Below the pieces are notes generated by a model that worked only from the letters and a program-made list of their open reading frames with translations, was not told the DNA's origin and did not search any database. Of a stretch of 32,000 bases of DNA, positions 1 through 32,000 are shown in pieces. Origin of the DNA: Pseudoalteromonas tetraodonis (lineage in GTDB: Bacteria; Pseudomonadota; Gammaproteobacteria; Enterobacterales; Alteromonadaceae); the NCBI RefSeq assembly GCF_002310835.1, contig NZ_CP011041.1:3300001-3332000 (forward strand), read 5' to 3'. A program made the position numbers and the translations under genes. Positions within the stretch are counted from its first letter, which is position 1. Every line of letters starts with the position of its first letter.

Positions 1-828
1 ATAACAGCCGTGCCGTTTGGTAACGGTCCTTATAATTCCCACAGCTACTTTTTTAGCACTAACTACTATGTTGGCCTAGAAGATGATTTTGATTTAGGTG
101 TGGTTGCTAAGCGCAAACTTAAAGACAACTGGACACTTGATTTAGGCTTTTTCAAAAATGATGAACTGGGTGGAGTTGATGGCTCAGCATCAGACAAAAA
201 TCATCGTTACTCTTATGATATTGTTGGTAGTCGCCCTGCAGATGAAGGCACCTATGCCGAGCCAGCAAAGCAACTTGGTGAATACAACACCTTTGCTGGT
301 CGCGCTACTTATCAGCTTGAGCATAGTAAAAATATCACAACTGACATCGGGGTATCGTTACTCAGTGGTGGACTTCACGACGGTGAAGACCGCGCTGGTA
401 ATTACAGTGCTTGGGCTGTTCACTTAAACAGCAACATTAATAACTGGAATATTCAATTGCAACACGGTGAATATGACTACGACTTAGACGATGGTAATAA
501 CCGCTTTGCGGTGGGTGCTTTTGACTATTATGACAGTGTATCGAGCCAAGCCACAATGACCAACTTTAATATTGCCTATGACTACGCACTAGAATGGGGC
601 CCAGTTACCAACCTGCAGTTTTATAACGACTATGGGATCATCTACAACAAGTCAGATAATAGCGCCAATACTTGGATGAATGTAACCGGTATGAGCATTA
701 CTGCTGGCGGATTCTTTAGTTATGTTGATTTCGTACAAGCCCGCAATCAACCCTTTATTGGCGGTACCATTATTGGTGATGGCGATACCGAGCGCCGTTT
801 TAATATTAATTTAGGCTATTACTTTTAA
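1..828 (+). CDS. Outer-membrane beta-barrel (porin-like) protein, C-terminal part; the 5' end lies upstream of the window
   Basis: Frame 1 is open from base 1, upstream of the listed 10..828 ORF. The sequence is Y/G/N/D-rich with alternating strands and ends ...NINLGYYF, a C-terminal Phe typical of OMP barrels. A strong hairpin follows. Confidence 0.6.
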   Translation: MTAVPFGNGPYNSHSYFFSTNYYVGLEDDFDLGVVAKRKLKDNWTLDLGFFKNDELGGVDGSASDKNHRYSYDIVGSRPADEGTYAEPAKQLGEYNTFAGRATYQLEHSKNITTDIGVSLLSGGLHDGEDRAGNYSAWAVHLNSNINNWNIQLQHGEYDYDLDDGNNRFAVGAFDYYDSVSSQATMTNFNIAYDYALEWGPVTNLQFYNDYGIIYNKSDNSANTWMNVTGMSITAGGFFSYVDFVQARNQPFIGGTIIGDGDTERRFNINLGYYF

Positions 829-869
829 TAGGTAGTGCAATCAGGAAATTCTTTTCCTTTGCTAACCCT

Positions 870-910
870 AAATGGCTTAGTTGATAACATGCAACTAAGC
901 CATTTTCTCT
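870..910 (+). terminator. Rho-independent terminator candidate after the porin-like gene
   Basis: A perfect 13-bp stem (aaatggcttagtt at 870-882, aactaagccattt at 893-905) with a 10-nt loop, followed by a T-rich tail. Confidence 0.6.
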
Positions 911-970
911 TCATTTTACCTTTTAATTAGCTTACCCTTTTACCGTTTAATTAATTAAAAAAGAGCTAAA

Positions 971-1366
971 GTGAGCATAAAAAACGTTTTTATTTATTAT
1001 AAAAATTTCGGCTTTAAATTGCTGGGGCTACTGTGTGTATTACTGGGCATTATTGGTGTTGCCCTACCGGTTATGCCAACCACGCCGTTTTTAATTTTAG
1101 CCTTAGCCTGTTTTGCTCGCTCATCCGTGGCGCTTGAGTCTTGGCTATTAAACCACCCTCGCTTTGGCACAACATTACAACATTGGCGCGCCCATCAAGT
1201 GGTTCCTGTAAAGGCAAAGTATGCTGCGGGTATAGGTATGCTAATAGGCTTTATATTTTTATTATACAACAGCCCTCCAGCTTGGATTATTGCCCTAGTG
1301 GCTGTTGTTGAAGTGCTGGTTATGGCTTACTTAATTTCTAAGCCCTCAGCTCCTCCTAAAAAATAA
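971..1366 (+). CDS. ybaN: DUF454 inner-membrane protein YbaN
   Basis: GTG start preceded by AAGAG. It closely resembles E. coli YbaN as I remember it, including LPVMPTTPFLILALACFARSS. Multiple TM helices. Confidence 0.85.
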   Translation: MSIKNVFIYYKNFGFKLLGLLCVLLGIIGVALPVMPTTPFLILALACFARSSVALESWLLNHPRFGTTLQHWRAHQVVPVKAKYAAGIGMLIGFIFLLYNSPPAWIIALVAVVEVLVMAYLISKPSAPPKK

Positions 1367-1397
1367 AGTGTAAAGTTTGGTAAATAAATTTGTAACA

Positions 1398-1416
1398 GCT
1401 AATGCAAATCATTATC
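1398..1416 (+). promoter_or_regulatory. Fur box candidate upstream of the PepSY-TM/DUF2271/DUF4198 operon
   Basis: GCTAATGCAAATCATTATC matches the 19-bp Fur consensus GATAATGATAATCATTATC at 16 of 19 positions. It lies 33 bp upstream of ATG 1449. Confidence 0.6.
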
Positions 1417-1448
1417 ATCCGTATAAATTAAATAACCCAGCTCCTTTT

Positions 1449-2081
1449 ATGCCCTTTGTTAATAAACGCACTTTATATAGTACAAGTCGTACCCTACATA
1501 TCTATATTTCCACCGCTTTGTTTTTTTTACTTATTCTATTTTGTGTAAGCGGTATAGTGCTAAACCATGTTGACTGGTTAAAAAACGATAAAAAAAATGG
1601 CCAAATTACGGTCCAAATCCCCCAAGATCTGCTTACTCAAGCAAATACACAATTAAATAGCCTGCCTGCTATTTATCCCCAAATAGAAGCTTATTTAGCC
1701 AAACACTATGGGCTTAATAAAGTGAAAAGCATTGAATGGGAAAAGCAAGATTCACTGGTTATGCTCGACTACCCATTACCAGCAGGCTATGCCTATGCAG
1801 AGTTTGATTTTATCAGTGGCGAATTGTTGCTCGATTATCAAACCGGTGGTTTTTTAAGTGTTATCAGCGATTTACACAAAGGTCGTCACTCAGGAGAAGT
1901 ATGGAGCTGGGTTATTGATATATCAGCGGTGCTGATGATTCTATTTGCCATCACCGGCATGATTATTTTATTTCAAAACAGAAAAAAACGCTTAGCAGGA
2001 ATATGGATAACCGTATTAGGAATCGCAACACCATTGGTTATTTATTTATGCTGGGTTCCACAAATTAAAGGAGTGTTTTAA
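1449..2081 (+). CDS. PepSY-associated TM-helix (PepSY_TM-like) membrane protein
   Basis: The track ORF starts at TTG 1377, but the Fur-box-like site sits inside that extension, so ATG 1449 (MPFVNKR...) is the likelier start. Layout is TM helix, periplasmic segment, then DLHKGRHSGEVWSW followed by TM helices. The stop overlaps the next start (TAATG at 2079-2083). Confidence 0.55.
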   Translation: MPFVNKRTLYSTSRTLHIYISTALFFLLILFCVSGIVLNHVDWLKNDKKNGQITVQIPQDLLTQANTQLNSLPAIYPQIEAYLAKHYGLNKVKSIEWEKQDSLVMLDYPLPAGYAYAEFDFISGELLLDYQTGGFLSVISDLHKGRHSGEVWSWVIDISAVLMILFAITGMIILFQNRKKRLAGIWITVLGIATPLVIYLCWVPQIKGVF

Positions 2082-2590
2082 TGTTCAAGTTTAAATCTTT
2101 AATTAGCACCGTATTGCTGTTAATTGCCGTGTGTTTTCACACTTCGGTGGCAGCGCAATCACCCCAATTAGAAATCGAATTAACTTTACCTGAGTTAGAT
2201 GTGCAGCCCTATCATCGACCTTATGTTGCTGTTTGGCTCGAAACACCAGAGCGTAAACATGTCACAACTTTAGCGCTTTGGGTACAAAAAGCGGAATGGT
2301 TTAAAGACCTACGCCAATGGTGGCGTAAAGCAGGTAAAAGTGATGCAAACTTCGATGGGGTTAGTAGCGCAACCAAACGCGCAGGCACTTATACCATTAA
2401 TTGGGACGGAAACGATCTTAATGGCAAATCAGTTATCGCAGGAAAATACCTGTTAAATGTTGAAGTTGTTCGTGAAGAAGGCGGGCGTGATTACAGCCGT
2501 ATTGAGCTTGATTTAACCCAATCAGGAAAAATAACCATTGATGGCAAAAACGAATTTTCAACCAGCTTTGTCACTGTATCCGCTAGGTAG
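2081..2590 (+). CDS. DUF2271 periplasmic protein
   Basis: Signal peptide (...CFHTSVAAQ). YHRPYVAVWLE is the motif I associate with DUF2271. Contains DGVSSAT (nt 2354-2374). Translationally coupled to the upstream gene. Confidence 0.65.
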   Translation: MFKFKSLISTVLLLIAVCFHTSVAAQSPQLEIELTLPELDVQPYHRPYVAVWLETPERKHVTTLALWVQKAEWFKDLRQWWRKAGKSDANFDGVSSATKRAGTYTINWDGNDLNGKSVIAGKYLLNVEVVREEGGRDYSRIELDLTQSGKITIDGKNEFSTSFVTVSAR

Positions 2591-2624
2591 TCCCTACTTA
2601 TCATTCAAATTTAAAGGAAAAATA

Positions 2625-3470
2625 ATGAACGTTAATTTATTAAAAACAGCACTCATTGGCGCACTGAGTTTATCAGCGCTGGTATCAACAGCTGCAAGTG
2701 CACATGGCCGCTGGTTACTACCTTCGCATACCTCGCTATCAGGGGATAAAGCCCATTATGTAATGATTGATGCGAGTATTTCTAACGAAATTTTTGCACC
2801 TGATAAAGCATTTCGTCCAAGCACAAAAGGCGCAGAGTACGACGATACTCTGCTTATGGCACTTGCCCCAAATGGCGAGCAAGTTACCGATACCATTCGT
2901 GCCTATTACCTACAACGCAAAAGCTCTGCTGCAGTAAAACTTCAGCAACAAGGCACCTATCATATTGCGATGACGCAAAAACCTATGTACATGACATTCT
3001 ACAAAAATACAGCAGGTGAGCGAAGCCGTGTATTCGCCAAAAAAGCAGATGCCAATCTACCTAAAGACGCCAGCGACATCACTACAATTAAAACCATCTC
3101 TACTGTTGATACCTTTGTTAGTCATAATGGTACCTCTAAACCAGCACAATTAGGTCAAGGCTTAGAGCTTAGCGGCCCAACGCATCCAAACGATTTATTT
3201 GTTGGCGAGCAAGCGCGCTTTCAGCTAATAAGCGATGGAAAGCCGGTTGGCGAAGGCATTGAAATAAGCATTTTAAAAGGTGATACACGCTACCGTAACG
3301 AACGTGGCGAAATAAAAGTAACGACCGACAAAAACGGCATGTTTAGCACAACGTGGAAAGAGCCAGGCCTATACCTAATCGAAACCTCTCAAAAAGTGAC
3401 AGTAAACGAAAAAGATGTAGACGCCAGCCGCTATGTATTATTTACCACCCTTGAAGTAGCACCTGAATAA
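2625..3470 (+). CDS. DUF4198 periplasmic protein (NikM/CbiM-N-like fold family)
   Basis: The track ORF begins at 2538 inside the previous gene. ATG 2625 has an AAAGGAAA RBS and gives a clean signal peptide ending ...TAASA, followed by HGRWLLP, which resembles the AH-xx-WL-x-P N-terminus typical of DUF4198. Confidence 0.6.
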   Translation: MNVNLLKTALIGALSLSALVSTAASAHGRWLLPSHTSLSGDKAHYVMIDASISNEIFAPDKAFRPSTKGAEYDDTLLMALAPNGEQVTDTIRAYYLQRKSSAAVKLQQQGTYHIAMTQKPMYMTFYKNTAGERSRVFAKKADANLPKDASDITTIKTISTVDTFVSHNGTSKPAQLGQGLELSGPTHPNDLFVGEQARFQLISDGKPVGEGIEISILKGDTRYRNERGEIKVTTDKNGMFSTTWKEPGLYLIETSQKVTVNEKDVDASRYVLFTTLEVAPE

Positions 3471-3482
3471 ATTTTTAATTCC

Positions 3483-3520
3483 CTACAGGCCACATTAATC
3501 GTTTGGCCTGTAGCTTCTTT
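3483..3520 (+). terminator. Rho-independent terminator after the DUF4198 gene
   Basis: A perfect 10-bp stem (ctacaggcca at 3483-3492, tggcctgtag at 3504-3513), followed by cttcttt. Confidence 0.7.
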
Positions 3521-3745
3521 ATAATTAAACCCCTTTAGCAAAGCTTTAAAGCAAGTTAGTCTTTTTCGCTGCCTAAATAAGCATAATCCTATATTTTAGC
3601 CTCCTTGTCTGTTCCTATTTCAATCTATTATTCCGATCACTTATTTTTATGAAAATAGTTGAATAACTTAGTCAATTTAGATCTTTGCGATGCATTAGCC
3701 GCTTATATATGATGCGCCCTTTTCAAAATCTTCAAGGCACGCTCA

Positions 3746-6280
3746 ATGACTTTTCAGCATTTATCAGCTAATAAAAAATTAGCACTTAGCTTGGCTATTA
3801 CCACCGCACTTAGCGCCTCTTTTTCAGCTGCTAATGCGGCTGAGCAAACTAACCAAGTCGAAGAAAATATCGAAGTAATTTCAGTAACAGGCACGCGCCG
3901 CAGTTTGCGTAGTATTGCGCAAAGTACTGTGCCTGTAGATATTATTAGCAGTGACGATATGGCAAGTACGGGGCAACTTGAAATTAGCCAAGTGCTCGCT
4001 AACCAAGTCCCGAGCTTTAACTACCCAAGTGCCACACTCTCTGATGGCACCGATCATGCTCGCCCAGCGGTTTTAAGAGGCCTTGCACCCGATCACACCT
4101 TAGTCCTTATTAACGGTAAGCGTCGCCACTCTGGTGCGTTATTAAACTTAGGGGGTACGGTTGGTCGCGGCTCTACCGCGGTTGATTTAAACATGATCCC
4201 AACCTCTGCAATTAAGCGTGTTGAAGTACTGCGCGATGGGGCTGCAGCACAATATGGCTCTGACGCCATTGCGGGAGTAATCAATATTGTTTTAAAAGAT
4301 GCCACCGAAGGCGGCAGTGTTAGCGTAACTTATGGCCAATACGACAGCCAAATGGCCGGTGTACCGCAACTAAATAGCACTTATGCGGATGATAACGGCA
4401 ACCTTGCATTTAATTTAGGCGACGATCGTCACGTTAACGACGGTAGTACCCGCACAATTAGCGCAAACTCAGGTTTTTCATTAACAGACAATGGTTTTGT
4501 AAATGTATCAATTGAATACCGTGATAACGACTCAACTCAACGCTCTGGTTTTGATCCGCGCGAACAATACAGCCGCCTAGATGATGGCAGCCTAGACCCA
4601 CGCGAATTTACAATTGATCGCTACAATCACCGTTTTGGTAAAGCAGCGCTGGAAGACTACGCTTTGTTTTACAATATGGGATACGATTTAGAGAATGGCT
4701 TTAATGTTTATTCGTTTGGTAGCTATTCAGAGCGTGAAGGTAACTCGGGCGGATTTTACCGTCGTGCAAAAGACAGCCGCAATGTTTTAGAGCTATACCC
4801 AAATGGCTTTTTGCCACAAATTGCTACCGACGTAAAAGATTACTCGCTGGCACTTGGTTTACAAGGCGATAGTGGCGACTGGACTTGGGATGTAAGCACC
4901 AACTACGGCCGAAATGACTTTGGTTTAGGGGTTGTAAATAGCCTAAATACTTCTTTAGGTACTAACAGCCAAACTGAGTTTGATAACGGCGCCATGGTTT
5001 ACGATCAATTTTTAGTTAATTTTGATGCCAATACCAGCGTTGATTTTGGTCTACCCGATGATGTGTTTTTCACTATTGGTGCTGAATACCGCCGTGAAAG
5101 CTATAAAATAGAGCAAGGCGAAGAAGCCTCTTATATTACTGCGCTTGATAACAACGGTAACCCAATTGCTGCTGGCGGTGCGCAAGTGCTTCCTGGGTTT
5201 GGGCCGCAAAGCGCAACCAATGAAAGTCGTCATAATGTTGCTGTATTTGCTGAATTTGATACTTACTTAACTGATAAATGGAATGTTGTTTTAGCCAGTC
5301 GCTATGAAGATTACAGCGATTTTGGTAACACATTTACTTCAAAATTAGCCACGCGTTACAGTATTAACGACAACCTATCGTTACGTGGTGCGGCAAGTAC
5401 TGGCTTTCGTGCGCCGTCACTTGCACAAAGCTCGTACCGTCAAATATCGACTATTCTCGAAAATAACCAGCCTTTTGAAGTTGGTCTATTCCCAAGCTCT
5501 GCTCCTGCAGCGCAAGCGTTAGGTGCAAAACAGCTCGATGCAGAAGACTCAGTTAACGTTACCGCTGGATTTGTTTACACTCAAGGTGGCTTTAGCTTAA
5601 CAGTTGATGCGTATCGCATTGATATTGATGACCGGATTGTACTCTCTGAAAACTTAAGCGGTAACGCTGTGCAGCAAATTCTAGCGAATGCTGGCGAGCT
5701 AAATACCGAAAGTGTTCGTTACTTTACCAACGCCATCAATTCGCGCACGCAAGGTGTTGATATTGTGGCAACGTACACACTTGATTTAAATACATTGGGT
5801 GATGTGCGCTTAAATGCGGCGGCAAACATTAACGATACCGAAGTGACTCATGTAGATGCAAACCCGAGCGAGCTAAATTCTTTAGGCGATGACTACGTGG
5901 TATTTGCCCGTCGTGAAGTAGGCCGTTTTGAGCAAGGCACACCCGATAACAAACTAAACCTATCGGCTGTTTGGAGCTTTAACCAATGGCAAACAACCTT
6001 GCGTGCAACTCGCTATGGGGAAGTGGCAGATATTTCAACCACCAGCGAGGGTGATGAATATTTAGATGCTAAATGGATTGCCGATTTAGAAGTCGCTTAT
6101 CGTCCTAACGAAGCGTGGAAATTTGCAGTGGGTGCAAATAACTTGTTCGATCAGTACCCTCAAGCAACGGTAGATAATATTGGCTACTCTAACTTTGGCC
6201 AAATATTTCCGTACACGCCTTACACACCCTACAGTTTAGATGGGCGCTTTTTATACGGTAACATTACTTACAATTTTTAA
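3746..6280 (+). CDS. TonB-dependent outer-membrane receptor (substrate unknown)
   Basis: Signal peptide ending ANAAEQ. Plug-domain motifs (IEVISVTGTRR, RGLAPDHTLVLINGKRR, IKRVEVLRDGAAAQYGSDAIAGVINIVLK). A long barrel ending NITYNF with terminal Phe. Confidence 0.9.
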   Translation: MTFQHLSANKKLALSLAITTALSASFSAANAAEQTNQVEENIEVISVTGTRRSLRSIAQSTVPVDIISSDDMASTGQLEISQVLANQVPSFNYPSATLSDGTDHARPAVLRGLAPDHTLVLINGKRRHSGALLNLGGTVGRGSTAVDLNMIPTSAIKRVEVLRDGAAAQYGSDAIAGVINIVLKDATEGGSVSVTYGQYDSQMAGVPQLNSTYADDNGNLAFNLGDDRHVNDGSTRTISANSGFSLTDNGFVNVSIEYRDNDSTQRSGFDPREQYSRLDDGSLDPREFTIDRYNHRFGKAALEDYALFYNMGYDLENGFNVYSFGSYSEREGNSGGFYRRAKDSRNVLELYPNGFLPQIATDVKDYSLALGLQGDSGDWTWDVSTNYGRNDFGLGVVNSLNTSLGTNSQTEFDNGAMVYDQFLVNFDANTSVDFGLPDDVFFTIGAEYRRESYKIEQGEEASYITALDNNGNPIAAGGAQVLPGFGPQSATNESRHNVAVFAEFDTYLTDKWNVVLASRYEDYSDFGNTFTSKLATRYSINDNLSLRGAASTGFRAPSLAQSSYRQISTILENNQPFEVGLFPSSAPAAQALGAKQLDAEDSVNVTAGFVYTQGGFSLTVDAYRIDIDDRIVLSENLSGNAVQQILANAGELNTESVRYFTNAINSRTQGVDIVATYTLDLNTLGDVRLNAAANINDTEVTHVDANPSELNSLGDDYVVFARREVGRFEQGTPDNKLNLSAVWSFNQWQTTLRATRYGEVADISTTSEGDEYLDAKWIADLEVAYRPNEAWKFAVGANNLFDQYPQATVDNIGYSNFGQIFPYTPYTPYSLDGRFLYGNITYNF

Positions 6281-6313
6281 GTAAAACGCCCATTAACAAT
6301 AGAGTAATTACAA

Positions 6314-6340
6314 AAGGATGCAGTGTGCATCCTTTTTATT
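6314..6340 (+). terminator. Rho-independent terminator after the TBDR gene
   Basis: Stem ggatgca (6316-6322) and tgcatcc (6326-6332), 3-nt loop, then TTTTT (6333-6337). Confidence 0.7.
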
Positions 6341-6487
6341 AACATTTAGTATTTTTAACCATATTTTAGCATTTTAACTTTTTAACTACTGCTGCCATCT
6401 CATATAAAACAACAACTTACATTTCGGCCTCAATTTTGCTCTATACTTTGTATATTAACTAAAATAATCAATATCAAAGGACTAAAC

Positions 6488-7378
6488 ATGAGCGCATCAA
6501 CTCTATTCAACTTCACTAAGCCCGTTTCACTAATTAGCGGCATTTTATTACTCAGCGGTTGTGTATTTCACATATCGCCCAGTGTCGCATCAGTTAAACA
6601 AACCCAGCAGCTTTCACTACCAAGCAATAACCTTGAGCACCTAACGATATTAAGTGGTGCCGGTTCGCTCGATATTCAGGGCTCTAATACTGCAACCAAT
6701 ATTAGCGTTGATGCCATCATCTACACCGCCGACATTGACGATGAATACGAACTCACCCTTGAGAAAAGCGGTACACAAGCAAAACTTGTTGCACAAAATA
6801 CAAGTAATAATGGGATTAGCTTTTACAGCGGGCAATCACCAAGTATCAATTTAGTTGTTACCGTACCTAACACCCTAAATTTAGATATTAACGACGGCTC
6901 AGGCGATATTGTTATTAACGAGATGCAAAGCAATATTGATGTAAAAGATGGTTCTGGCAGCTTATCTATCAATGGTGCTAAAAGCCTAAATATTGATGAT
7001 GGCTCGGGCAGTATTTACGTAAAAAATGTGGTCGGCGACTTAGTATTAAATGACGGCTCAGGCAGCATTGATATTGATAATGTCAGTGGTAATGTCGCTA
7101 TTGAAGATGGCTCGGGCGAAATGCAAGTGACTAACGTAACAGGCGTATTAAATGTTGAAGATGGCTCGGGCGGCATAACTATTAAACATATTAAAGGCGC
7201 AGTCACCGTAGACGATAACTCAGGAGATATGTTGATTGAACATATTGGCTCAAGCGTGACGATTGAAGATGGCTCTGGCGATATTCGCGTTAATTACGCT
7301 AAAGGGCTAACAATTACAGAAGCAGGCTCTGGCGATGTTAGTATCGATAATATCTCTGGTTCAGTAAAGCTAGACTAA
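6488..7378 (+). CDS. Lipoprotein with a DGSG-type beta-solenoid repeat domain (DUF4097 / putative-adhesin-like)
   Basis: Lipobox LLLSG|C at residues 21-25. The C-terminal two thirds consist of consecutive 18-aa units with a DGSG(D/S)I core. Confidence 0.65.
   Translation: MSASTLFNFTKPVSLISGILLLSGCVFHISPSVASVKQTQQLSLPSNNLEHLTILSGAGSLDIQGSNTATNISVDAIIYTADIDDEYELTLEKSGTQAKLVAQNTSNNGISFYSGQSPSINLVVTVPNTLNLDINDGSGDIVINEMQSNIDVKDGSGSLSINGAKSLNIDDGSGSIYVKNVVGDLVLNDGSGSIDIDNVSGNVAIEDGSGEMQVTNVTGVLNVEDGSGGITIKHIKGAVTVDDNSGDMLIEHIGSSVTIEDGSGDIRVNYAKGLTITEAGSGDVSIDNISGSVKLD
6893..7375 (+). repeat. Nine tandem in-frame repeats of about 54 bp (18 aa) inside the lipoprotein gene
   Basis: Units read from the translation: DGSGDIVINEMQSNIDVK, DGSGSLSINGAKSLNID, DGSGSIYVKNVVGDLVLN, DGSGSIDIDNVSGNVAIE, DGSGEMQVTNVTGVLNVE, DGSGGITIKHIKGAVTVD, DNSGDMLIEHIGSSVTIE, DGSGDIRVNYAKGLTITE, AGSGDVSIDNISGSVKLD. 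Confidence 0.85.
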
Positions 7379-7406
7379 TAATCTAATCTTATTTTTAAAT
7401 CATATA

Positions 7407-7437
7407 AAACGGTCAATTAATTGACCGTTTTTGGTTT
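7407..7437. terminator. Bidirectional terminator between convergent genes
   Basis: A 10-bp perfect stem (aaacggtcaa at 7407-7416, ttgaccgttt at 7421-7430) flanked by an A-run and a T-run. The stop codon of the minus-strand gene sits in the loop. Confidence 0.65.
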
Positions 7438-7941
7438 TGTATAATCAATGGTGTGGTCACAACTGCCATCGTTTTCACAATCATTTATTCCATCGCCATC
7501 GCTATCCCAGCTTGGGTGCATAGTTTTTACAGGCACGGCTACACCTGCATGTTTAATGATGGTTAACTTATAATCACTTGTTTCACCACGTCTCGCTGCA
7601 TTACGCATTAAATAAACTCGCACAATATAATCTCCATCTGTGCTGAGTTGATATTTAGCTTCATGCCCTTCTATTGAGCCAATAAATACGGCTTCATTAC
7701 TGTCTAAGGGCAAAATATTAAAGTAGTTACTTAAATTTGAAGGAGTCAGAGTCACATTCAGGATATCACCTGCTTTTGCACTAACTAAATAGTCATTAAA
7801 TTCATCACCAGTAATTTGCTGTTCAAGCTCAGCTCGCTGTGGTTCAAACTCAACCTTGTACTGTTGAGCTTGCACCGTTTGTGTAAACACCGCAGCAAAC
7901 ACAGTGGTCAGCATAATTTTTAAAAGCAGCTTAATACTCAT
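7417..7941 (-). CDS. Small secreted protein of unknown function with an Asp/Cys-rich C-terminal tail
   Basis: The track start at 8052 adds 37 aa with no signal peptide. ATG at 7941 has an AGGAA RBS and gives the signal peptide MSIKLLLKIMLTTVFAAVFTQTVQA|QQ. The tail is WDSDGDGINDCENDGSCDH. Confidence 0.6.
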   Translation of the reverse strand: MSIKLLLKIMLTTVFAAVFTQTVQAQQYKVEFEPQRAELEQQITGDEFNDYLVSAKAGDILNVTLTPSNLSNYFNILPLDSNEAVFIGSIEGHEAKYQLSTDGDYIVRVYLMRNAARRGETSDYKLTIIKHAGVAVPVKTMHPSWDSDGDGINDCENDGSCDHTIDYTKPKTVN

Positions 7942-8244
7942 TTTAGTTCCTATAAAAAACATATTATTAAATTTAATGGTACACAATAAAGTAATACCAA
8001 TTCGCTTAATTAAGTGAGCTATTTTGAGGGAAGGCAATCGTGTCGATAGCAAGGTAAAACTTTGTTATTTAGTTGTTCTAAAAGAGAAGTTTTTAACGCA
8101 ACTAACATCTGGTTTACCCGTTCAAAATGATTAAATAGTATTGCGGATTAGTATGCGTTAATAATGTTTCTTTCACAATTAACTCAAACTTAATTTATAG
8201 TAGTATCAAAATATAAATAACTCCTAACCTCAAGAGAGCACCCC

Positions 8245-10140
8245 ATGCTAGAAATTGCTTTAATTTATTTAGCCGCCGCCATTGTGGCTGTTCCTATTGC
8301 CAAACGACTTGGCTTAGGATCAGTACTGGGTTATTTAATTGCTGGCATACTAATTGGTCCCTATGCATTGGGAGTCGTAGGGGATCAAACCGATGTAATG
8401 CATTTTGCCGAATTTGGCGTAGTGATGATGCTATTTTTAGTCGGACTTGAACTACAACCCTCACGACTATGGAAGCTTCGGCACTCTATTTTAGGGCTTG
8501 GTGGCTTACAGGTGGTGCTAACTGCGGCGGTTATTTTTGCCTTTTGTTATTGGTTTTTTACCATGCATTGGCAAACCGCATTGGCCATTGGTTTAATGCT
8601 GGCACTTTCTTCTACCGCGATTGTATTGCAAAGCCTCGAAGAAAAAGGCTGGTTAAAGCAAGAAGCTGGGCAAAATGCATTTTCGGTTTTATTATTTCAA
8701 GATATTGCCATTATTCCTATTTTAGCGCTACTCCCCTTACTGGCCTTTGCTGCACCAAGTAGTTCAAAACAAATTAGCGATTCAATCATTGCTGACTGGC
8801 CTGTTTGGCAACAAGTAGGCGTTTCTGTAGCTGTTATTGCCGCTATTATTGCCGGCGGTAAATATGTTTCTGCGCCACTGTTTAGATACATCGCACAAAC
8901 TCACATGCGTGAAATATTCACTATTTTTGCATTGTTTTTAGTCGTGGCTATTTCGCTTGTAATGCACAGTATTGGCCTATCACCTGCTTTAGGTACTTTT
9001 TTAGCCGGTGTAGTATTGGCCGAAAGTGAATTTAGACACGAATTAGAAGCCGACATAGAGCCCTTTAAAGGCCTATTGCTAGGACTATTTTTTATCACTG
9101 TAGGGGCTTCAATTAATTTTGAGCTATTATTTAATCAATTTAGTACCGTGGTTGCTTTAGTTGCCTTATTAATTGTCATTAAAGCCTGCATTTTGTTTGC
9201 CCTTGCTGTCACATTTAAAATTAGCTCAAAGCAAAAACTATTGTTTACATTGGCACTAGCACAAGGTGGTGAATTTGCTTTTGTACTTTTAAGCGTGACC
9301 ACCACATTAAGTATTTTAACCCCAGAACAAACCAGTCTAGTGACCTTAGTGGTTGCGGTATCTATGTTGATAGCTCCTTTATTACTGATGCTGTATGAGC
9401 AAATACAAAAACGCAGTAGTAGCACTAAGCCTGAGTTTGATAAACCAGAACAAATAAATACCGCTAAACACGTAATTATTGCGGGCTATGGCCGCTTTGG
9501 GCAAATTATGGGACGTTTATTACATGCACAAGGCTACGAAATTACCGTACTTGATCACAGCCCAAGCCAAATAGAACTGCTGCGCCGCTTTGGTAACACC
9601 GTATTTTACGGTGATGCTGCTCGCCAAGAACTGCTTGAAGCCGCAGGCGCGCATACTGCACAAATGCTGGTTGTTGCGATTGATAACCCAGATAAAACCA
9701 TTGAAATTATTAAGCTGGCACATAAAAACTACCCACAATTAAAAATAGTGGCGCGCGCAATCGATCGTCGCCATGCGTATCAACTACTGAATCTAAAAGT
9801 GGATGCGTTTAACCGCGAAACCGTCGACTCAGCCATTAACTTAGCCATAGAATCACTGCAGCTACTTGGCAATAGCAAAGAAGACGCTGAGCGTGCTGGT
9901 AAATTATTTAGGGATCATGACCGTGCATCTGTGTTACAACTTTCTGAGCTTTGGGGAGATGATGCCAGCTACGGCGTTGCAGTACGCCAACGTATGGAAG
10001 ATTTAAAACAGGTATTACAGCAAGATAAGCAAGCACAGCAAAATTTAAATACCTGTGATGCCAACGATTATGAAAATGGCTTAACAGAAGACTCTGCTAA
10101 GCCCAAAAAACGACCTAATGATGATGTCCACCTTGAATAG
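8245..10140 (+). CDS. Glutathione-gated K+ efflux / CPA2 antiporter of the KefB/KefC type with a C-terminal RCK (TrkA-N) domain
   Basis: The N-terminus is nearly collinear with E. coli KefC as remembered (RLGLGSVLGYLIAGILIGP, HFAEFGVVMMLFLVGLEL, ALSSTAIVLQ, LLFQDIAIIP). Rossmann motif IIAGYGRFGQ. Confidence 0.88.
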   Translation: MLEIALIYLAAAIVAVPIAKRLGLGSVLGYLIAGILIGPYALGVVGDQTDVMHFAEFGVVMMLFLVGLELQPSRLWKLRHSILGLGGLQVVLTAAVIFAFCYWFFTMHWQTALAIGLMLALSSTAIVLQSLEEKGWLKQEAGQNAFSVLLFQDIAIIPILALLPLLAFAAPSSSKQISDSIIADWPVWQQVGVSVAVIAAIIAGGKYVSAPLFRYIAQTHMREIFTIFALFLVVAISLVMHSIGLSPALGTFLAGVVLAESEFRHELEADIEPFKGLLLGLFFITVGASINFELLFNQFSTVVALVALLIVIKACILFALAVTFKISSKQKLLFTLALAQGGEFAFVLLSVTTTLSILTPEQTSLVTLVVAVSMLIAPLLLMLYEQIQKRSSSTKPEFDKPEQINTAKHVIIAGYGRFGQIMGRLLHAQGYEITVLDHSPSQIELLRRFGNTVFYGDAARQELLEAAGAHTAQMLVVAIDNPDKTIEIIKLAHKNYPQLKIVARAIDRRHAYQLLNLKVDAFNRETVDSAINLAIESLQLLGNSKEDAERAGKLFRDHDRASVLQLSELWGDDASYGVAVRQRMEDLKQVLQQDKQAQQNLNTCDANDYENGLTEDSAKPKKRPNDDVHLE

Positions 10141-10843
10141 CCTCACCTTGAGGATTATAAAAACCGGTGGCGCCGTGCTCTATAAAGCCTAGGTTAATCA
10201 TTTTTGCTAAAAATGGGTCGCTTTCGTTATCGCCAATGTCGGCATAGTCGGTGGTTTGAAAGTTATCCCATTTTGCAAACTGAGCCTTAATAGCTGGTGT
10301 GTCATTTTGCACCGCGTCTAAGCTAAGTGACATGCTTGCTTTATTCGCTAGGTTACTAATGCTAAATGTTTTTACCAGTTTTGAATGGGTAAAAAATGCC
10401 AAGTTATACTGAGAGTTATTTTCTTCTAAGCTGTAATTTTTTATTTCGTTGCAGCCTTCACCTTCAGTGCTCACTAATGTCATTTTTTCAATAAGATGAT
10501 TATCTACCAGCTGTACTTTTGCACTCCAGTTTTGCACTCCTTGCACCTCTGAGGGCTGATATTCAATACCGCGCTGCTGCGCATTAAAATAACGAATAGG
10601 CCGTATTTGATTGTTGCTCGTATGCTGCCAAAGCTCTGTTATAACTTGGCTTTGGTGCGCCACTTGTTGCTCATTTCGCCAAAGGGCGAGAGTTTGGCTG
10701 TTTTCCTTATTATTTTTAAGCGTTTGTGGAGCCTTATTAATAATAGTGTAAGTGGCTTTTAATACCTGTGGATTTATATCGCACTGCTCAGCAAAGCTGC
10801 TTGCGCTAAATAATGCGCTCATTATTAAAAATACTTTTTTCAT
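10115..10843 (-). CDS. Orphan secreted protein (no family recognised), C-terminal GGHHH
   Basis: Clean signal peptide MKKVFLIMSALFSASSFA|EQ. A 242-aa ORF with its own upstream region. Its 3' end overlaps the kef 3' end by 26 nt. Confidence 0.55.
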   Translation of the reverse strand: MKKVFLIMSALFSASSFAEQCDINPQVLKATYTIINKAPQTLKNNKENSQTLALWRNEQQVAHQSQVITELWQHTSNNQIRPIRYFNAQQRGIEYQPSEVQGVQNWSAKVQLVDNHLIEKMTLVSTEGEGCNEIKNYSLEENNSQYNLAFFTHSKLVKTFSISNLANKASMSLSLDAVQNDTPAIKAQFAKWDNFQTTDYADIGDNESDPFLAKMINLGFIEHGATGFYNPQGEAIQGGHHH

Positions 10844-10920
10844 TGGGCTATCTCTTTAGTTAATCGCTTTTAGCTTAATTGCCTTTAACATAACCAAAAA
10901 TAATGGCAGTTTAATGACAT

Positions 10921-10943
10921 AAAAAACCCGCACAGTGTGCGGG
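10921..10943 (-). terminator. Rho-independent terminator after the alkaline phosphatase pair
   Basis: On the minus strand: stem cccgcac/gtgcggg (10927-10943), then TTTTTT (complement of the A-run at 10921-10926). It lies about 20 nt after the AP stop. Confidence 0.75.
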
Positions 10944-10962
10944 TTGTTTTATATCGCAAGGT

Positions 10963-12759
10963 TTATTGCGCTACTTTTTCATCCGCGGCTTTTACAAAGT
11001 CAGCGGCAAAGTCCATAACATGGAATAAAAAGCTTTGCTCATTAGTACCTGTTACTAAATGCGCCCCTGGGCCCATTGCATACACACCTACATCTTCGCC
11101 TGCGTGAGTTTCTGATGATAGTGGCACAAGTGCCTCTTGGTGAAAACCTGGCGTTGTTGTATCAACATTACTTAAATCAACACGCCCTGTAACGGGTGCT
11201 GCTAAGTAAGATGCATCAGCATCGGTTTCTGCACCTAGGTCTCTGTAGCCTAAACCATTAGTGTAACCAACTGTAGTATAAGGCATATCGTCGGCAGCAA
11301 GGCTGGGCTCTGTTTGCCCTACACCAACCACTTTACCTAAAATTGGGTTACCGCGTTTAGGGTAGCCCGCAATGGTAAATACGTGACTGTGATCGGCTGT
11401 CACTACAATTAGCGTCTCTTCTGGGTTGGTGTTTTCCATCGCTACTTTTACTGCTTTAGCCAGCTCTACAGTATCGTTCAGTGCGTTGTATGCATTACCC
11501 GCATGATGCGCGTGGTCAATACGACCCGACTCAACCGTTAAGAAAAAGCCTTTATCGTTGTTATCAAGCACATCAATCGCTTTTTCGGTCATTTGTGATA
11601 ATGAAGGCTCGCCTGCAATATCATTGCCACGGTCGGCTTCGTATTGCATGTGAGATTCATTAAATAAACCAAATACACGCTCAGTTGTGGTTGCATCAAT
11701 CGCAGCAAAACCCGCTTGATCCATCACATAAGCCCCATTTGGATATTGCGTTTTCCACTCGGCGGTTAAGTCGCGATTATCTGTACGATCGCCCTCTACA
11801 GCACTAACTGCGTCAGCAGAGTTAAACGCGGCATCTTTTGGTAAAAAGTGACGACGCCCGCCACCCATAACCACTTCAATTCCGTCTACATCAATACCAC
11901 TAAAACGTGCTTCTAGGTTCTTTTCAAAGTTAACCAGCTGTGAGGCAATATCTTCACAATTAGCTGACTCAGAAGCAGGCATATCTGAAATATCTTCCCA
12001 GTTACGGTCTGCCGATTTAGCGTAGGTTGCCGCAGGTGTTGCATGGGTAATACGTGCAGTAGAAACAATACCCGTAGACTTACCGGCAATCTCAGCCAGC
12101 TCTAATGACGTAACAAGCTCATGTCCTTTGCCTGATGCACAACTACCACGTTCAACCGCTTCGTCTATACCAATTACACCCACATCGGTTTTTACACCTG
12201 AGGCCATTGCCGTCATTGTACCGGCAGAATCTGGCGTTTGTGCATCCACGTTATAGGTTTTTACAAACCCAGAGTACGGCATGGTTTCAAAGCTTAATTG
12301 GTGATCTTCACCCATTTCACCCTGTAATTGCCCCGCTAAAATACGGGCAGCTGTCACAGTAGAAATACCCATTCCATCGCCAACAAACAAGATCACATTT
12401 TTAGCTTTACCCGATTCAGTTACCACTTTACTTGCAGCATCTTGCGCGCCGGCGAGCTTAGTTTGTGCATCACTAAACCATACGTTATTGCTAAGAGACG
12501 CCAGCTGCTCGCTCGTTAATGAGGTGGCTGGGTCGTTACAGACTAAGTTAGTGTGCGTTACTTCGTTGCTCTCTAATTGCCCGTTTGTATTGGTATCAAC
12601 ACCGCTTTGTGTTTCTACGCCGCCATTGATACATTGTGCTGAGCCTACAGCAATTGGGAGATCGACCGCTAAAATATTATTGCTGTTTTTGTCGTCATCA
12701 CTCGAACACCCCGTTAATGCGACCATTACTGCTAAAGAAAGTACTGTTAATTTATTCAT
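10963..12759 (-). CDS. phoA: Alkaline phosphatase (PhoA family), lipoprotein paralog with an N-terminal extension
   Basis: VILFVGDGMGIST, active-site DSAGTMTA, metal-ligand motifs GRIDHAHH and TADHSH. ATG 12759 gives MNKLTVLSLAVMVALTG|CSS (lipobox). The track start at 12771 is 4 codons upstream and is also possible. Confidence 0.9.
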   Translation of the reverse strand: MNKLTVLSLAVMVALTGCSSDDDKNSNNILAVDLPIAVGSAQCINGGVETQSGVDTNTNGQLESNEVTHTNLVCNDPATSLTSEQLASLSNNVWFSDAQTKLAGAQDAASKVVTESGKAKNVILFVGDGMGISTVTAARILAGQLQGEMGEDHQLSFETMPYSGFVKTYNVDAQTPDSAGTMTAMASGVKTDVGVIGIDEAVERGSCASGKGHELVTSLELAEIAGKSTGIVSTARITHATPAATYAKSADRNWEDISDMPASESANCEDIASQLVNFEKNLEARFSGIDVDGIEVVMGGGRRHFLPKDAAFNSADAVSAVEGDRTDNRDLTAEWKTQYPNGAYVMDQAGFAAIDATTTERVFGLFNESHMQYEADRGNDIAGEPSLSQMTEKAIDVLDNNDKGFFLTVESGRIDHAHHAGNAYNALNDTVELAKAVKVAMENTNPEETLIVVTADHSHVFTIAGYPKRGNPILGKVVGVGQTEPSLAADDMPYTTVGYTNGLGYRDLGAETDADASYLAAPVTGRVDLSNVDTTTPGFHQEALVPLSSETHAGEDVGVYAMGPGAHLVTGTNEQSFLFHVMDFAADFVKAADEKVAQ

Positions 12760-12770
12760 GTGAGCCGCCA

Positions 12771-14360
12771 TTATTGCTGAGTTAGTTCAAGAGCTTGATT
12801 AATTAAATGAAATACAACGTTTTGCTCAATAACACCTTGAGCTAGGTGAGCACCCGGTCCGGTTGCATGCAGTGAAATATCTTCACCTGCGTGTGTTTCA
12901 GAGCTCAGTGGTACCGTGGTTTCTTGGTGAAAACCTGGCGTTGTTGTATCAACACCATTTAGCTCAACACGTCCTGCAACCGCAGCTGTTTCATAGCTTG
13001 CGTCCGCATCCGTTTCATCGATTAAGTTTCTAAAACCGAGGCCATTTGCATAACCTACTGTGGTGTATGGCATGTTATCAGCAGCTAGCGTTGGTGTAGT
13101 TTGCCCTACAGCAACCACCTTACCTAAAATTGGGTTACCACGTTTAGGGTAACCTGCAATAGTAAATACATGGCTATGGTCGGCAGTAACTAAAATAAGG
13201 GTTTCTTCTGGATTGGTGTTATCAACGGCAGCTTGTACTGCTTTTGCAAATTCAATGGTGTCATTAAGTGCATTATATGCGTTACCCGCATGGTGAGCAT
13301 GGTCAATGCGCCCCGACTCAACCGTTAAGAAAAACCCTTTTTCGTTTTTACCCAGTACATCAATGGCTTTGGTGGTCATCTCGGTAAGTGAAGGCTCGCC
13401 TGCTATATCGTTGGCACGGTCAGCTTCGTATTGCATGTGCGATTCGTTAAATAAACCAAATACTTTAGTGGCGTCATCGGCAATGCTATTAAAACCGGCT
13501 TCATCCATCACATAAGTGCCATTTGGATACTGTGTTTGCCACTCAGTAACAAGGTTACGCTCATCGGTACGATCGCCTTCTACGGCGCTCATAGCGTCAG
13601 TAGAATTTGCCGCGGCCTCTTTTGGTAAAAAGTGACGACGGCCGCCACCCATTACAAAATCTAAGCCATCAACATCGGTTCCGACAAAGCGTGCTTCTAG
13701 GTTTTTTTCAAAATTAACCAGCTGTGAGGCAATATCTTCACAGCCAGCATTAACAGCCGCTTCGGGCATGTCTGAGATATCTTCCCAGTTGCGATCAGCC
13801 GATTTAGCATAGGTTGCCGCAGGCGTTGCATGGGTAATGCGGGCAGTAGAGATAATTCCTGTTGCTAGGCCTTTAATTTCAGCAAGTTCAGTGGCTGTAA
13901 GTAACTCATTACCAGCCACCGTTGAGCACTCACCGCGCTCAATATCTTCATCAACACCAATAACACCCACATCGGTTTTTACACCTGAGATCATGGCCGT
14001 CATGGTGCCTGCAGAGTCTGGCGTTTGTGCATCCACATTATAGGTTTTAACTTGCGCAGAGTAAGGGAACTGCTCAAAGCTTAAATAGCCTTCTTCGCCA
14101 AGCTGATTATTGCGTTGACCTTGTAAAATACGCGCTGCGGTTAAGGTAGAAATACCCATGCCATCGCCTACAAATAAAATAACATTTTTAGCTTTAGTGT
14201 TTTTAATTGCCTGCGCTTGCGTTGTTTTTGTTGTTAGTTTTGCTTGGGCAGCGCTGTACCAGCTGCTGTCTTTTTGACTTTGCGGTAAAACATTGGCATG
14301 ACTAACGGCACTAAACGCACAGGTTAGTGCGATTGCCGCAGCAACTTTTTTAATTTTCAT
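12771..14360 (-). CDS. phoA: Alkaline phosphatase (PhoA family), secreted paralog
   Basis: The same catalytic motifs as its neighbour. Signal peptide MKIKKVAAAIALTCAFSAVSHA. Long identical peptide runs are shared with the downstream paralog (ARITHATPAATYAKSADRNWEDISDMP, CEDIASQLVNFEKNLEARF). Confidence 0.92.
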   Translation of the reverse strand: MKIKKVAAAIALTCAFSAVSHANVLPQSQKDSSWYSAAQAKLTTKTTQAQAIKNTKAKNVILFVGDGMGISTLTAARILQGQRNNQLGEEGYLSFEQFPYSAQVKTYNVDAQTPDSAGTMTAMISGVKTDVGVIGVDEDIERGECSTVAGNELLTATELAEIKGLATGIISTARITHATPAATYAKSADRNWEDISDMPEAAVNAGCEDIASQLVNFEKNLEARFVGTDVDGLDFVMGGGRRHFLPKEAAANSTDAMSAVEGDRTDERNLVTEWQTQYPNGTYVMDEAGFNSIADDATKVFGLFNESHMQYEADRANDIAGEPSLTEMTTKAIDVLGKNEKGFFLTVESGRIDHAHHAGNAYNALNDTIEFAKAVQAAVDNTNPEETLILVTADHSHVFTIAGYPKRGNPILGKVVAVGQTTPTLAADNMPYTTVGYANGLGFRNLIDETDADASYETAAVAGRVELNGVDTTTPGFHQETTVPLSSETHAGEDISLHATGPGAHLAQGVIEQNVVFHLINQALELTQQ

Positions 14361-14440
14361 CCGTAATTCCCATTATGTAGTGGTTATTTTTAAAAGTGTG
14401 AACACAAAAAACATCAACCGCTGTACTCTAAAAAAGAGTT

Positions 14441-14480
14441 ATGACTAATAAAGGTAATTTTGATGAAGAAAAAATGACGG
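14441..14480 (-). promoter_or_regulatory. Pho box (PhoB-binding) candidate upstream of the alkaline phosphatase operon
   Basis: The minus strand reads CCGTCAT-TTTT-TCTTCAT (14480 down to 14463), against the CTGTCAT-N4-CTGTCAT consensus. A further TAGTCAT half-site starts exactly 33 bp (3 x 11) downstream of the first. The site is about 80-120 bp upstream of ATG 14360. Confidence 0.4.
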
Positions 14481-14546
14481 TGGCAATAAAGCGCAGAAAA
14501 AGTGAAAGGATATGGGATTTAAAAAAGCTTAAACCCCATTAAATAG

Positions 14547-15755
14547 TTAATGAGTAATATTTATTGCTTTTGCATACGTTGCAGGAGCAAAGCGGGTGGT
14601 CATAAACAGCATTGCAATTAGCGTTATTACCAACATAAACCAAGATGCTTGATAGCGTGCAGTAACATCGAGTAAAACACCTGCTATATAAGGCACGATA
14701 GCGGTAATAATAAAGCCAACACCTTGGACAAACGCAGTGAGTACACCTGCCAATTTTGGATTAGACAAGTGATCGAGCGCCACGGTGAGTGTTAGCGAAA
14801 AACAAGCACCTAAACCACACCCTATCATCCCCACCCAAACGTTCATCATAGAATCGGGCATCAATATTAATCCTATAAAACCTATTAGCTGAATCGCAAC
14901 AGCAAAAAATAACCAAGGTCGCCTGTCTAAGCGGTTTGCTGAAAGTACCGGTGCGCCCAATGCACCAATTACCTGAAAAACAGTCATAACGCCAATAAGC
15001 TCCCCACTATTTTGTGCACTCCATCCTAAATCCTGAGCGTAACTAGGTAACCAAGCAATCATGCACGCGTAGCCGCCATTAGCGAATCCAAAATAGGCAG
15101 CAAGTAACCATGCTCGCTGGTTAAAAAATAAATTAAGCTTAATACTGTTATGCTTTGCGTCCATCGGCTCCTGCGGCCTTAACCACCAAAGCAACAGAGC
15201 AATAACAGGAATAATAAGCCACACTCCAAGCCCTGCTTGCCAACTGCCATAGTGCACCGCCACCCGCGGCGTTAATATTGCAGCTATACCACCGCCTGCC
15301 ATAAGTGAGGCAGAATATACCCCCATAGCTAAAGGAACTCGCTGTGGATACCAACGTTTAACCACTCCTGGAGCCATCGCTTGCACTATTGCAATGCCTG
15401 TACCGCCTAATAGCGCACTGATTATTAACGCCCAACCACTGCCAAGCCACAAACGCCAAAAACCAGCTAATGCAATTGCAAACAATCCACCAGCAATCCA
15501 CGCATTTTCACTTAAATAACGCCCAAGCCAAGGAAGTAATAATGGAAACACGCCCATACAAAACATAGGGAGTACGGTTAACAAAGACGCCCCTTGTAAA
15601 CCAAGCCCAGTGCTTAAACGAATTTCTTCAAGTAATGGGCCGGTAGAGGTAAGCGTGGGTCGTAAGGTCATTGCGAGCACAGCAATGATTAACATTGGCC
15701 AAAAAAGCGAAAGCGCCGATGCATAAGAAGAAGTAGAAGTGCTGTGATTACTCAT
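14547..15755 (-). CDS. cynX: MFS cyanate transporter CynX
   Basis: A 12-TM MFS-like protein located last in a cynT-cynS-X arrangement. The track start is TTG 15758 and the next codon is ATG 15755. An AAGGA RBS lies upstream. Confidence 0.8.
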   Translation of the reverse strand: MSNHSTSTSSYASALSLFWPMLIIAVLAMTLRPTLTSTGPLLEEIRLSTGLGLQGASLLTVLPMFCMGVFPLLLPWLGRYLSENAWIAGGLFAIALAGFWRLWLGSGWALIISALLGGTGIAIVQAMAPGVVKRWYPQRVPLAMGVYSASLMAGGGIAAILTPRVAVHYGSWQAGLGVWLIIPVIALLLWWLRPQEPMDAKHNSIKLNLFFNQRAWLLAAYFGFANGGYACMIAWLPSYAQDLGWSAQNSGELIGVMTVFQVIGALGAPVLSANRLDRRPWLFFAVAIQLIGFIGLILMPDSMMNVWVGMIGCGLGACFSLTLTVALDHLSNPKLAGVLTAFVQGVGFIITAIVPYIAGVLLDVTARYQASWFMLVITLIAMLFMTTRFAPATYAKAINITH

Positions 15756-15780
15756 CAATAAAAACCATCCTTAATAACCA

Positions 15781-15805
15781 AAAAAAGCCGGCGCTTAGCG
15801 CCGAC
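15781..15805 (-). terminator. Intra-operon terminator/attenuator-like hairpin between cynS and cynX
   Basis: Minus strand: GC stem cggcgc/gcgccg (15789-15803), 3-nt loop, then TTTTTT (complement of the A-run at 15781-15786). Confidence 0.5.
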
Positions 15806-15833
15806 TGTTTATATAAAAAGTATTATAAAACGT

Positions 15834-16304
15834 TTAGAAAGGCTTGTAAGGTAAGAACTTACCATCAAGCGTAATTACAGCACGTGAGCCACCTTCAGGA
15901 TCTTCAACTTTTTTCATATCTACTTTAAAATTAATTGCACTAATAATACCGTCGCCAAACTGCTCATGAACTAATGCCTTAAACGTTGTACCGTATACTT
16001 GCATCATTTCATAAAAACGGTAAATAGTCGGATCAGTTGGCATATTGTTTTCGACACTACCACGTAGTGGAATAGCTTTAAGTAACTCAACCGCACTTGC
16101 ATCAAGGCCCAGCGTTTGTGCCACTTTTTCAGCGACCTCTGCAGGCAATGGGTGCTGGCCTAATAAAGCCGCCGTCACGTAAACGTCGCTTAAACCTGTG
16201 CCCTCTGCAATTTGTTCAAACGACAGATTTTTTTCTGCTTTTGCAGCAATAATTATATCGGTTAATGCTAGGCGCGCCGTGTTGCTCACTTGAGATTGGA
16301 TCAT
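15834..16304 (-). CDS. cynS: Cyanase (cyanate hydratase) CynS
   Basis: 156 aa, the same length as E. coli CynS and near-collinear with it as I recall it (MIQSQ..., [45 protein letters not shown]). Confidence 0.95.
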
Positions 16305-16328
16305 AATAGTACCTCTTACAATGGTTGG

Positions 16329-16988
16329 TTAAACAGCTACAGGAAGCTGAATTGGATATGCACGAACATCGGTATGTTCGGCAAGGGAAACAAACGTATT
16401 CGTTGCGCCATTTAAAGCTTCAATGCCGCCAGATTCGATATCATAAACCCAGCCATGTAATGCCAAGCGACCTTCGCCAAGCGCAAGACGCACCGATGGA
16501 TGGGTTTTAATGTTTTCAAGTTGTGCGATAACGTTTTCGCGTACCATAGCTTCAATGCGCTCACGTTCATTTGCGTGATTGCGCGCTTCATTGACAATGC
16601 GAGCTGAGTCGGCGTAACGCAGCCAACTGCCAACAGCAGGCATGTTATCCATGCACTTACAGGTTGCTATTGCCGTCATTGCTCCGCAATCAGAATGGCC
16701 GCAAATAACCACATCGGTTACTTGCAGTGCAGTAACTGCATATTCAACTGATGCAGAAACCCCGCCAGGCTCAGGCCCGTAAGATGGGACGATGTTTCCG
16801 GCATTGCGAATAACAAATAATCCACCAGGTTCACGTTGTGTTACGAGCTCAGGCACTAAACGACTATCAGAACATGAAATAAACAAAGTCCGTGGATTTT
16901 GCTTAGTAGCCAAATTTTTAAATAAATCGGCACGCTCTGGGTATGCATCACTTTGAAACTTTAAAAAACCTTCAATGATATCTTTCAT
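16329..16988 (-). CDS. cynT: Beta-class carbonic anhydrase CynT
   Basis: Beta-CA zinc-ligand motifs CSDSRLVPE and HSDCGAM. First gene of the cynTSX arrangement. Confidence 0.92.
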
Positions 16989-17053
16989 AACGGGTGTCTC
17001 TATATTATCGATGAGATGAATATTACGCCCGCTTTTTAATAAGGTAAAAGACT

Positions 17054-17085
17054 GGTATATTATGATACCGATAAGAAATACTTAT
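17054..17085. promoter_or_regulatory. Candidate CynR operator(s) in the cynR/cynT divergent region
   Basis: Two inverted repeats: GGTAT-N6-ATACC (17054-17069) and ATAAG-N5-CTTAT (17071-17085). The second contains a LysR-type T-N11-A motif. The whole intergenic region is only 105 bp. Confidence 0.35.
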
Positions 17086-17093
17086 AGTTAGCT

Positions 17094-17987
17094 ATGATAC
17101 TTCGCCACATCAATTACTTTTTGGCCGTTGCCAAGCACAAAAACTTCACCAAAGCAGCAGCGTCCTTATATGTGTCTCAACCTGCGTTGTCGCAACAAAT
17201 TAAACAGCTTGAAGAAACCCTCGGTGCACCTTTATTTGACCGCTCAGGGCGCAGCGTAAAGTTAACCGATGCGGGTGAGGTATATGCTCGTTATGCACAC
17301 AGAGCCTTGCAGGATTTAGAAGAAGGTAAGCGGGCGATTCATGATGTACAAAACCTCAGCCGAGGTTCATTGCGAGTGGCTATTACGCCGACGTTTACTA
17401 CTTATTTTATTGGGCCATTAGTCAACGCATTTCATCAGCACTACCCCAACATCACCTTAAGCATGGAAGAAATGTCGCAAGAACGCATGGAAAATCGTTT
17501 GTTAGATGATGAGTTTGATGTAGGTATAGCCTTTGAAGGCAACCATAGTGCAGACATACACGCCCAAACTTTATTACAAGAGACACTCGCTTTAGTAGTA
17601 AATAAACACCATGCTTTAGCTAGCAAACACCGTATTGACCTGAGCACTTTAAATGAACAATCACTGGTGCTGCTCAGTAATGAGTTTGCAACTCGCGAAC
17701 AAATTGAACGTCATTGTCGCCAACACAAGGTGCAGCCTAATGTACTTATGGAAGCCAATTCACTCAGTGCCGTTATTGAAATAGTGCGCCATACACAACT
17801 AGCTACTTTGCTTCCCTCTAACATAGCGAGTAAACACGAAGAGTTAGTTGCCATTACTCTTGCACCTTCATTATTAAAACGTACCGCGGTGTTACTACAG
17901 CGACAAGATGCTTACCAAAGTGCCGCAACAGCCGCTTTTATAGAGCTGGCTCACAGCACCGCTGAGGCAATAAGCTCAAACATATAA
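17094..17987 (+). CDS. cynR: LysR-family activator of the cyn operon, CynR
   Basis: Strong collinearity with E. coli CynR as remembered ([62 protein letters not shown]). Divergent from cynT. Confidence 0.9.
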
Positions 17988-18087
17988 CGATAAAACTAAA
18001 AGCCGCTCAGTTTATGAATGTCGTGCTTGAGCATAAGCCAGCTATTGCCTACAATAGCGCATAATTAATTCAACGCAGATCACCAAT

Positions 18088-18333
18088 ATGACTGATACAA
18101 ACAAACCAGAATTACCAAATCAACTGTCTATCAACCCACGTAGCAAATTTTATGTAGAAGAAGTATTTGAGCATGAAATCGGTATTACACTTAACGGTAA
18201 AGAGCGTTTTGACGTTGAAGAATACTGCATCAGCGAAGGTTGGATAAAAGTAGCGGCACCTAAAGCGCTAGACCGTCGCGGCCAGCCATTACTTATGAAA
18301 GTAAAAGGCACTGTAGAAGCGTTTTACAAGTAA
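18088..18333 (+). CDS. DUF3297-family small protein
   Basis: An 81-aa ORF with the pattern I associate with DUF3297 (LSINPRSKFY...GITLNGKER...EGWIKV). Terminator hairpins follow. Confidence 0.6.
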   Translation: MTDTNKPELPNQLSINPRSKFYVEEVFEHEIGITLNGKERFDVEEYCISEGWIKVAAPKALDRRGQPLLMKVKGTVEAFYK

Positions 18334-18351
18334 TTGCTTACTTGTAAAAAG

Positions 18352-18385
18352 AAAAGCGACACCTTACTGGGTAGTCGCTTTTTTT
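18352..18385 (+). terminator. Rho-independent terminator after the DUF3297 gene
   Basis: Stem aaaagcgac (18352-18360) and gtcgctttt (18374-18382), ending in a T7 run. It is preceded by a second 12-bp inverted repeat (18322-18349) spanning the stop codon. Confidence 0.7.
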
Positions 18386-18491
18386 GTGCCTTTTAAAAAC
18401 AGCTTTAACATGTTGAACTTTTTTCATACTCAACCTGATGAAGTTTCATTATGAATTTTCAAAAAGTATGTTTGAATAGCCTTAATTATTT

Positions 18492-18507
18492 AGACGTATA
18501 GAAGTCC
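18492..18507 (+). promoter_or_regulatory. Two tandem met-box-like octamers (possible MetJ operator)
   Basis: AGACGTAT and AGAAGTCC are adjacent, each 6 of 8 against the AGACGTCT met box. They lie immediately upstream of ATG 18511 of a homocysteine methyltransferase-family gene. Confidence 0.3.
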
Positions 18508-18510
18508 ATT

Positions 18511-19413
18511 ATGAGTAGGTTAACAATATTAGATGGCGGCATGGGTCGTGAACTTAAACGCATGGGCGCGCCATTTTCACAGCCACTTTGGAGTGCACAA
18601 GCTTTAATAGAAGCACCGCAATACGTAACTCAAGCGCATCAAGCTTTTATAAATGCGGGGGCAGAAATTATTACGGTAAATAGCTATGCGTGTGTCCCCT
18701 TTCATTTAGGTGAAACGCTTTACCAAGCACAAGGTGCAGCACTTGCACAGCAAGCTGCTGTAATTGCAAAAAAAGCAGCTCAAAACACTAATCAAAACGT
18801 GCTAGTTGCGGGTTCATTGCCACCCGCATTTGGATCGTACCGTGCTGATTTTTTCCAAAGTGAACGCGCATTTACTATTTTAAATACCCTGTATAAAGCA
18901 CAAGACGAATATGTCGATGTTTGGATTGGTGAAACCATATCAAACATTGCAGAAGCGCGGGTTATGGCAAGGGTGCTTAAGAATTCAAACAAACCATGTT
19001 ATTACGCATTTACCTTAAATGATGAAGTAAGCGAACAAGCGACATTGCGCTCTGGTGAATTAGTATCCGACGCTATCTTAGCATTACTCGAACATAATAT
19101 AGCGGGCATATTCTTTAACTGCTCTATCCCTGAGGTTATTGAACAAGCGCTACGCGACACTAATCGCGTACTAAAACAGCAGAATAAAAATGTTGATTTA
19201 GGGGTCTTTGCAAATGGTTTTACACCAATCGCCAGCGATTATAAAGCCAATGAAGGCTCGCAAGGTTACCGCGACTTATCACCCGCTGAGTATGTAGCGT
19301 TTGCAAAGCAATGGCATAGCCTAGGCGCGACAATTATTGGCGGCTGCTGTGGTATTGGCCCCGAATTCATAGCAGCGCTGGTAAAGTGGAAAAGCGATAT
19401 TAAAGCGCTTTAA
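18511..19413 (+). CDS. Homocysteine S-methyltransferase family protein (MmuM/BHMT-like)
   Basis: N-terminal ILDGGMGREL, an internal NCS cysteine and a C-terminal GGCCGIGPEFI zinc-ligand motif, all typical of the S-methyl_trans domain. Confidence 0.8.
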   Translation: MSRLTILDGGMGRELKRMGAPFSQPLWSAQALIEAPQYVTQAHQAFINAGAEIITVNSYACVPFHLGETLYQAQGAALAQQAAVIAKKAAQNTNQNVLVAGSLPPAFGSYRADFFQSERAFTILNTLYKAQDEYVDVWIGETISNIAEARVMARVLKNSNKPCYYAFTLNDEVSEQATLRSGELVSDAILALLEHNIAGIFFNCSIPEVIEQALRDTNRVLKQQNKNVDLGVFANGFTPIASDYKANEGSQGYRDLSPAEYVAFAKQWHSLGATIIGGCCGIGPEFIAALVKWKSDIKAL

Positions 19414-19420
19414 TATCGCT
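19393..19420. terminator. 28-nt perfect palindrome spanning the stop codon; probable bidirectional terminator between convergent genes
   Basis: agcgatattaaagc followed directly by gctttaatatcgct (14+14, no spacer). T-rich sequence follows on the plus strand. Confidence 0.45.
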
Positions 19421-19457
19421 TATTTAACTACAAAAGTATCGAGAACCCCTTTTGAGC

Positions 19458-20294
19458 TTATTGACTGCTTCCCAATACCCAATCGAGCCCTTGTATTGCG
19501 GTGGTTGGGAATGCGGTTGCATGCTGTGCTCCCTCAATAACAACACTTTTTAATTTTATATTTTCACTATTGAGCGCATTAATTTTTTTTACAAGTTGCG
19601 CAGCGCCTTCAACCATATTTTGCCCTTCACCAAAGGCTGGCGTTTCCTTTGCCCCAACAGATACATAAACCTTTATTGGCATTTGGGGCTTATTCGCTTT
19701 TAACGCTAGCAGTGCATTGTTATCAAACCAAACCGACGGGCTGCCAATAATATAATTGCTAAATAAATCAGGTGCTGTAAATAAAATAGTGGCGCCAAAT
19801 AAGCCGCCTAGCGAGTTACCTATATACGTTCTTTGCGTGTTGCTTGCTCGGTAATTTTTTTCGATAAAAGTAAATACCGTACTTTGCAAAAACGTAGCGT
19901 GCCCTTTGGCATTACCCGTTTGCTTCTTCCAATTTTGAGTCTGAGTCGGTGTGTAATCCCTAATTCGACTATTAGATCCTCTCGAGCCTTTTTCATAGCC
20001 AATCGCCACAATAATAGCCTGTTGCACTTTGCCGCTATTCATAGGAAACCGTGTAGCCCCTGCCACTATAGGAAACGTGTACGGCGCATCGGTTAAGTAA
20101 ATAACTGGATATGTTTTATTAGGCTCCTTTGCATATGACTTAGGTAGCTGAATAAAAATAGGATACACCCGCTTGGTAACAGGATCGGTGAGTTCAATAA
20201 CACTGCTTCTAGGGATTTCGTAAGGGGTATTTGCGCTTAATTTAAAACAGATGAAAACACAAAGTAACAGCAAAAGCTTTAAAGCAGTATTCAC
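19458..20294 (-). CDS. Secreted alpha/beta-hydrolase, putative esterase family (IroE/Fes-like)
   Basis: Signal peptide. Nucleophile elbow GNSLGG. C-terminal GAQHATAFP with a candidate catalytic His. The YPVIYLTD motif is common in PF00756-type esterases. Confidence 0.7.
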   Translation of the reverse strand: MNTALKLLLLLCVFICFKLSANTPYEIPRSSVIELTDPVTKRVYPIFIQLPKSYAKEPNKTYPVIYLTDAPYTFPIVAGATRFPMNSGKVQQAIIVAIGYEKGSRGSNSRIRDYTPTQTQNWKKQTGNAKGHATFLQSTVFTFIEKNYRASNTQRTYIGNSLGGLFGATILFTAPDLFSNYIIGSPSVWFDNNALLALKANKPQMPIKVYVSVGAKETPAFGEGQNMVEGAAQLVKKINALNSENIKLKSVVIEGAQHATAFPTTAIQGLDWVLGSSQ

Positions 20295-20349
20295 TAAATT
20301 AGTTTACCTAAAAAACGATATTTATAATTACAATGCCACATAGTCGCTA

Positions 20350-20374
20350 TGTTTAACACTGGCAGTGTTAAACA
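20350..20374. promoter_or_regulatory. 25-bp perfect palindrome (operator or atypical terminator)
   Basis: TGTTTAACACTG-G-CAGTGTTAAACA. It overlaps the merC-like stop codon and lies about 56 bp upstream of the esterase start. There is no T-tract on either strand. Confidence 0.4.
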
Positions 20375-20784
20375 AGTTGGTCTGATTTATCACCTGAACA
20401 GCGGCATTTTTCGTTATTTTTTTTAAAACACTGTTGGTAGTTAAACCAATGGGCTAATGCGATAAAAGCGGAGCCAATTAAAGTGAGTGCTTTTTCGGCC
20501 TCTTCGTAACCTAGCAATACTGCAATTATCAAAAAAGCTAAACCAACAACTCCACACGCCATATAACGTGTACGTTTGTGCTTTTTACAGCCTAAGCTCA
20601 AAGCTAATAAGCTTGTTGGTAATACTGCAGCAAGAACCCATAAGTGAAACTGTTCACCATTTATTTGTAGTACAGCAAAGCTTGGCAACAGCGCTAAAAT
20701 AACCGGTGTTGCAAAACAATGCACCGTGCACATTAACGAAAGCCCAATGGCAAACTTGTCTGCTGTCGTTTGAGTCAGCTTCAT
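20368..20784 (-). CDS. MerC-superfamily membrane protein (putative metal permease)
   Basis: Four predicted TM helices. A CTVHC pair in TM1 is positioned like the MerC CAAC motif. Cys-rich tail CFKKNNEKCRCSGD. Its start abuts or overlaps the zur stop (TAATGA). Confidence 0.6.
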   Translation of the reverse strand: MKLTQTTADKFAIGLSLMCTVHCFATPVILALLPSFAVLQINGEQFHLWVLAAVLPTSLLALSLGCKKHKRTRYMACGVVGLAFLIIAVLLGYEEAEKALTLIGSAFIALAHWFNYQQCFKKNNEKCRCSGDKSDQLV

Positions 20785-21275
20785 TATTTATCCTTCTTTT
20801 TAATTGTGTTAGCGGTACTTTGCTGGCACCCAAAACAAACACCTGAGATTTCTAATTGCGAAGTTGCTGGCGTAAACCCTTTCATTTTCAGTTCCCTAAA
20901 CAAAGATTTAACCGAATTGTTAAGGTCATTCACCTCACTTGCTTTATTACAAGAGCTACAAATTAAAAACATCGATAGTTGATGCTCTCTATCATCATTA
21001 ACGTAACTGCACGGTATAAACTTATTTTCTAACTTTAATCTATGTACCAGACCTACCGACTCTAAAAAACCTAATATCCGATAAACGGACATTGCCAAAA
21101 TCGGTGTATTTATTTGCTTATTAAATTGATCTGTTAACTCATAAGCAGACAAAGGTTTATTTGCTTGCAATAGAATTTCAAATACCTGCTGGCGTTTTGG
21201 CGTTAATTTTTTTTCAGAGGCTTCACATCTTTTTATCGCAAAACCCATCATCTCTTTAAATTGCTGCTTATTCAT
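20784..21275 (-). CDS. zur: Zinc uptake regulator Zur (Fur family)
   Basis: Collinear with E. coli Zur as remembered: KRCEASEKKLTPKRQQVFEIL, LSAYELTD, SVYRILGFLESVGLVHRL, plus two Cys pairs (CSSC ... CFGC). The track start is TTG 21332. ATG 21275 (MNKQQFKEMMGF...) matches the E. coli N-terminal length better. Confidence 0.8.
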   Translation of the reverse strand: MNKQQFKEMMGFAIKRCEASEKKLTPKRQQVFEILLQANKPLSAYELTDQFNKQINTPILAMSVYRILGFLESVGLVHRLKLENKFIPCSYVNDDREHQLSMFLICSSCNKASEVNDLNNSVKSLFRELKMKGFTPATSQLEISGVCFGCQQSTANTIKKKDK

Positions 21276-21543
21276 ATTACCCACTCTAATGTAGTGGGCT
21301 GATGTTTTAACTTTGCCATCCTTGTTGCTCAATGCCTCCGCTGTGGTTTTACCTAAAAATTTATTAACTAGAGCTAAATAAATGTAACAACTAACTTTTG
21401 CTTTACAGCAAACAGATCCCCCACGAACAACACCTAAACAATGACAGAAACACTTAAAGTACTGAATTTAAATAAATTTAATTTAAATTATGTAGATGAA
21501 GCAGCCAAATTATATATCCTGAGTGATTTTTAGTTAATTAACT

Positions 21544-21590
21544 ATTGATACAATATAACATTTCAAGCACAATTGATACAATATAACATT
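21544..21590 (+). promoter_or_regulatory. Two tandem Zur-box-like operators (exact 19-bp direct repeat, 28-bp register)
   Basis: ATTGATACAATATAACATT occurs at 21544-21562 and again at 21572-21590. The core TGATACAATATAACA matches the gammaproteobacterial Zur core TGTTATAnTATAACA (from memory) at 13 of 15. The second copy ends 15 nt before ATG 21606. Confidence 0.65.
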
Positions 21591-21605
21591 CGTAAAGGAA
21601 TTCAA

Positions 21606-24017
21606 ATGACACGAAAATCTCAATTAGCTTTGTTTATAGCAGCCCTACTACCAACAAATGCACTTGCAAATACCATAGAAGGTGTTGTTCTAAACAACCA
21701 AGGTAAAGTGGTGACCAACGCAACTGTAGAAGTTGAAGGCTCAGATATAACAGCAGTAACAGATGCAAGCGGTAAGTTCGTAATAACTGATTTAAAAAGT
21801 GGTTTAAAAGAACTTCATATTACCGCCCCTGGTTATGCCCATCTGCATCGAGATATCACATTTAGTGATGATAAAAGCCAGTCAATTACCTTTAACTTAG
21901 AACGTTCACCCATTGAAGTAATTGATATTGAAGCGACGCCTATTCACATGTCGGCAATGGAATCCTCGTCTCCCGTTAGCGTGTTATCTGGCGAACAATT
22001 AAGACGGCAGCAAGCTGCAACCCTTGGCGATAGCCTTGAAAAACTCCCGGGGGTTAATACTAACTTTCATGCAAAAGTAGCCAGTACACCTATTATTCGT
22101 GGCTTAAGCGGGCCGCGTGTTCTAATTACTCAAAATGGTCTTGATGTCAGTGATGTTTCGCGCGTTGGCCCTGATCACTCCGTTGCATCAGAGGCATCAA
22201 CCGCAAAACAAATCGAAGTATTACGTGGCCCTGCCACATTATTTTATGGCAGCGGCGCCATTGGTGGTGTGGTTAATGTAGTTGATAATCGGGTGCCTAC
22301 CGACAGCACAACTCGCGGCGAATGGAACCTTGAGCACAACTCTGTTGATAATCAAAAAGTAGCCTCGTTTAACGCCACTACAGGAACTGATTCTTTTGCA
22401 TTTTATGCCGACGCCTTTTGGCGTGAAGCCGATGACTATGAAATACCCGTGGCCGCTGAATTAGCCCATGATGACCATAACCATGAAGAACATAGTGGCG
22501 ATTACACCGTTGCAAATAGTAATGAAGAGTCTGACGGCTTTACCTTAGGTACTAGCTATCTATTTGATCAAGGTTTTGTAGGTATAGCTGTTGAGCAATT
22601 TAATCGTCAATACGGCATTCCAGGCCACACCCATGGTGGCGAAGATGTTAATAGCGCTGAGGAAAGCGTATATGCCGACTTAGAGCAAACTAAAGTGCAG
22701 TTGCTAGGTGAATATAACCTTGATAACAAATGGCTTAATAGAGTAAACCTGCGCGCAGGTTTTACAGATTACGAACATGCTGAAATTGAACATGGCGCAG
22801 TGGGTACCACGTTTGAAAATGAAACCAATGAGTTACGCGTAGACTTAATGCATAACCCGTTTGCGCAGTGGAATGGTGGTTTGAGCTTTCATTACAAACA
22901 CAGTGATGTTGAAGCGCAAGGCTCAGAGGCATTCACACCACCGTCACAAACACAAAGCTTTGCTATAGCACTGATGGAAGAAAAACACTTTGGTGACTTT
23001 TTAGTGCAATTAGGTGGCCGAGTTGAACGGGTAACCATCGATGCTGATAACGTGTTACTACCTAACATTGATGCACACGCACACCATGACACCGATGTTC
23101 ATGACGATCATGCTCATGAAGAACATGCCGGCAATACTCGCGTATTTGACGTAGAACAAGAATTCACTCCTGTCAGTTTATCAACAGGTGTCGTGTGGGA
23201 TTTTGCACCTAGCTACAACTTGGGTTTATCGGTATCTCGTTCTGAGCGCGCTCCTTCGGTGTCGGAGCTATTATCATTCGGCCCTCACATTGGAACTGGT
23301 ACTTATGAAGTAGGCGCACTATTTGATATTCATGAAGACGGCCATTTTGGTTTATCTGAGCAAGCGCTTGACCTAGAAACAGCAAACAATATTGATTTAA
23401 CGTTTCGTAAAACCCAAGGTGATATCGGTTTCATTCTTAATGCTTTCTACAACCAAGTAGACAATTATTATTACCAAATCGACACAGGCCTATACGCCGA
23501 AAGCGGCCACGACCATGGTGATGAGCATAATCATGACCACGGTGACGAGCATGATCACTCATCTGAACTCCCAGTTTATTTATTTAAAACAGATGACGTA
23601 ATTTTGCATGGCTTTGAAGCCCAATTTGCATGGCAGTTAACCGATGAGTTTAAAGTTGATTTATTCTCAGATTACGTTCGCGCCCGCCTTAAAGACGGTG
23701 GCGATTTACCCCGTACACCACCATTGCGATTCGGTACTGAGTTTAGCTATCAAACAGAAAAGCTAAGTGCGCACCTTCACGTAACTCGTTATCAAGATCA
23801 AGACCGTACCGCGCCAGAAGAAACAACCACAAACGGCTACACCATGATTGATGCGAGCGTTTCATATGACTTATCAGTGCTAAATCAAGATATGTCCGTG
23901 TATCTACGAGGCACTAACTTAACAGACACAGAAGCTCGCGTGCATAGCTCATTTTTAAAGAATATAGCGCCACGTCCAGGTCGTAGCTTTGCGTTAGGTA
24001 TTCGCGGTTATTTTTAA
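21606..24017 (+). CDS. Zinc-regulated TonB-dependent receptor (ZnuD-like) with an N-terminal CarboxypepD_reg-like domain and three His-rich loops
   Basis: The track start TTG 21573 lies inside the operator repeat. ATG 21606 has an AAAGGAA RBS and the signal peptide ...PTNALA|NT. IEGVVLNNQGKVVTNATVEVEGS...DASGKF looks like an Ig-like regulatory domain. Plug motifs are present and the protein ends in Phe. His clusters: HDDHNHEEH (22467-22493), DAHAHHDTDVHDDHAHEEH (23070-23126), GHDHGDEHNHDHGDEHDH (23505-23558). Confidence 0.85.
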   Translation: MTRKSQLALFIAALLPTNALANTIEGVVLNNQGKVVTNATVEVEGSDITAVTDASGKFVITDLKSGLKELHITAPGYAHLHRDITFSDDKSQSITFNLERSPIEVIDIEATPIHMSAMESSSPVSVLSGEQLRRQQAATLGDSLEKLPGVNTNFHAKVASTPIIRGLSGPRVLITQNGLDVSDVSRVGPDHSVASEASTAKQIEVLRGPATLFYGSGAIGGVVNVVDNRVPTDSTTRGEWNLEHNSVDNQKVASFNATTGTDSFAFYADAFWREADDYEIPVAAELAHDDHNHEEHSGDYTVANSNEESDGFTLGTSYLFDQGFVGIAVEQFNRQYGIPGHTHGGEDVNSAEESVYADLEQTKVQLLGEYNLDNKWLNRVNLRAGFTDYEHAEIEHGAVGTTFENETNELRVDLMHNPFAQWNGGLSFHYKHSDVEAQGSEAFTPPSQTQSFAIALMEEKHFGDFLVQLGGRVERVTIDADNVLLPNIDAHAHHDTDVHDDHAHEEHAGNTRVFDVEQEFTPVSLSTGVVWDFAPSYNLGLSVSRSERAPSVSELLSFGPHIGTGTYEVGALFDIHEDGHFGLSEQALDLETANNIDLTFRKTQGDIGFILNAFYNQVDNYYYQIDTGLYAESGHDHGDEHNHDHGDEHDHSSELPVYLFKTDDVILHGFEAQFAWQLTDEFKVDLFSDYVRARLKDGGDLPRTPPLRFGTEFSYQTEKLSAHLHVTRYQDQDRTAPEETTTNGYTMIDASVSYDLSVLNQDMSVYLRGTNLTDTEARVHSSFLKNIAPRPGRSFALGIRGYF

Positions 24018-24049
24018 GCGCTAAAAAATTATAAATAAAGGAAATTAAC

Positions 24050-25447
24050 ATGACTAAACTATTCAAATTAAAATTAATTGCACTGGCAATAAGCAGCACA
24101 TTAATCACCGCTTGTGGTGATGCAGAAACAAACATTGTTGAAAAAGACCCAATAGAAGTACCTGATGACGGCCACGATCATGGCGATGGTGGCGACCACG
24201 GTGATGAATACACTATTGATTCATTAGGTAGGCTTGCGATACTTGCTGGCGATAGCAACGAAGCGAACTTTTTCGACTTAGACGACAATGAGCTTCTTGA
24301 TACATTCACTCTTACTAATGATTCAAACACGCTATCGTCGTCACCTGATTTTCGTTATGCCGTGATTGCTAGCCGCGCTCAAGATTACCTCGGCTTTATA
24401 GACGGTGGCTTATGGCGTGAAGATCACGGCGCACACCTTCATGATTACGAACAAAGCCCTGAGTTTAGCAGTTATGAGCTAACTAGCGGCAGTCGCCCTA
24501 CTCACTTGGTAAAGCACGATGGTAAATTAGCGGTATTTTACGATGGTGATGCAGCATCAGGCACAACTGCGTCTGTTGAAATATTAACAGATAACGACAT
24601 AACAAACGCAACAGCGACCTTACCTGGTATTAGTTACGACATTAATATGCATGGTGTAGCAGAACCTCGTGGAGAGCATTTATTAGCGACCATTCGCCGC
24701 GATGATGCACAGAGCTCATCAAACGCTAAAATTTTGCCGGATCAGGTAGGTGTTTATCACTTTCATGATGGCGAATACGAACTTGAACAAACGTTAGAGT
24801 TAACATGCCCTGATTTGCACGGCGCAGCACAAAACCATGATTACGTAGCCTTCGGCTGTAGTGACGGTGTGCTATTAGCCCATCAACATGATGACGAGTA
24901 CGAAGCTGAAAAAATAGCGAACATTGCAGCCGTTGGCGATTTACGCATTGGTAGTATTTATGGCCACGAAGATAGCGAGGCCTTTATTGGCGTAGCGTCT
25001 GGTCACGGCGGCGGCCCTGCAGTGCTCTTAAGCATTAACCCTGCGGAAGCTGAAATGGAAGAACTAGAATGGCAACTAGCCGATGGCGCAAGCGCTGTTT
25101 CTTACTCTTTCTCAGCGAATGGCGAGCACTTTTTAGTTTTAGACAGCCTAGGCTTTTTAAATGTGCTTGAGGCGCATGCGCACGACGATCACATACACTG
25201 GGAGCTAGCAGGTCAAGTTGATATTACACAAGAAGATGTAACAACAATGCCTGAAGGCATGAAGTTTAGTATGACAGTAGCGCAAAATGGTCAGTTTGCT
25301 TACGTAGCCGACCCAATAGCCCAACACGTTGTGCAAGTACACCTAGAAGACTTAGAGATTGAAGGCGAGTTAGAACTTACATTCCCACCAGCCGCGATCA
25401 CTTGGTTAGGTATTGCACAAGAGGAAGAACACGCACACGAACATTAA
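24050..25447 (+). CDS. His-rich lipoprotein, probably a beta-propeller, co-transcribed with the ZnuD-like receptor
   Basis: Lipobox LITA|CG with Gly at +2. N-terminal DDGHDHGDGGDHGDE, internal HAHDDHIH, C-terminal EEEHAHEH. Recurring strand patterns (YAVIASRAQDYLGFID, KLAVFYDGD, DYVAFGCSDGVLLA, HFLVLDSLGFLNVLE, FAYVADPIAQHVVQVHL) resemble YncE/YVTN-type blades. RBS AAAGGAAA. It starts 32 nt after the TBDR stop. Confidence 0.6.
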   Translation: MTKLFKLKLIALAISSTLITACGDAETNIVEKDPIEVPDDGHDHGDGGDHGDEYTIDSLGRLAILAGDSNEANFFDLDDNELLDTFTLTNDSNTLSSSPDFRYAVIASRAQDYLGFIDGGLWREDHGAHLHDYEQSPEFSSYELTSGSRPTHLVKHDGKLAVFYDGDAASGTTASVEILTDNDITNATATLPGISYDINMHGVAEPRGEHLLATIRRDDAQSSSNAKILPDQVGVYHFHDGEYELEQTLELTCPDLHGAAQNHDYVAFGCSDGVLLAHQHDDEYEAEKIANIAAVGDLRIGSIYGHEDSEAFIGVASGHGGGPAVLLSINPAEAEMEELEWQLADGASAVSYSFSANGEHFLVLDSLGFLNVLEAHAHDDHIHWELAGQVDITQEDVTTMPEGMKFSMTVAQNGQFAYVADPIAQHVVQVHLEDLEIEGELELTFPPAAITWLGIAQEEEHAHEH

Positions 25448-25467
25448 TTTTATATCTGTATTTACTT

Positions 25468-25497
25468 AAAGGTTGGCGCTTTTTGCCAACCTTTTTT
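25468..25497 (+). terminator. Rho-independent terminator after the lipoprotein gene
   Basis: Stem aaaggttggc (25468-25477) and gccaaccttt (25485-25494), running into T6. Confidence 0.75.
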
Positions 25498-25592
25498 ATT
25501 CACATTTTGTAACAGACCTTTTATCGTAAGTGCATCGCTATTTTTCACCTTATTGTTATGATGGGATAGCTATTAATATAGGACGTAATTCC

Positions 25593-28500
25593 ATGAAAAA
25601 ACTAACAACATTGGCTCTTGCCTTGGCTGCAGCAATCGCGCCGGGTGTATCGGCCTATGAGACTAAAGACACTCGTTTACTCCGCTTTCCAGATATCCAT
25701 AACCAAACCGTTACCTTTGTCTACAGTGGCGATATTTATATTGCGAATACGCAAACAGGCGAAAGCAAACGCTTAACCGACCATATTGGATTTGAAACAT
25801 TTCCTAAGTTTTCCCCTGACGGTAAGCGCATTGCATTTTCAGCCGAGTATAACGGTAGCCGACAAATTTATGTGATCAACAGTGACGGTTCAAACCTAAA
25901 GCAACTTACTTATTATAATGACGTTGGCCCAATGCCACCGCGTGGAGGTTTTGATTACCGCGTTTTAGATTGGACCGCCGATGGTAAAAATGTGCTATTT
26001 AGAGCTAACCGCACACCATGGGGAAAACGTATGGGCCGCCCTTACATGGTTCCTGCAGATGGCGGACTTGAACAGCCATTAGCGATTCCAGAAACTGGTG
26101 GCGGCATGCTATCTCCAGATGGCAGCAAGTATGTTTATACGCCAATTGACCGAGAGTTTCGTACGTGGAAACGTACTCGTGGTGGTCGTGCGCAAGATGT
26201 ATGGATTTATGATTTAGAAAAAAACACCTCAGAACAACTAACTACAAACCGTGCAACCGACCAGCAACCAACTTGGGTTGGTGACAATATTTACTTTGTG
26301 TCTGACCGTGATTACACGCTAAACCTTTACCAGTACCGCAAAGGCAGCGAACCAAAAAAACTTACCAACTATAAAAACTTTGACGTACTTTGGCCTTCAG
26401 CTGGCCCAAATGCGATTGTTTATGAAAACGGCGGTTATTTATATCGCTTTGACGCAAAAACACAAAAAAGCGCTAAGCTAAGCATTAACATTGCTGGCGT
26501 GCGCCAATACGCAATGCCATATAGCAAAAATGTTAGCGATTTTATTGATTCTATGTCGCTCTCTCACGATGGTAAACGCGCTGTATTTACTGCCCGTGGT
26601 GAGTTGTTTAGTGTACCAATTAAACAAGGGCCTACACGCAACTTATCTTACACAGAAAAAAGCCGCGAAATAGATGCAAGCTGGTCACCAAATGGGCGCT
26701 ACATAGCCTACATGAGCGATGAAAGCGGCGAGTACGAAATTTACTTAAAAGATCGCAGTAAAAATAATGCTATTAAGCAACTCACTAGCAATGGCACTAT
26801 TTGGCGCTTTACGCCCATTTGGTCACCAGATAGCTCTAAATTGTTGTTTTCAGATAAAAACAACACACTTTGGTGGTTAGATGCAAAATCGGGCAAGCAA
26901 CACAAAATTGATACCGGTATTTACGACGAAGATGGCATTACTCAATATACTTGGTCGCCTAACAGCCAAGACATTGTATTTGTTAAAAATAACGAAAACC
27001 GTTATGCCTCGCTATGGCACTACAACCTTAAAAAGAAAAAGGTAACGCGCTTAACAGACGAAATGAGTAATGAGCAAAACCCTACTTTTTCGCCTGATGG
27101 TCAATACCTTTACTTTAGCTCAGAGCGCGACTTTAATCTGGCATTTAGTAGCTACGAGTTTGATTACATGTTTAATCGAGCAACCCGTATTTATGCAGCT
27201 GCAGTAAACGATAGCGTTAAACCGCTTATTGCCTTACAAAGTGACGAAGCCACGATTGTCCAAGATAAAGAAGATGAAAAAGAAGACGACAAAAAAGTTA
27301 AAAATGCACTGCAAAGCAATGACTTTATGCAACGTGTTACCGCACTTAATGCCCCAGCAGGCGATTACCGTAGCTTAACCGCAGTAAAAGACGGCGTACT
27401 GACTCTTGCTAATGGCGGTTTACAGCTAATAGGCACCGATCACAACAGTGAGCTAGAAACAGTCGCCAAAGGCGTTAGTAATTACACCATTTCAAGCAAT
27501 AGCGAACACCTACTTGTACATACAGATGGCGGTTACAGCTTAATTGAACCTAAGCCAAAACAAGATTTAGACGCAAATAAGCTCGATTTAAGCAAAATGA
27601 CGCTTAAAATTAATCCGCAAGCAGAGTGGCAACAAATGTATGTAGAAGGTTGGCGCACACTGCGCGATTGGTTCTACGACGAAAACCATCACGGACAAGA
27701 TTGGGATGCTATTTTAGCTAAATACCAACCTATGGCTGATGCCATTAGCCATCGTAGCGACCTTGATTATGTTCTTAGCGAAATTGCCGGTGAAATTAAC
27801 TCTGGCCATATTTATGTGCAGTCGGGTGATATGCCTAAAGCAGAGCGTAAAAACCATGGTTTATTAGGCGCTAAGCTTGCAAGCGACCCATCTGGTTATG
27901 TAAAAATAGAACAAATCTTTAAAGGTGAAAACTGGCATGACGATTTCCGTTCACCGCTTGGCACCACAGGTGTAAAAGCACATAACGGCGATTACATTAT
28001 TGCGGTAAATGGCCGCTCAGTTAAAGACGTTGCTAACTTTTACGAACTCCTTGAAAACACCCAAGGCGAGCAAGTAGAGCTAGTGCTAAACAACAAGCCG
28101 CGTAGCAAAGGCGCATGGCAAATAACTGTAAAACCGATAGCAAGTGAGCAAGGCCTACGTTATTTAGACTGGGTTAATTCGCGTGCAGCCTACGTTGATA
28201 AGCTATCAAGTGGGCGTATTGGCTATGTGCACCTGCCAAATACAGCCTATGAGGGTAACCGCGCCATGTTTAAAAACTACATGCCGCAAACAACCAAAGA
28301 CGCCATGATTATTGATGACCGTTACAATGGCGGCGGTTTTATTCCTGAGCATATGATCACCTGGCTTGCGCGTAAACCGCTTAACTATTGGAAACGCCGT
28401 GGTGTAGAGCCAACTAAAACACCGCAGTTTGCACACAATGGTCCTAAAGCCATGCTAATAAATGGCTATTCAAGTTCTGGTGGTGACGCAATTCCTTACT

Positions 28501-28814
28501 ACTTCCGCCAAGCTGGTCTAGGTAAGCTAATTGGTACCCGTACATGGGGTGGTTTAATTGGTATTTCTGGTAACCCAAGCCTTGTAGACGGCGGGCAAGT
28601 AATTGCTGCTACATTCCGTATTTTAGATACAAAAGGTAACTGGATCATAGAAAACGAAGGTGTTGCACCAGATATTAAAGTAATCGATCGTCCTGAGCTT
28701 ATTTATAAAGGCCAAGACCCATCAATAGAGCGTGCTGTACAAGAGTTATTAAAGGAGCTTAAAGAAAACCCTAAGCAACCTTTAGTGGTGCCACCAGCAC
28801 CTACTGATTTTTAA
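25593..28814 (+). CDS. Tricorn-type protease homolog (TolB-like beta-propellers + PDZ + S41 peptidase)
   Basis: The track start at 25530 adds 21 aa. ATG 25593 gives the signal peptide MKKLTTLALALAAAIAPGVSA|YE. Repeated FSPDG/WSPDG/WSPNG propeller motifs. The C-terminal S41-like region has INGYSSSGGDAIPYYF. The size (about 1070 aa) fits tricorn homologs. Confidence 0.85.
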   Translation: MKKLTTLALALAAAIAPGVSAYETKDTRLLRFPDIHNQTVTFVYSGDIYIANTQTGESKRLTDHIGFETFPKFSPDGKRIAFSAEYNGSRQIYVINSDGSNLKQLTYYNDVGPMPPRGGFDYRVLDWTADGKNVLFRANRTPWGKRMGRPYMVPADGGLEQPLAIPETGGGMLSPDGSKYVYTPIDREFRTWKRTRGGRAQDVWIYDLEKNTSEQLTTNRATDQQPTWVGDNIYFVSDRDYTLNLYQYRKGSEPKKLTNYKNFDVLWPSAGPNAIVYENGGYLYRFDAKTQKSAKLSINIAGVRQYAMPYSKNVSDFIDSMSLSHDGKRAVFTARGELFSVPIKQGPTRNLSYTEKSREIDASWSPNGRYIAYMSDESGEYEIYLKDRSKNNAIKQLTSNGTIWRFTPIWSPDSSKLLFSDKNNTLWWLDAKSGKQHKIDTGIYDEDGITQYTWSPNSQDIVFVKNNENRYASLWHYNLKKKKVTRLTDEMSNEQNPTFSPDGQYLYFSSERDFNLAFSSYEFDYMFNRATRIYAAAVNDSVKPLIALQSDEATIVQDKEDEKEDDKKVKNALQSNDFMQRVTALNAPAGDYRSLTAVKDGVLTLANGGLQLIGTDHNSELETVAKGVSNYTISSNSEHLLVHTDGGYSLIEPKPKQDLDANKLDLSKMTLKINPQAEWQQMYVEGWRTLRDWFYDENHHGQDWDAILAKYQPMADAISHRSDLDYVLSEIAGEINSGHIYVQSGDMPKAERKNHGLLGAKLASDPSGYVKIEQIFKGENWHDDFRSPLGTTGVKAHNGDYIIAVNGRSVKDVANFYELLENTQGEQVELVLNNKPRSKGAWQITVKPIASEQGLRYLDWVNSRAAYVDKLSSGRIGYVHLPNTAYEGNRAMFKNYMPQTTKDAMIIDDRYNGGGFIPEHMITWLARKPLNYWKRRGVEPTKTPQFAHNGPKAMLINGYSSSGGDAIPYYFRQAGLGKLIGTRTWGGLIGISGNPSLVDGGQVIAATFRILDTKGNWIIENEGVAPDIKVIDRPELIYKGQDPSIERAVQELLKELKENPKQPLVVPPAPTDF

Positions 28815-28840
28815 TTTGCTGCTTAGCAATATTAGCTAAT

Positions 28841-28870
28841 AAAAAAACCCTGCAAATTTGCAGGGTTTTT
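28841..28870. terminator. Bidirectional rho-independent terminator between the convergent tricorn and helicase genes
   Basis: A7, then ccctgcaaatttgcaggg (28848-28865), then T5. The hairpin has U-tracts on both strands. Confidence 0.8.
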
Positions 28871-28906
28871 AATAATTCGAGTTTAATGACTTATATGTAT
28901 TAAGGC

Positions 28907-30208
28907 TTATCTTTTTCTCCAGCCGCTCCATACGTCATCTTCTTGGTTGGCTTTGTTTTTCTTCTTTTTCTTACCGGTACCTTCAGGCTTTGCCATTGGC
29001 TTATCATTTTTAAGTGCTTGTGCGGCATCAAGGTTGGCTTGGTTTACAGCAAAGCCTGTAACCTCTTCGCGCTCTAAACGTAGTTTGTTTTTCTTTTCAA
29101 TAATTCTAAAGTGATGAAAGTCTTCATAATCAATTAACGATAACGCTAAACCTACTTCACCGGCACGGCCGCTTCGGCCAATACGATGCATGTAATCAGC
29201 AGGGCTGCGCGGTAAGTTAAAGTTAATTACTACTGGTAGCTTTTCAATATCTAAACCACGGGCTGCAATATCGGTAGCAATAAGCACTTCAATCTCACCC
29301 GCTTTAAACTTTTCGATTACCCGAGAACGCTCGCTTTGGCCTTTATCACCATGGAATACTTGTGCATTCACGCCACGCTTTTCAAGTTTGCCCGCTAAAT
29401 GCTCACAGTCTTTTTTAGCATTGACAAAAATCAGCGCTTGGCGCCATTTGTGCTGCTTAATTAAGTGCGCTAAAACCGTGGTTTTCTCGCCTTTATTAAC
29501 CGTAAAAACGCGCTGTACAAGCGTGCTCTCTTCTTTACTTTGTACTTGTATTTCAACAGGGTTGGTTAACAGCTCTTGCGTTAAAAGCGTTACTTGCTCT
29601 GGGAAAGTCGCTGAAAACAACATGGTTTGCTTTTTAGCAGGCATAAGCGCTAATAAGTTAGCCAACTCTTCGGTAAAGCCTAAGCTTAATAAGCGGTCGG
29701 CTTCATCAAGCACTAAGGTATTTACTTTATCGAGCTTAATGGCGTTGCTTGATATTAAGTCGAGTAAACGCCCTGGGGTTGCTACGATAATATCGGCACC
29801 ACCACGTAGTGCCTGCATTTGGGTATTAACCGACACACCACCAAATACCGCCACCGTTTTAATGGCGCCATTAAAGTTAGCAGAATACGATTTAACATTA
29901 TCAGCTACTTGCACTGCCAACTCACGGGTAGGTACCAAAATAAGCCCTGAAACAAAGTTATCTTTGCTCGGCGTTTTATTCGCGCCTTTTGCTAAAAATA
30001 GCGTTTGTAGCATAGGCAAAGCAAAGGTTGCTGTTTTACCTGAGCCGGTATTTGCCCCCGCAATTAAATCGCTACCAGCAAGTACATTTGGGATCGCCTT
30101 AGCTTGAATTGGCGTAGGTTGGCTATATTGCAAATCAGTTAAACGAGCTTGTAGCTCTGGAATAAGGCCAAGATCGTTAAAAGTACTAGGGCTTGCGGCT
30201 GAGGTCAT
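28907..30208 (-). CDS. rhlE: DEAD-box ATP-dependent RNA helicase (RhlE-like) with a basic C-terminal tail
   Basis: Q motif TPIQ, Walker A ANTGSGKT, DEAD (VLDEADRLL), SAT, HRIGRSGRAG. The tail is GTGKKKKKNKANQ. Confidence 0.88.
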   Translation of the reverse strand: MTSAASPSTFNDLGLIPELQARLTDLQYSQPTPIQAKAIPNVLAGSDLIAGANTGSGKTATFALPMLQTLFLAKGANKTPSKDNFVSGLILVPTRELAVQVADNVKSYSANFNGAIKTVAVFGGVSVNTQMQALRGGADIIVATPGRLLDLISSNAIKLDKVNTLVLDEADRLLSLGFTEELANLLALMPAKKQTMLFSATFPEQVTLLTQELLTNPVEIQVQSKEESTLVQRVFTVNKGEKTTVLAHLIKQHKWRQALIFVNAKKDCEHLAGKLEKRGVNAQVFHGDKGQSERSRVIEKFKAGEIEVLIATDIAARGLDIEKLPVVINFNLPRSPADYMHRIGRSGRAGEVGLALSLIDYEDFHHFRIIEKKNKLRLEREEVTGFAVNQANLDAAQALKNDKPMAKPEGTGKKKKKNKANQEDDVWSGWRKR

Positions 30209-30469
30209 ATTTATTACGGGCTTATTGCTAAAAAGTAGCCTGTAATTTTAGCGTATTTAGCAGCTATTAAGTAGAGGTTAGTGATCTAAATAAAATGCAT
30301 CTTGTTTTATTAAACGATGATTCACTGAATATCACTTTGCATTAATACTATTTTTCACATACATCAATCATTACAAATAATAGCTGAACACGCTGTATTA
30401 TTGATTTCAACATTTCAAGTGTGTTATTTTTGCGGCCTGATGGATTAATTTTAGATACAAGGAAATGTC

Positions 30470-31558
30470 ATGTCTCAATTTGATTTATGTTTCAATACGA
30501 AAAGTCGAGCAAGTTTACCTTTTAACAGTAATGACTTAGAGCAATTAAAGCGATTTAGAGAGGATAACCCTCATATTATAGGTAACTTTATACCTCAAGG
30601 AACCCCGTTCATTTTAAGAACTCCACAATCTGGGGATATGAGTGATTTCAGGCGCTCTCGTCCTGACATAGCTTGTGCACTTGATAATACGGTGTCTTGG
30701 CCTGAGCATACAAAGAGAAATGTCAGTACTATAGTAAACAACTTCGGTGATGAAGATGCTTTGGCTATTGCCGCGCTATACGATGCGGAAATATCTCCAT
30801 ATGTTGATAAAGTAAGAGGTTTAACGAGTCAACAAGTTCTTGGAAGAAATCTTGATACCTTGACTGCCACTGGCGCAGCACTTACTTCATTAGAGTCAAG
30901 CCAAGTGAGATTAAGTACATTTGGAAAAGCGATTCTAAAATACCAAACTAGCTTAATTGAAATTAGAAAAGCATCGCAGAACAAGCAACCTAAATTAGAA
31001 TTAATCAAACTAGGTAACAAAGCTAAGCAAGCCCATCTAGAGTTAAACACTGAATTTAAAAGAGAAATGGTTAAATTCAAAGGCAAAGTGAAAGCATCTG
31101 CACGGGGTAATATCTGGTCTAATGCGCAACGAGGCATAGATACAGCAAGAAGCGCAAGAAGTTCAGCTCCCTTGCAATTAACTTCTTTAGCTAACATACA
31201 GCACTTACGTAAATTAGAGCAAGGATCCAACATTGCAGGAAAGTTTGTTATTGCGATTGATGCTGGTCTTCGAGCTGATAGCGTTTATGACGATTACAAA
31301 GCAGGTAAAGACTGGCAGCGCAGTGCAGTAAGGGAAGCTACAGGTTTTGGTTTAGGGACAGCTGCAGGAGCCTATGTTGGCGGTACGACTATAACCGCAG
31401 GGGTAGGAATAGCAATTGCAATGGGTCCAGTTGGCTGGGTAATTCTTATAGGTGTAGGCTTGGGGGCTGGTTATGCTGCAGGTAAAGTTGGTGATGCTGT
31501 TGGAAAGGGTTTCTCAGGTCTAGTTTATGACCTTAGCTCTAATATAAGCTGGTTTTAA
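30470..31558 (+). CDS. Hypothetical protein; candidate membrane pore-forming toxin (glycine-zipper / colicin-like C-terminal domain)
   Basis: RBS AAGGAAA before the ATG. The central region is Lys-rich and amphipathic-helical. The C-terminal hydrophobic Gly/Ala-rich hairpin of about 50 aa is GFGLGTAAGAYVGGTTITAGVGIAIAMGPVGWVILIGVGLGAGYAAGKVG. Arg codons are enriched in AGA/AGG and Ile codons in ATA compared with neighbouring genes. Confidence 0.35.
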   Translation: MSQFDLCFNTKSRASLPFNSNDLEQLKRFREDNPHIIGNFIPQGTPFILRTPQSGDMSDFRRSRPDIACALDNTVSWPEHTKRNVSTIVNNFGDEDALAIAALYDAEISPYVDKVRGLTSQQVLGRNLDTLTATGAALTSLESSQVRLSTFGKAILKYQTSLIEIRKASQNKQPKLELIKLGNKAKQAHLELNTEFKREMVKFKGKVKASARGNIWSNAQRGIDTARSARSSAPLQLTSLANIQHLRKLEQGSNIAGKFVIAIDAGLRADSVYDDYKAGKDWQRSAVREATGFGLGTAAGAYVGGTTITAGVGIAIAMGPVGWVILIGVGLGAGYAAGKVGDAVGKGFSGLVYDLSSNISWF

Positions 31559-31561
31559 GCT

Positions 31562-31924
31562 ATGTATCTTATGCCTGAAACTTTTTACTGGATAATAACT
31601 GGGCCATTTATAATTGCTTTTCTTATTTCAGCTTTGTGCTTCACTCGTATTTCAATGAAACACATAGAGAAGAAAATGCGTGAGGAAGGGATACATGAGC
31701 CACTTTGGGATAAAGGACTGGGCATAAGAGTGAGCATGTATGGCAAAGTAATAAGGCGGCAAAAACCCGCAAAGGCGACGGTTGTTAATGACGAAGCAAT
31801 TTTACGACACGCCAGACCTATCGATTTAATTTTAGCTCGCACAATGCATTACTCTTTCGTAATTATGATGACCCTAGCTGTATATGGTTATTTTGCATAT
31901 GACTTAGGTGAGCGCGCTTATTAA
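31562..31924 (+). CDS. Small two-TM membrane protein; candidate cognate immunity protein
   Basis: It starts 3 nt after the upstream stop. TM helices are FYWIITGPFIIAFLISALCF and YSFVIMMTLAVYGYFAY. No family recognised. Confidence 0.3.
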   Translation: MYLMPETFYWIITGPFIIAFLISALCFTRISMKHIEKKMREEGIHEPLWDKGLGIRVSMYGKVIRRQKPAKATVVNDEAILRHARPIDLILARTMHYSFVIMMTLAVYGYFAYDLGERAY

Positions 31925-32000
31925 TTTTGTGCCTAAATTATAATCGTTAGGTGTTATGTTGATAAATCATCTTGCACCTTAATATATGCTTACTTCTCTG

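What the first reader, a model, noticed from the sequence alone, without database searches (positions are those of the whole stretch)
20368..25497. Zur-centred divergon that could encode a ZnuABC-independent zinc import route across all envelope layers
Four genes sit around one control region. On the minus strand, zur is translationally abutted to a MerC-superfamily 4-TM protein. On the plus strand, behind two Zur-box-like operators, are a TonB-dependent receptor with three His-rich extracellular-loop-like clusters and a His-rich lipoprotein, closed by a strong terminator.

Together these would give an outer-membrane gate (TBDR), a soluble or anchored His-rich metal-binding partner (lipoprotein) and an inner-membrane permease candidate (MerC-like). 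No znuABC or COG0523 genes are in the window.

ZnuD-type receptors are established. I know of no described function for the lipoprotein partner or for a zur-linked MerC-like permease. The three-part pathway is my inference.
Basis: partly seen in the sequence, partly recalled or inferred. Interest (0 to 1): 0.78.

Follow-up and report, generated by a model that had tools for sequence, protein, structure and literature searches.

The report
Zur-controlled zinc uptake gene cluster
This Pseudoalteromonas gene cluster is a zinc-starvation module: a ZnuD-type outer-membrane receptor, a lipid-anchored relative of the known zinc chaperone AztD, and the zinc regulator Zur co-transcribed with an uncharacterised small membrane protein (a MerC-family variant with a Cys-x-x-His-Cys motif) that recurs in zinc-regulated gene clusters of several bacterial orders and may be a new kind of zinc importer.

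Summary

- The lipoprotein is not functionless. It is a divergent AztD-family zinc chaperone: the predicted propeller matches AztD best (Foldseek E 3.5e-22), and all AztD zinc ligands are invariant. It differs in being lipid-anchored and paired with a ZnuD-like receptor rather than an ABC binding protein.
- The MerC-like protein is the new part. It belongs to a large subfamily (2,188 50%-identity clusters) with a CxxHC motif in place of MerC's CxxC.
- In 43 of 49 loci examined, that gene has a zinc link: adjacent zur (26), COG0523, ZrgA, FolE2, a ZnuD-like receptor or a Zur box. These loci include Alteromonadales, Arenicella, SAR92 and Agaribacterium.
- A 2009 regulon study labelled the gene at this position only as "X".
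- A role as an inner-membrane zinc importer is plausible but inferred (about 0.4).
- "ZnuABC-independent" could not be tested. Relatives carry other importers in the same islands.

Verdict: a new variant of known kinds, moderately to highly interesting.

The parts
20368..20784 (-). MerC-family 4-TM protein of the CxxHC subfamily (138 aa). It is a conserved Zur-regulon member and a candidate inner-membrane Zn(II) permease.
   Evidence: Pfam MerC PF03203, E 4e-29. AF2 model has four helices at 2-36, 43-69, 73-91 and 94-121, pLDDT 68.5. Hydropathy and the positive-inside rule give N-in/C-in topology. Invariant residues are C19, H22, C23, P27, H47, E97, H112 and N115. The gene has a zinc link in 43 of 49 loci.
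20784..21275 (-). zur, the zinc uptake regulator (163 aa from the ATG at 21275; the ORF is open up to a TTG at 21332). Its stop overlaps the merC-like start by 1 nt.
   Evidence: FUR PF01475, E 3e-11. Best NCBIfam match is Zur, E 3e-19, below cutoff. Best PDB matches are 7dh7 (E 2e-19) and E. coli Zur 4mtd (E 4e-13), while Fur proteins score 5e-6 or worse. Junction sequence TAATG.
21544..21562 (.). Zur-box-like operator 1 (ATTGATACAATATAACATT)
   Evidence: 16 of 19 match to the gamma-proteobacterial Zur box; 2 sites found against 0.03 expected. It overlaps the +strand promoter-like hexamers TTGATA-17-CACAAT. Paired boxes 28 bp apart are conserved upstream of the orthologous TBDR in most other Pseudoalteromonas loci. 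It is nearly identical to the Zur site predicted by Haas et al. 2009 in P. atlantica T6c.
21572..21590 (.). Zur-box-like operator 2, identical in sequence to operator 1 and 28 bp downstream of it
   Evidence: It overlaps the promoter-like ATAACA-16-TACAAT with an upstream TG and ends 16 nt before the TBDR ATG.
21606..24017 (+). ZnuD-like TonB-dependent receptor (803 aa) with an N-terminal CarboxypepD_reg-like domain, a plug and a barrel
   Evidence: Pfam CarboxypepD_reg, Plug and TonB_dep_Rec_b-barrel. NCBIfam ZnuD E 6e-112, 376 bits, below the 950 cutoff. PDB ZnuD 4rdr E 7e-57, the only hit at or below 1e-10.
22467..22493 (+). TBDR His-rich cluster 1 (HDDHNHEEH, residues 288-296). It is an insertion relative to ZnuD.
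   Evidence: Alignment to ZnuD shows a gap in ZnuD at this position; sequence.
23052..23144 (+). TBDR His-rich cluster 2 (HAHHDTDVHDDHAHEEH within residues 483-513)
   Evidence: At least 5 His in 20 aa.
23481..23585 (+). TBDR His-rich cluster 3 (GHDHGDEHNHDHGDEHDH within residues 626-660)
   Evidence: At least 5 His in 20 aa.
24050..25447 (+). AztD-family zinc-chaperone homologue made as a lipoprotein. It has Cys22, a disordered Asp/His-rich tether at about residues 23-55, a beta-propeller at about 56-459 and a His-rich C-terminus. It starts 33 nt after the TBDR stop.
   Evidence: NCBIfam AztD E 5e-26. PDB AztD 6ck1 E 4e-13 and 6cmk E 6e-12. AF2 pLDDT 81.8, pTM 0.80. Foldseek top 9 hits are all AztD, E 3.5e-22 to 5e-17, target TM-score 0.80. 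The equivalents of the AztD ligands (H126, H129, D132, H152, H201, H257, H465) are invariant or nearly so in 26 homologues.
25468..25500 (+). Intrinsic terminator closing the TBDR-lipoprotein operon
   Evidence: 11-bp stem with 5 G-C pairs, 5-nt loop, then TTTTATT.

Best explanation
This is a Zur-repressed zinc-acquisition module of a Pseudoalteromonas.

When zinc is sufficient, Zn-Zur occupies two tandem operators that overlap the promoter of a two-gene operon. When zinc runs low, the operon is derepressed.

The first product is a ZnuD-type TonB-dependent receptor. Its His/Asp-rich insertions capture zinc, and it moves zinc across the outer membrane. The second product is a divergent AztD-family beta-propeller. 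It keeps both AztD zinc sites but is lipid-anchored, probably to the periplasmic face of the outer membrane through a disordered tether of about 33 residues. It most likely collects zinc as it emerges from the receptor and passes it to an inner-membrane uptake system.

On the other strand, zur is translationally coupled to a 4-TM MerC-family protein of a distinct CxxHC subfamily. This protein is a conserved member of Zur regulons. I propose it acts as an inner-membrane Zn(II) uptake channel or permease, working like MerT/MerC do for Hg(II):
- acidic and His residues in the periplasmic loops (E44, H47, E97) receive the ion;
- a Cys2His site in TM1 (C19, H22, C23), with H112 in TM4, carries it through the membrane;
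- cytoplasmic Cys/His residues (C66, H69 and the C-terminal Cys residues) release it, in many relatives probably to the COG0523 GTPase encoded immediately downstream.

Shown here: gene identities, the fold and ligand conservation of the lipoprotein, conservation of the operators, and the conserved zinc-linked gene context of the MerC-like gene.

Inferred: regulation in vivo, where the lipoprotein sits, the direction of transport and the substrate of the MerC-like protein, and every hand-off step.
For: - Identities.
- Operators: two sites found against 0.03 expected. They overlap promoter-like hexamers. Paired boxes 28 bp apart are conserved upstream of the orthologous TBDR in most Pseudoalteromonas loci, with related sites in Thalassotalea, Paraglaciecola, Alteromonas and Catenovulum. 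They match the Zur sites predicted by Haas et al. 2009 for the zbp-zur-X-yciC-DUF1826-folE2 operon.
- Lipoprotein is AztD-like: sequence; fold, with Foldseek E 3.5e-22 and target TM-score 0.80 against 5e-10 for the next fold; all ligands of AztD sites 1 and 2 as defined in PMC6689063 align to invariant residues. It is always encoded directly after the TBDR.
- MerC-like as a zinc gene: of 49 loci, 26 have zur immediately upstream, 32 have the ZnuD-like TBDR plus AztD-like pair, 17 have ZrgA, 13 have COG0523, and 43 have at least one zinc link.
- In the P. distincta/aliena clade, merC-like faces the TBDR directly across a 142-bp intergenic region that holds both Zur boxes, with no zur gene there.
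- In Arenicella, a Zur box with 1 mismatch lies 30 nt upstream of a stand-alone merC-like gene.
- zur-merC-COG0523 also occurs in SAR92 HTCC2207, Agaribacterium and metagenomic contigs, and Zur box-TBDR-merC occurs in L050.
- Subfamily signature: CxxHC in 137 of the 150 best representatives. Topology is N-in/C-in with acidic periplasmic loops and basic cytoplasmic loops.
Against: - There are no expression or transport data.
- In this window the boxes are 270-315 nt from the zur ATG, and the only minus-strand promoter-like site (21537-21509) lies beside box 1 rather than under it. Zur control of zur-merC here is therefore unproven.
- The lipoprotein and the TBDR both score far below the NCBIfam cutoffs for AztD and ZnuD.
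- AztD's characterised partner is a ZnuA-type binding protein. None is encoded in the window or in any of the 45 related loci then held, so the acceptor is unknown.
- Related islands carry other candidate importers (ABC plus MacB/FtsX, DUF3299, ZrgA), so the MerC-like protein need not be the importer.
- The MerC-like model has only moderate confidence and matches no solved structure.
- The six most distant loci show no zinc link.
- The locus sample is phylogenetically clustered (about half Pseudoalteromonas) and was gathered using motifs taken from this clade.
Confidence: 0.72

Rival explanations
1. The TBDR, the lipoprotein and the MerC-like protein together form a complete, self-sufficient zinc import route that works without ZnuABC, with the MerC-like protein as the dedicated inner-membrane step.
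For: - The quartet is conserved as a unit with unrelated flanks.
- In one Pseudoalteromonas clade, merC-like and the TBDR-lipoprotein operon share a single Zur-box intergenic region without zur.
- No ZnuA or ZnuB homologue lies in the window or within 8-10 kb in any of the 45 related loci then held.
Against: - Absence from 32 kb says nothing about the rest of a genome of about 4 Mb, and the anticorrelation with znuABC could not be tested here.
- The Catenovulum locus keeps TBDR-lipoprotein without merC-like or zur within 10 kb.
- Arenicella, SAR92 and Agaribacterium keep merC-like without the TBDR-lipoprotein pair. The parts are therefore separable.
- Relatives carry additional zinc import candidates in the same island.
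Confidence: 0.2
2. The TBDR and the AztD-like lipoprotein import zinc as described, but the MerC-like protein is not an importer. It could be a membrane dock or zinc donor site for COG0523-type chaperones. It could be a zinc or thiol sensor that modulates Zur. Or it could export or buffer metal to prevent overshoot when uptake is derepressed.
For: - Its tightest partners are zur (26 of 49 loci) and COG0523 (directly adjacent in 8, present in 13), both cytoplasmic proteins.
- Many islands already encode ABC-type importers.
- The conserved cytoplasmic Cys/His residues (C66, H69 and the C-terminal Cys residues) would suit a protein-protein hand-off.
Against: - The characterised members of the family it belongs to, MerC/MerT-type proteins, are metal uptake proteins (established knowledge).
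- It sits in operons that are otherwise made of zinc-starvation-induced genes.
- Conserved acidic and His residues face the periplasm.
- In the P. distincta clade, Arenicella and L050 it occurs with a TBDR or alone behind a Zur box, with neither zur nor COG0523.
Confidence: 0.3
3. The lipoprotein is surface-exposed and acts as an extracellular zinc-capture lid or partner of the TBDR, in the manner of SusD/SusC or TbpB/TbpA. It is not a periplasmic chaperone.
For: - The gene order, TBDR followed by lipoprotein, and the N-terminal CarboxypepD_reg-like domain of the TBDR resemble SusC/SusD-type pairs.
- Lipobox with Gly at +2, so no Asp(+2) inner-membrane retention signal by the E. coli rule.
- A long disordered His/Asp-rich tether.
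- AztD homologues are extracellular lipoproteins in Gram-positive bacteria (PMC6689063).
Against: - No Slam/DUF560-type or other surface-lipoprotein export gene in the window.
- The characterised Gram-negative AztD proteins are periplasmic.
- No structural or localisation data.
Confidence: 0.15
4. The module handles another metal such as Co, Ni, Cd or Cu, or a metallophore, rather than zinc.
For: His-rich motifs and Cys/His sites are not strictly zinc-specific. TBDRs often take up chelates.
Against: - The regulator groups with Zur proteins, not Fur or Nur.
- The operators match Zur boxes.
- Neighbours in relatives are classic Zur-regulon genes: COG0523, FolE2, HisI2, DUF1826 and ZrgA.
- The AztD zinc ligands are conserved.
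Confidence: 0.05

Closest known systems
AztD, the periplasmic zinc metallochaperone of the AztABCD system (Paracoccus denitrificans, Citrobacter koseri; PDB 6ck1, 6cmk, 6n01)
   Same: - Beta-propeller fold (Foldseek E 3.5e-22, target TM-score 0.80).
- The site-1 His triad and the site-2 His-x-x-His-x-Asp plus C-terminal His are all conserved.
- A flexible His-rich terminal tract.
- Zur-regulon context.
   Different: - Only about 21-23% identical, and 91 bits against the 400-bit NCBIfam cutoff.
- Made as a lipoprotein, with invariant Cys-Gly-Asp and a tether of about 33 residues.
- About 60 residues longer, with further invariant residues (H131, H237, H239, H306, H376, H378 and the Cys pair C253/C270).
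- Always encoded directly after a ZnuD-like TonB-dependent receptor, never beside a ZnuA-type binding protein or ABC genes. The AztD genome-neighbourhood survey does not mention TonB receptors at all.
ZnuD, the zinc TonB-dependent receptor of Neisseria meningitidis (PDB 4rdr)
   Same: - Best and only strong PDB homologue (E 7e-57).
- Best NCBIfam match.
- Zur-box control.
- His/Asp-rich insertions.
   Different: - Below the ZnuD equivalog cutoff (376 against 950 bits).
- Carries an N-terminal CarboxypepD_reg-like domain that is not listed for ZnuD.
- Its His-rich clusters sit at different places from ZnuD's HDDDNAHAHTH loop.
- Partnered with an AztD-like lipoprotein.
MerC, the Hg(II) uptake protein of mer operons (Tn21/R100)
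   Same: - Member of Pfam family PF03203 (E 4e-29).
- About 140 aa with four TM helices and N-in/C-in topology.
- Metal-ligand motif in TM1 and Cys residues in the cytoplasmic tail.
   Different: - No significant pairwise similarity to Tn21 MerC (BLASTP E 1.7, 19% identity).
- TM1 motif is C-x-x-H-C rather than C-A-A-C.
- Additional invariant residues H47, H112 and N115.
- No merR, merT, merP or merA nearby. The gene is instead embedded in Zur regulons.
The predicted Zur-regulated operon zbp-zur-X-yciC-DUF1826-folE2 of 'Pseudoalteromonas atlantica' T6c (Haas et al. 2009, BMC Genomics 10:470, Additional file 5)
   Same: - Same family of zinc islands.
- The Paraglaciecola loci fetched here read ZrgA-zur-MerC-like-COG0523-DUF1826-FolE2.
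- The predicted Zur sites are nearly identical to the window's boxes and are also paired, 29 bp apart.
   Different: That study left gene 'X' unnamed and did not discuss the divergent TBDR-lipoprotein operon. The window carries a reduced version without ZrgA, COG0523, DUF1826 or FolE2.
Vibrio cholerae ZrgABCDE and Pseudomonas aeruginosa PA4063-PA4066, which are accessory Zur-regulated zinc import systems
   Same: ZrgA (PF10986), DUF3299 and ABC plus MacB/FtsX genes lie beside zur-merC-like in Paraglaciecola, Agaribacterium and metagenomic loci.
   Different: None of these genes is in the window. No MerC-like component was mentioned for those systems in the papers I read (recalled knowledge, not tested here).

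Membership tests
AztD zinc metallochaperone | Beta-propeller fold like PDB 6ck1/6cmk | tested here: met
   AF2 pLDDT 81.8, pTM 0.80. The nine best Foldseek hits are all AztD chains, E 3.5e-22 to 5e-17, target TM-score 0.79-0.81. The next fold, NirF, scores 5e-10.
AztD zinc metallochaperone | Site 1 zinc ligands His124/His167/His218 (PdAztD numbering; PMC6689063) | tested here: met
   They align to H152, H201 and H257, each present in 26 of 26 homologues.
AztD zinc metallochaperone | Site 2 ligands His99, His102 and Asp104 plus the C-terminal His408 | tested here: met
   They align to H126, H129 and D132 (26/26, 26/26 and 25/26). The C-terminal residue H465 is present in 26/26.
AztD zinc metallochaperone | Scores above the curated NCBIfam AztD model cutoff (NF038015, 400 bits) | tested here: not met
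   91.3 bits, E 4.8e-26. It is a distant subfamily.
AztD zinc metallochaperone | Encoded with its acceptor, a cluster A-I (ZnuA-type) binding protein, and ABC transporter genes (aztABC) | tested here: not met
   No ZnuA or ZnuB homologue in the window or in 45 related loci totalling 698 kb. The invariable neighbour is a TBDR.
AztD zinc metallochaperone | Binds Zn(II) with high affinity and transfers it directly to a partner protein | not testable with these tools
   Needs purified protein.
ZnuD-type zinc TonB-dependent receptor | Plug plus 22-strand barrel architecture, closest to ZnuD among characterised receptors | tested here: met
   Pfam Plug and barrel. PDB ZnuD E 7e-57, the sole hit at or below 1e-10. 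ZnuD is the top NCBIfam model, E 6e-112.
ZnuD-type zinc TonB-dependent receptor | Scores above the NCBIfam ZnuD cutoff (950 bits) | tested here: not met
   375.6 bits.
ZnuD-type zinc TonB-dependent receptor | Zur operator in the promoter | tested here: met
   Two Zur-box-like sites 16-62 nt upstream of the ATG, conserved in orthologous loci. Binding itself was not tested.
ZnuD-type zinc TonB-dependent receptor | His/Asp-rich zinc-binding extracellular loop | tested here: inconclusive
   Three His/Asp-rich clusters exist, but at positions other than ZnuD's His-rich loop. Their placement in loops was not modelled.
MerC (mercury transport) | Membership of Pfam PF03203 | tested here: met
   101.7 bits against a cutoff of 27.6.
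MerC (mercury transport) | Four TM helices with both termini in the cytoplasm | tested here: met
   AF2 gives four helices. The positive-inside rule agrees: loop 2 and the C-tail each have five K+R, and loops 1 and 3 are acidic. This is prediction only.
MerC (mercury transport) | Cys-x-x-Cys pair in TM1 (Cys22/Cys25 of Tn21 MerC) | tested here: not met
   Tn21 MerC reads GCAAC. The window protein reads CTVHC, that is C-x-x-H-C. This motif is present in 137 of the 150 best subfamily representatives.
MerC (mercury transport) | Encoded in a mer operon with merR, merT/merP and merA | tested here: not met
   No mer genes in the window or in the Pfam-annotated relatives. Compare the R100 mer operon.
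Zur (zinc uptake regulator) | Fur-family fold, closer to Zur than to Fur or PerR | tested here: met
   PF01475. Zur is the top NCBIfam model, though below cutoff (69 against 167 bits). PDB: 7dh7 E 2e-19 and E. coli Zur 4mtd E 4e-13, against Fur at 5e-6.
Zur (zinc uptake regulator) | Zinc-dependent binding to Zur boxes | not testable with these tools
   Only the presence and conservation of Zur-box-like sites was shown.

The most novel reading that the evidence does not exclude
The CxxHC subfamily of MerC-domain proteins is a previously unrecognised family of bacterial inner-membrane Zn(II) importers. It has at least 2,188 clusters at 50% identity, and the gene was left as 'X' in a 2009 Zur-regulon reconstruction. 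On this reading it takes zinc from periplasmic chaperones (AztD-like lipoprotein, ZrgA), carries it through a membrane-embedded Cys2His site, and hands it to cytoplasmic COG0523 GTPases. It would be the zinc counterpart of the MerP-MerT/MerC-MerA mercury relay. Together with a ZnuD-like receptor and a tethered AztD, it would form an ATP-independent zinc route across the whole envelope in many marine Gammaproteobacteria.
Probability: 0.35. Interest if true: 0.82.

Novelty: new variant of a known kind. Interest (0 to 1): 0.62.

Why it matters
Zinc is scarce in seawater, and how marine heterotrophs move it from the outer membrane to the cytoplasm is only partly understood.

Two results here are usable straight away.
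- A widespread Alteromonadales protein annotated as '5-methyltetrahydrofolate--homocysteine methyltransferase' is really a lipid-anchored AztD-type zinc chaperone wired to a ZnuD-like receptor. This extends the AztD mechanism from ABC transporters to TonB-dependent uptake, and it corrects a database annotation that has been copied widely.
- A large MerC-domain subfamily with a Cys-x-x-His-Cys motif recurs in Zur-regulated gene clusters of several gammaproteobacterial orders, usually between zur and a COG0523 chaperone gene, yet has no assigned function.

If the MerC-like protein imports zinc, it would add a new transporter class to zinc homeostasis. It would also give COG0523 proteins, whose zinc source is debated, a defined membrane partner. 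The candidate is small, genetically tractable and directly testable.

Tried and rejected
- **Anticorrelation with znuABC.** Not testable. The single genome-contig scan returns only +/-8 kb around matches, and no tool gives whole-genome gene content. I could show only that no ZnuA or ZnuB homologue lies in the window or in 45 loci. A literature search for Pseudoalteromonas plus znuA gave nothing useful.
- **Literature on MerC-like proteins and zinc or Zur.** 'MerC-like'+zinc and 'MerC domain'+zinc each returned 0 papers. 'MerC'+'Zur regulon' and MerC+zinc+Zur+TonB each returned one general review. The first search, with word-start 'merc', was swamped by Merck, Merchant and mercury.
- **Caulobacter zrpW as a possible equivalent.** Rejected. 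It is a six-TM protein, not MerC-like.
- **Fold search with the MerC-like model.** No hit better than E 1.1, so no structural analogue and no support for a VKOR/DsbB-type redox reading.
- **Rfam scan of the whole window.** No RNA family at gathering score, so nothing explains the long 5' region of zur.
- **Hg(II) MerC reading.** Rejected on the motif, the lack of pairwise similarity and the context.
- **Methionine-synthase annotation of the lipoprotein.** Rejected. It has no Pfam or NCBIfam match to methyltransferases and has the AztD fold.
- **L042.** The ORF extracted for this locus was in the wrong frame over part of its length, so it was dropped from the alignments.
- **Structure of the TBDR.** The loop assignment of the His clusters stays inferred.
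- **Coordinates of the AF2 models.** Not available to me, so I could not measure the spatial clustering of the extra invariant His residues or of the MerC-like ligands.

Full report
**1. What is in the sequence**

The region holds four ORFs in a divergent arrangement.
- Minus strand: a Fur-family regulator. The ORF is listed as 20784-21332, but the family match starts at residue 20, so the likely start is the ATG at 21275, giving 163 aa.
- Minus strand: a 138-aa protein at 20368-20784. Its ATG shares one base with the regulator's stop codon (TAATG).
- Plus strand: a TonB-dependent receptor (TBDR). The likely start is the ATG at 21606, followed by a signal peptide, and the gene ends at 24017.
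- Plus strand, 33 nt further on: a 465-aa protein at 24050-25447 with a lipobox (LITA|C22).
- A strong intrinsic terminator at 25468-25494, with an 11-bp stem and a T run.

The closest relatives of the lipoprotein (98% identical) and the MerC-like protein (100% identical) are from Pseudoalteromonas tetraodonis/issachenkonii-type strains.

**2. The control region**

Two identical 19-mers, ATTGATACAATATAACATT, lie at 21544-21562 and 21572-21590, 28 bp apart. Each matches the gamma-proteobacterial Zur box AATGTTATAWTATAACATT at 16 of 19 positions. Two such sites were found against 0.03 expected by chance, and there is no other in the 32 kb. They overlap the two plus-strand promoter-like sites and end 16 nt before the TBDR start.

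Read on the other strand, the box is almost the same as the Zur site that Haas et al. 2009 predicted upstream of the 'zbp-zur-X-yciC-DUF1826-folE2' operon of P. atlantica T6c. Two sites there lie 29 bp apart.

Paired or single boxes are conserved upstream of the orthologous TBDR in nearly every related locus I fetched.

One caveat applies. In this window the boxes are 270-315 nt from the zur ATG. The only minus-strand promoter-like site (21537-21509) lies beside box 1 rather than under it. Control of zur-merC by these boxes in this genome is therefore plausible but not shown.

**3. The regulator and the receptor**

The regulator's best solved relatives are 7dh7 (E 2e-19) and E. coli Zur 4mtd (E 4e-13), while Fur proteins score 5e-6 or worse. 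Zur is also its top NCBIfam model, although below the cutoff.

For the receptor, N. meningitidis ZnuD is the only PDB match at or below 1e-10 (E 7e-57). ZnuD is also its top NCBIfam model (E 6e-112), but at 376 bits it falls below the 950-bit cutoff.

The receptor differs from ZnuD in two ways.
- It carries an N-terminal CarboxypepD_reg-like domain, which is present in all orthologues.
- Its three His/Asp-rich clusters lie at other positions than ZnuD's His-rich loop.

Histidine makes up 5.0% of the receptor and 6.0% of the lipoprotein, against 2.0% in 21 other ORFs of the window.

**4. The lipoprotein is a divergent AztD**

It has no Pfam match, and NCBI names the family '5-methyltetrahydrofolate--homocysteine methyltransferase'. 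Nothing supports that name.
- NCBIfam gives AztD at E 5e-26, 91 bits against a cutoff of 400.
- phmmer against the PDB finds only the two AztD proteins, at E 4e-13 and 6e-12.
- An AlphaFold model built from 26 homologues is confident (pLDDT 81.8, pTM 0.80). It is all-beta from about residue 56, with residues 23-55 disordered.
- The nine best Foldseek hits are all AztD chains (E 3.5e-22 to 5e-17, target TM-score about 0.80). The next fold, NirF, scores 5e-10.

The AztD paper defines site 1 as His124/His167/His218 and site 2 as His99/His102/Asp104 plus the C-terminal His408 (PMC6689063). In the HMMER alignment these correspond to H152/H201/H257 and to H126/H129/D132 plus the C-terminal H465. All are present in 25 or 26 of the 26 homologues.

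The fold and the metal sites are therefore AztD's. The differences are:
- low sequence similarity;
- the lipid anchor (C22-G23-D24, invariant) with an Asp/His-rich tether;
- additional invariant residues (H131, H237, H239, H306, H376, H378) and a Cys pair (C253/C270);
- the gene context.

On context, the AztD study found ZnuA-type binding proteins, ABC genes, Fur and CobW as neighbours and never mentions TonB receptors. Here the gene always directly follows the ZnuD-like TBDR. No ZnuA or ZnuB homologue is present in the window or in 45 related loci totalling 698 kb.

**5. The MerC-like protein**

It belongs to Pfam MerC (E 4e-29) but shows no significant pairwise similarity to Tn21/R100 MerC (BLASTP E 1.7, 19% identity).

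Where MerC has C-A-A-C in TM1, this protein has C19-T-V-H22-C23. Across diverse relatives the invariant or near-invariant residues are D9, C19, H22, C23, P27, P34, F46, H47, P56, G65, H69, E97, H112 and N115.

An exhaustive search of cluster representatives finds 2,188 clusters at E up to 0.001 and 453 at E up to 1e-10. The CxxHC motif is in 137 of the 150 best.

AlphaFold gives four helices with moderate confidence (pLDDT 68.5). Hydropathy and the positive-inside rule place both termini in the cytoplasm, with acidic periplasmic loops and basic cytoplasmic ones. No solved structure resembles the model.

**6. Gene context of the MerC-like gene**

I fetched loci in three ways: through the lipoprotein, through a genome scan with a MerC-like alignment, and through further MerC-like homologues. 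I mapped their genes with phmmer and Pfam.

Of 49 loci that carry a MerC-like gene:

| Feature in the locus | Loci |
|---|---|
| zur immediately upstream | 26 |
| ZnuD-like TBDR plus AztD-like lipoprotein | 32 |
| ZrgA | 17 |
| COG0523 | 13 |
| DUF3299 | 11 |
| DUF1826 | 9 |
| FolE2 | 7 |
| Zur-box-like site within 1.3 kb of the merC-like start | 38 |
| At least one zinc link | 43 |

The most informative cases are these.
- **Thalassotalea:** the same quartet with unrelated flanks.
- **Paraglaciecola:** ZrgA-zur-merC-COG0523-DUF1826-FolE2, divergent from TBDR-lipoprotein.
- **P. distincta/aliena/fuliginea clade:** no zur at the locus. merC-like faces the TBDR directly across 142 bp that contain both Zur boxes.
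- **Arenicella:** a Zur box with one mismatch lies 30 nt upstream of a stand-alone merC-like gene.
- **SAR92 HTCC2207, Agaribacterium and two metagenomic contigs:** zur-merC-COG0523, with ZrgA, HisI2, DUF3299 and ABC/FtsX genes in Agaribacterium and the two metagenomic contigs.
- **L050:** Zur box-TBDR-merC.
- **Aliiglaciecola:** a second copy in ZrgA-merC2-DUF1826.

The parts can also occur separately. Catenovulum has TBDR-lipoprotein without zur or merC-like within 10 kb.

The six loci without any zinc link are distant: two gammaproteobacterial MAGs (L030/L031), and Marinimicrobia, Vulcanimicrobiota, Phycisphaerales and an unclassified Pseudomonadota MAG. In L030/L031, merC-like follows an ABC-2/DUF3526 transporter, the type that Caulobacter uses as ZnuGHI.

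Caveats: about half the loci are Pseudoalteromonas, the scan patterns came from this clade, and a tolerance of 4 mismatches for Zur boxes admits some chance hits.

**7. What is known already**

ZnuD, AztD, Zur and the COG0523/FolE2/DUF1826 zinc islands are established.

Haas et al. 2009 listed the Paraglaciecola operon as Zur-regulated and labelled the gene between zur and yciC only as 'X'. By position, this is the MerC-like gene.

I found no paper in the searchable library that links a MerC-domain protein to zinc or Zur. I also found none that pairs an AztD homologue with a TonB-dependent receptor. The library is incomplete, so this is only absence of evidence.

**8. Most likely mechanism**

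*Supported by the evidence above, without experiments.* This is a Zur-box-controlled operon for a ZnuD-type receptor and an AztD-type zinc-binding propeller, and the MerC-like gene is a conserved Zur-regulon member.

*Inferred.*
- The lipoprotein is probably tethered to the inner face of the outer membrane: Gly at +2, no surface-export gene nearby, and Gram-negative AztD proteins are periplasmic. There it would take zinc from the receptor.
- The MerC-like protein would then carry Zn(II) across the inner membrane through its Cys2His site, by analogy with Hg(II) uptake by MerT/MerC (established knowledge, recalled). It would release zinc in the cytoplasm, in many relatives to the COG0523 protein encoded next to it.

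I put about 0.72 on the module-level statement and about 0.4 on the importer role.

The main rival is that the MerC-like protein has another zinc-related membrane role, such as a dock for COG0523, a sensor or an efflux/buffering function, while zinc crosses the inner membrane through other systems. Relatives do carry ABC/FtsX and ZrgA/DUF3299 genes in the same islands.

**9. Verdict**

The finding is a new variant of known kinds: an AztD chaperone re-wired to a TonB-dependent receptor, plus a large uncharacterised CxxHC MerC subfamily embedded in Zur regulons. The second part is the more interesting lead and can be tested directly.

Noticed in passing
window 971-6280 (+): A second metal-uptake-looking cluster: DUF454, PepSY_TM_like_2, DUF2271, DUF4198 and a TonB-dependent receptor. 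A Fur-box-like site (GCTAATGCAAATCATTATC, 3 mismatches, 0 expected by chance) lies at 1398-1416. DUF4198 is the family of the recently described Neisseria periplasmic zinc-capture protein Zcp (PMC12663993). DUF2271, DUF4198 and PepSY genes appear among the Fur-linked genes in the Caulobacter zur study. There is no Zur box here.
   Followed up: partly
window 24050-25447 and its homologues P0001-P0120: NCBI and UniRef name this whole Alteromonadales lipoprotein family '5-methyltetrahydrofolate--homocysteine methyltransferase'. It has no methyltransferase domain and has the AztD fold with AztD's zinc ligands, so the name looks like a propagated misannotation.
   Followed up: yes
window 24050-25447, residues H131, H237, H239, H306, H376, H378, C253, C270: Besides the AztD ligands, six more His residues and a Cys pair are invariant or nearly so in 26 homologues. 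They may form an additional metal site or a disulfide that is absent from the characterised AztD proteins. Their positions in the model could not be inspected.
   Followed up: no
window 18088-18333 (+): A DUF3297 gene lies convergent to merC-like in nearly all Pseudoalteromonas loci, whereas the esterase and homocysteine S-methyltransferase between them in this window are variable insertions. A DUF3297 protein also changed expression in the Caulobacter zur mutant. Whether this is more than synteny is unknown.
   Followed up: partly
window 10963-14360 (-): Two tandem PhoA-type alkaline phosphatases (602 and 529 aa, Pfam Alk_phosphatase E about 1e-125 each). This enzyme family is zinc-dependent (recalled knowledge).
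   Followed up: no
window 15834-17987: Cyanase (cynS) and a beta-class carbonic anhydrase lie divergent from a LysR regulator, a cyn-type operon.
   Followed up: no
window 25530-28814 (+): A large tricorn-like protease (PD40 repeats, Tricorn_C1, Tricorn PDZ and Peptidase_S41) lies directly after the terminator. It is syntenic in many but not all Pseudoalteromonas loci and shows no sign of belonging to the zinc module.
   Followed up: partly
L035 11215-13066 and L039 11226-13039 (Aliiglaciecola): A second MerC-like paralogue sits in its own ZrgA-merC2-DUF1826 arrangement behind Zur-box-like sites, in addition to the zur-merC copy.
   Followed up: partly
L030 4345-8381 and L031 818-4854 (gammaproteobacterial MAGs): A MerC-like gene is the last gene of an operon encoding an ABC ATPase and two ABC-2/DUF3526 permeases. 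The Caulobacter Zur-regulated zinc importer ZnuGHI is described as an ABC-2 type system. Homology to ZnuGHI was not checked.
   Followed up: no
L032 11995-14234, L036 6628-9271, L040 12081-14217, L048 9537-12164, L051 9456-12251: Pairs or singles of DUF3299 genes lie divergent from an ABC ATPase, followed by a MacB_PCD/FtsX permease where Pfam calls are available (L048, L051). A Zur-box-like site lies between them in the Paraglaciecola loci L032, L036 and L040. This looks like a further Zur-regulated transporter in the same islands.
   Followed up: partly
P0154 (MerC-like variant, 153 aa; 5 member sequences, 7 contigs): It carries an exact 15-residue internal duplication (LAVLQINAEQFHLWI) covering the first periplasmic loop and the conserved F-H motif.
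   Followed up: no
window 21333-21540: An AT-rich stretch of about 200 nt with short direct repeats (aaatttaatttaaatt) lies between the Zur boxes and zur. There is no Rfam match. Its role, whether a long 5' UTR, a promoter or something else, is unexplained.
   Followed up: partly

Follow-up and report, generated by a model that had tools for sequence, protein, structure and literature searches.

A chromosomal gene pair of Pseudoalteromonas tetraodonis predicted to encode a colicin-related pore-forming toxin and its membrane immunity protein

Two small adjacent genes close a 32,000-nucleotide stretch of the Pseudoalteromonas tetraodonis chromosome (NZ_CP011041.1:3300001-3332000, hereafter the window) and raise the question of whether they form a toxin-immunity cassette directed at other bacteria and, if so, how the toxin would act and leave the cell. 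What is known of pore-forming colicin domains comes mostly from large enterobacterial bacteriocins encoded on plasmids, together with a handful of giant MIX-type effectors of type VI secretion systems (T6SS). Features of the locus, numbered from the first letter of the window, are as follows.

30209-30469, plus strand: upstream spacer, shared with a divergent DEAD-box helicase gene
30354-30381, plus strand: sigma-70-like site TTCACA-16-AATAAT in the upstream spacer, a single match and candidate promoter
30459-30464, plus strand: AAGGAA, a Shine-Dalgarno-like ribosome-binding site read from the sequence
30470-31558, plus strand: putative toxin gene, starting with ATG, 362 aa
30470-30829, plus strand: N-terminal alpha/beta domain of the AlphaFold2 model, approximately residues 1-120
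31028-31498, plus strand: predicted colicin-type pore-forming region, residues 187-343, from hhalign and the PDB profile match
31325-31504, plus strand: Gly/Ala-rich hydrophobic hairpin, residues 286-345, aligned with the colicin helix 8-9 hairpin
31562-31924, plus strand: candidate immunity gene, starting with ATG, 120 aa with two transmembrane (TM) helices
31925-32000, plus strand: spacer running out of the window, compared with related locus L020

Both open reading frames (ORFs) were found where a first-pass annotation made from the sequence alone had placed them, on the same strand and separated by 3 nt. The 362-aa protein is identical to WP_096038860.1 (UniProt A0AA37W2G1), which is annotated as a ‘hypothetical protein’. 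Promoter-like matches in the upstream spacer were no more numerous than the shuffled expectation, and the sigma-70-like site is thus a candidate only; a LexA box (CTGT-N8-ACAG) was absent from 30209-30469, and no lysis-type gene occurred among the ORFs called in the window. At the other end, positions 30641-32000 are 97.7% identical to positions 8080-9441 of L020, which carries a second 120-aa immunity copy at 9462-9824, followed by an esterase gene and then glmS; on this basis, a second immunity paralogue (82% identical) would be expected ∼20 bases past the window end.

The codon usage of the pair was atypical for its surroundings. Among the toxin gene's 21 Arg codons, 12 were AGA or AGG, compared with 30 of 343 (8.7%) in the other 24 window ORFs (Fisher p=1.6e-7), and ATA supplied 11 of its 24 Ile codons, compared with 20% in the other window ORFs (p=0.008); its GC3 of 0.276 was the lowest in the window. 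The same codons were enriched in the immunity gene (AGR, 3 of 9, p=0.04; ATA, 7 of 14, p=0.013), so the counts bear out the enrichment that had been claimed for both genes. The chromosomal sites also differed, different housekeeping genes flanking the pair in different lineages. Together, the codon bias and the lineage-specific insertion sites support horizontal acquisition of the pair, as had been proposed. Part of the earlier argument for foreign origin did not stand, however: the 261-bp upstream spacer is AT-rich as described, at 29.5% GC, yet this is ordinary for a window whose 11 remaining intergenic spacers span 28-37% GC, and it says nothing on foreign origin.

The C-terminal part of the 362-aa protein holds the features from which a pore-forming activity had been suspected. 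Residues 286-345 consist of 48% Gly plus Ala and contain seven GxxxG motifs and 17 small-xxx-small spacings, in agreement with the Gly/Ala-rich, GxxxG-spaced hairpin described earlier, and the preceding residues 150-285 are basic (26 K+R vs. 12 D+E), which likewise agrees with the Lys-rich helices reported there. Region 187-343 runs in the order of basic amphipathic helices, a conserved D264-x3-R268 motif, a G-(D/N)-W motif ending at W282, the hydrophobic hairpin, and a conserved D342. The G-(D/N)-W motif (G279-K-D-W282 in the window protein), the hairpin turn P320-x-G322-W323, and D342 are nearly invariant among family members and line up with their counterparts in colicins, and the hairpin is predicted to be the membrane-inserting element.

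Searches with the single sequence against Pfam, NCBIfam, and PDB returned only noise-level matches to MlaC, CmpA, and the ATPase c-subunit. A profile built from 115 family members and run against 177,635 PDB sequences, by contrast, ranked colicin B first (E=0.001; colicin B residues 398-506, 18.7 bits, bias 7.0), with colicins A, S4, and Ib and pyocin S5 matching the same profile segment lower in the list. Profile-profile alignment with hhalign gave a probability of 94.2% against eight A-type colicin pore domains (E=1.2e-7), 93.9% against seven E1/K/Ia/Ib-type domains (E=1.6e-7), and 95.5% against both types combined (E=1.4e-8), whereas reversed and 20 column-shuffled controls reached at most 0.8%. 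In the A-type pore domain, 200 residues long, positions 31-193 were matched by residues 187-343; in colicin E1, positions 108-194 were matched by residues 243-343. The latter alignment paired IAGKFVIAIDAGLRADSVYDDYKAGKDW with ITGHVSFGYDVVSDILKIKDTGDW, which is the parallel previously drawn by eye, and the colicin E1 peptide that had been quoted there is exact (100% identical to cea on ColE1-type plasmids). The profile match was colinear over 87-149 columns, including non-hydrophobic helices, and both the soluble part (P=0.003, hairpin removed) and the hairpin part (P=0.002) contributed to it.

Established family models were less responsive. The Pfam Colicin model PF01024, with which a comparison had been proposed, did not match the window protein at E≤10 and weakly matched only two of the 115 family members (best E=0.022); because of this, the 362-aa protein is not a classical colicin. 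The NCBIfam model BTH_I2691_fam (NF041559), a family of T6SS pore-forming effectors, matched 5 of the 115 members weakly; in the window protein, residues 247-337 were aligned with positions 734-818 of this 858-position profile. AlphaFold2 with 115 sequences (overall pLDDT 73) produced long extended helices and no 10-helix globule and was unreliable over residues 298-342 (pLDDT below 50), and a Foldseek search of PDB with this model returned neither a colicin nor any other neighbor (best E=0.83), while a model from 19 close homologs (pLDDT 54) was too poor for use.

A non-toxic membrane-associated pair, serving for example a stress or envelope function, would account for these results if the colicin likeness were convergent and driven by the hairpin, which is indeed compositionally biased (7.0 of bias against 18.7 bits in the colicin B match), and the want of any confident Pfam, NCBIfam, or Foldseek assignment fits such a pair. 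Convergence of this kind sits poorly with a colinear match over 87-149 columns that keeps P=0.003 without the hairpin and disappears on reversal or shuffling, and the patchy distribution, variable sites, arrays, and rampant pseudogenization described below are unlike a housekeeping pair. A non-toxic role is accordingly judged very improbable, and the C-terminal domain is probably related, if remotely, to the pore-forming domain of colicins, as the family profile and hhalign matches to both A-type and E1-type colicins suggest and as had been claimed from its layout. A pore-forming mechanism is judged likely for the putative toxin.

The second gene was assessed through its relatives. The 120-aa protein has a first TM helix at approximately residues 7-32, a conserved loop bearing the motif F-x-R-I-S-x-K-x-I-E-+-x-M...W-D-x-G-x-G-x-R...R-H-A-R-x-x-D, and a C-terminal hydrophobic helix at approximately residues 95-114. 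None of 22 members of this immunity family matched Pfam; their alignment reached a hhalign probability of at most 0.5% against the colicin immunity proteins Cbi, Csi, and Cei and had no relationship to YkfM (Tmi) or DUF1240. The 2-TM gene follows the toxin gene directly in all but 4 of 56 tabulated related loci, and in three of these four the contig stops at or just past the toxin gene. The order holds across genera and down to 32% toxin identity, and the coupling postulated from a single locus is thereby upheld. Where the gene follows, it does so in one to five tandem copies, often two to five, and immunity genes form 38 clusters compared with 25 for toxin genes.

The toxin family itself counts 25 clusters of close members and, when grouped at 50% identity, ∼411 representative clusters, hosted by marine Gammaproteobacteria (Alteromonadales, Vibrionales, Cellvibrionales). 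Mapped across these relatives, as the first-pass annotation had advised, the pair was patchy and located at varying sites, and it did not behave as syntenic core genes. Seven loci (L010, L025, L027, L028, L065, L072, and L074) contain C-terminal remnants of toxins, each followed by its own immunity gene, and ∼26 of ∼54 toxin copies have been disrupted independently, by nonsense mutation, frameshift, or deletion, with the reading frames of the immunity genes still open. Recoding of the in-frame stops was considered and rejected; all three stop codons occur, at differing positions, and these are therefore ordinary nonsense mutations. Compared with P0002, a relative that is 92% identical, the window protein retains 95-98% identity outside two segments, the hairpin (85%) and the final 17 residues (59%). 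In view of this behavior, we consider it very probable that the pair is a toxin-immunity cassette, with toxicity residing in the 362-aa protein and protection in its 120-aa partner.

A toxin with a membrane partner could also act within its own cell, in an intracellular toxin-antitoxin or abortive infection system in which phage infection would free the pore former from a membrane antitoxin and depolarize the host. The size of the unit, two small genes for a toxin and a membrane partner, is compatible with this, and in Shewanella japonica the pair lies in a variable island beside Gabija-like genes (OLD-TOPRIM/AAA_15 plus UvrD), but this is the only defense island among >25 contexts. PADLOC returned a local match to LeoBC (E=1.1e-5); it is confined to the helical and hairpin stretch, residues 183-344 against positions 392-503 of 601, and the GTPase domain is lacking by Pfam, and membership in LeoBC was rejected. 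PHROGs yielded only weak matches to tape-measure and membrane proteins, with no phage context, and were likewise set aside. Diverged immunity arrays and displaced toxin remnants are a signature of interbacterial polymorphic toxins and not of abortive infection, and frequent loss of the toxin with retention of immunity can be understood only if other cells pose the threat. Abortive infection is therefore regarded as improbable, and the cassette is taken below to be interbacterial.

In the AlphaFold2 model from the 115-sequence alignment, the N-terminal domain was predicted with pLDDT 83-95 over residues 1-110 and forms a small beta-sheet (strands 4-8, 13-15, 40-42, and 46-50) with helices. Two of its cysteines, Cys7 and Cys69, do not vary among close family members, and the domain had no fold neighbor in PDB and no Pfam or NCBIfam match. 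The N-terminus, MSQFDLCFNTKSRAS..., read from the sequence, has no hydrophobic core of a signal peptide, and the N-terminal 120 residues are modeled as a small folded alpha/beta domain; the protein was thus correctly described as free of a signal peptide and of receptor-binding or translocation domains. A metagenome search for the domain, which reached relatives down to ∼33% identity, recovered it joined to the same C-terminal domain, intact or interrupted, in 30 of 30 loci. The domain may serve in loading or targeting.

Since signal peptide, translocation domain, receptor domain, and lysis partner are all lacking, export as cargo of a T6SS appears the most likely route, and we give it about an even chance. 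Complete T6SS clusters occur in the related Pseudoalteromonas carrageenovora (PMC7046647 supplement) and P. fuliginea (PMC11882849), and among marine T6SS cargo effectors of the Tme, RIX, and Ssp4-like types, orphan two-gene units far from T6SS genes are usual (PMC7046647, PMC10435454, PMC12669606). No linkage was detected here. Pfam detected no T6SS gene in the 32-kb window, Hcp, VgrG, PAAR, and adaptor families included; none lay near the pair in >25 related loci, no T6SS family was recurrent among the 25 families listed from 114 neighboring ORFs at 14 loci, and tblastn found no Hcp in any related locus. The window protein also carried no T6SS marker domain, MIX, FIX, and PAAR included, in Pfam or NCBIfam. 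No secretion genes lie near the pair, and the earlier remark that the protein itself points to no delivery route still holds. Moreover, the N-terminal domain is not shuffled among toxins, unlike typical trafficking domains, which counts against T6SS cargo.

The same observations invite comparison with a diffusible bacteriocin that would share the pore mechanism, use the N-terminal domain as a receptor or uptake module, and leave the cell in vesicles, on lysis, or through an unlinked exporter. Constant pairing of the N-terminal domain with one toxin domain is what a module dedicated to uptake would show; the putative killing domain resembles that of colicins, the two invariant N-terminal cysteines fit an extracytoplasmic protein, and a T6SS gene is linked in no locus. 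However, 120 residues are very few for both receptor binding and outer-membrane translocation, and the protein has neither a signal peptide nor a Gly-rich disordered translocation domain with a TolB/TonB box nor a coiled-coil receptor domain, just as the locus has neither lysis gene nor LexA box. Toxin and immunity gene share one strand here and are translationally close, whereas the immunity gene lies on the opposite strand in every compared colicin locus that has one annotated. A bacteriocin of this type is considered unlikely, and delivery as T6SS cargo is retained as the preferred route.

Comparison with characterized systems places the pair near several of them. With colicins and pyocin S5, it shares profile homology (94-95% probability) spanning the pore domain's C-terminal two-thirds, the order of amphipathic helices, G-(N/D)-W, hydrophobic hairpin, and an acidic residue near the C-terminus, and a dedicated inner-membrane immunity protein encoded beside the toxin gene. 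It departs from them in being chromosomal rather than plasmid-borne, in lacking the translocation and receptor domains, the lysis gene, and the SOS box, in a hairpin that is far richer in Gly/Ala and glycine-zipper-like, in a co-directional 2-TM immunity protein unrelated to Cbi, Csi, and Cei, and in its distribution among marine Alteromonadales, Vibrionales, and Cellvibrionales instead of Enterobacterales or Pseudomonas. VasX, TpeX, and Tke5/BTH_I2691 (NF041559) likewise combine a colicin-related membrane-inserting C-terminal domain with a same-strand downstream membrane immunity gene, but these are proteins of 850-1100 aa with an N-terminal MIX domain, usually encoded beside vgrG or hcp, whereas the window protein has 362 aa, no MIX, and never T6SS genes beside it. 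TpeX, being VasX-like, was set aside as a relevant match.

Small orphan effectors are closer in size. Compared by its description, Ssp4 of Serratia marcescens (SMDB11_3980; PMC12669606) has 331 aa, a ∼113-residue N-terminal region followed by a helical membrane-inserting domain, and an orphan locus in which a gene for a small membrane immunity protein lies downstream, all resembling the window pair; its ‘marine group’ of homologs spans Pseudoalteromonas, Shewanella, Vibrio, Marinobacter, and Rheinheimera, genera common to the family studied here, and no PDB structural neighbor has been reported for Ssp4-like effectors (PMC12669606). The two differ in their cysteines, three essential ones in Ssp4 (47, 123, and 165) and C7 and C69 in the window protein, and in their immunity proteins, with four TM helices in Sip4 and two here. 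The window protein (A0AA37W2G1) and its close relatives A0A1W6W9F0, A0ABM6JHD1, and A0ABX1HSX7 are absent from the Ssp4 homolog list (PMC12669606 Dataset EV2, HMM score >100), and U4K1N1, one of the listed Ssp4-like entries, may be P0159, a distant relative found in V. nigripulchritudo. Tme/Tmi, typified by Tme1 of Vibrio parahaemolyticus (PMC7046647), is likewise an orphan two-gene unit of marine hosts with a ∼300-aa toxin and a membrane immunity protein, and in both Tme and the window protein a C-terminal hydrophobic segment is flanked by acidic residues. Membership in Tme was nonetheless rejected: hhalign against E. coli Tme WP_000908057.1, representing one Tme branch, gave a probability of 1.5-1.9%, the near-invariant DxxK motif of Tme is not kept (K276 is not conserved in the window family), and the Tme immunity proteins (YkfM, DUF1240) are unrelated to the window immunity protein. 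In S. japonica the cassette adjoins a gene of DUF1240, the main Tme-immunity family, a neighborhood that adds to the plausibility of T6SS delivery.

In its evolution, the family recalls Rhs/CDI-type loci, whose downstream arrays also alternate toxin C-terminal remnants with immunity genes, and the C-terminal tip is similarly mosaic between close relatives; however, it lacks a large conserved scaffold for delivery, the protein as a whole being small, and its N-terminal domain was never found on a different toxin in the 30 metagenome loci.

Taken as a whole, an interbacterial toxin-immunity cassette with a colicin-related pore former delivered as T6SS cargo is the explanation we favor, at somewhat better than an even chance. 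The toxin would be exported as an orphan cargo effector of a T6SS encoded elsewhere in the genome and would reach the periplasmic face of the target cell’s inner membrane, where the Gly/Ala-rich hairpin (residues 286-345) would insert and the flanking basic amphipathic helices would then follow, forming an ion-conducting pore that would collapse the membrane potential. In the producer’s inner membrane, the 120-aa two-TM protein would block the cognate toxin through helix-helix contact with its C-terminal region, and extra tandem immunity copies would protect against variant toxins from relatives. More tentatively, and with a little less than an even chance, the proteins may represent an undescribed family of minimal colicin-fold toxins with their own N-terminal delivery domain and 2-TM immunity family, which would be exported without known colicin or T6SS marker modules and would diversify by C-terminal displacement, leaving orphan hairpin-plus-immunity cassettes.

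Were the family indeed undescribed, its N-terminal domain would amount to a new signal for secretion or loading, and the proteins would tie small orphan T6SS pore formers such as Ssp4 evolutionarily to glycine-zipper effectors and to colicins; if it is instead a distant branch of the Ssp4-like family, that family, so far without structural relatives, would be anchored in colicins. As predicted here, the window protein would be a 40-kDa chromosomal version of the colicin-like toxins, widespread in marine bacteria, with a new immunity family and a new N-terminal domain that is a candidate loading or targeting domain. It would offer a compact model for the insertion of a colicin-type hairpin into the membrane and for its neutralization, and hundreds of ‘hypothetical’ proteins would gain an annotation. 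The immunity arrays, displaced C-terminal remnants, and decay of ∼50% of the toxins would then constitute a natural record of toxin-immunity arms races.

The putative toxin gene and its candidate immunity gene lie at the positions, and have the lengths, that the first-pass annotation gave them:

30470-31558, + strand, toxin gene (362 aa)
31562-31924, + strand, immunity gene (120 aa)

The toxin is identical to WP_096038860.1 (UniProt A0AA37W2G1), labeled 'MULTISPECIES: hypothetical protein [Pseudoalteromonas]'. Residue counts bore out the Gly/Ala-rich C-terminal hairpin described earlier: residues 286-345 are 48% Gly+Ala, with seven GxxxG and 17 small-xxx-small spacings, and the helices N-terminal to them are basic. 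The sole cysteines, Cys7 (30488-30490) and Cys69 (30674-30676), both fall in the N-terminal domain and are invariant across the close family; it is conceivable that they form a disulfide in the target periplasm, by analogy with the T6SS effector Ssp4, which depends on DsbA (PMC5792426).

As a single query, the toxin recovered no relative from Pfam, NCBIfam, or the PDB. When a profile built from 115 aligned family members was searched against all PDB sequences, colicin B ranked first (E = 0.001, pore-domain residues 398-506); colicins A, S4, and Ib and pyocin S5 ranked lower, all on the same profile segment. Colicin genes fetched from PLSDB were then assembled into two independent alignments, A-type (B, R, S4, N, and relatives) and E1-type (E1, K, Ia, Ib, and relatives), and compared with the family profile.

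Hhalign comparisons of the toxin family profile and colicin alignments
Toxin family versus A-type: 94.2%, E = 1.2e-7, 149 columns, residues 187-343 to 31-193 of 200
Toxin family versus E1-type: 93.9%, E = 1.6e-7, residues 243-343 to 108-194 of 205
Toxin family versus A-type and E1-type combined: 95.5%, E = 1.4e-8
Toxin family versus reversed or 20 column-shuffled profiles: <=0.8%, E >=0.07
A-type versus E1-type (positive control): 99.9%

Both the non-hydrophobic part (P = 0.003) and the hairpin (P = 0.002) contributed to the match when taken alone. The E1 alignment reproduced the pairing made by eye in the first-pass annotation, around ...KAGKDW / ...KDTGDW, and the colicin E1 peptide given there was 100% correct. 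Five of the 115 members also match, weakly, the BTH_I2691 family of T6SS pore formers, in line with this result. Because of these profile, hhalign, and BTH_I2691 matches, we interpret the C-terminal 170-230 residues as glycine-zipper-rich and remotely related to the colicin pore-forming domain, and the colicin-like domain proposed earlier is supported by the PDB match to colicin B and by hhalign values of 93.9-95.5% against <=0.8% for the controls. The hairpin would insert from the membrane's periplasmic side, and an ion-conducting pore would then form. An AlphaFold2 model based on the same alignment (mean pLDDT 73) contained an N-terminal alpha/beta domain of ∼120 residues (pLDDT 83-95), long helices at residues 130-285, and the hydrophobic hairpin at low confidence; Foldseek found no PDB neighbor for any part of it.

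The toxin falls below the threshold for Pfam Colicin, and a classical colicin was ruled out, as the gene is chromosomal and has no translocation or receptor domains, lysis gene, or SOS box; moreover, the immunity gene is co-directional with the toxin gene and its product is unrelated by hhalign to the colicin immunity proteins Cbi, Csi, and Cei. A Tme effector was rejected (hhalign 1.5-1.9% against an E. coli Tme; DxxK motif not conserved), as was the VasX/TpeX/Tke5-type architecture, those proteins being 850-1100 aa in length, whereas the toxin has 362 aa and no MIX domain. A local PADLOC match to LeoBC, a dynamin-like defence protein, covered residues 183-344 (31016-31501, E = 1.1e-5; profile positions 392-503 of 601) and recurred in distant family members; LeoBC identity was rejected since the GTPase domain is absent and only the local helical and hairpin portion is similar; a helical stalk with a membrane hairpin probably accounts for the match.

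The close family comprises 25 clusters (28-99% identity) from Pseudoalteromonas, Shewanella, and Vibrio, and profile searches recovered 411 representative clusters at the 50% identity level (E <=0.001), mostly 310-370 aa, with further genome matches in Colwellia, Oleispira, Saccharophagus, Cellvibrio, Marinagarivorans, Rheinheimera, Marinobacter, and Oceanobacter. All named members are labeled 'hypothetical protein', and the 115 full-length members lack any consistent Pfam or NCBIfam assignment; the family is sizeable and unannotated. Two cluster members, P0252 and P0246, are pieces of this Pseudoalteromonas toxin; one comes from a transcriptome of Parvamoeba rugata and the other from a contig of 261 bp labeled 'Paraburkholderia sp. 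SIMBA_050', and both datasets were most likely contaminated.

The immunity family, which has no Pfam match, is defined by two TM segments and a conserved loop, F-x-R-I-S-x-K-x-I-E ... W-D-x-G-x-G-x-R ... R-H-A-R-x-x-D. The coupling suggested earlier held widely: with four exceptions among 56 tabulated related loci (in three of the four, the contig stops at or just beyond the toxin gene), the two-TM gene lies 3′ of the toxin gene, and the pairing is kept at toxin identities down to ∼32%. The immunity gene commonly occurs as 2-5 diverged copies in tandem. Pseudoalteromonas sp. RW-H-Ap-1 (L020) carries the module at the chromosomal site that it has in the window, with 97.7% identity up to the window end, after which a second immunity copy comes next; a second copy therefore probably lies just beyond position 32000. 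In several loci, orphan toxin C-terminal remnants (profile positions ∼180-330 or ∼290-330) stand between successive immunity genes, the 'displaced CT plus immunity' pattern by which polymorphic toxin loci are recognized. Arrays of remnants holding the hairpin region only, each followed by its own immunity gene and resembling the displaced cassettes of Rhs/CDI loci, were seen in seven loci:

L010, 11558-11713
L025, 9383-9559 and 9933-10367
L027, 9353-9511
L028, 9138-9287
L065, 4503-4640
L072, 2219-2395
L074, 1667-2191 and 2538-2696

Codon usage and insertion site both argue for horizontal acquisition, as proposed in the first-pass annotation. AGA/AGG account for 12 of 21 Arg codons in the toxin gene versus 8.7% in the other 24 window ORFs (p = 1.6e-7), and ATA for 11 of 24 Ile codons versus 20% (p = 0.008); its GC3 (0.276) is the lowest among window ORFs, and the immunity gene is biased in the same direction. 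The AT-rich upstream region, also cited earlier as a sign of acquisition, is uninformative because its GC content (29.5%) is like that of the other window spacers (28-37%). This spacer held one sigma-70-like site, a number not above shuffled-sequence expectation, and no LexA box. The flanking housekeeping genes differ between lineages:

Several Pseudoalteromonas: downstream of glmS
P. gelatinilytica and P. arabiensis: between aroC and a spermidine-synthase-like gene
Vibrio: adjoining metG
S. japonica: Gabija-containing island
Strain THAF3: chromid

In the window (28907-32000 and beyond) and in L009, L013, L016, L017, and L020, the cassette sits in a variable stretch downstream of glmS, the classical attTn7 neighborhood, in three arrangements relative to an esterase gene and with no adjacent transposase or integrase. 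In S. japonica (L010, 4689-12834), it adjoins a Gabija-like pair (OLD-TOPRIM/AAA_15 plus UvrD helicase), along with DUF2726 and DUF1240 genes, a region with the appearance of an islet that mixes defence and competition functions.

The rest of the window consists of ordinary chromosomal genes by Pfam annotation, including TonB-dependent receptors, a Tricorn-like protease, and a DEAD-box helicase gene adjoining the pair in divergent orientation; no secretion-system, phage, or mobile-element genes were found in the 32 kb. Two tandem alkaline phosphatase (PF00245) genes (10963-14360, - strand; 602 and 529 aa), the first with an additional N-terminal DUF7151 domain, and a cyn operon-like layout of cyanase, beta-carbonic anhydrase, and divergent LysR regulator genes (15834-17987) are present. 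At E <=1e-5, Pfam matched none of four further sizeable ORFs, the largest of which comes after a TonB-dependent receptor gene with a CarboxypepD_reg domain:

24050-25447, + strand, 465 aa
6488-7378, + strand, 296 aa
7417-8052, - strand, 211 aa
10115-10843, - strand, 242 aa

Neither the window nor >25 related loci showed Hcp, VgrG, PAAR, adaptor, integrase, or exporter genes within 6-10 kb of the pair. The N-terminal domain is joined to the same toxin domain in 30 of 30 metagenome loci and is thus unlike a shuffled trafficking module. Delivery as T6SS cargo appears the most likely export route, at about even odds, because the toxin lacks a signal peptide and colicin uptake domains, related Pseudoalteromonas species have complete T6SSs, the S. 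japonica islet holds a Tmi-type DUF1240 gene, and marine T6SS cargo effectors are typically encoded as orphan two-gene effector-immunity units (PMC7046647, PMC10435454, PMC12669606). The Ssp4-like family is similar in size and layout and includes a 'marine group' whose genera are the same; the window toxin and its close relatives are absent from the published Ssp4 homologue list, and a distant relationship between the families is a tentative suggestion, rated slightly below an even chance.

About half of the toxin copies examined (L018-L023, L026-L033, L051-L053, L058, L061-L065, L068, and L072-L076) are inactivated by independent lesions, namely nonsense changes to TAA, TAG, or TGA at varying codons, frameshifts, and a 91-bp deletion at the window's own chromosomal site in RW-H-Ap-1, while the downstream immunity genes are still open. 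Retention of immunity after loss of the toxin is understandable only where neighboring cells pose the danger. The earlier reading of a pore-forming toxin with its immunity protein is supported: the N-terminal domain and the immunity family are new, the predicted killing domain is, as judged from profile similarity, a remote colicin relative, and the pair, which is uncharacterised and horizontally acquired, probably acts as an interbacterial pore-forming toxin-immunity cassette.
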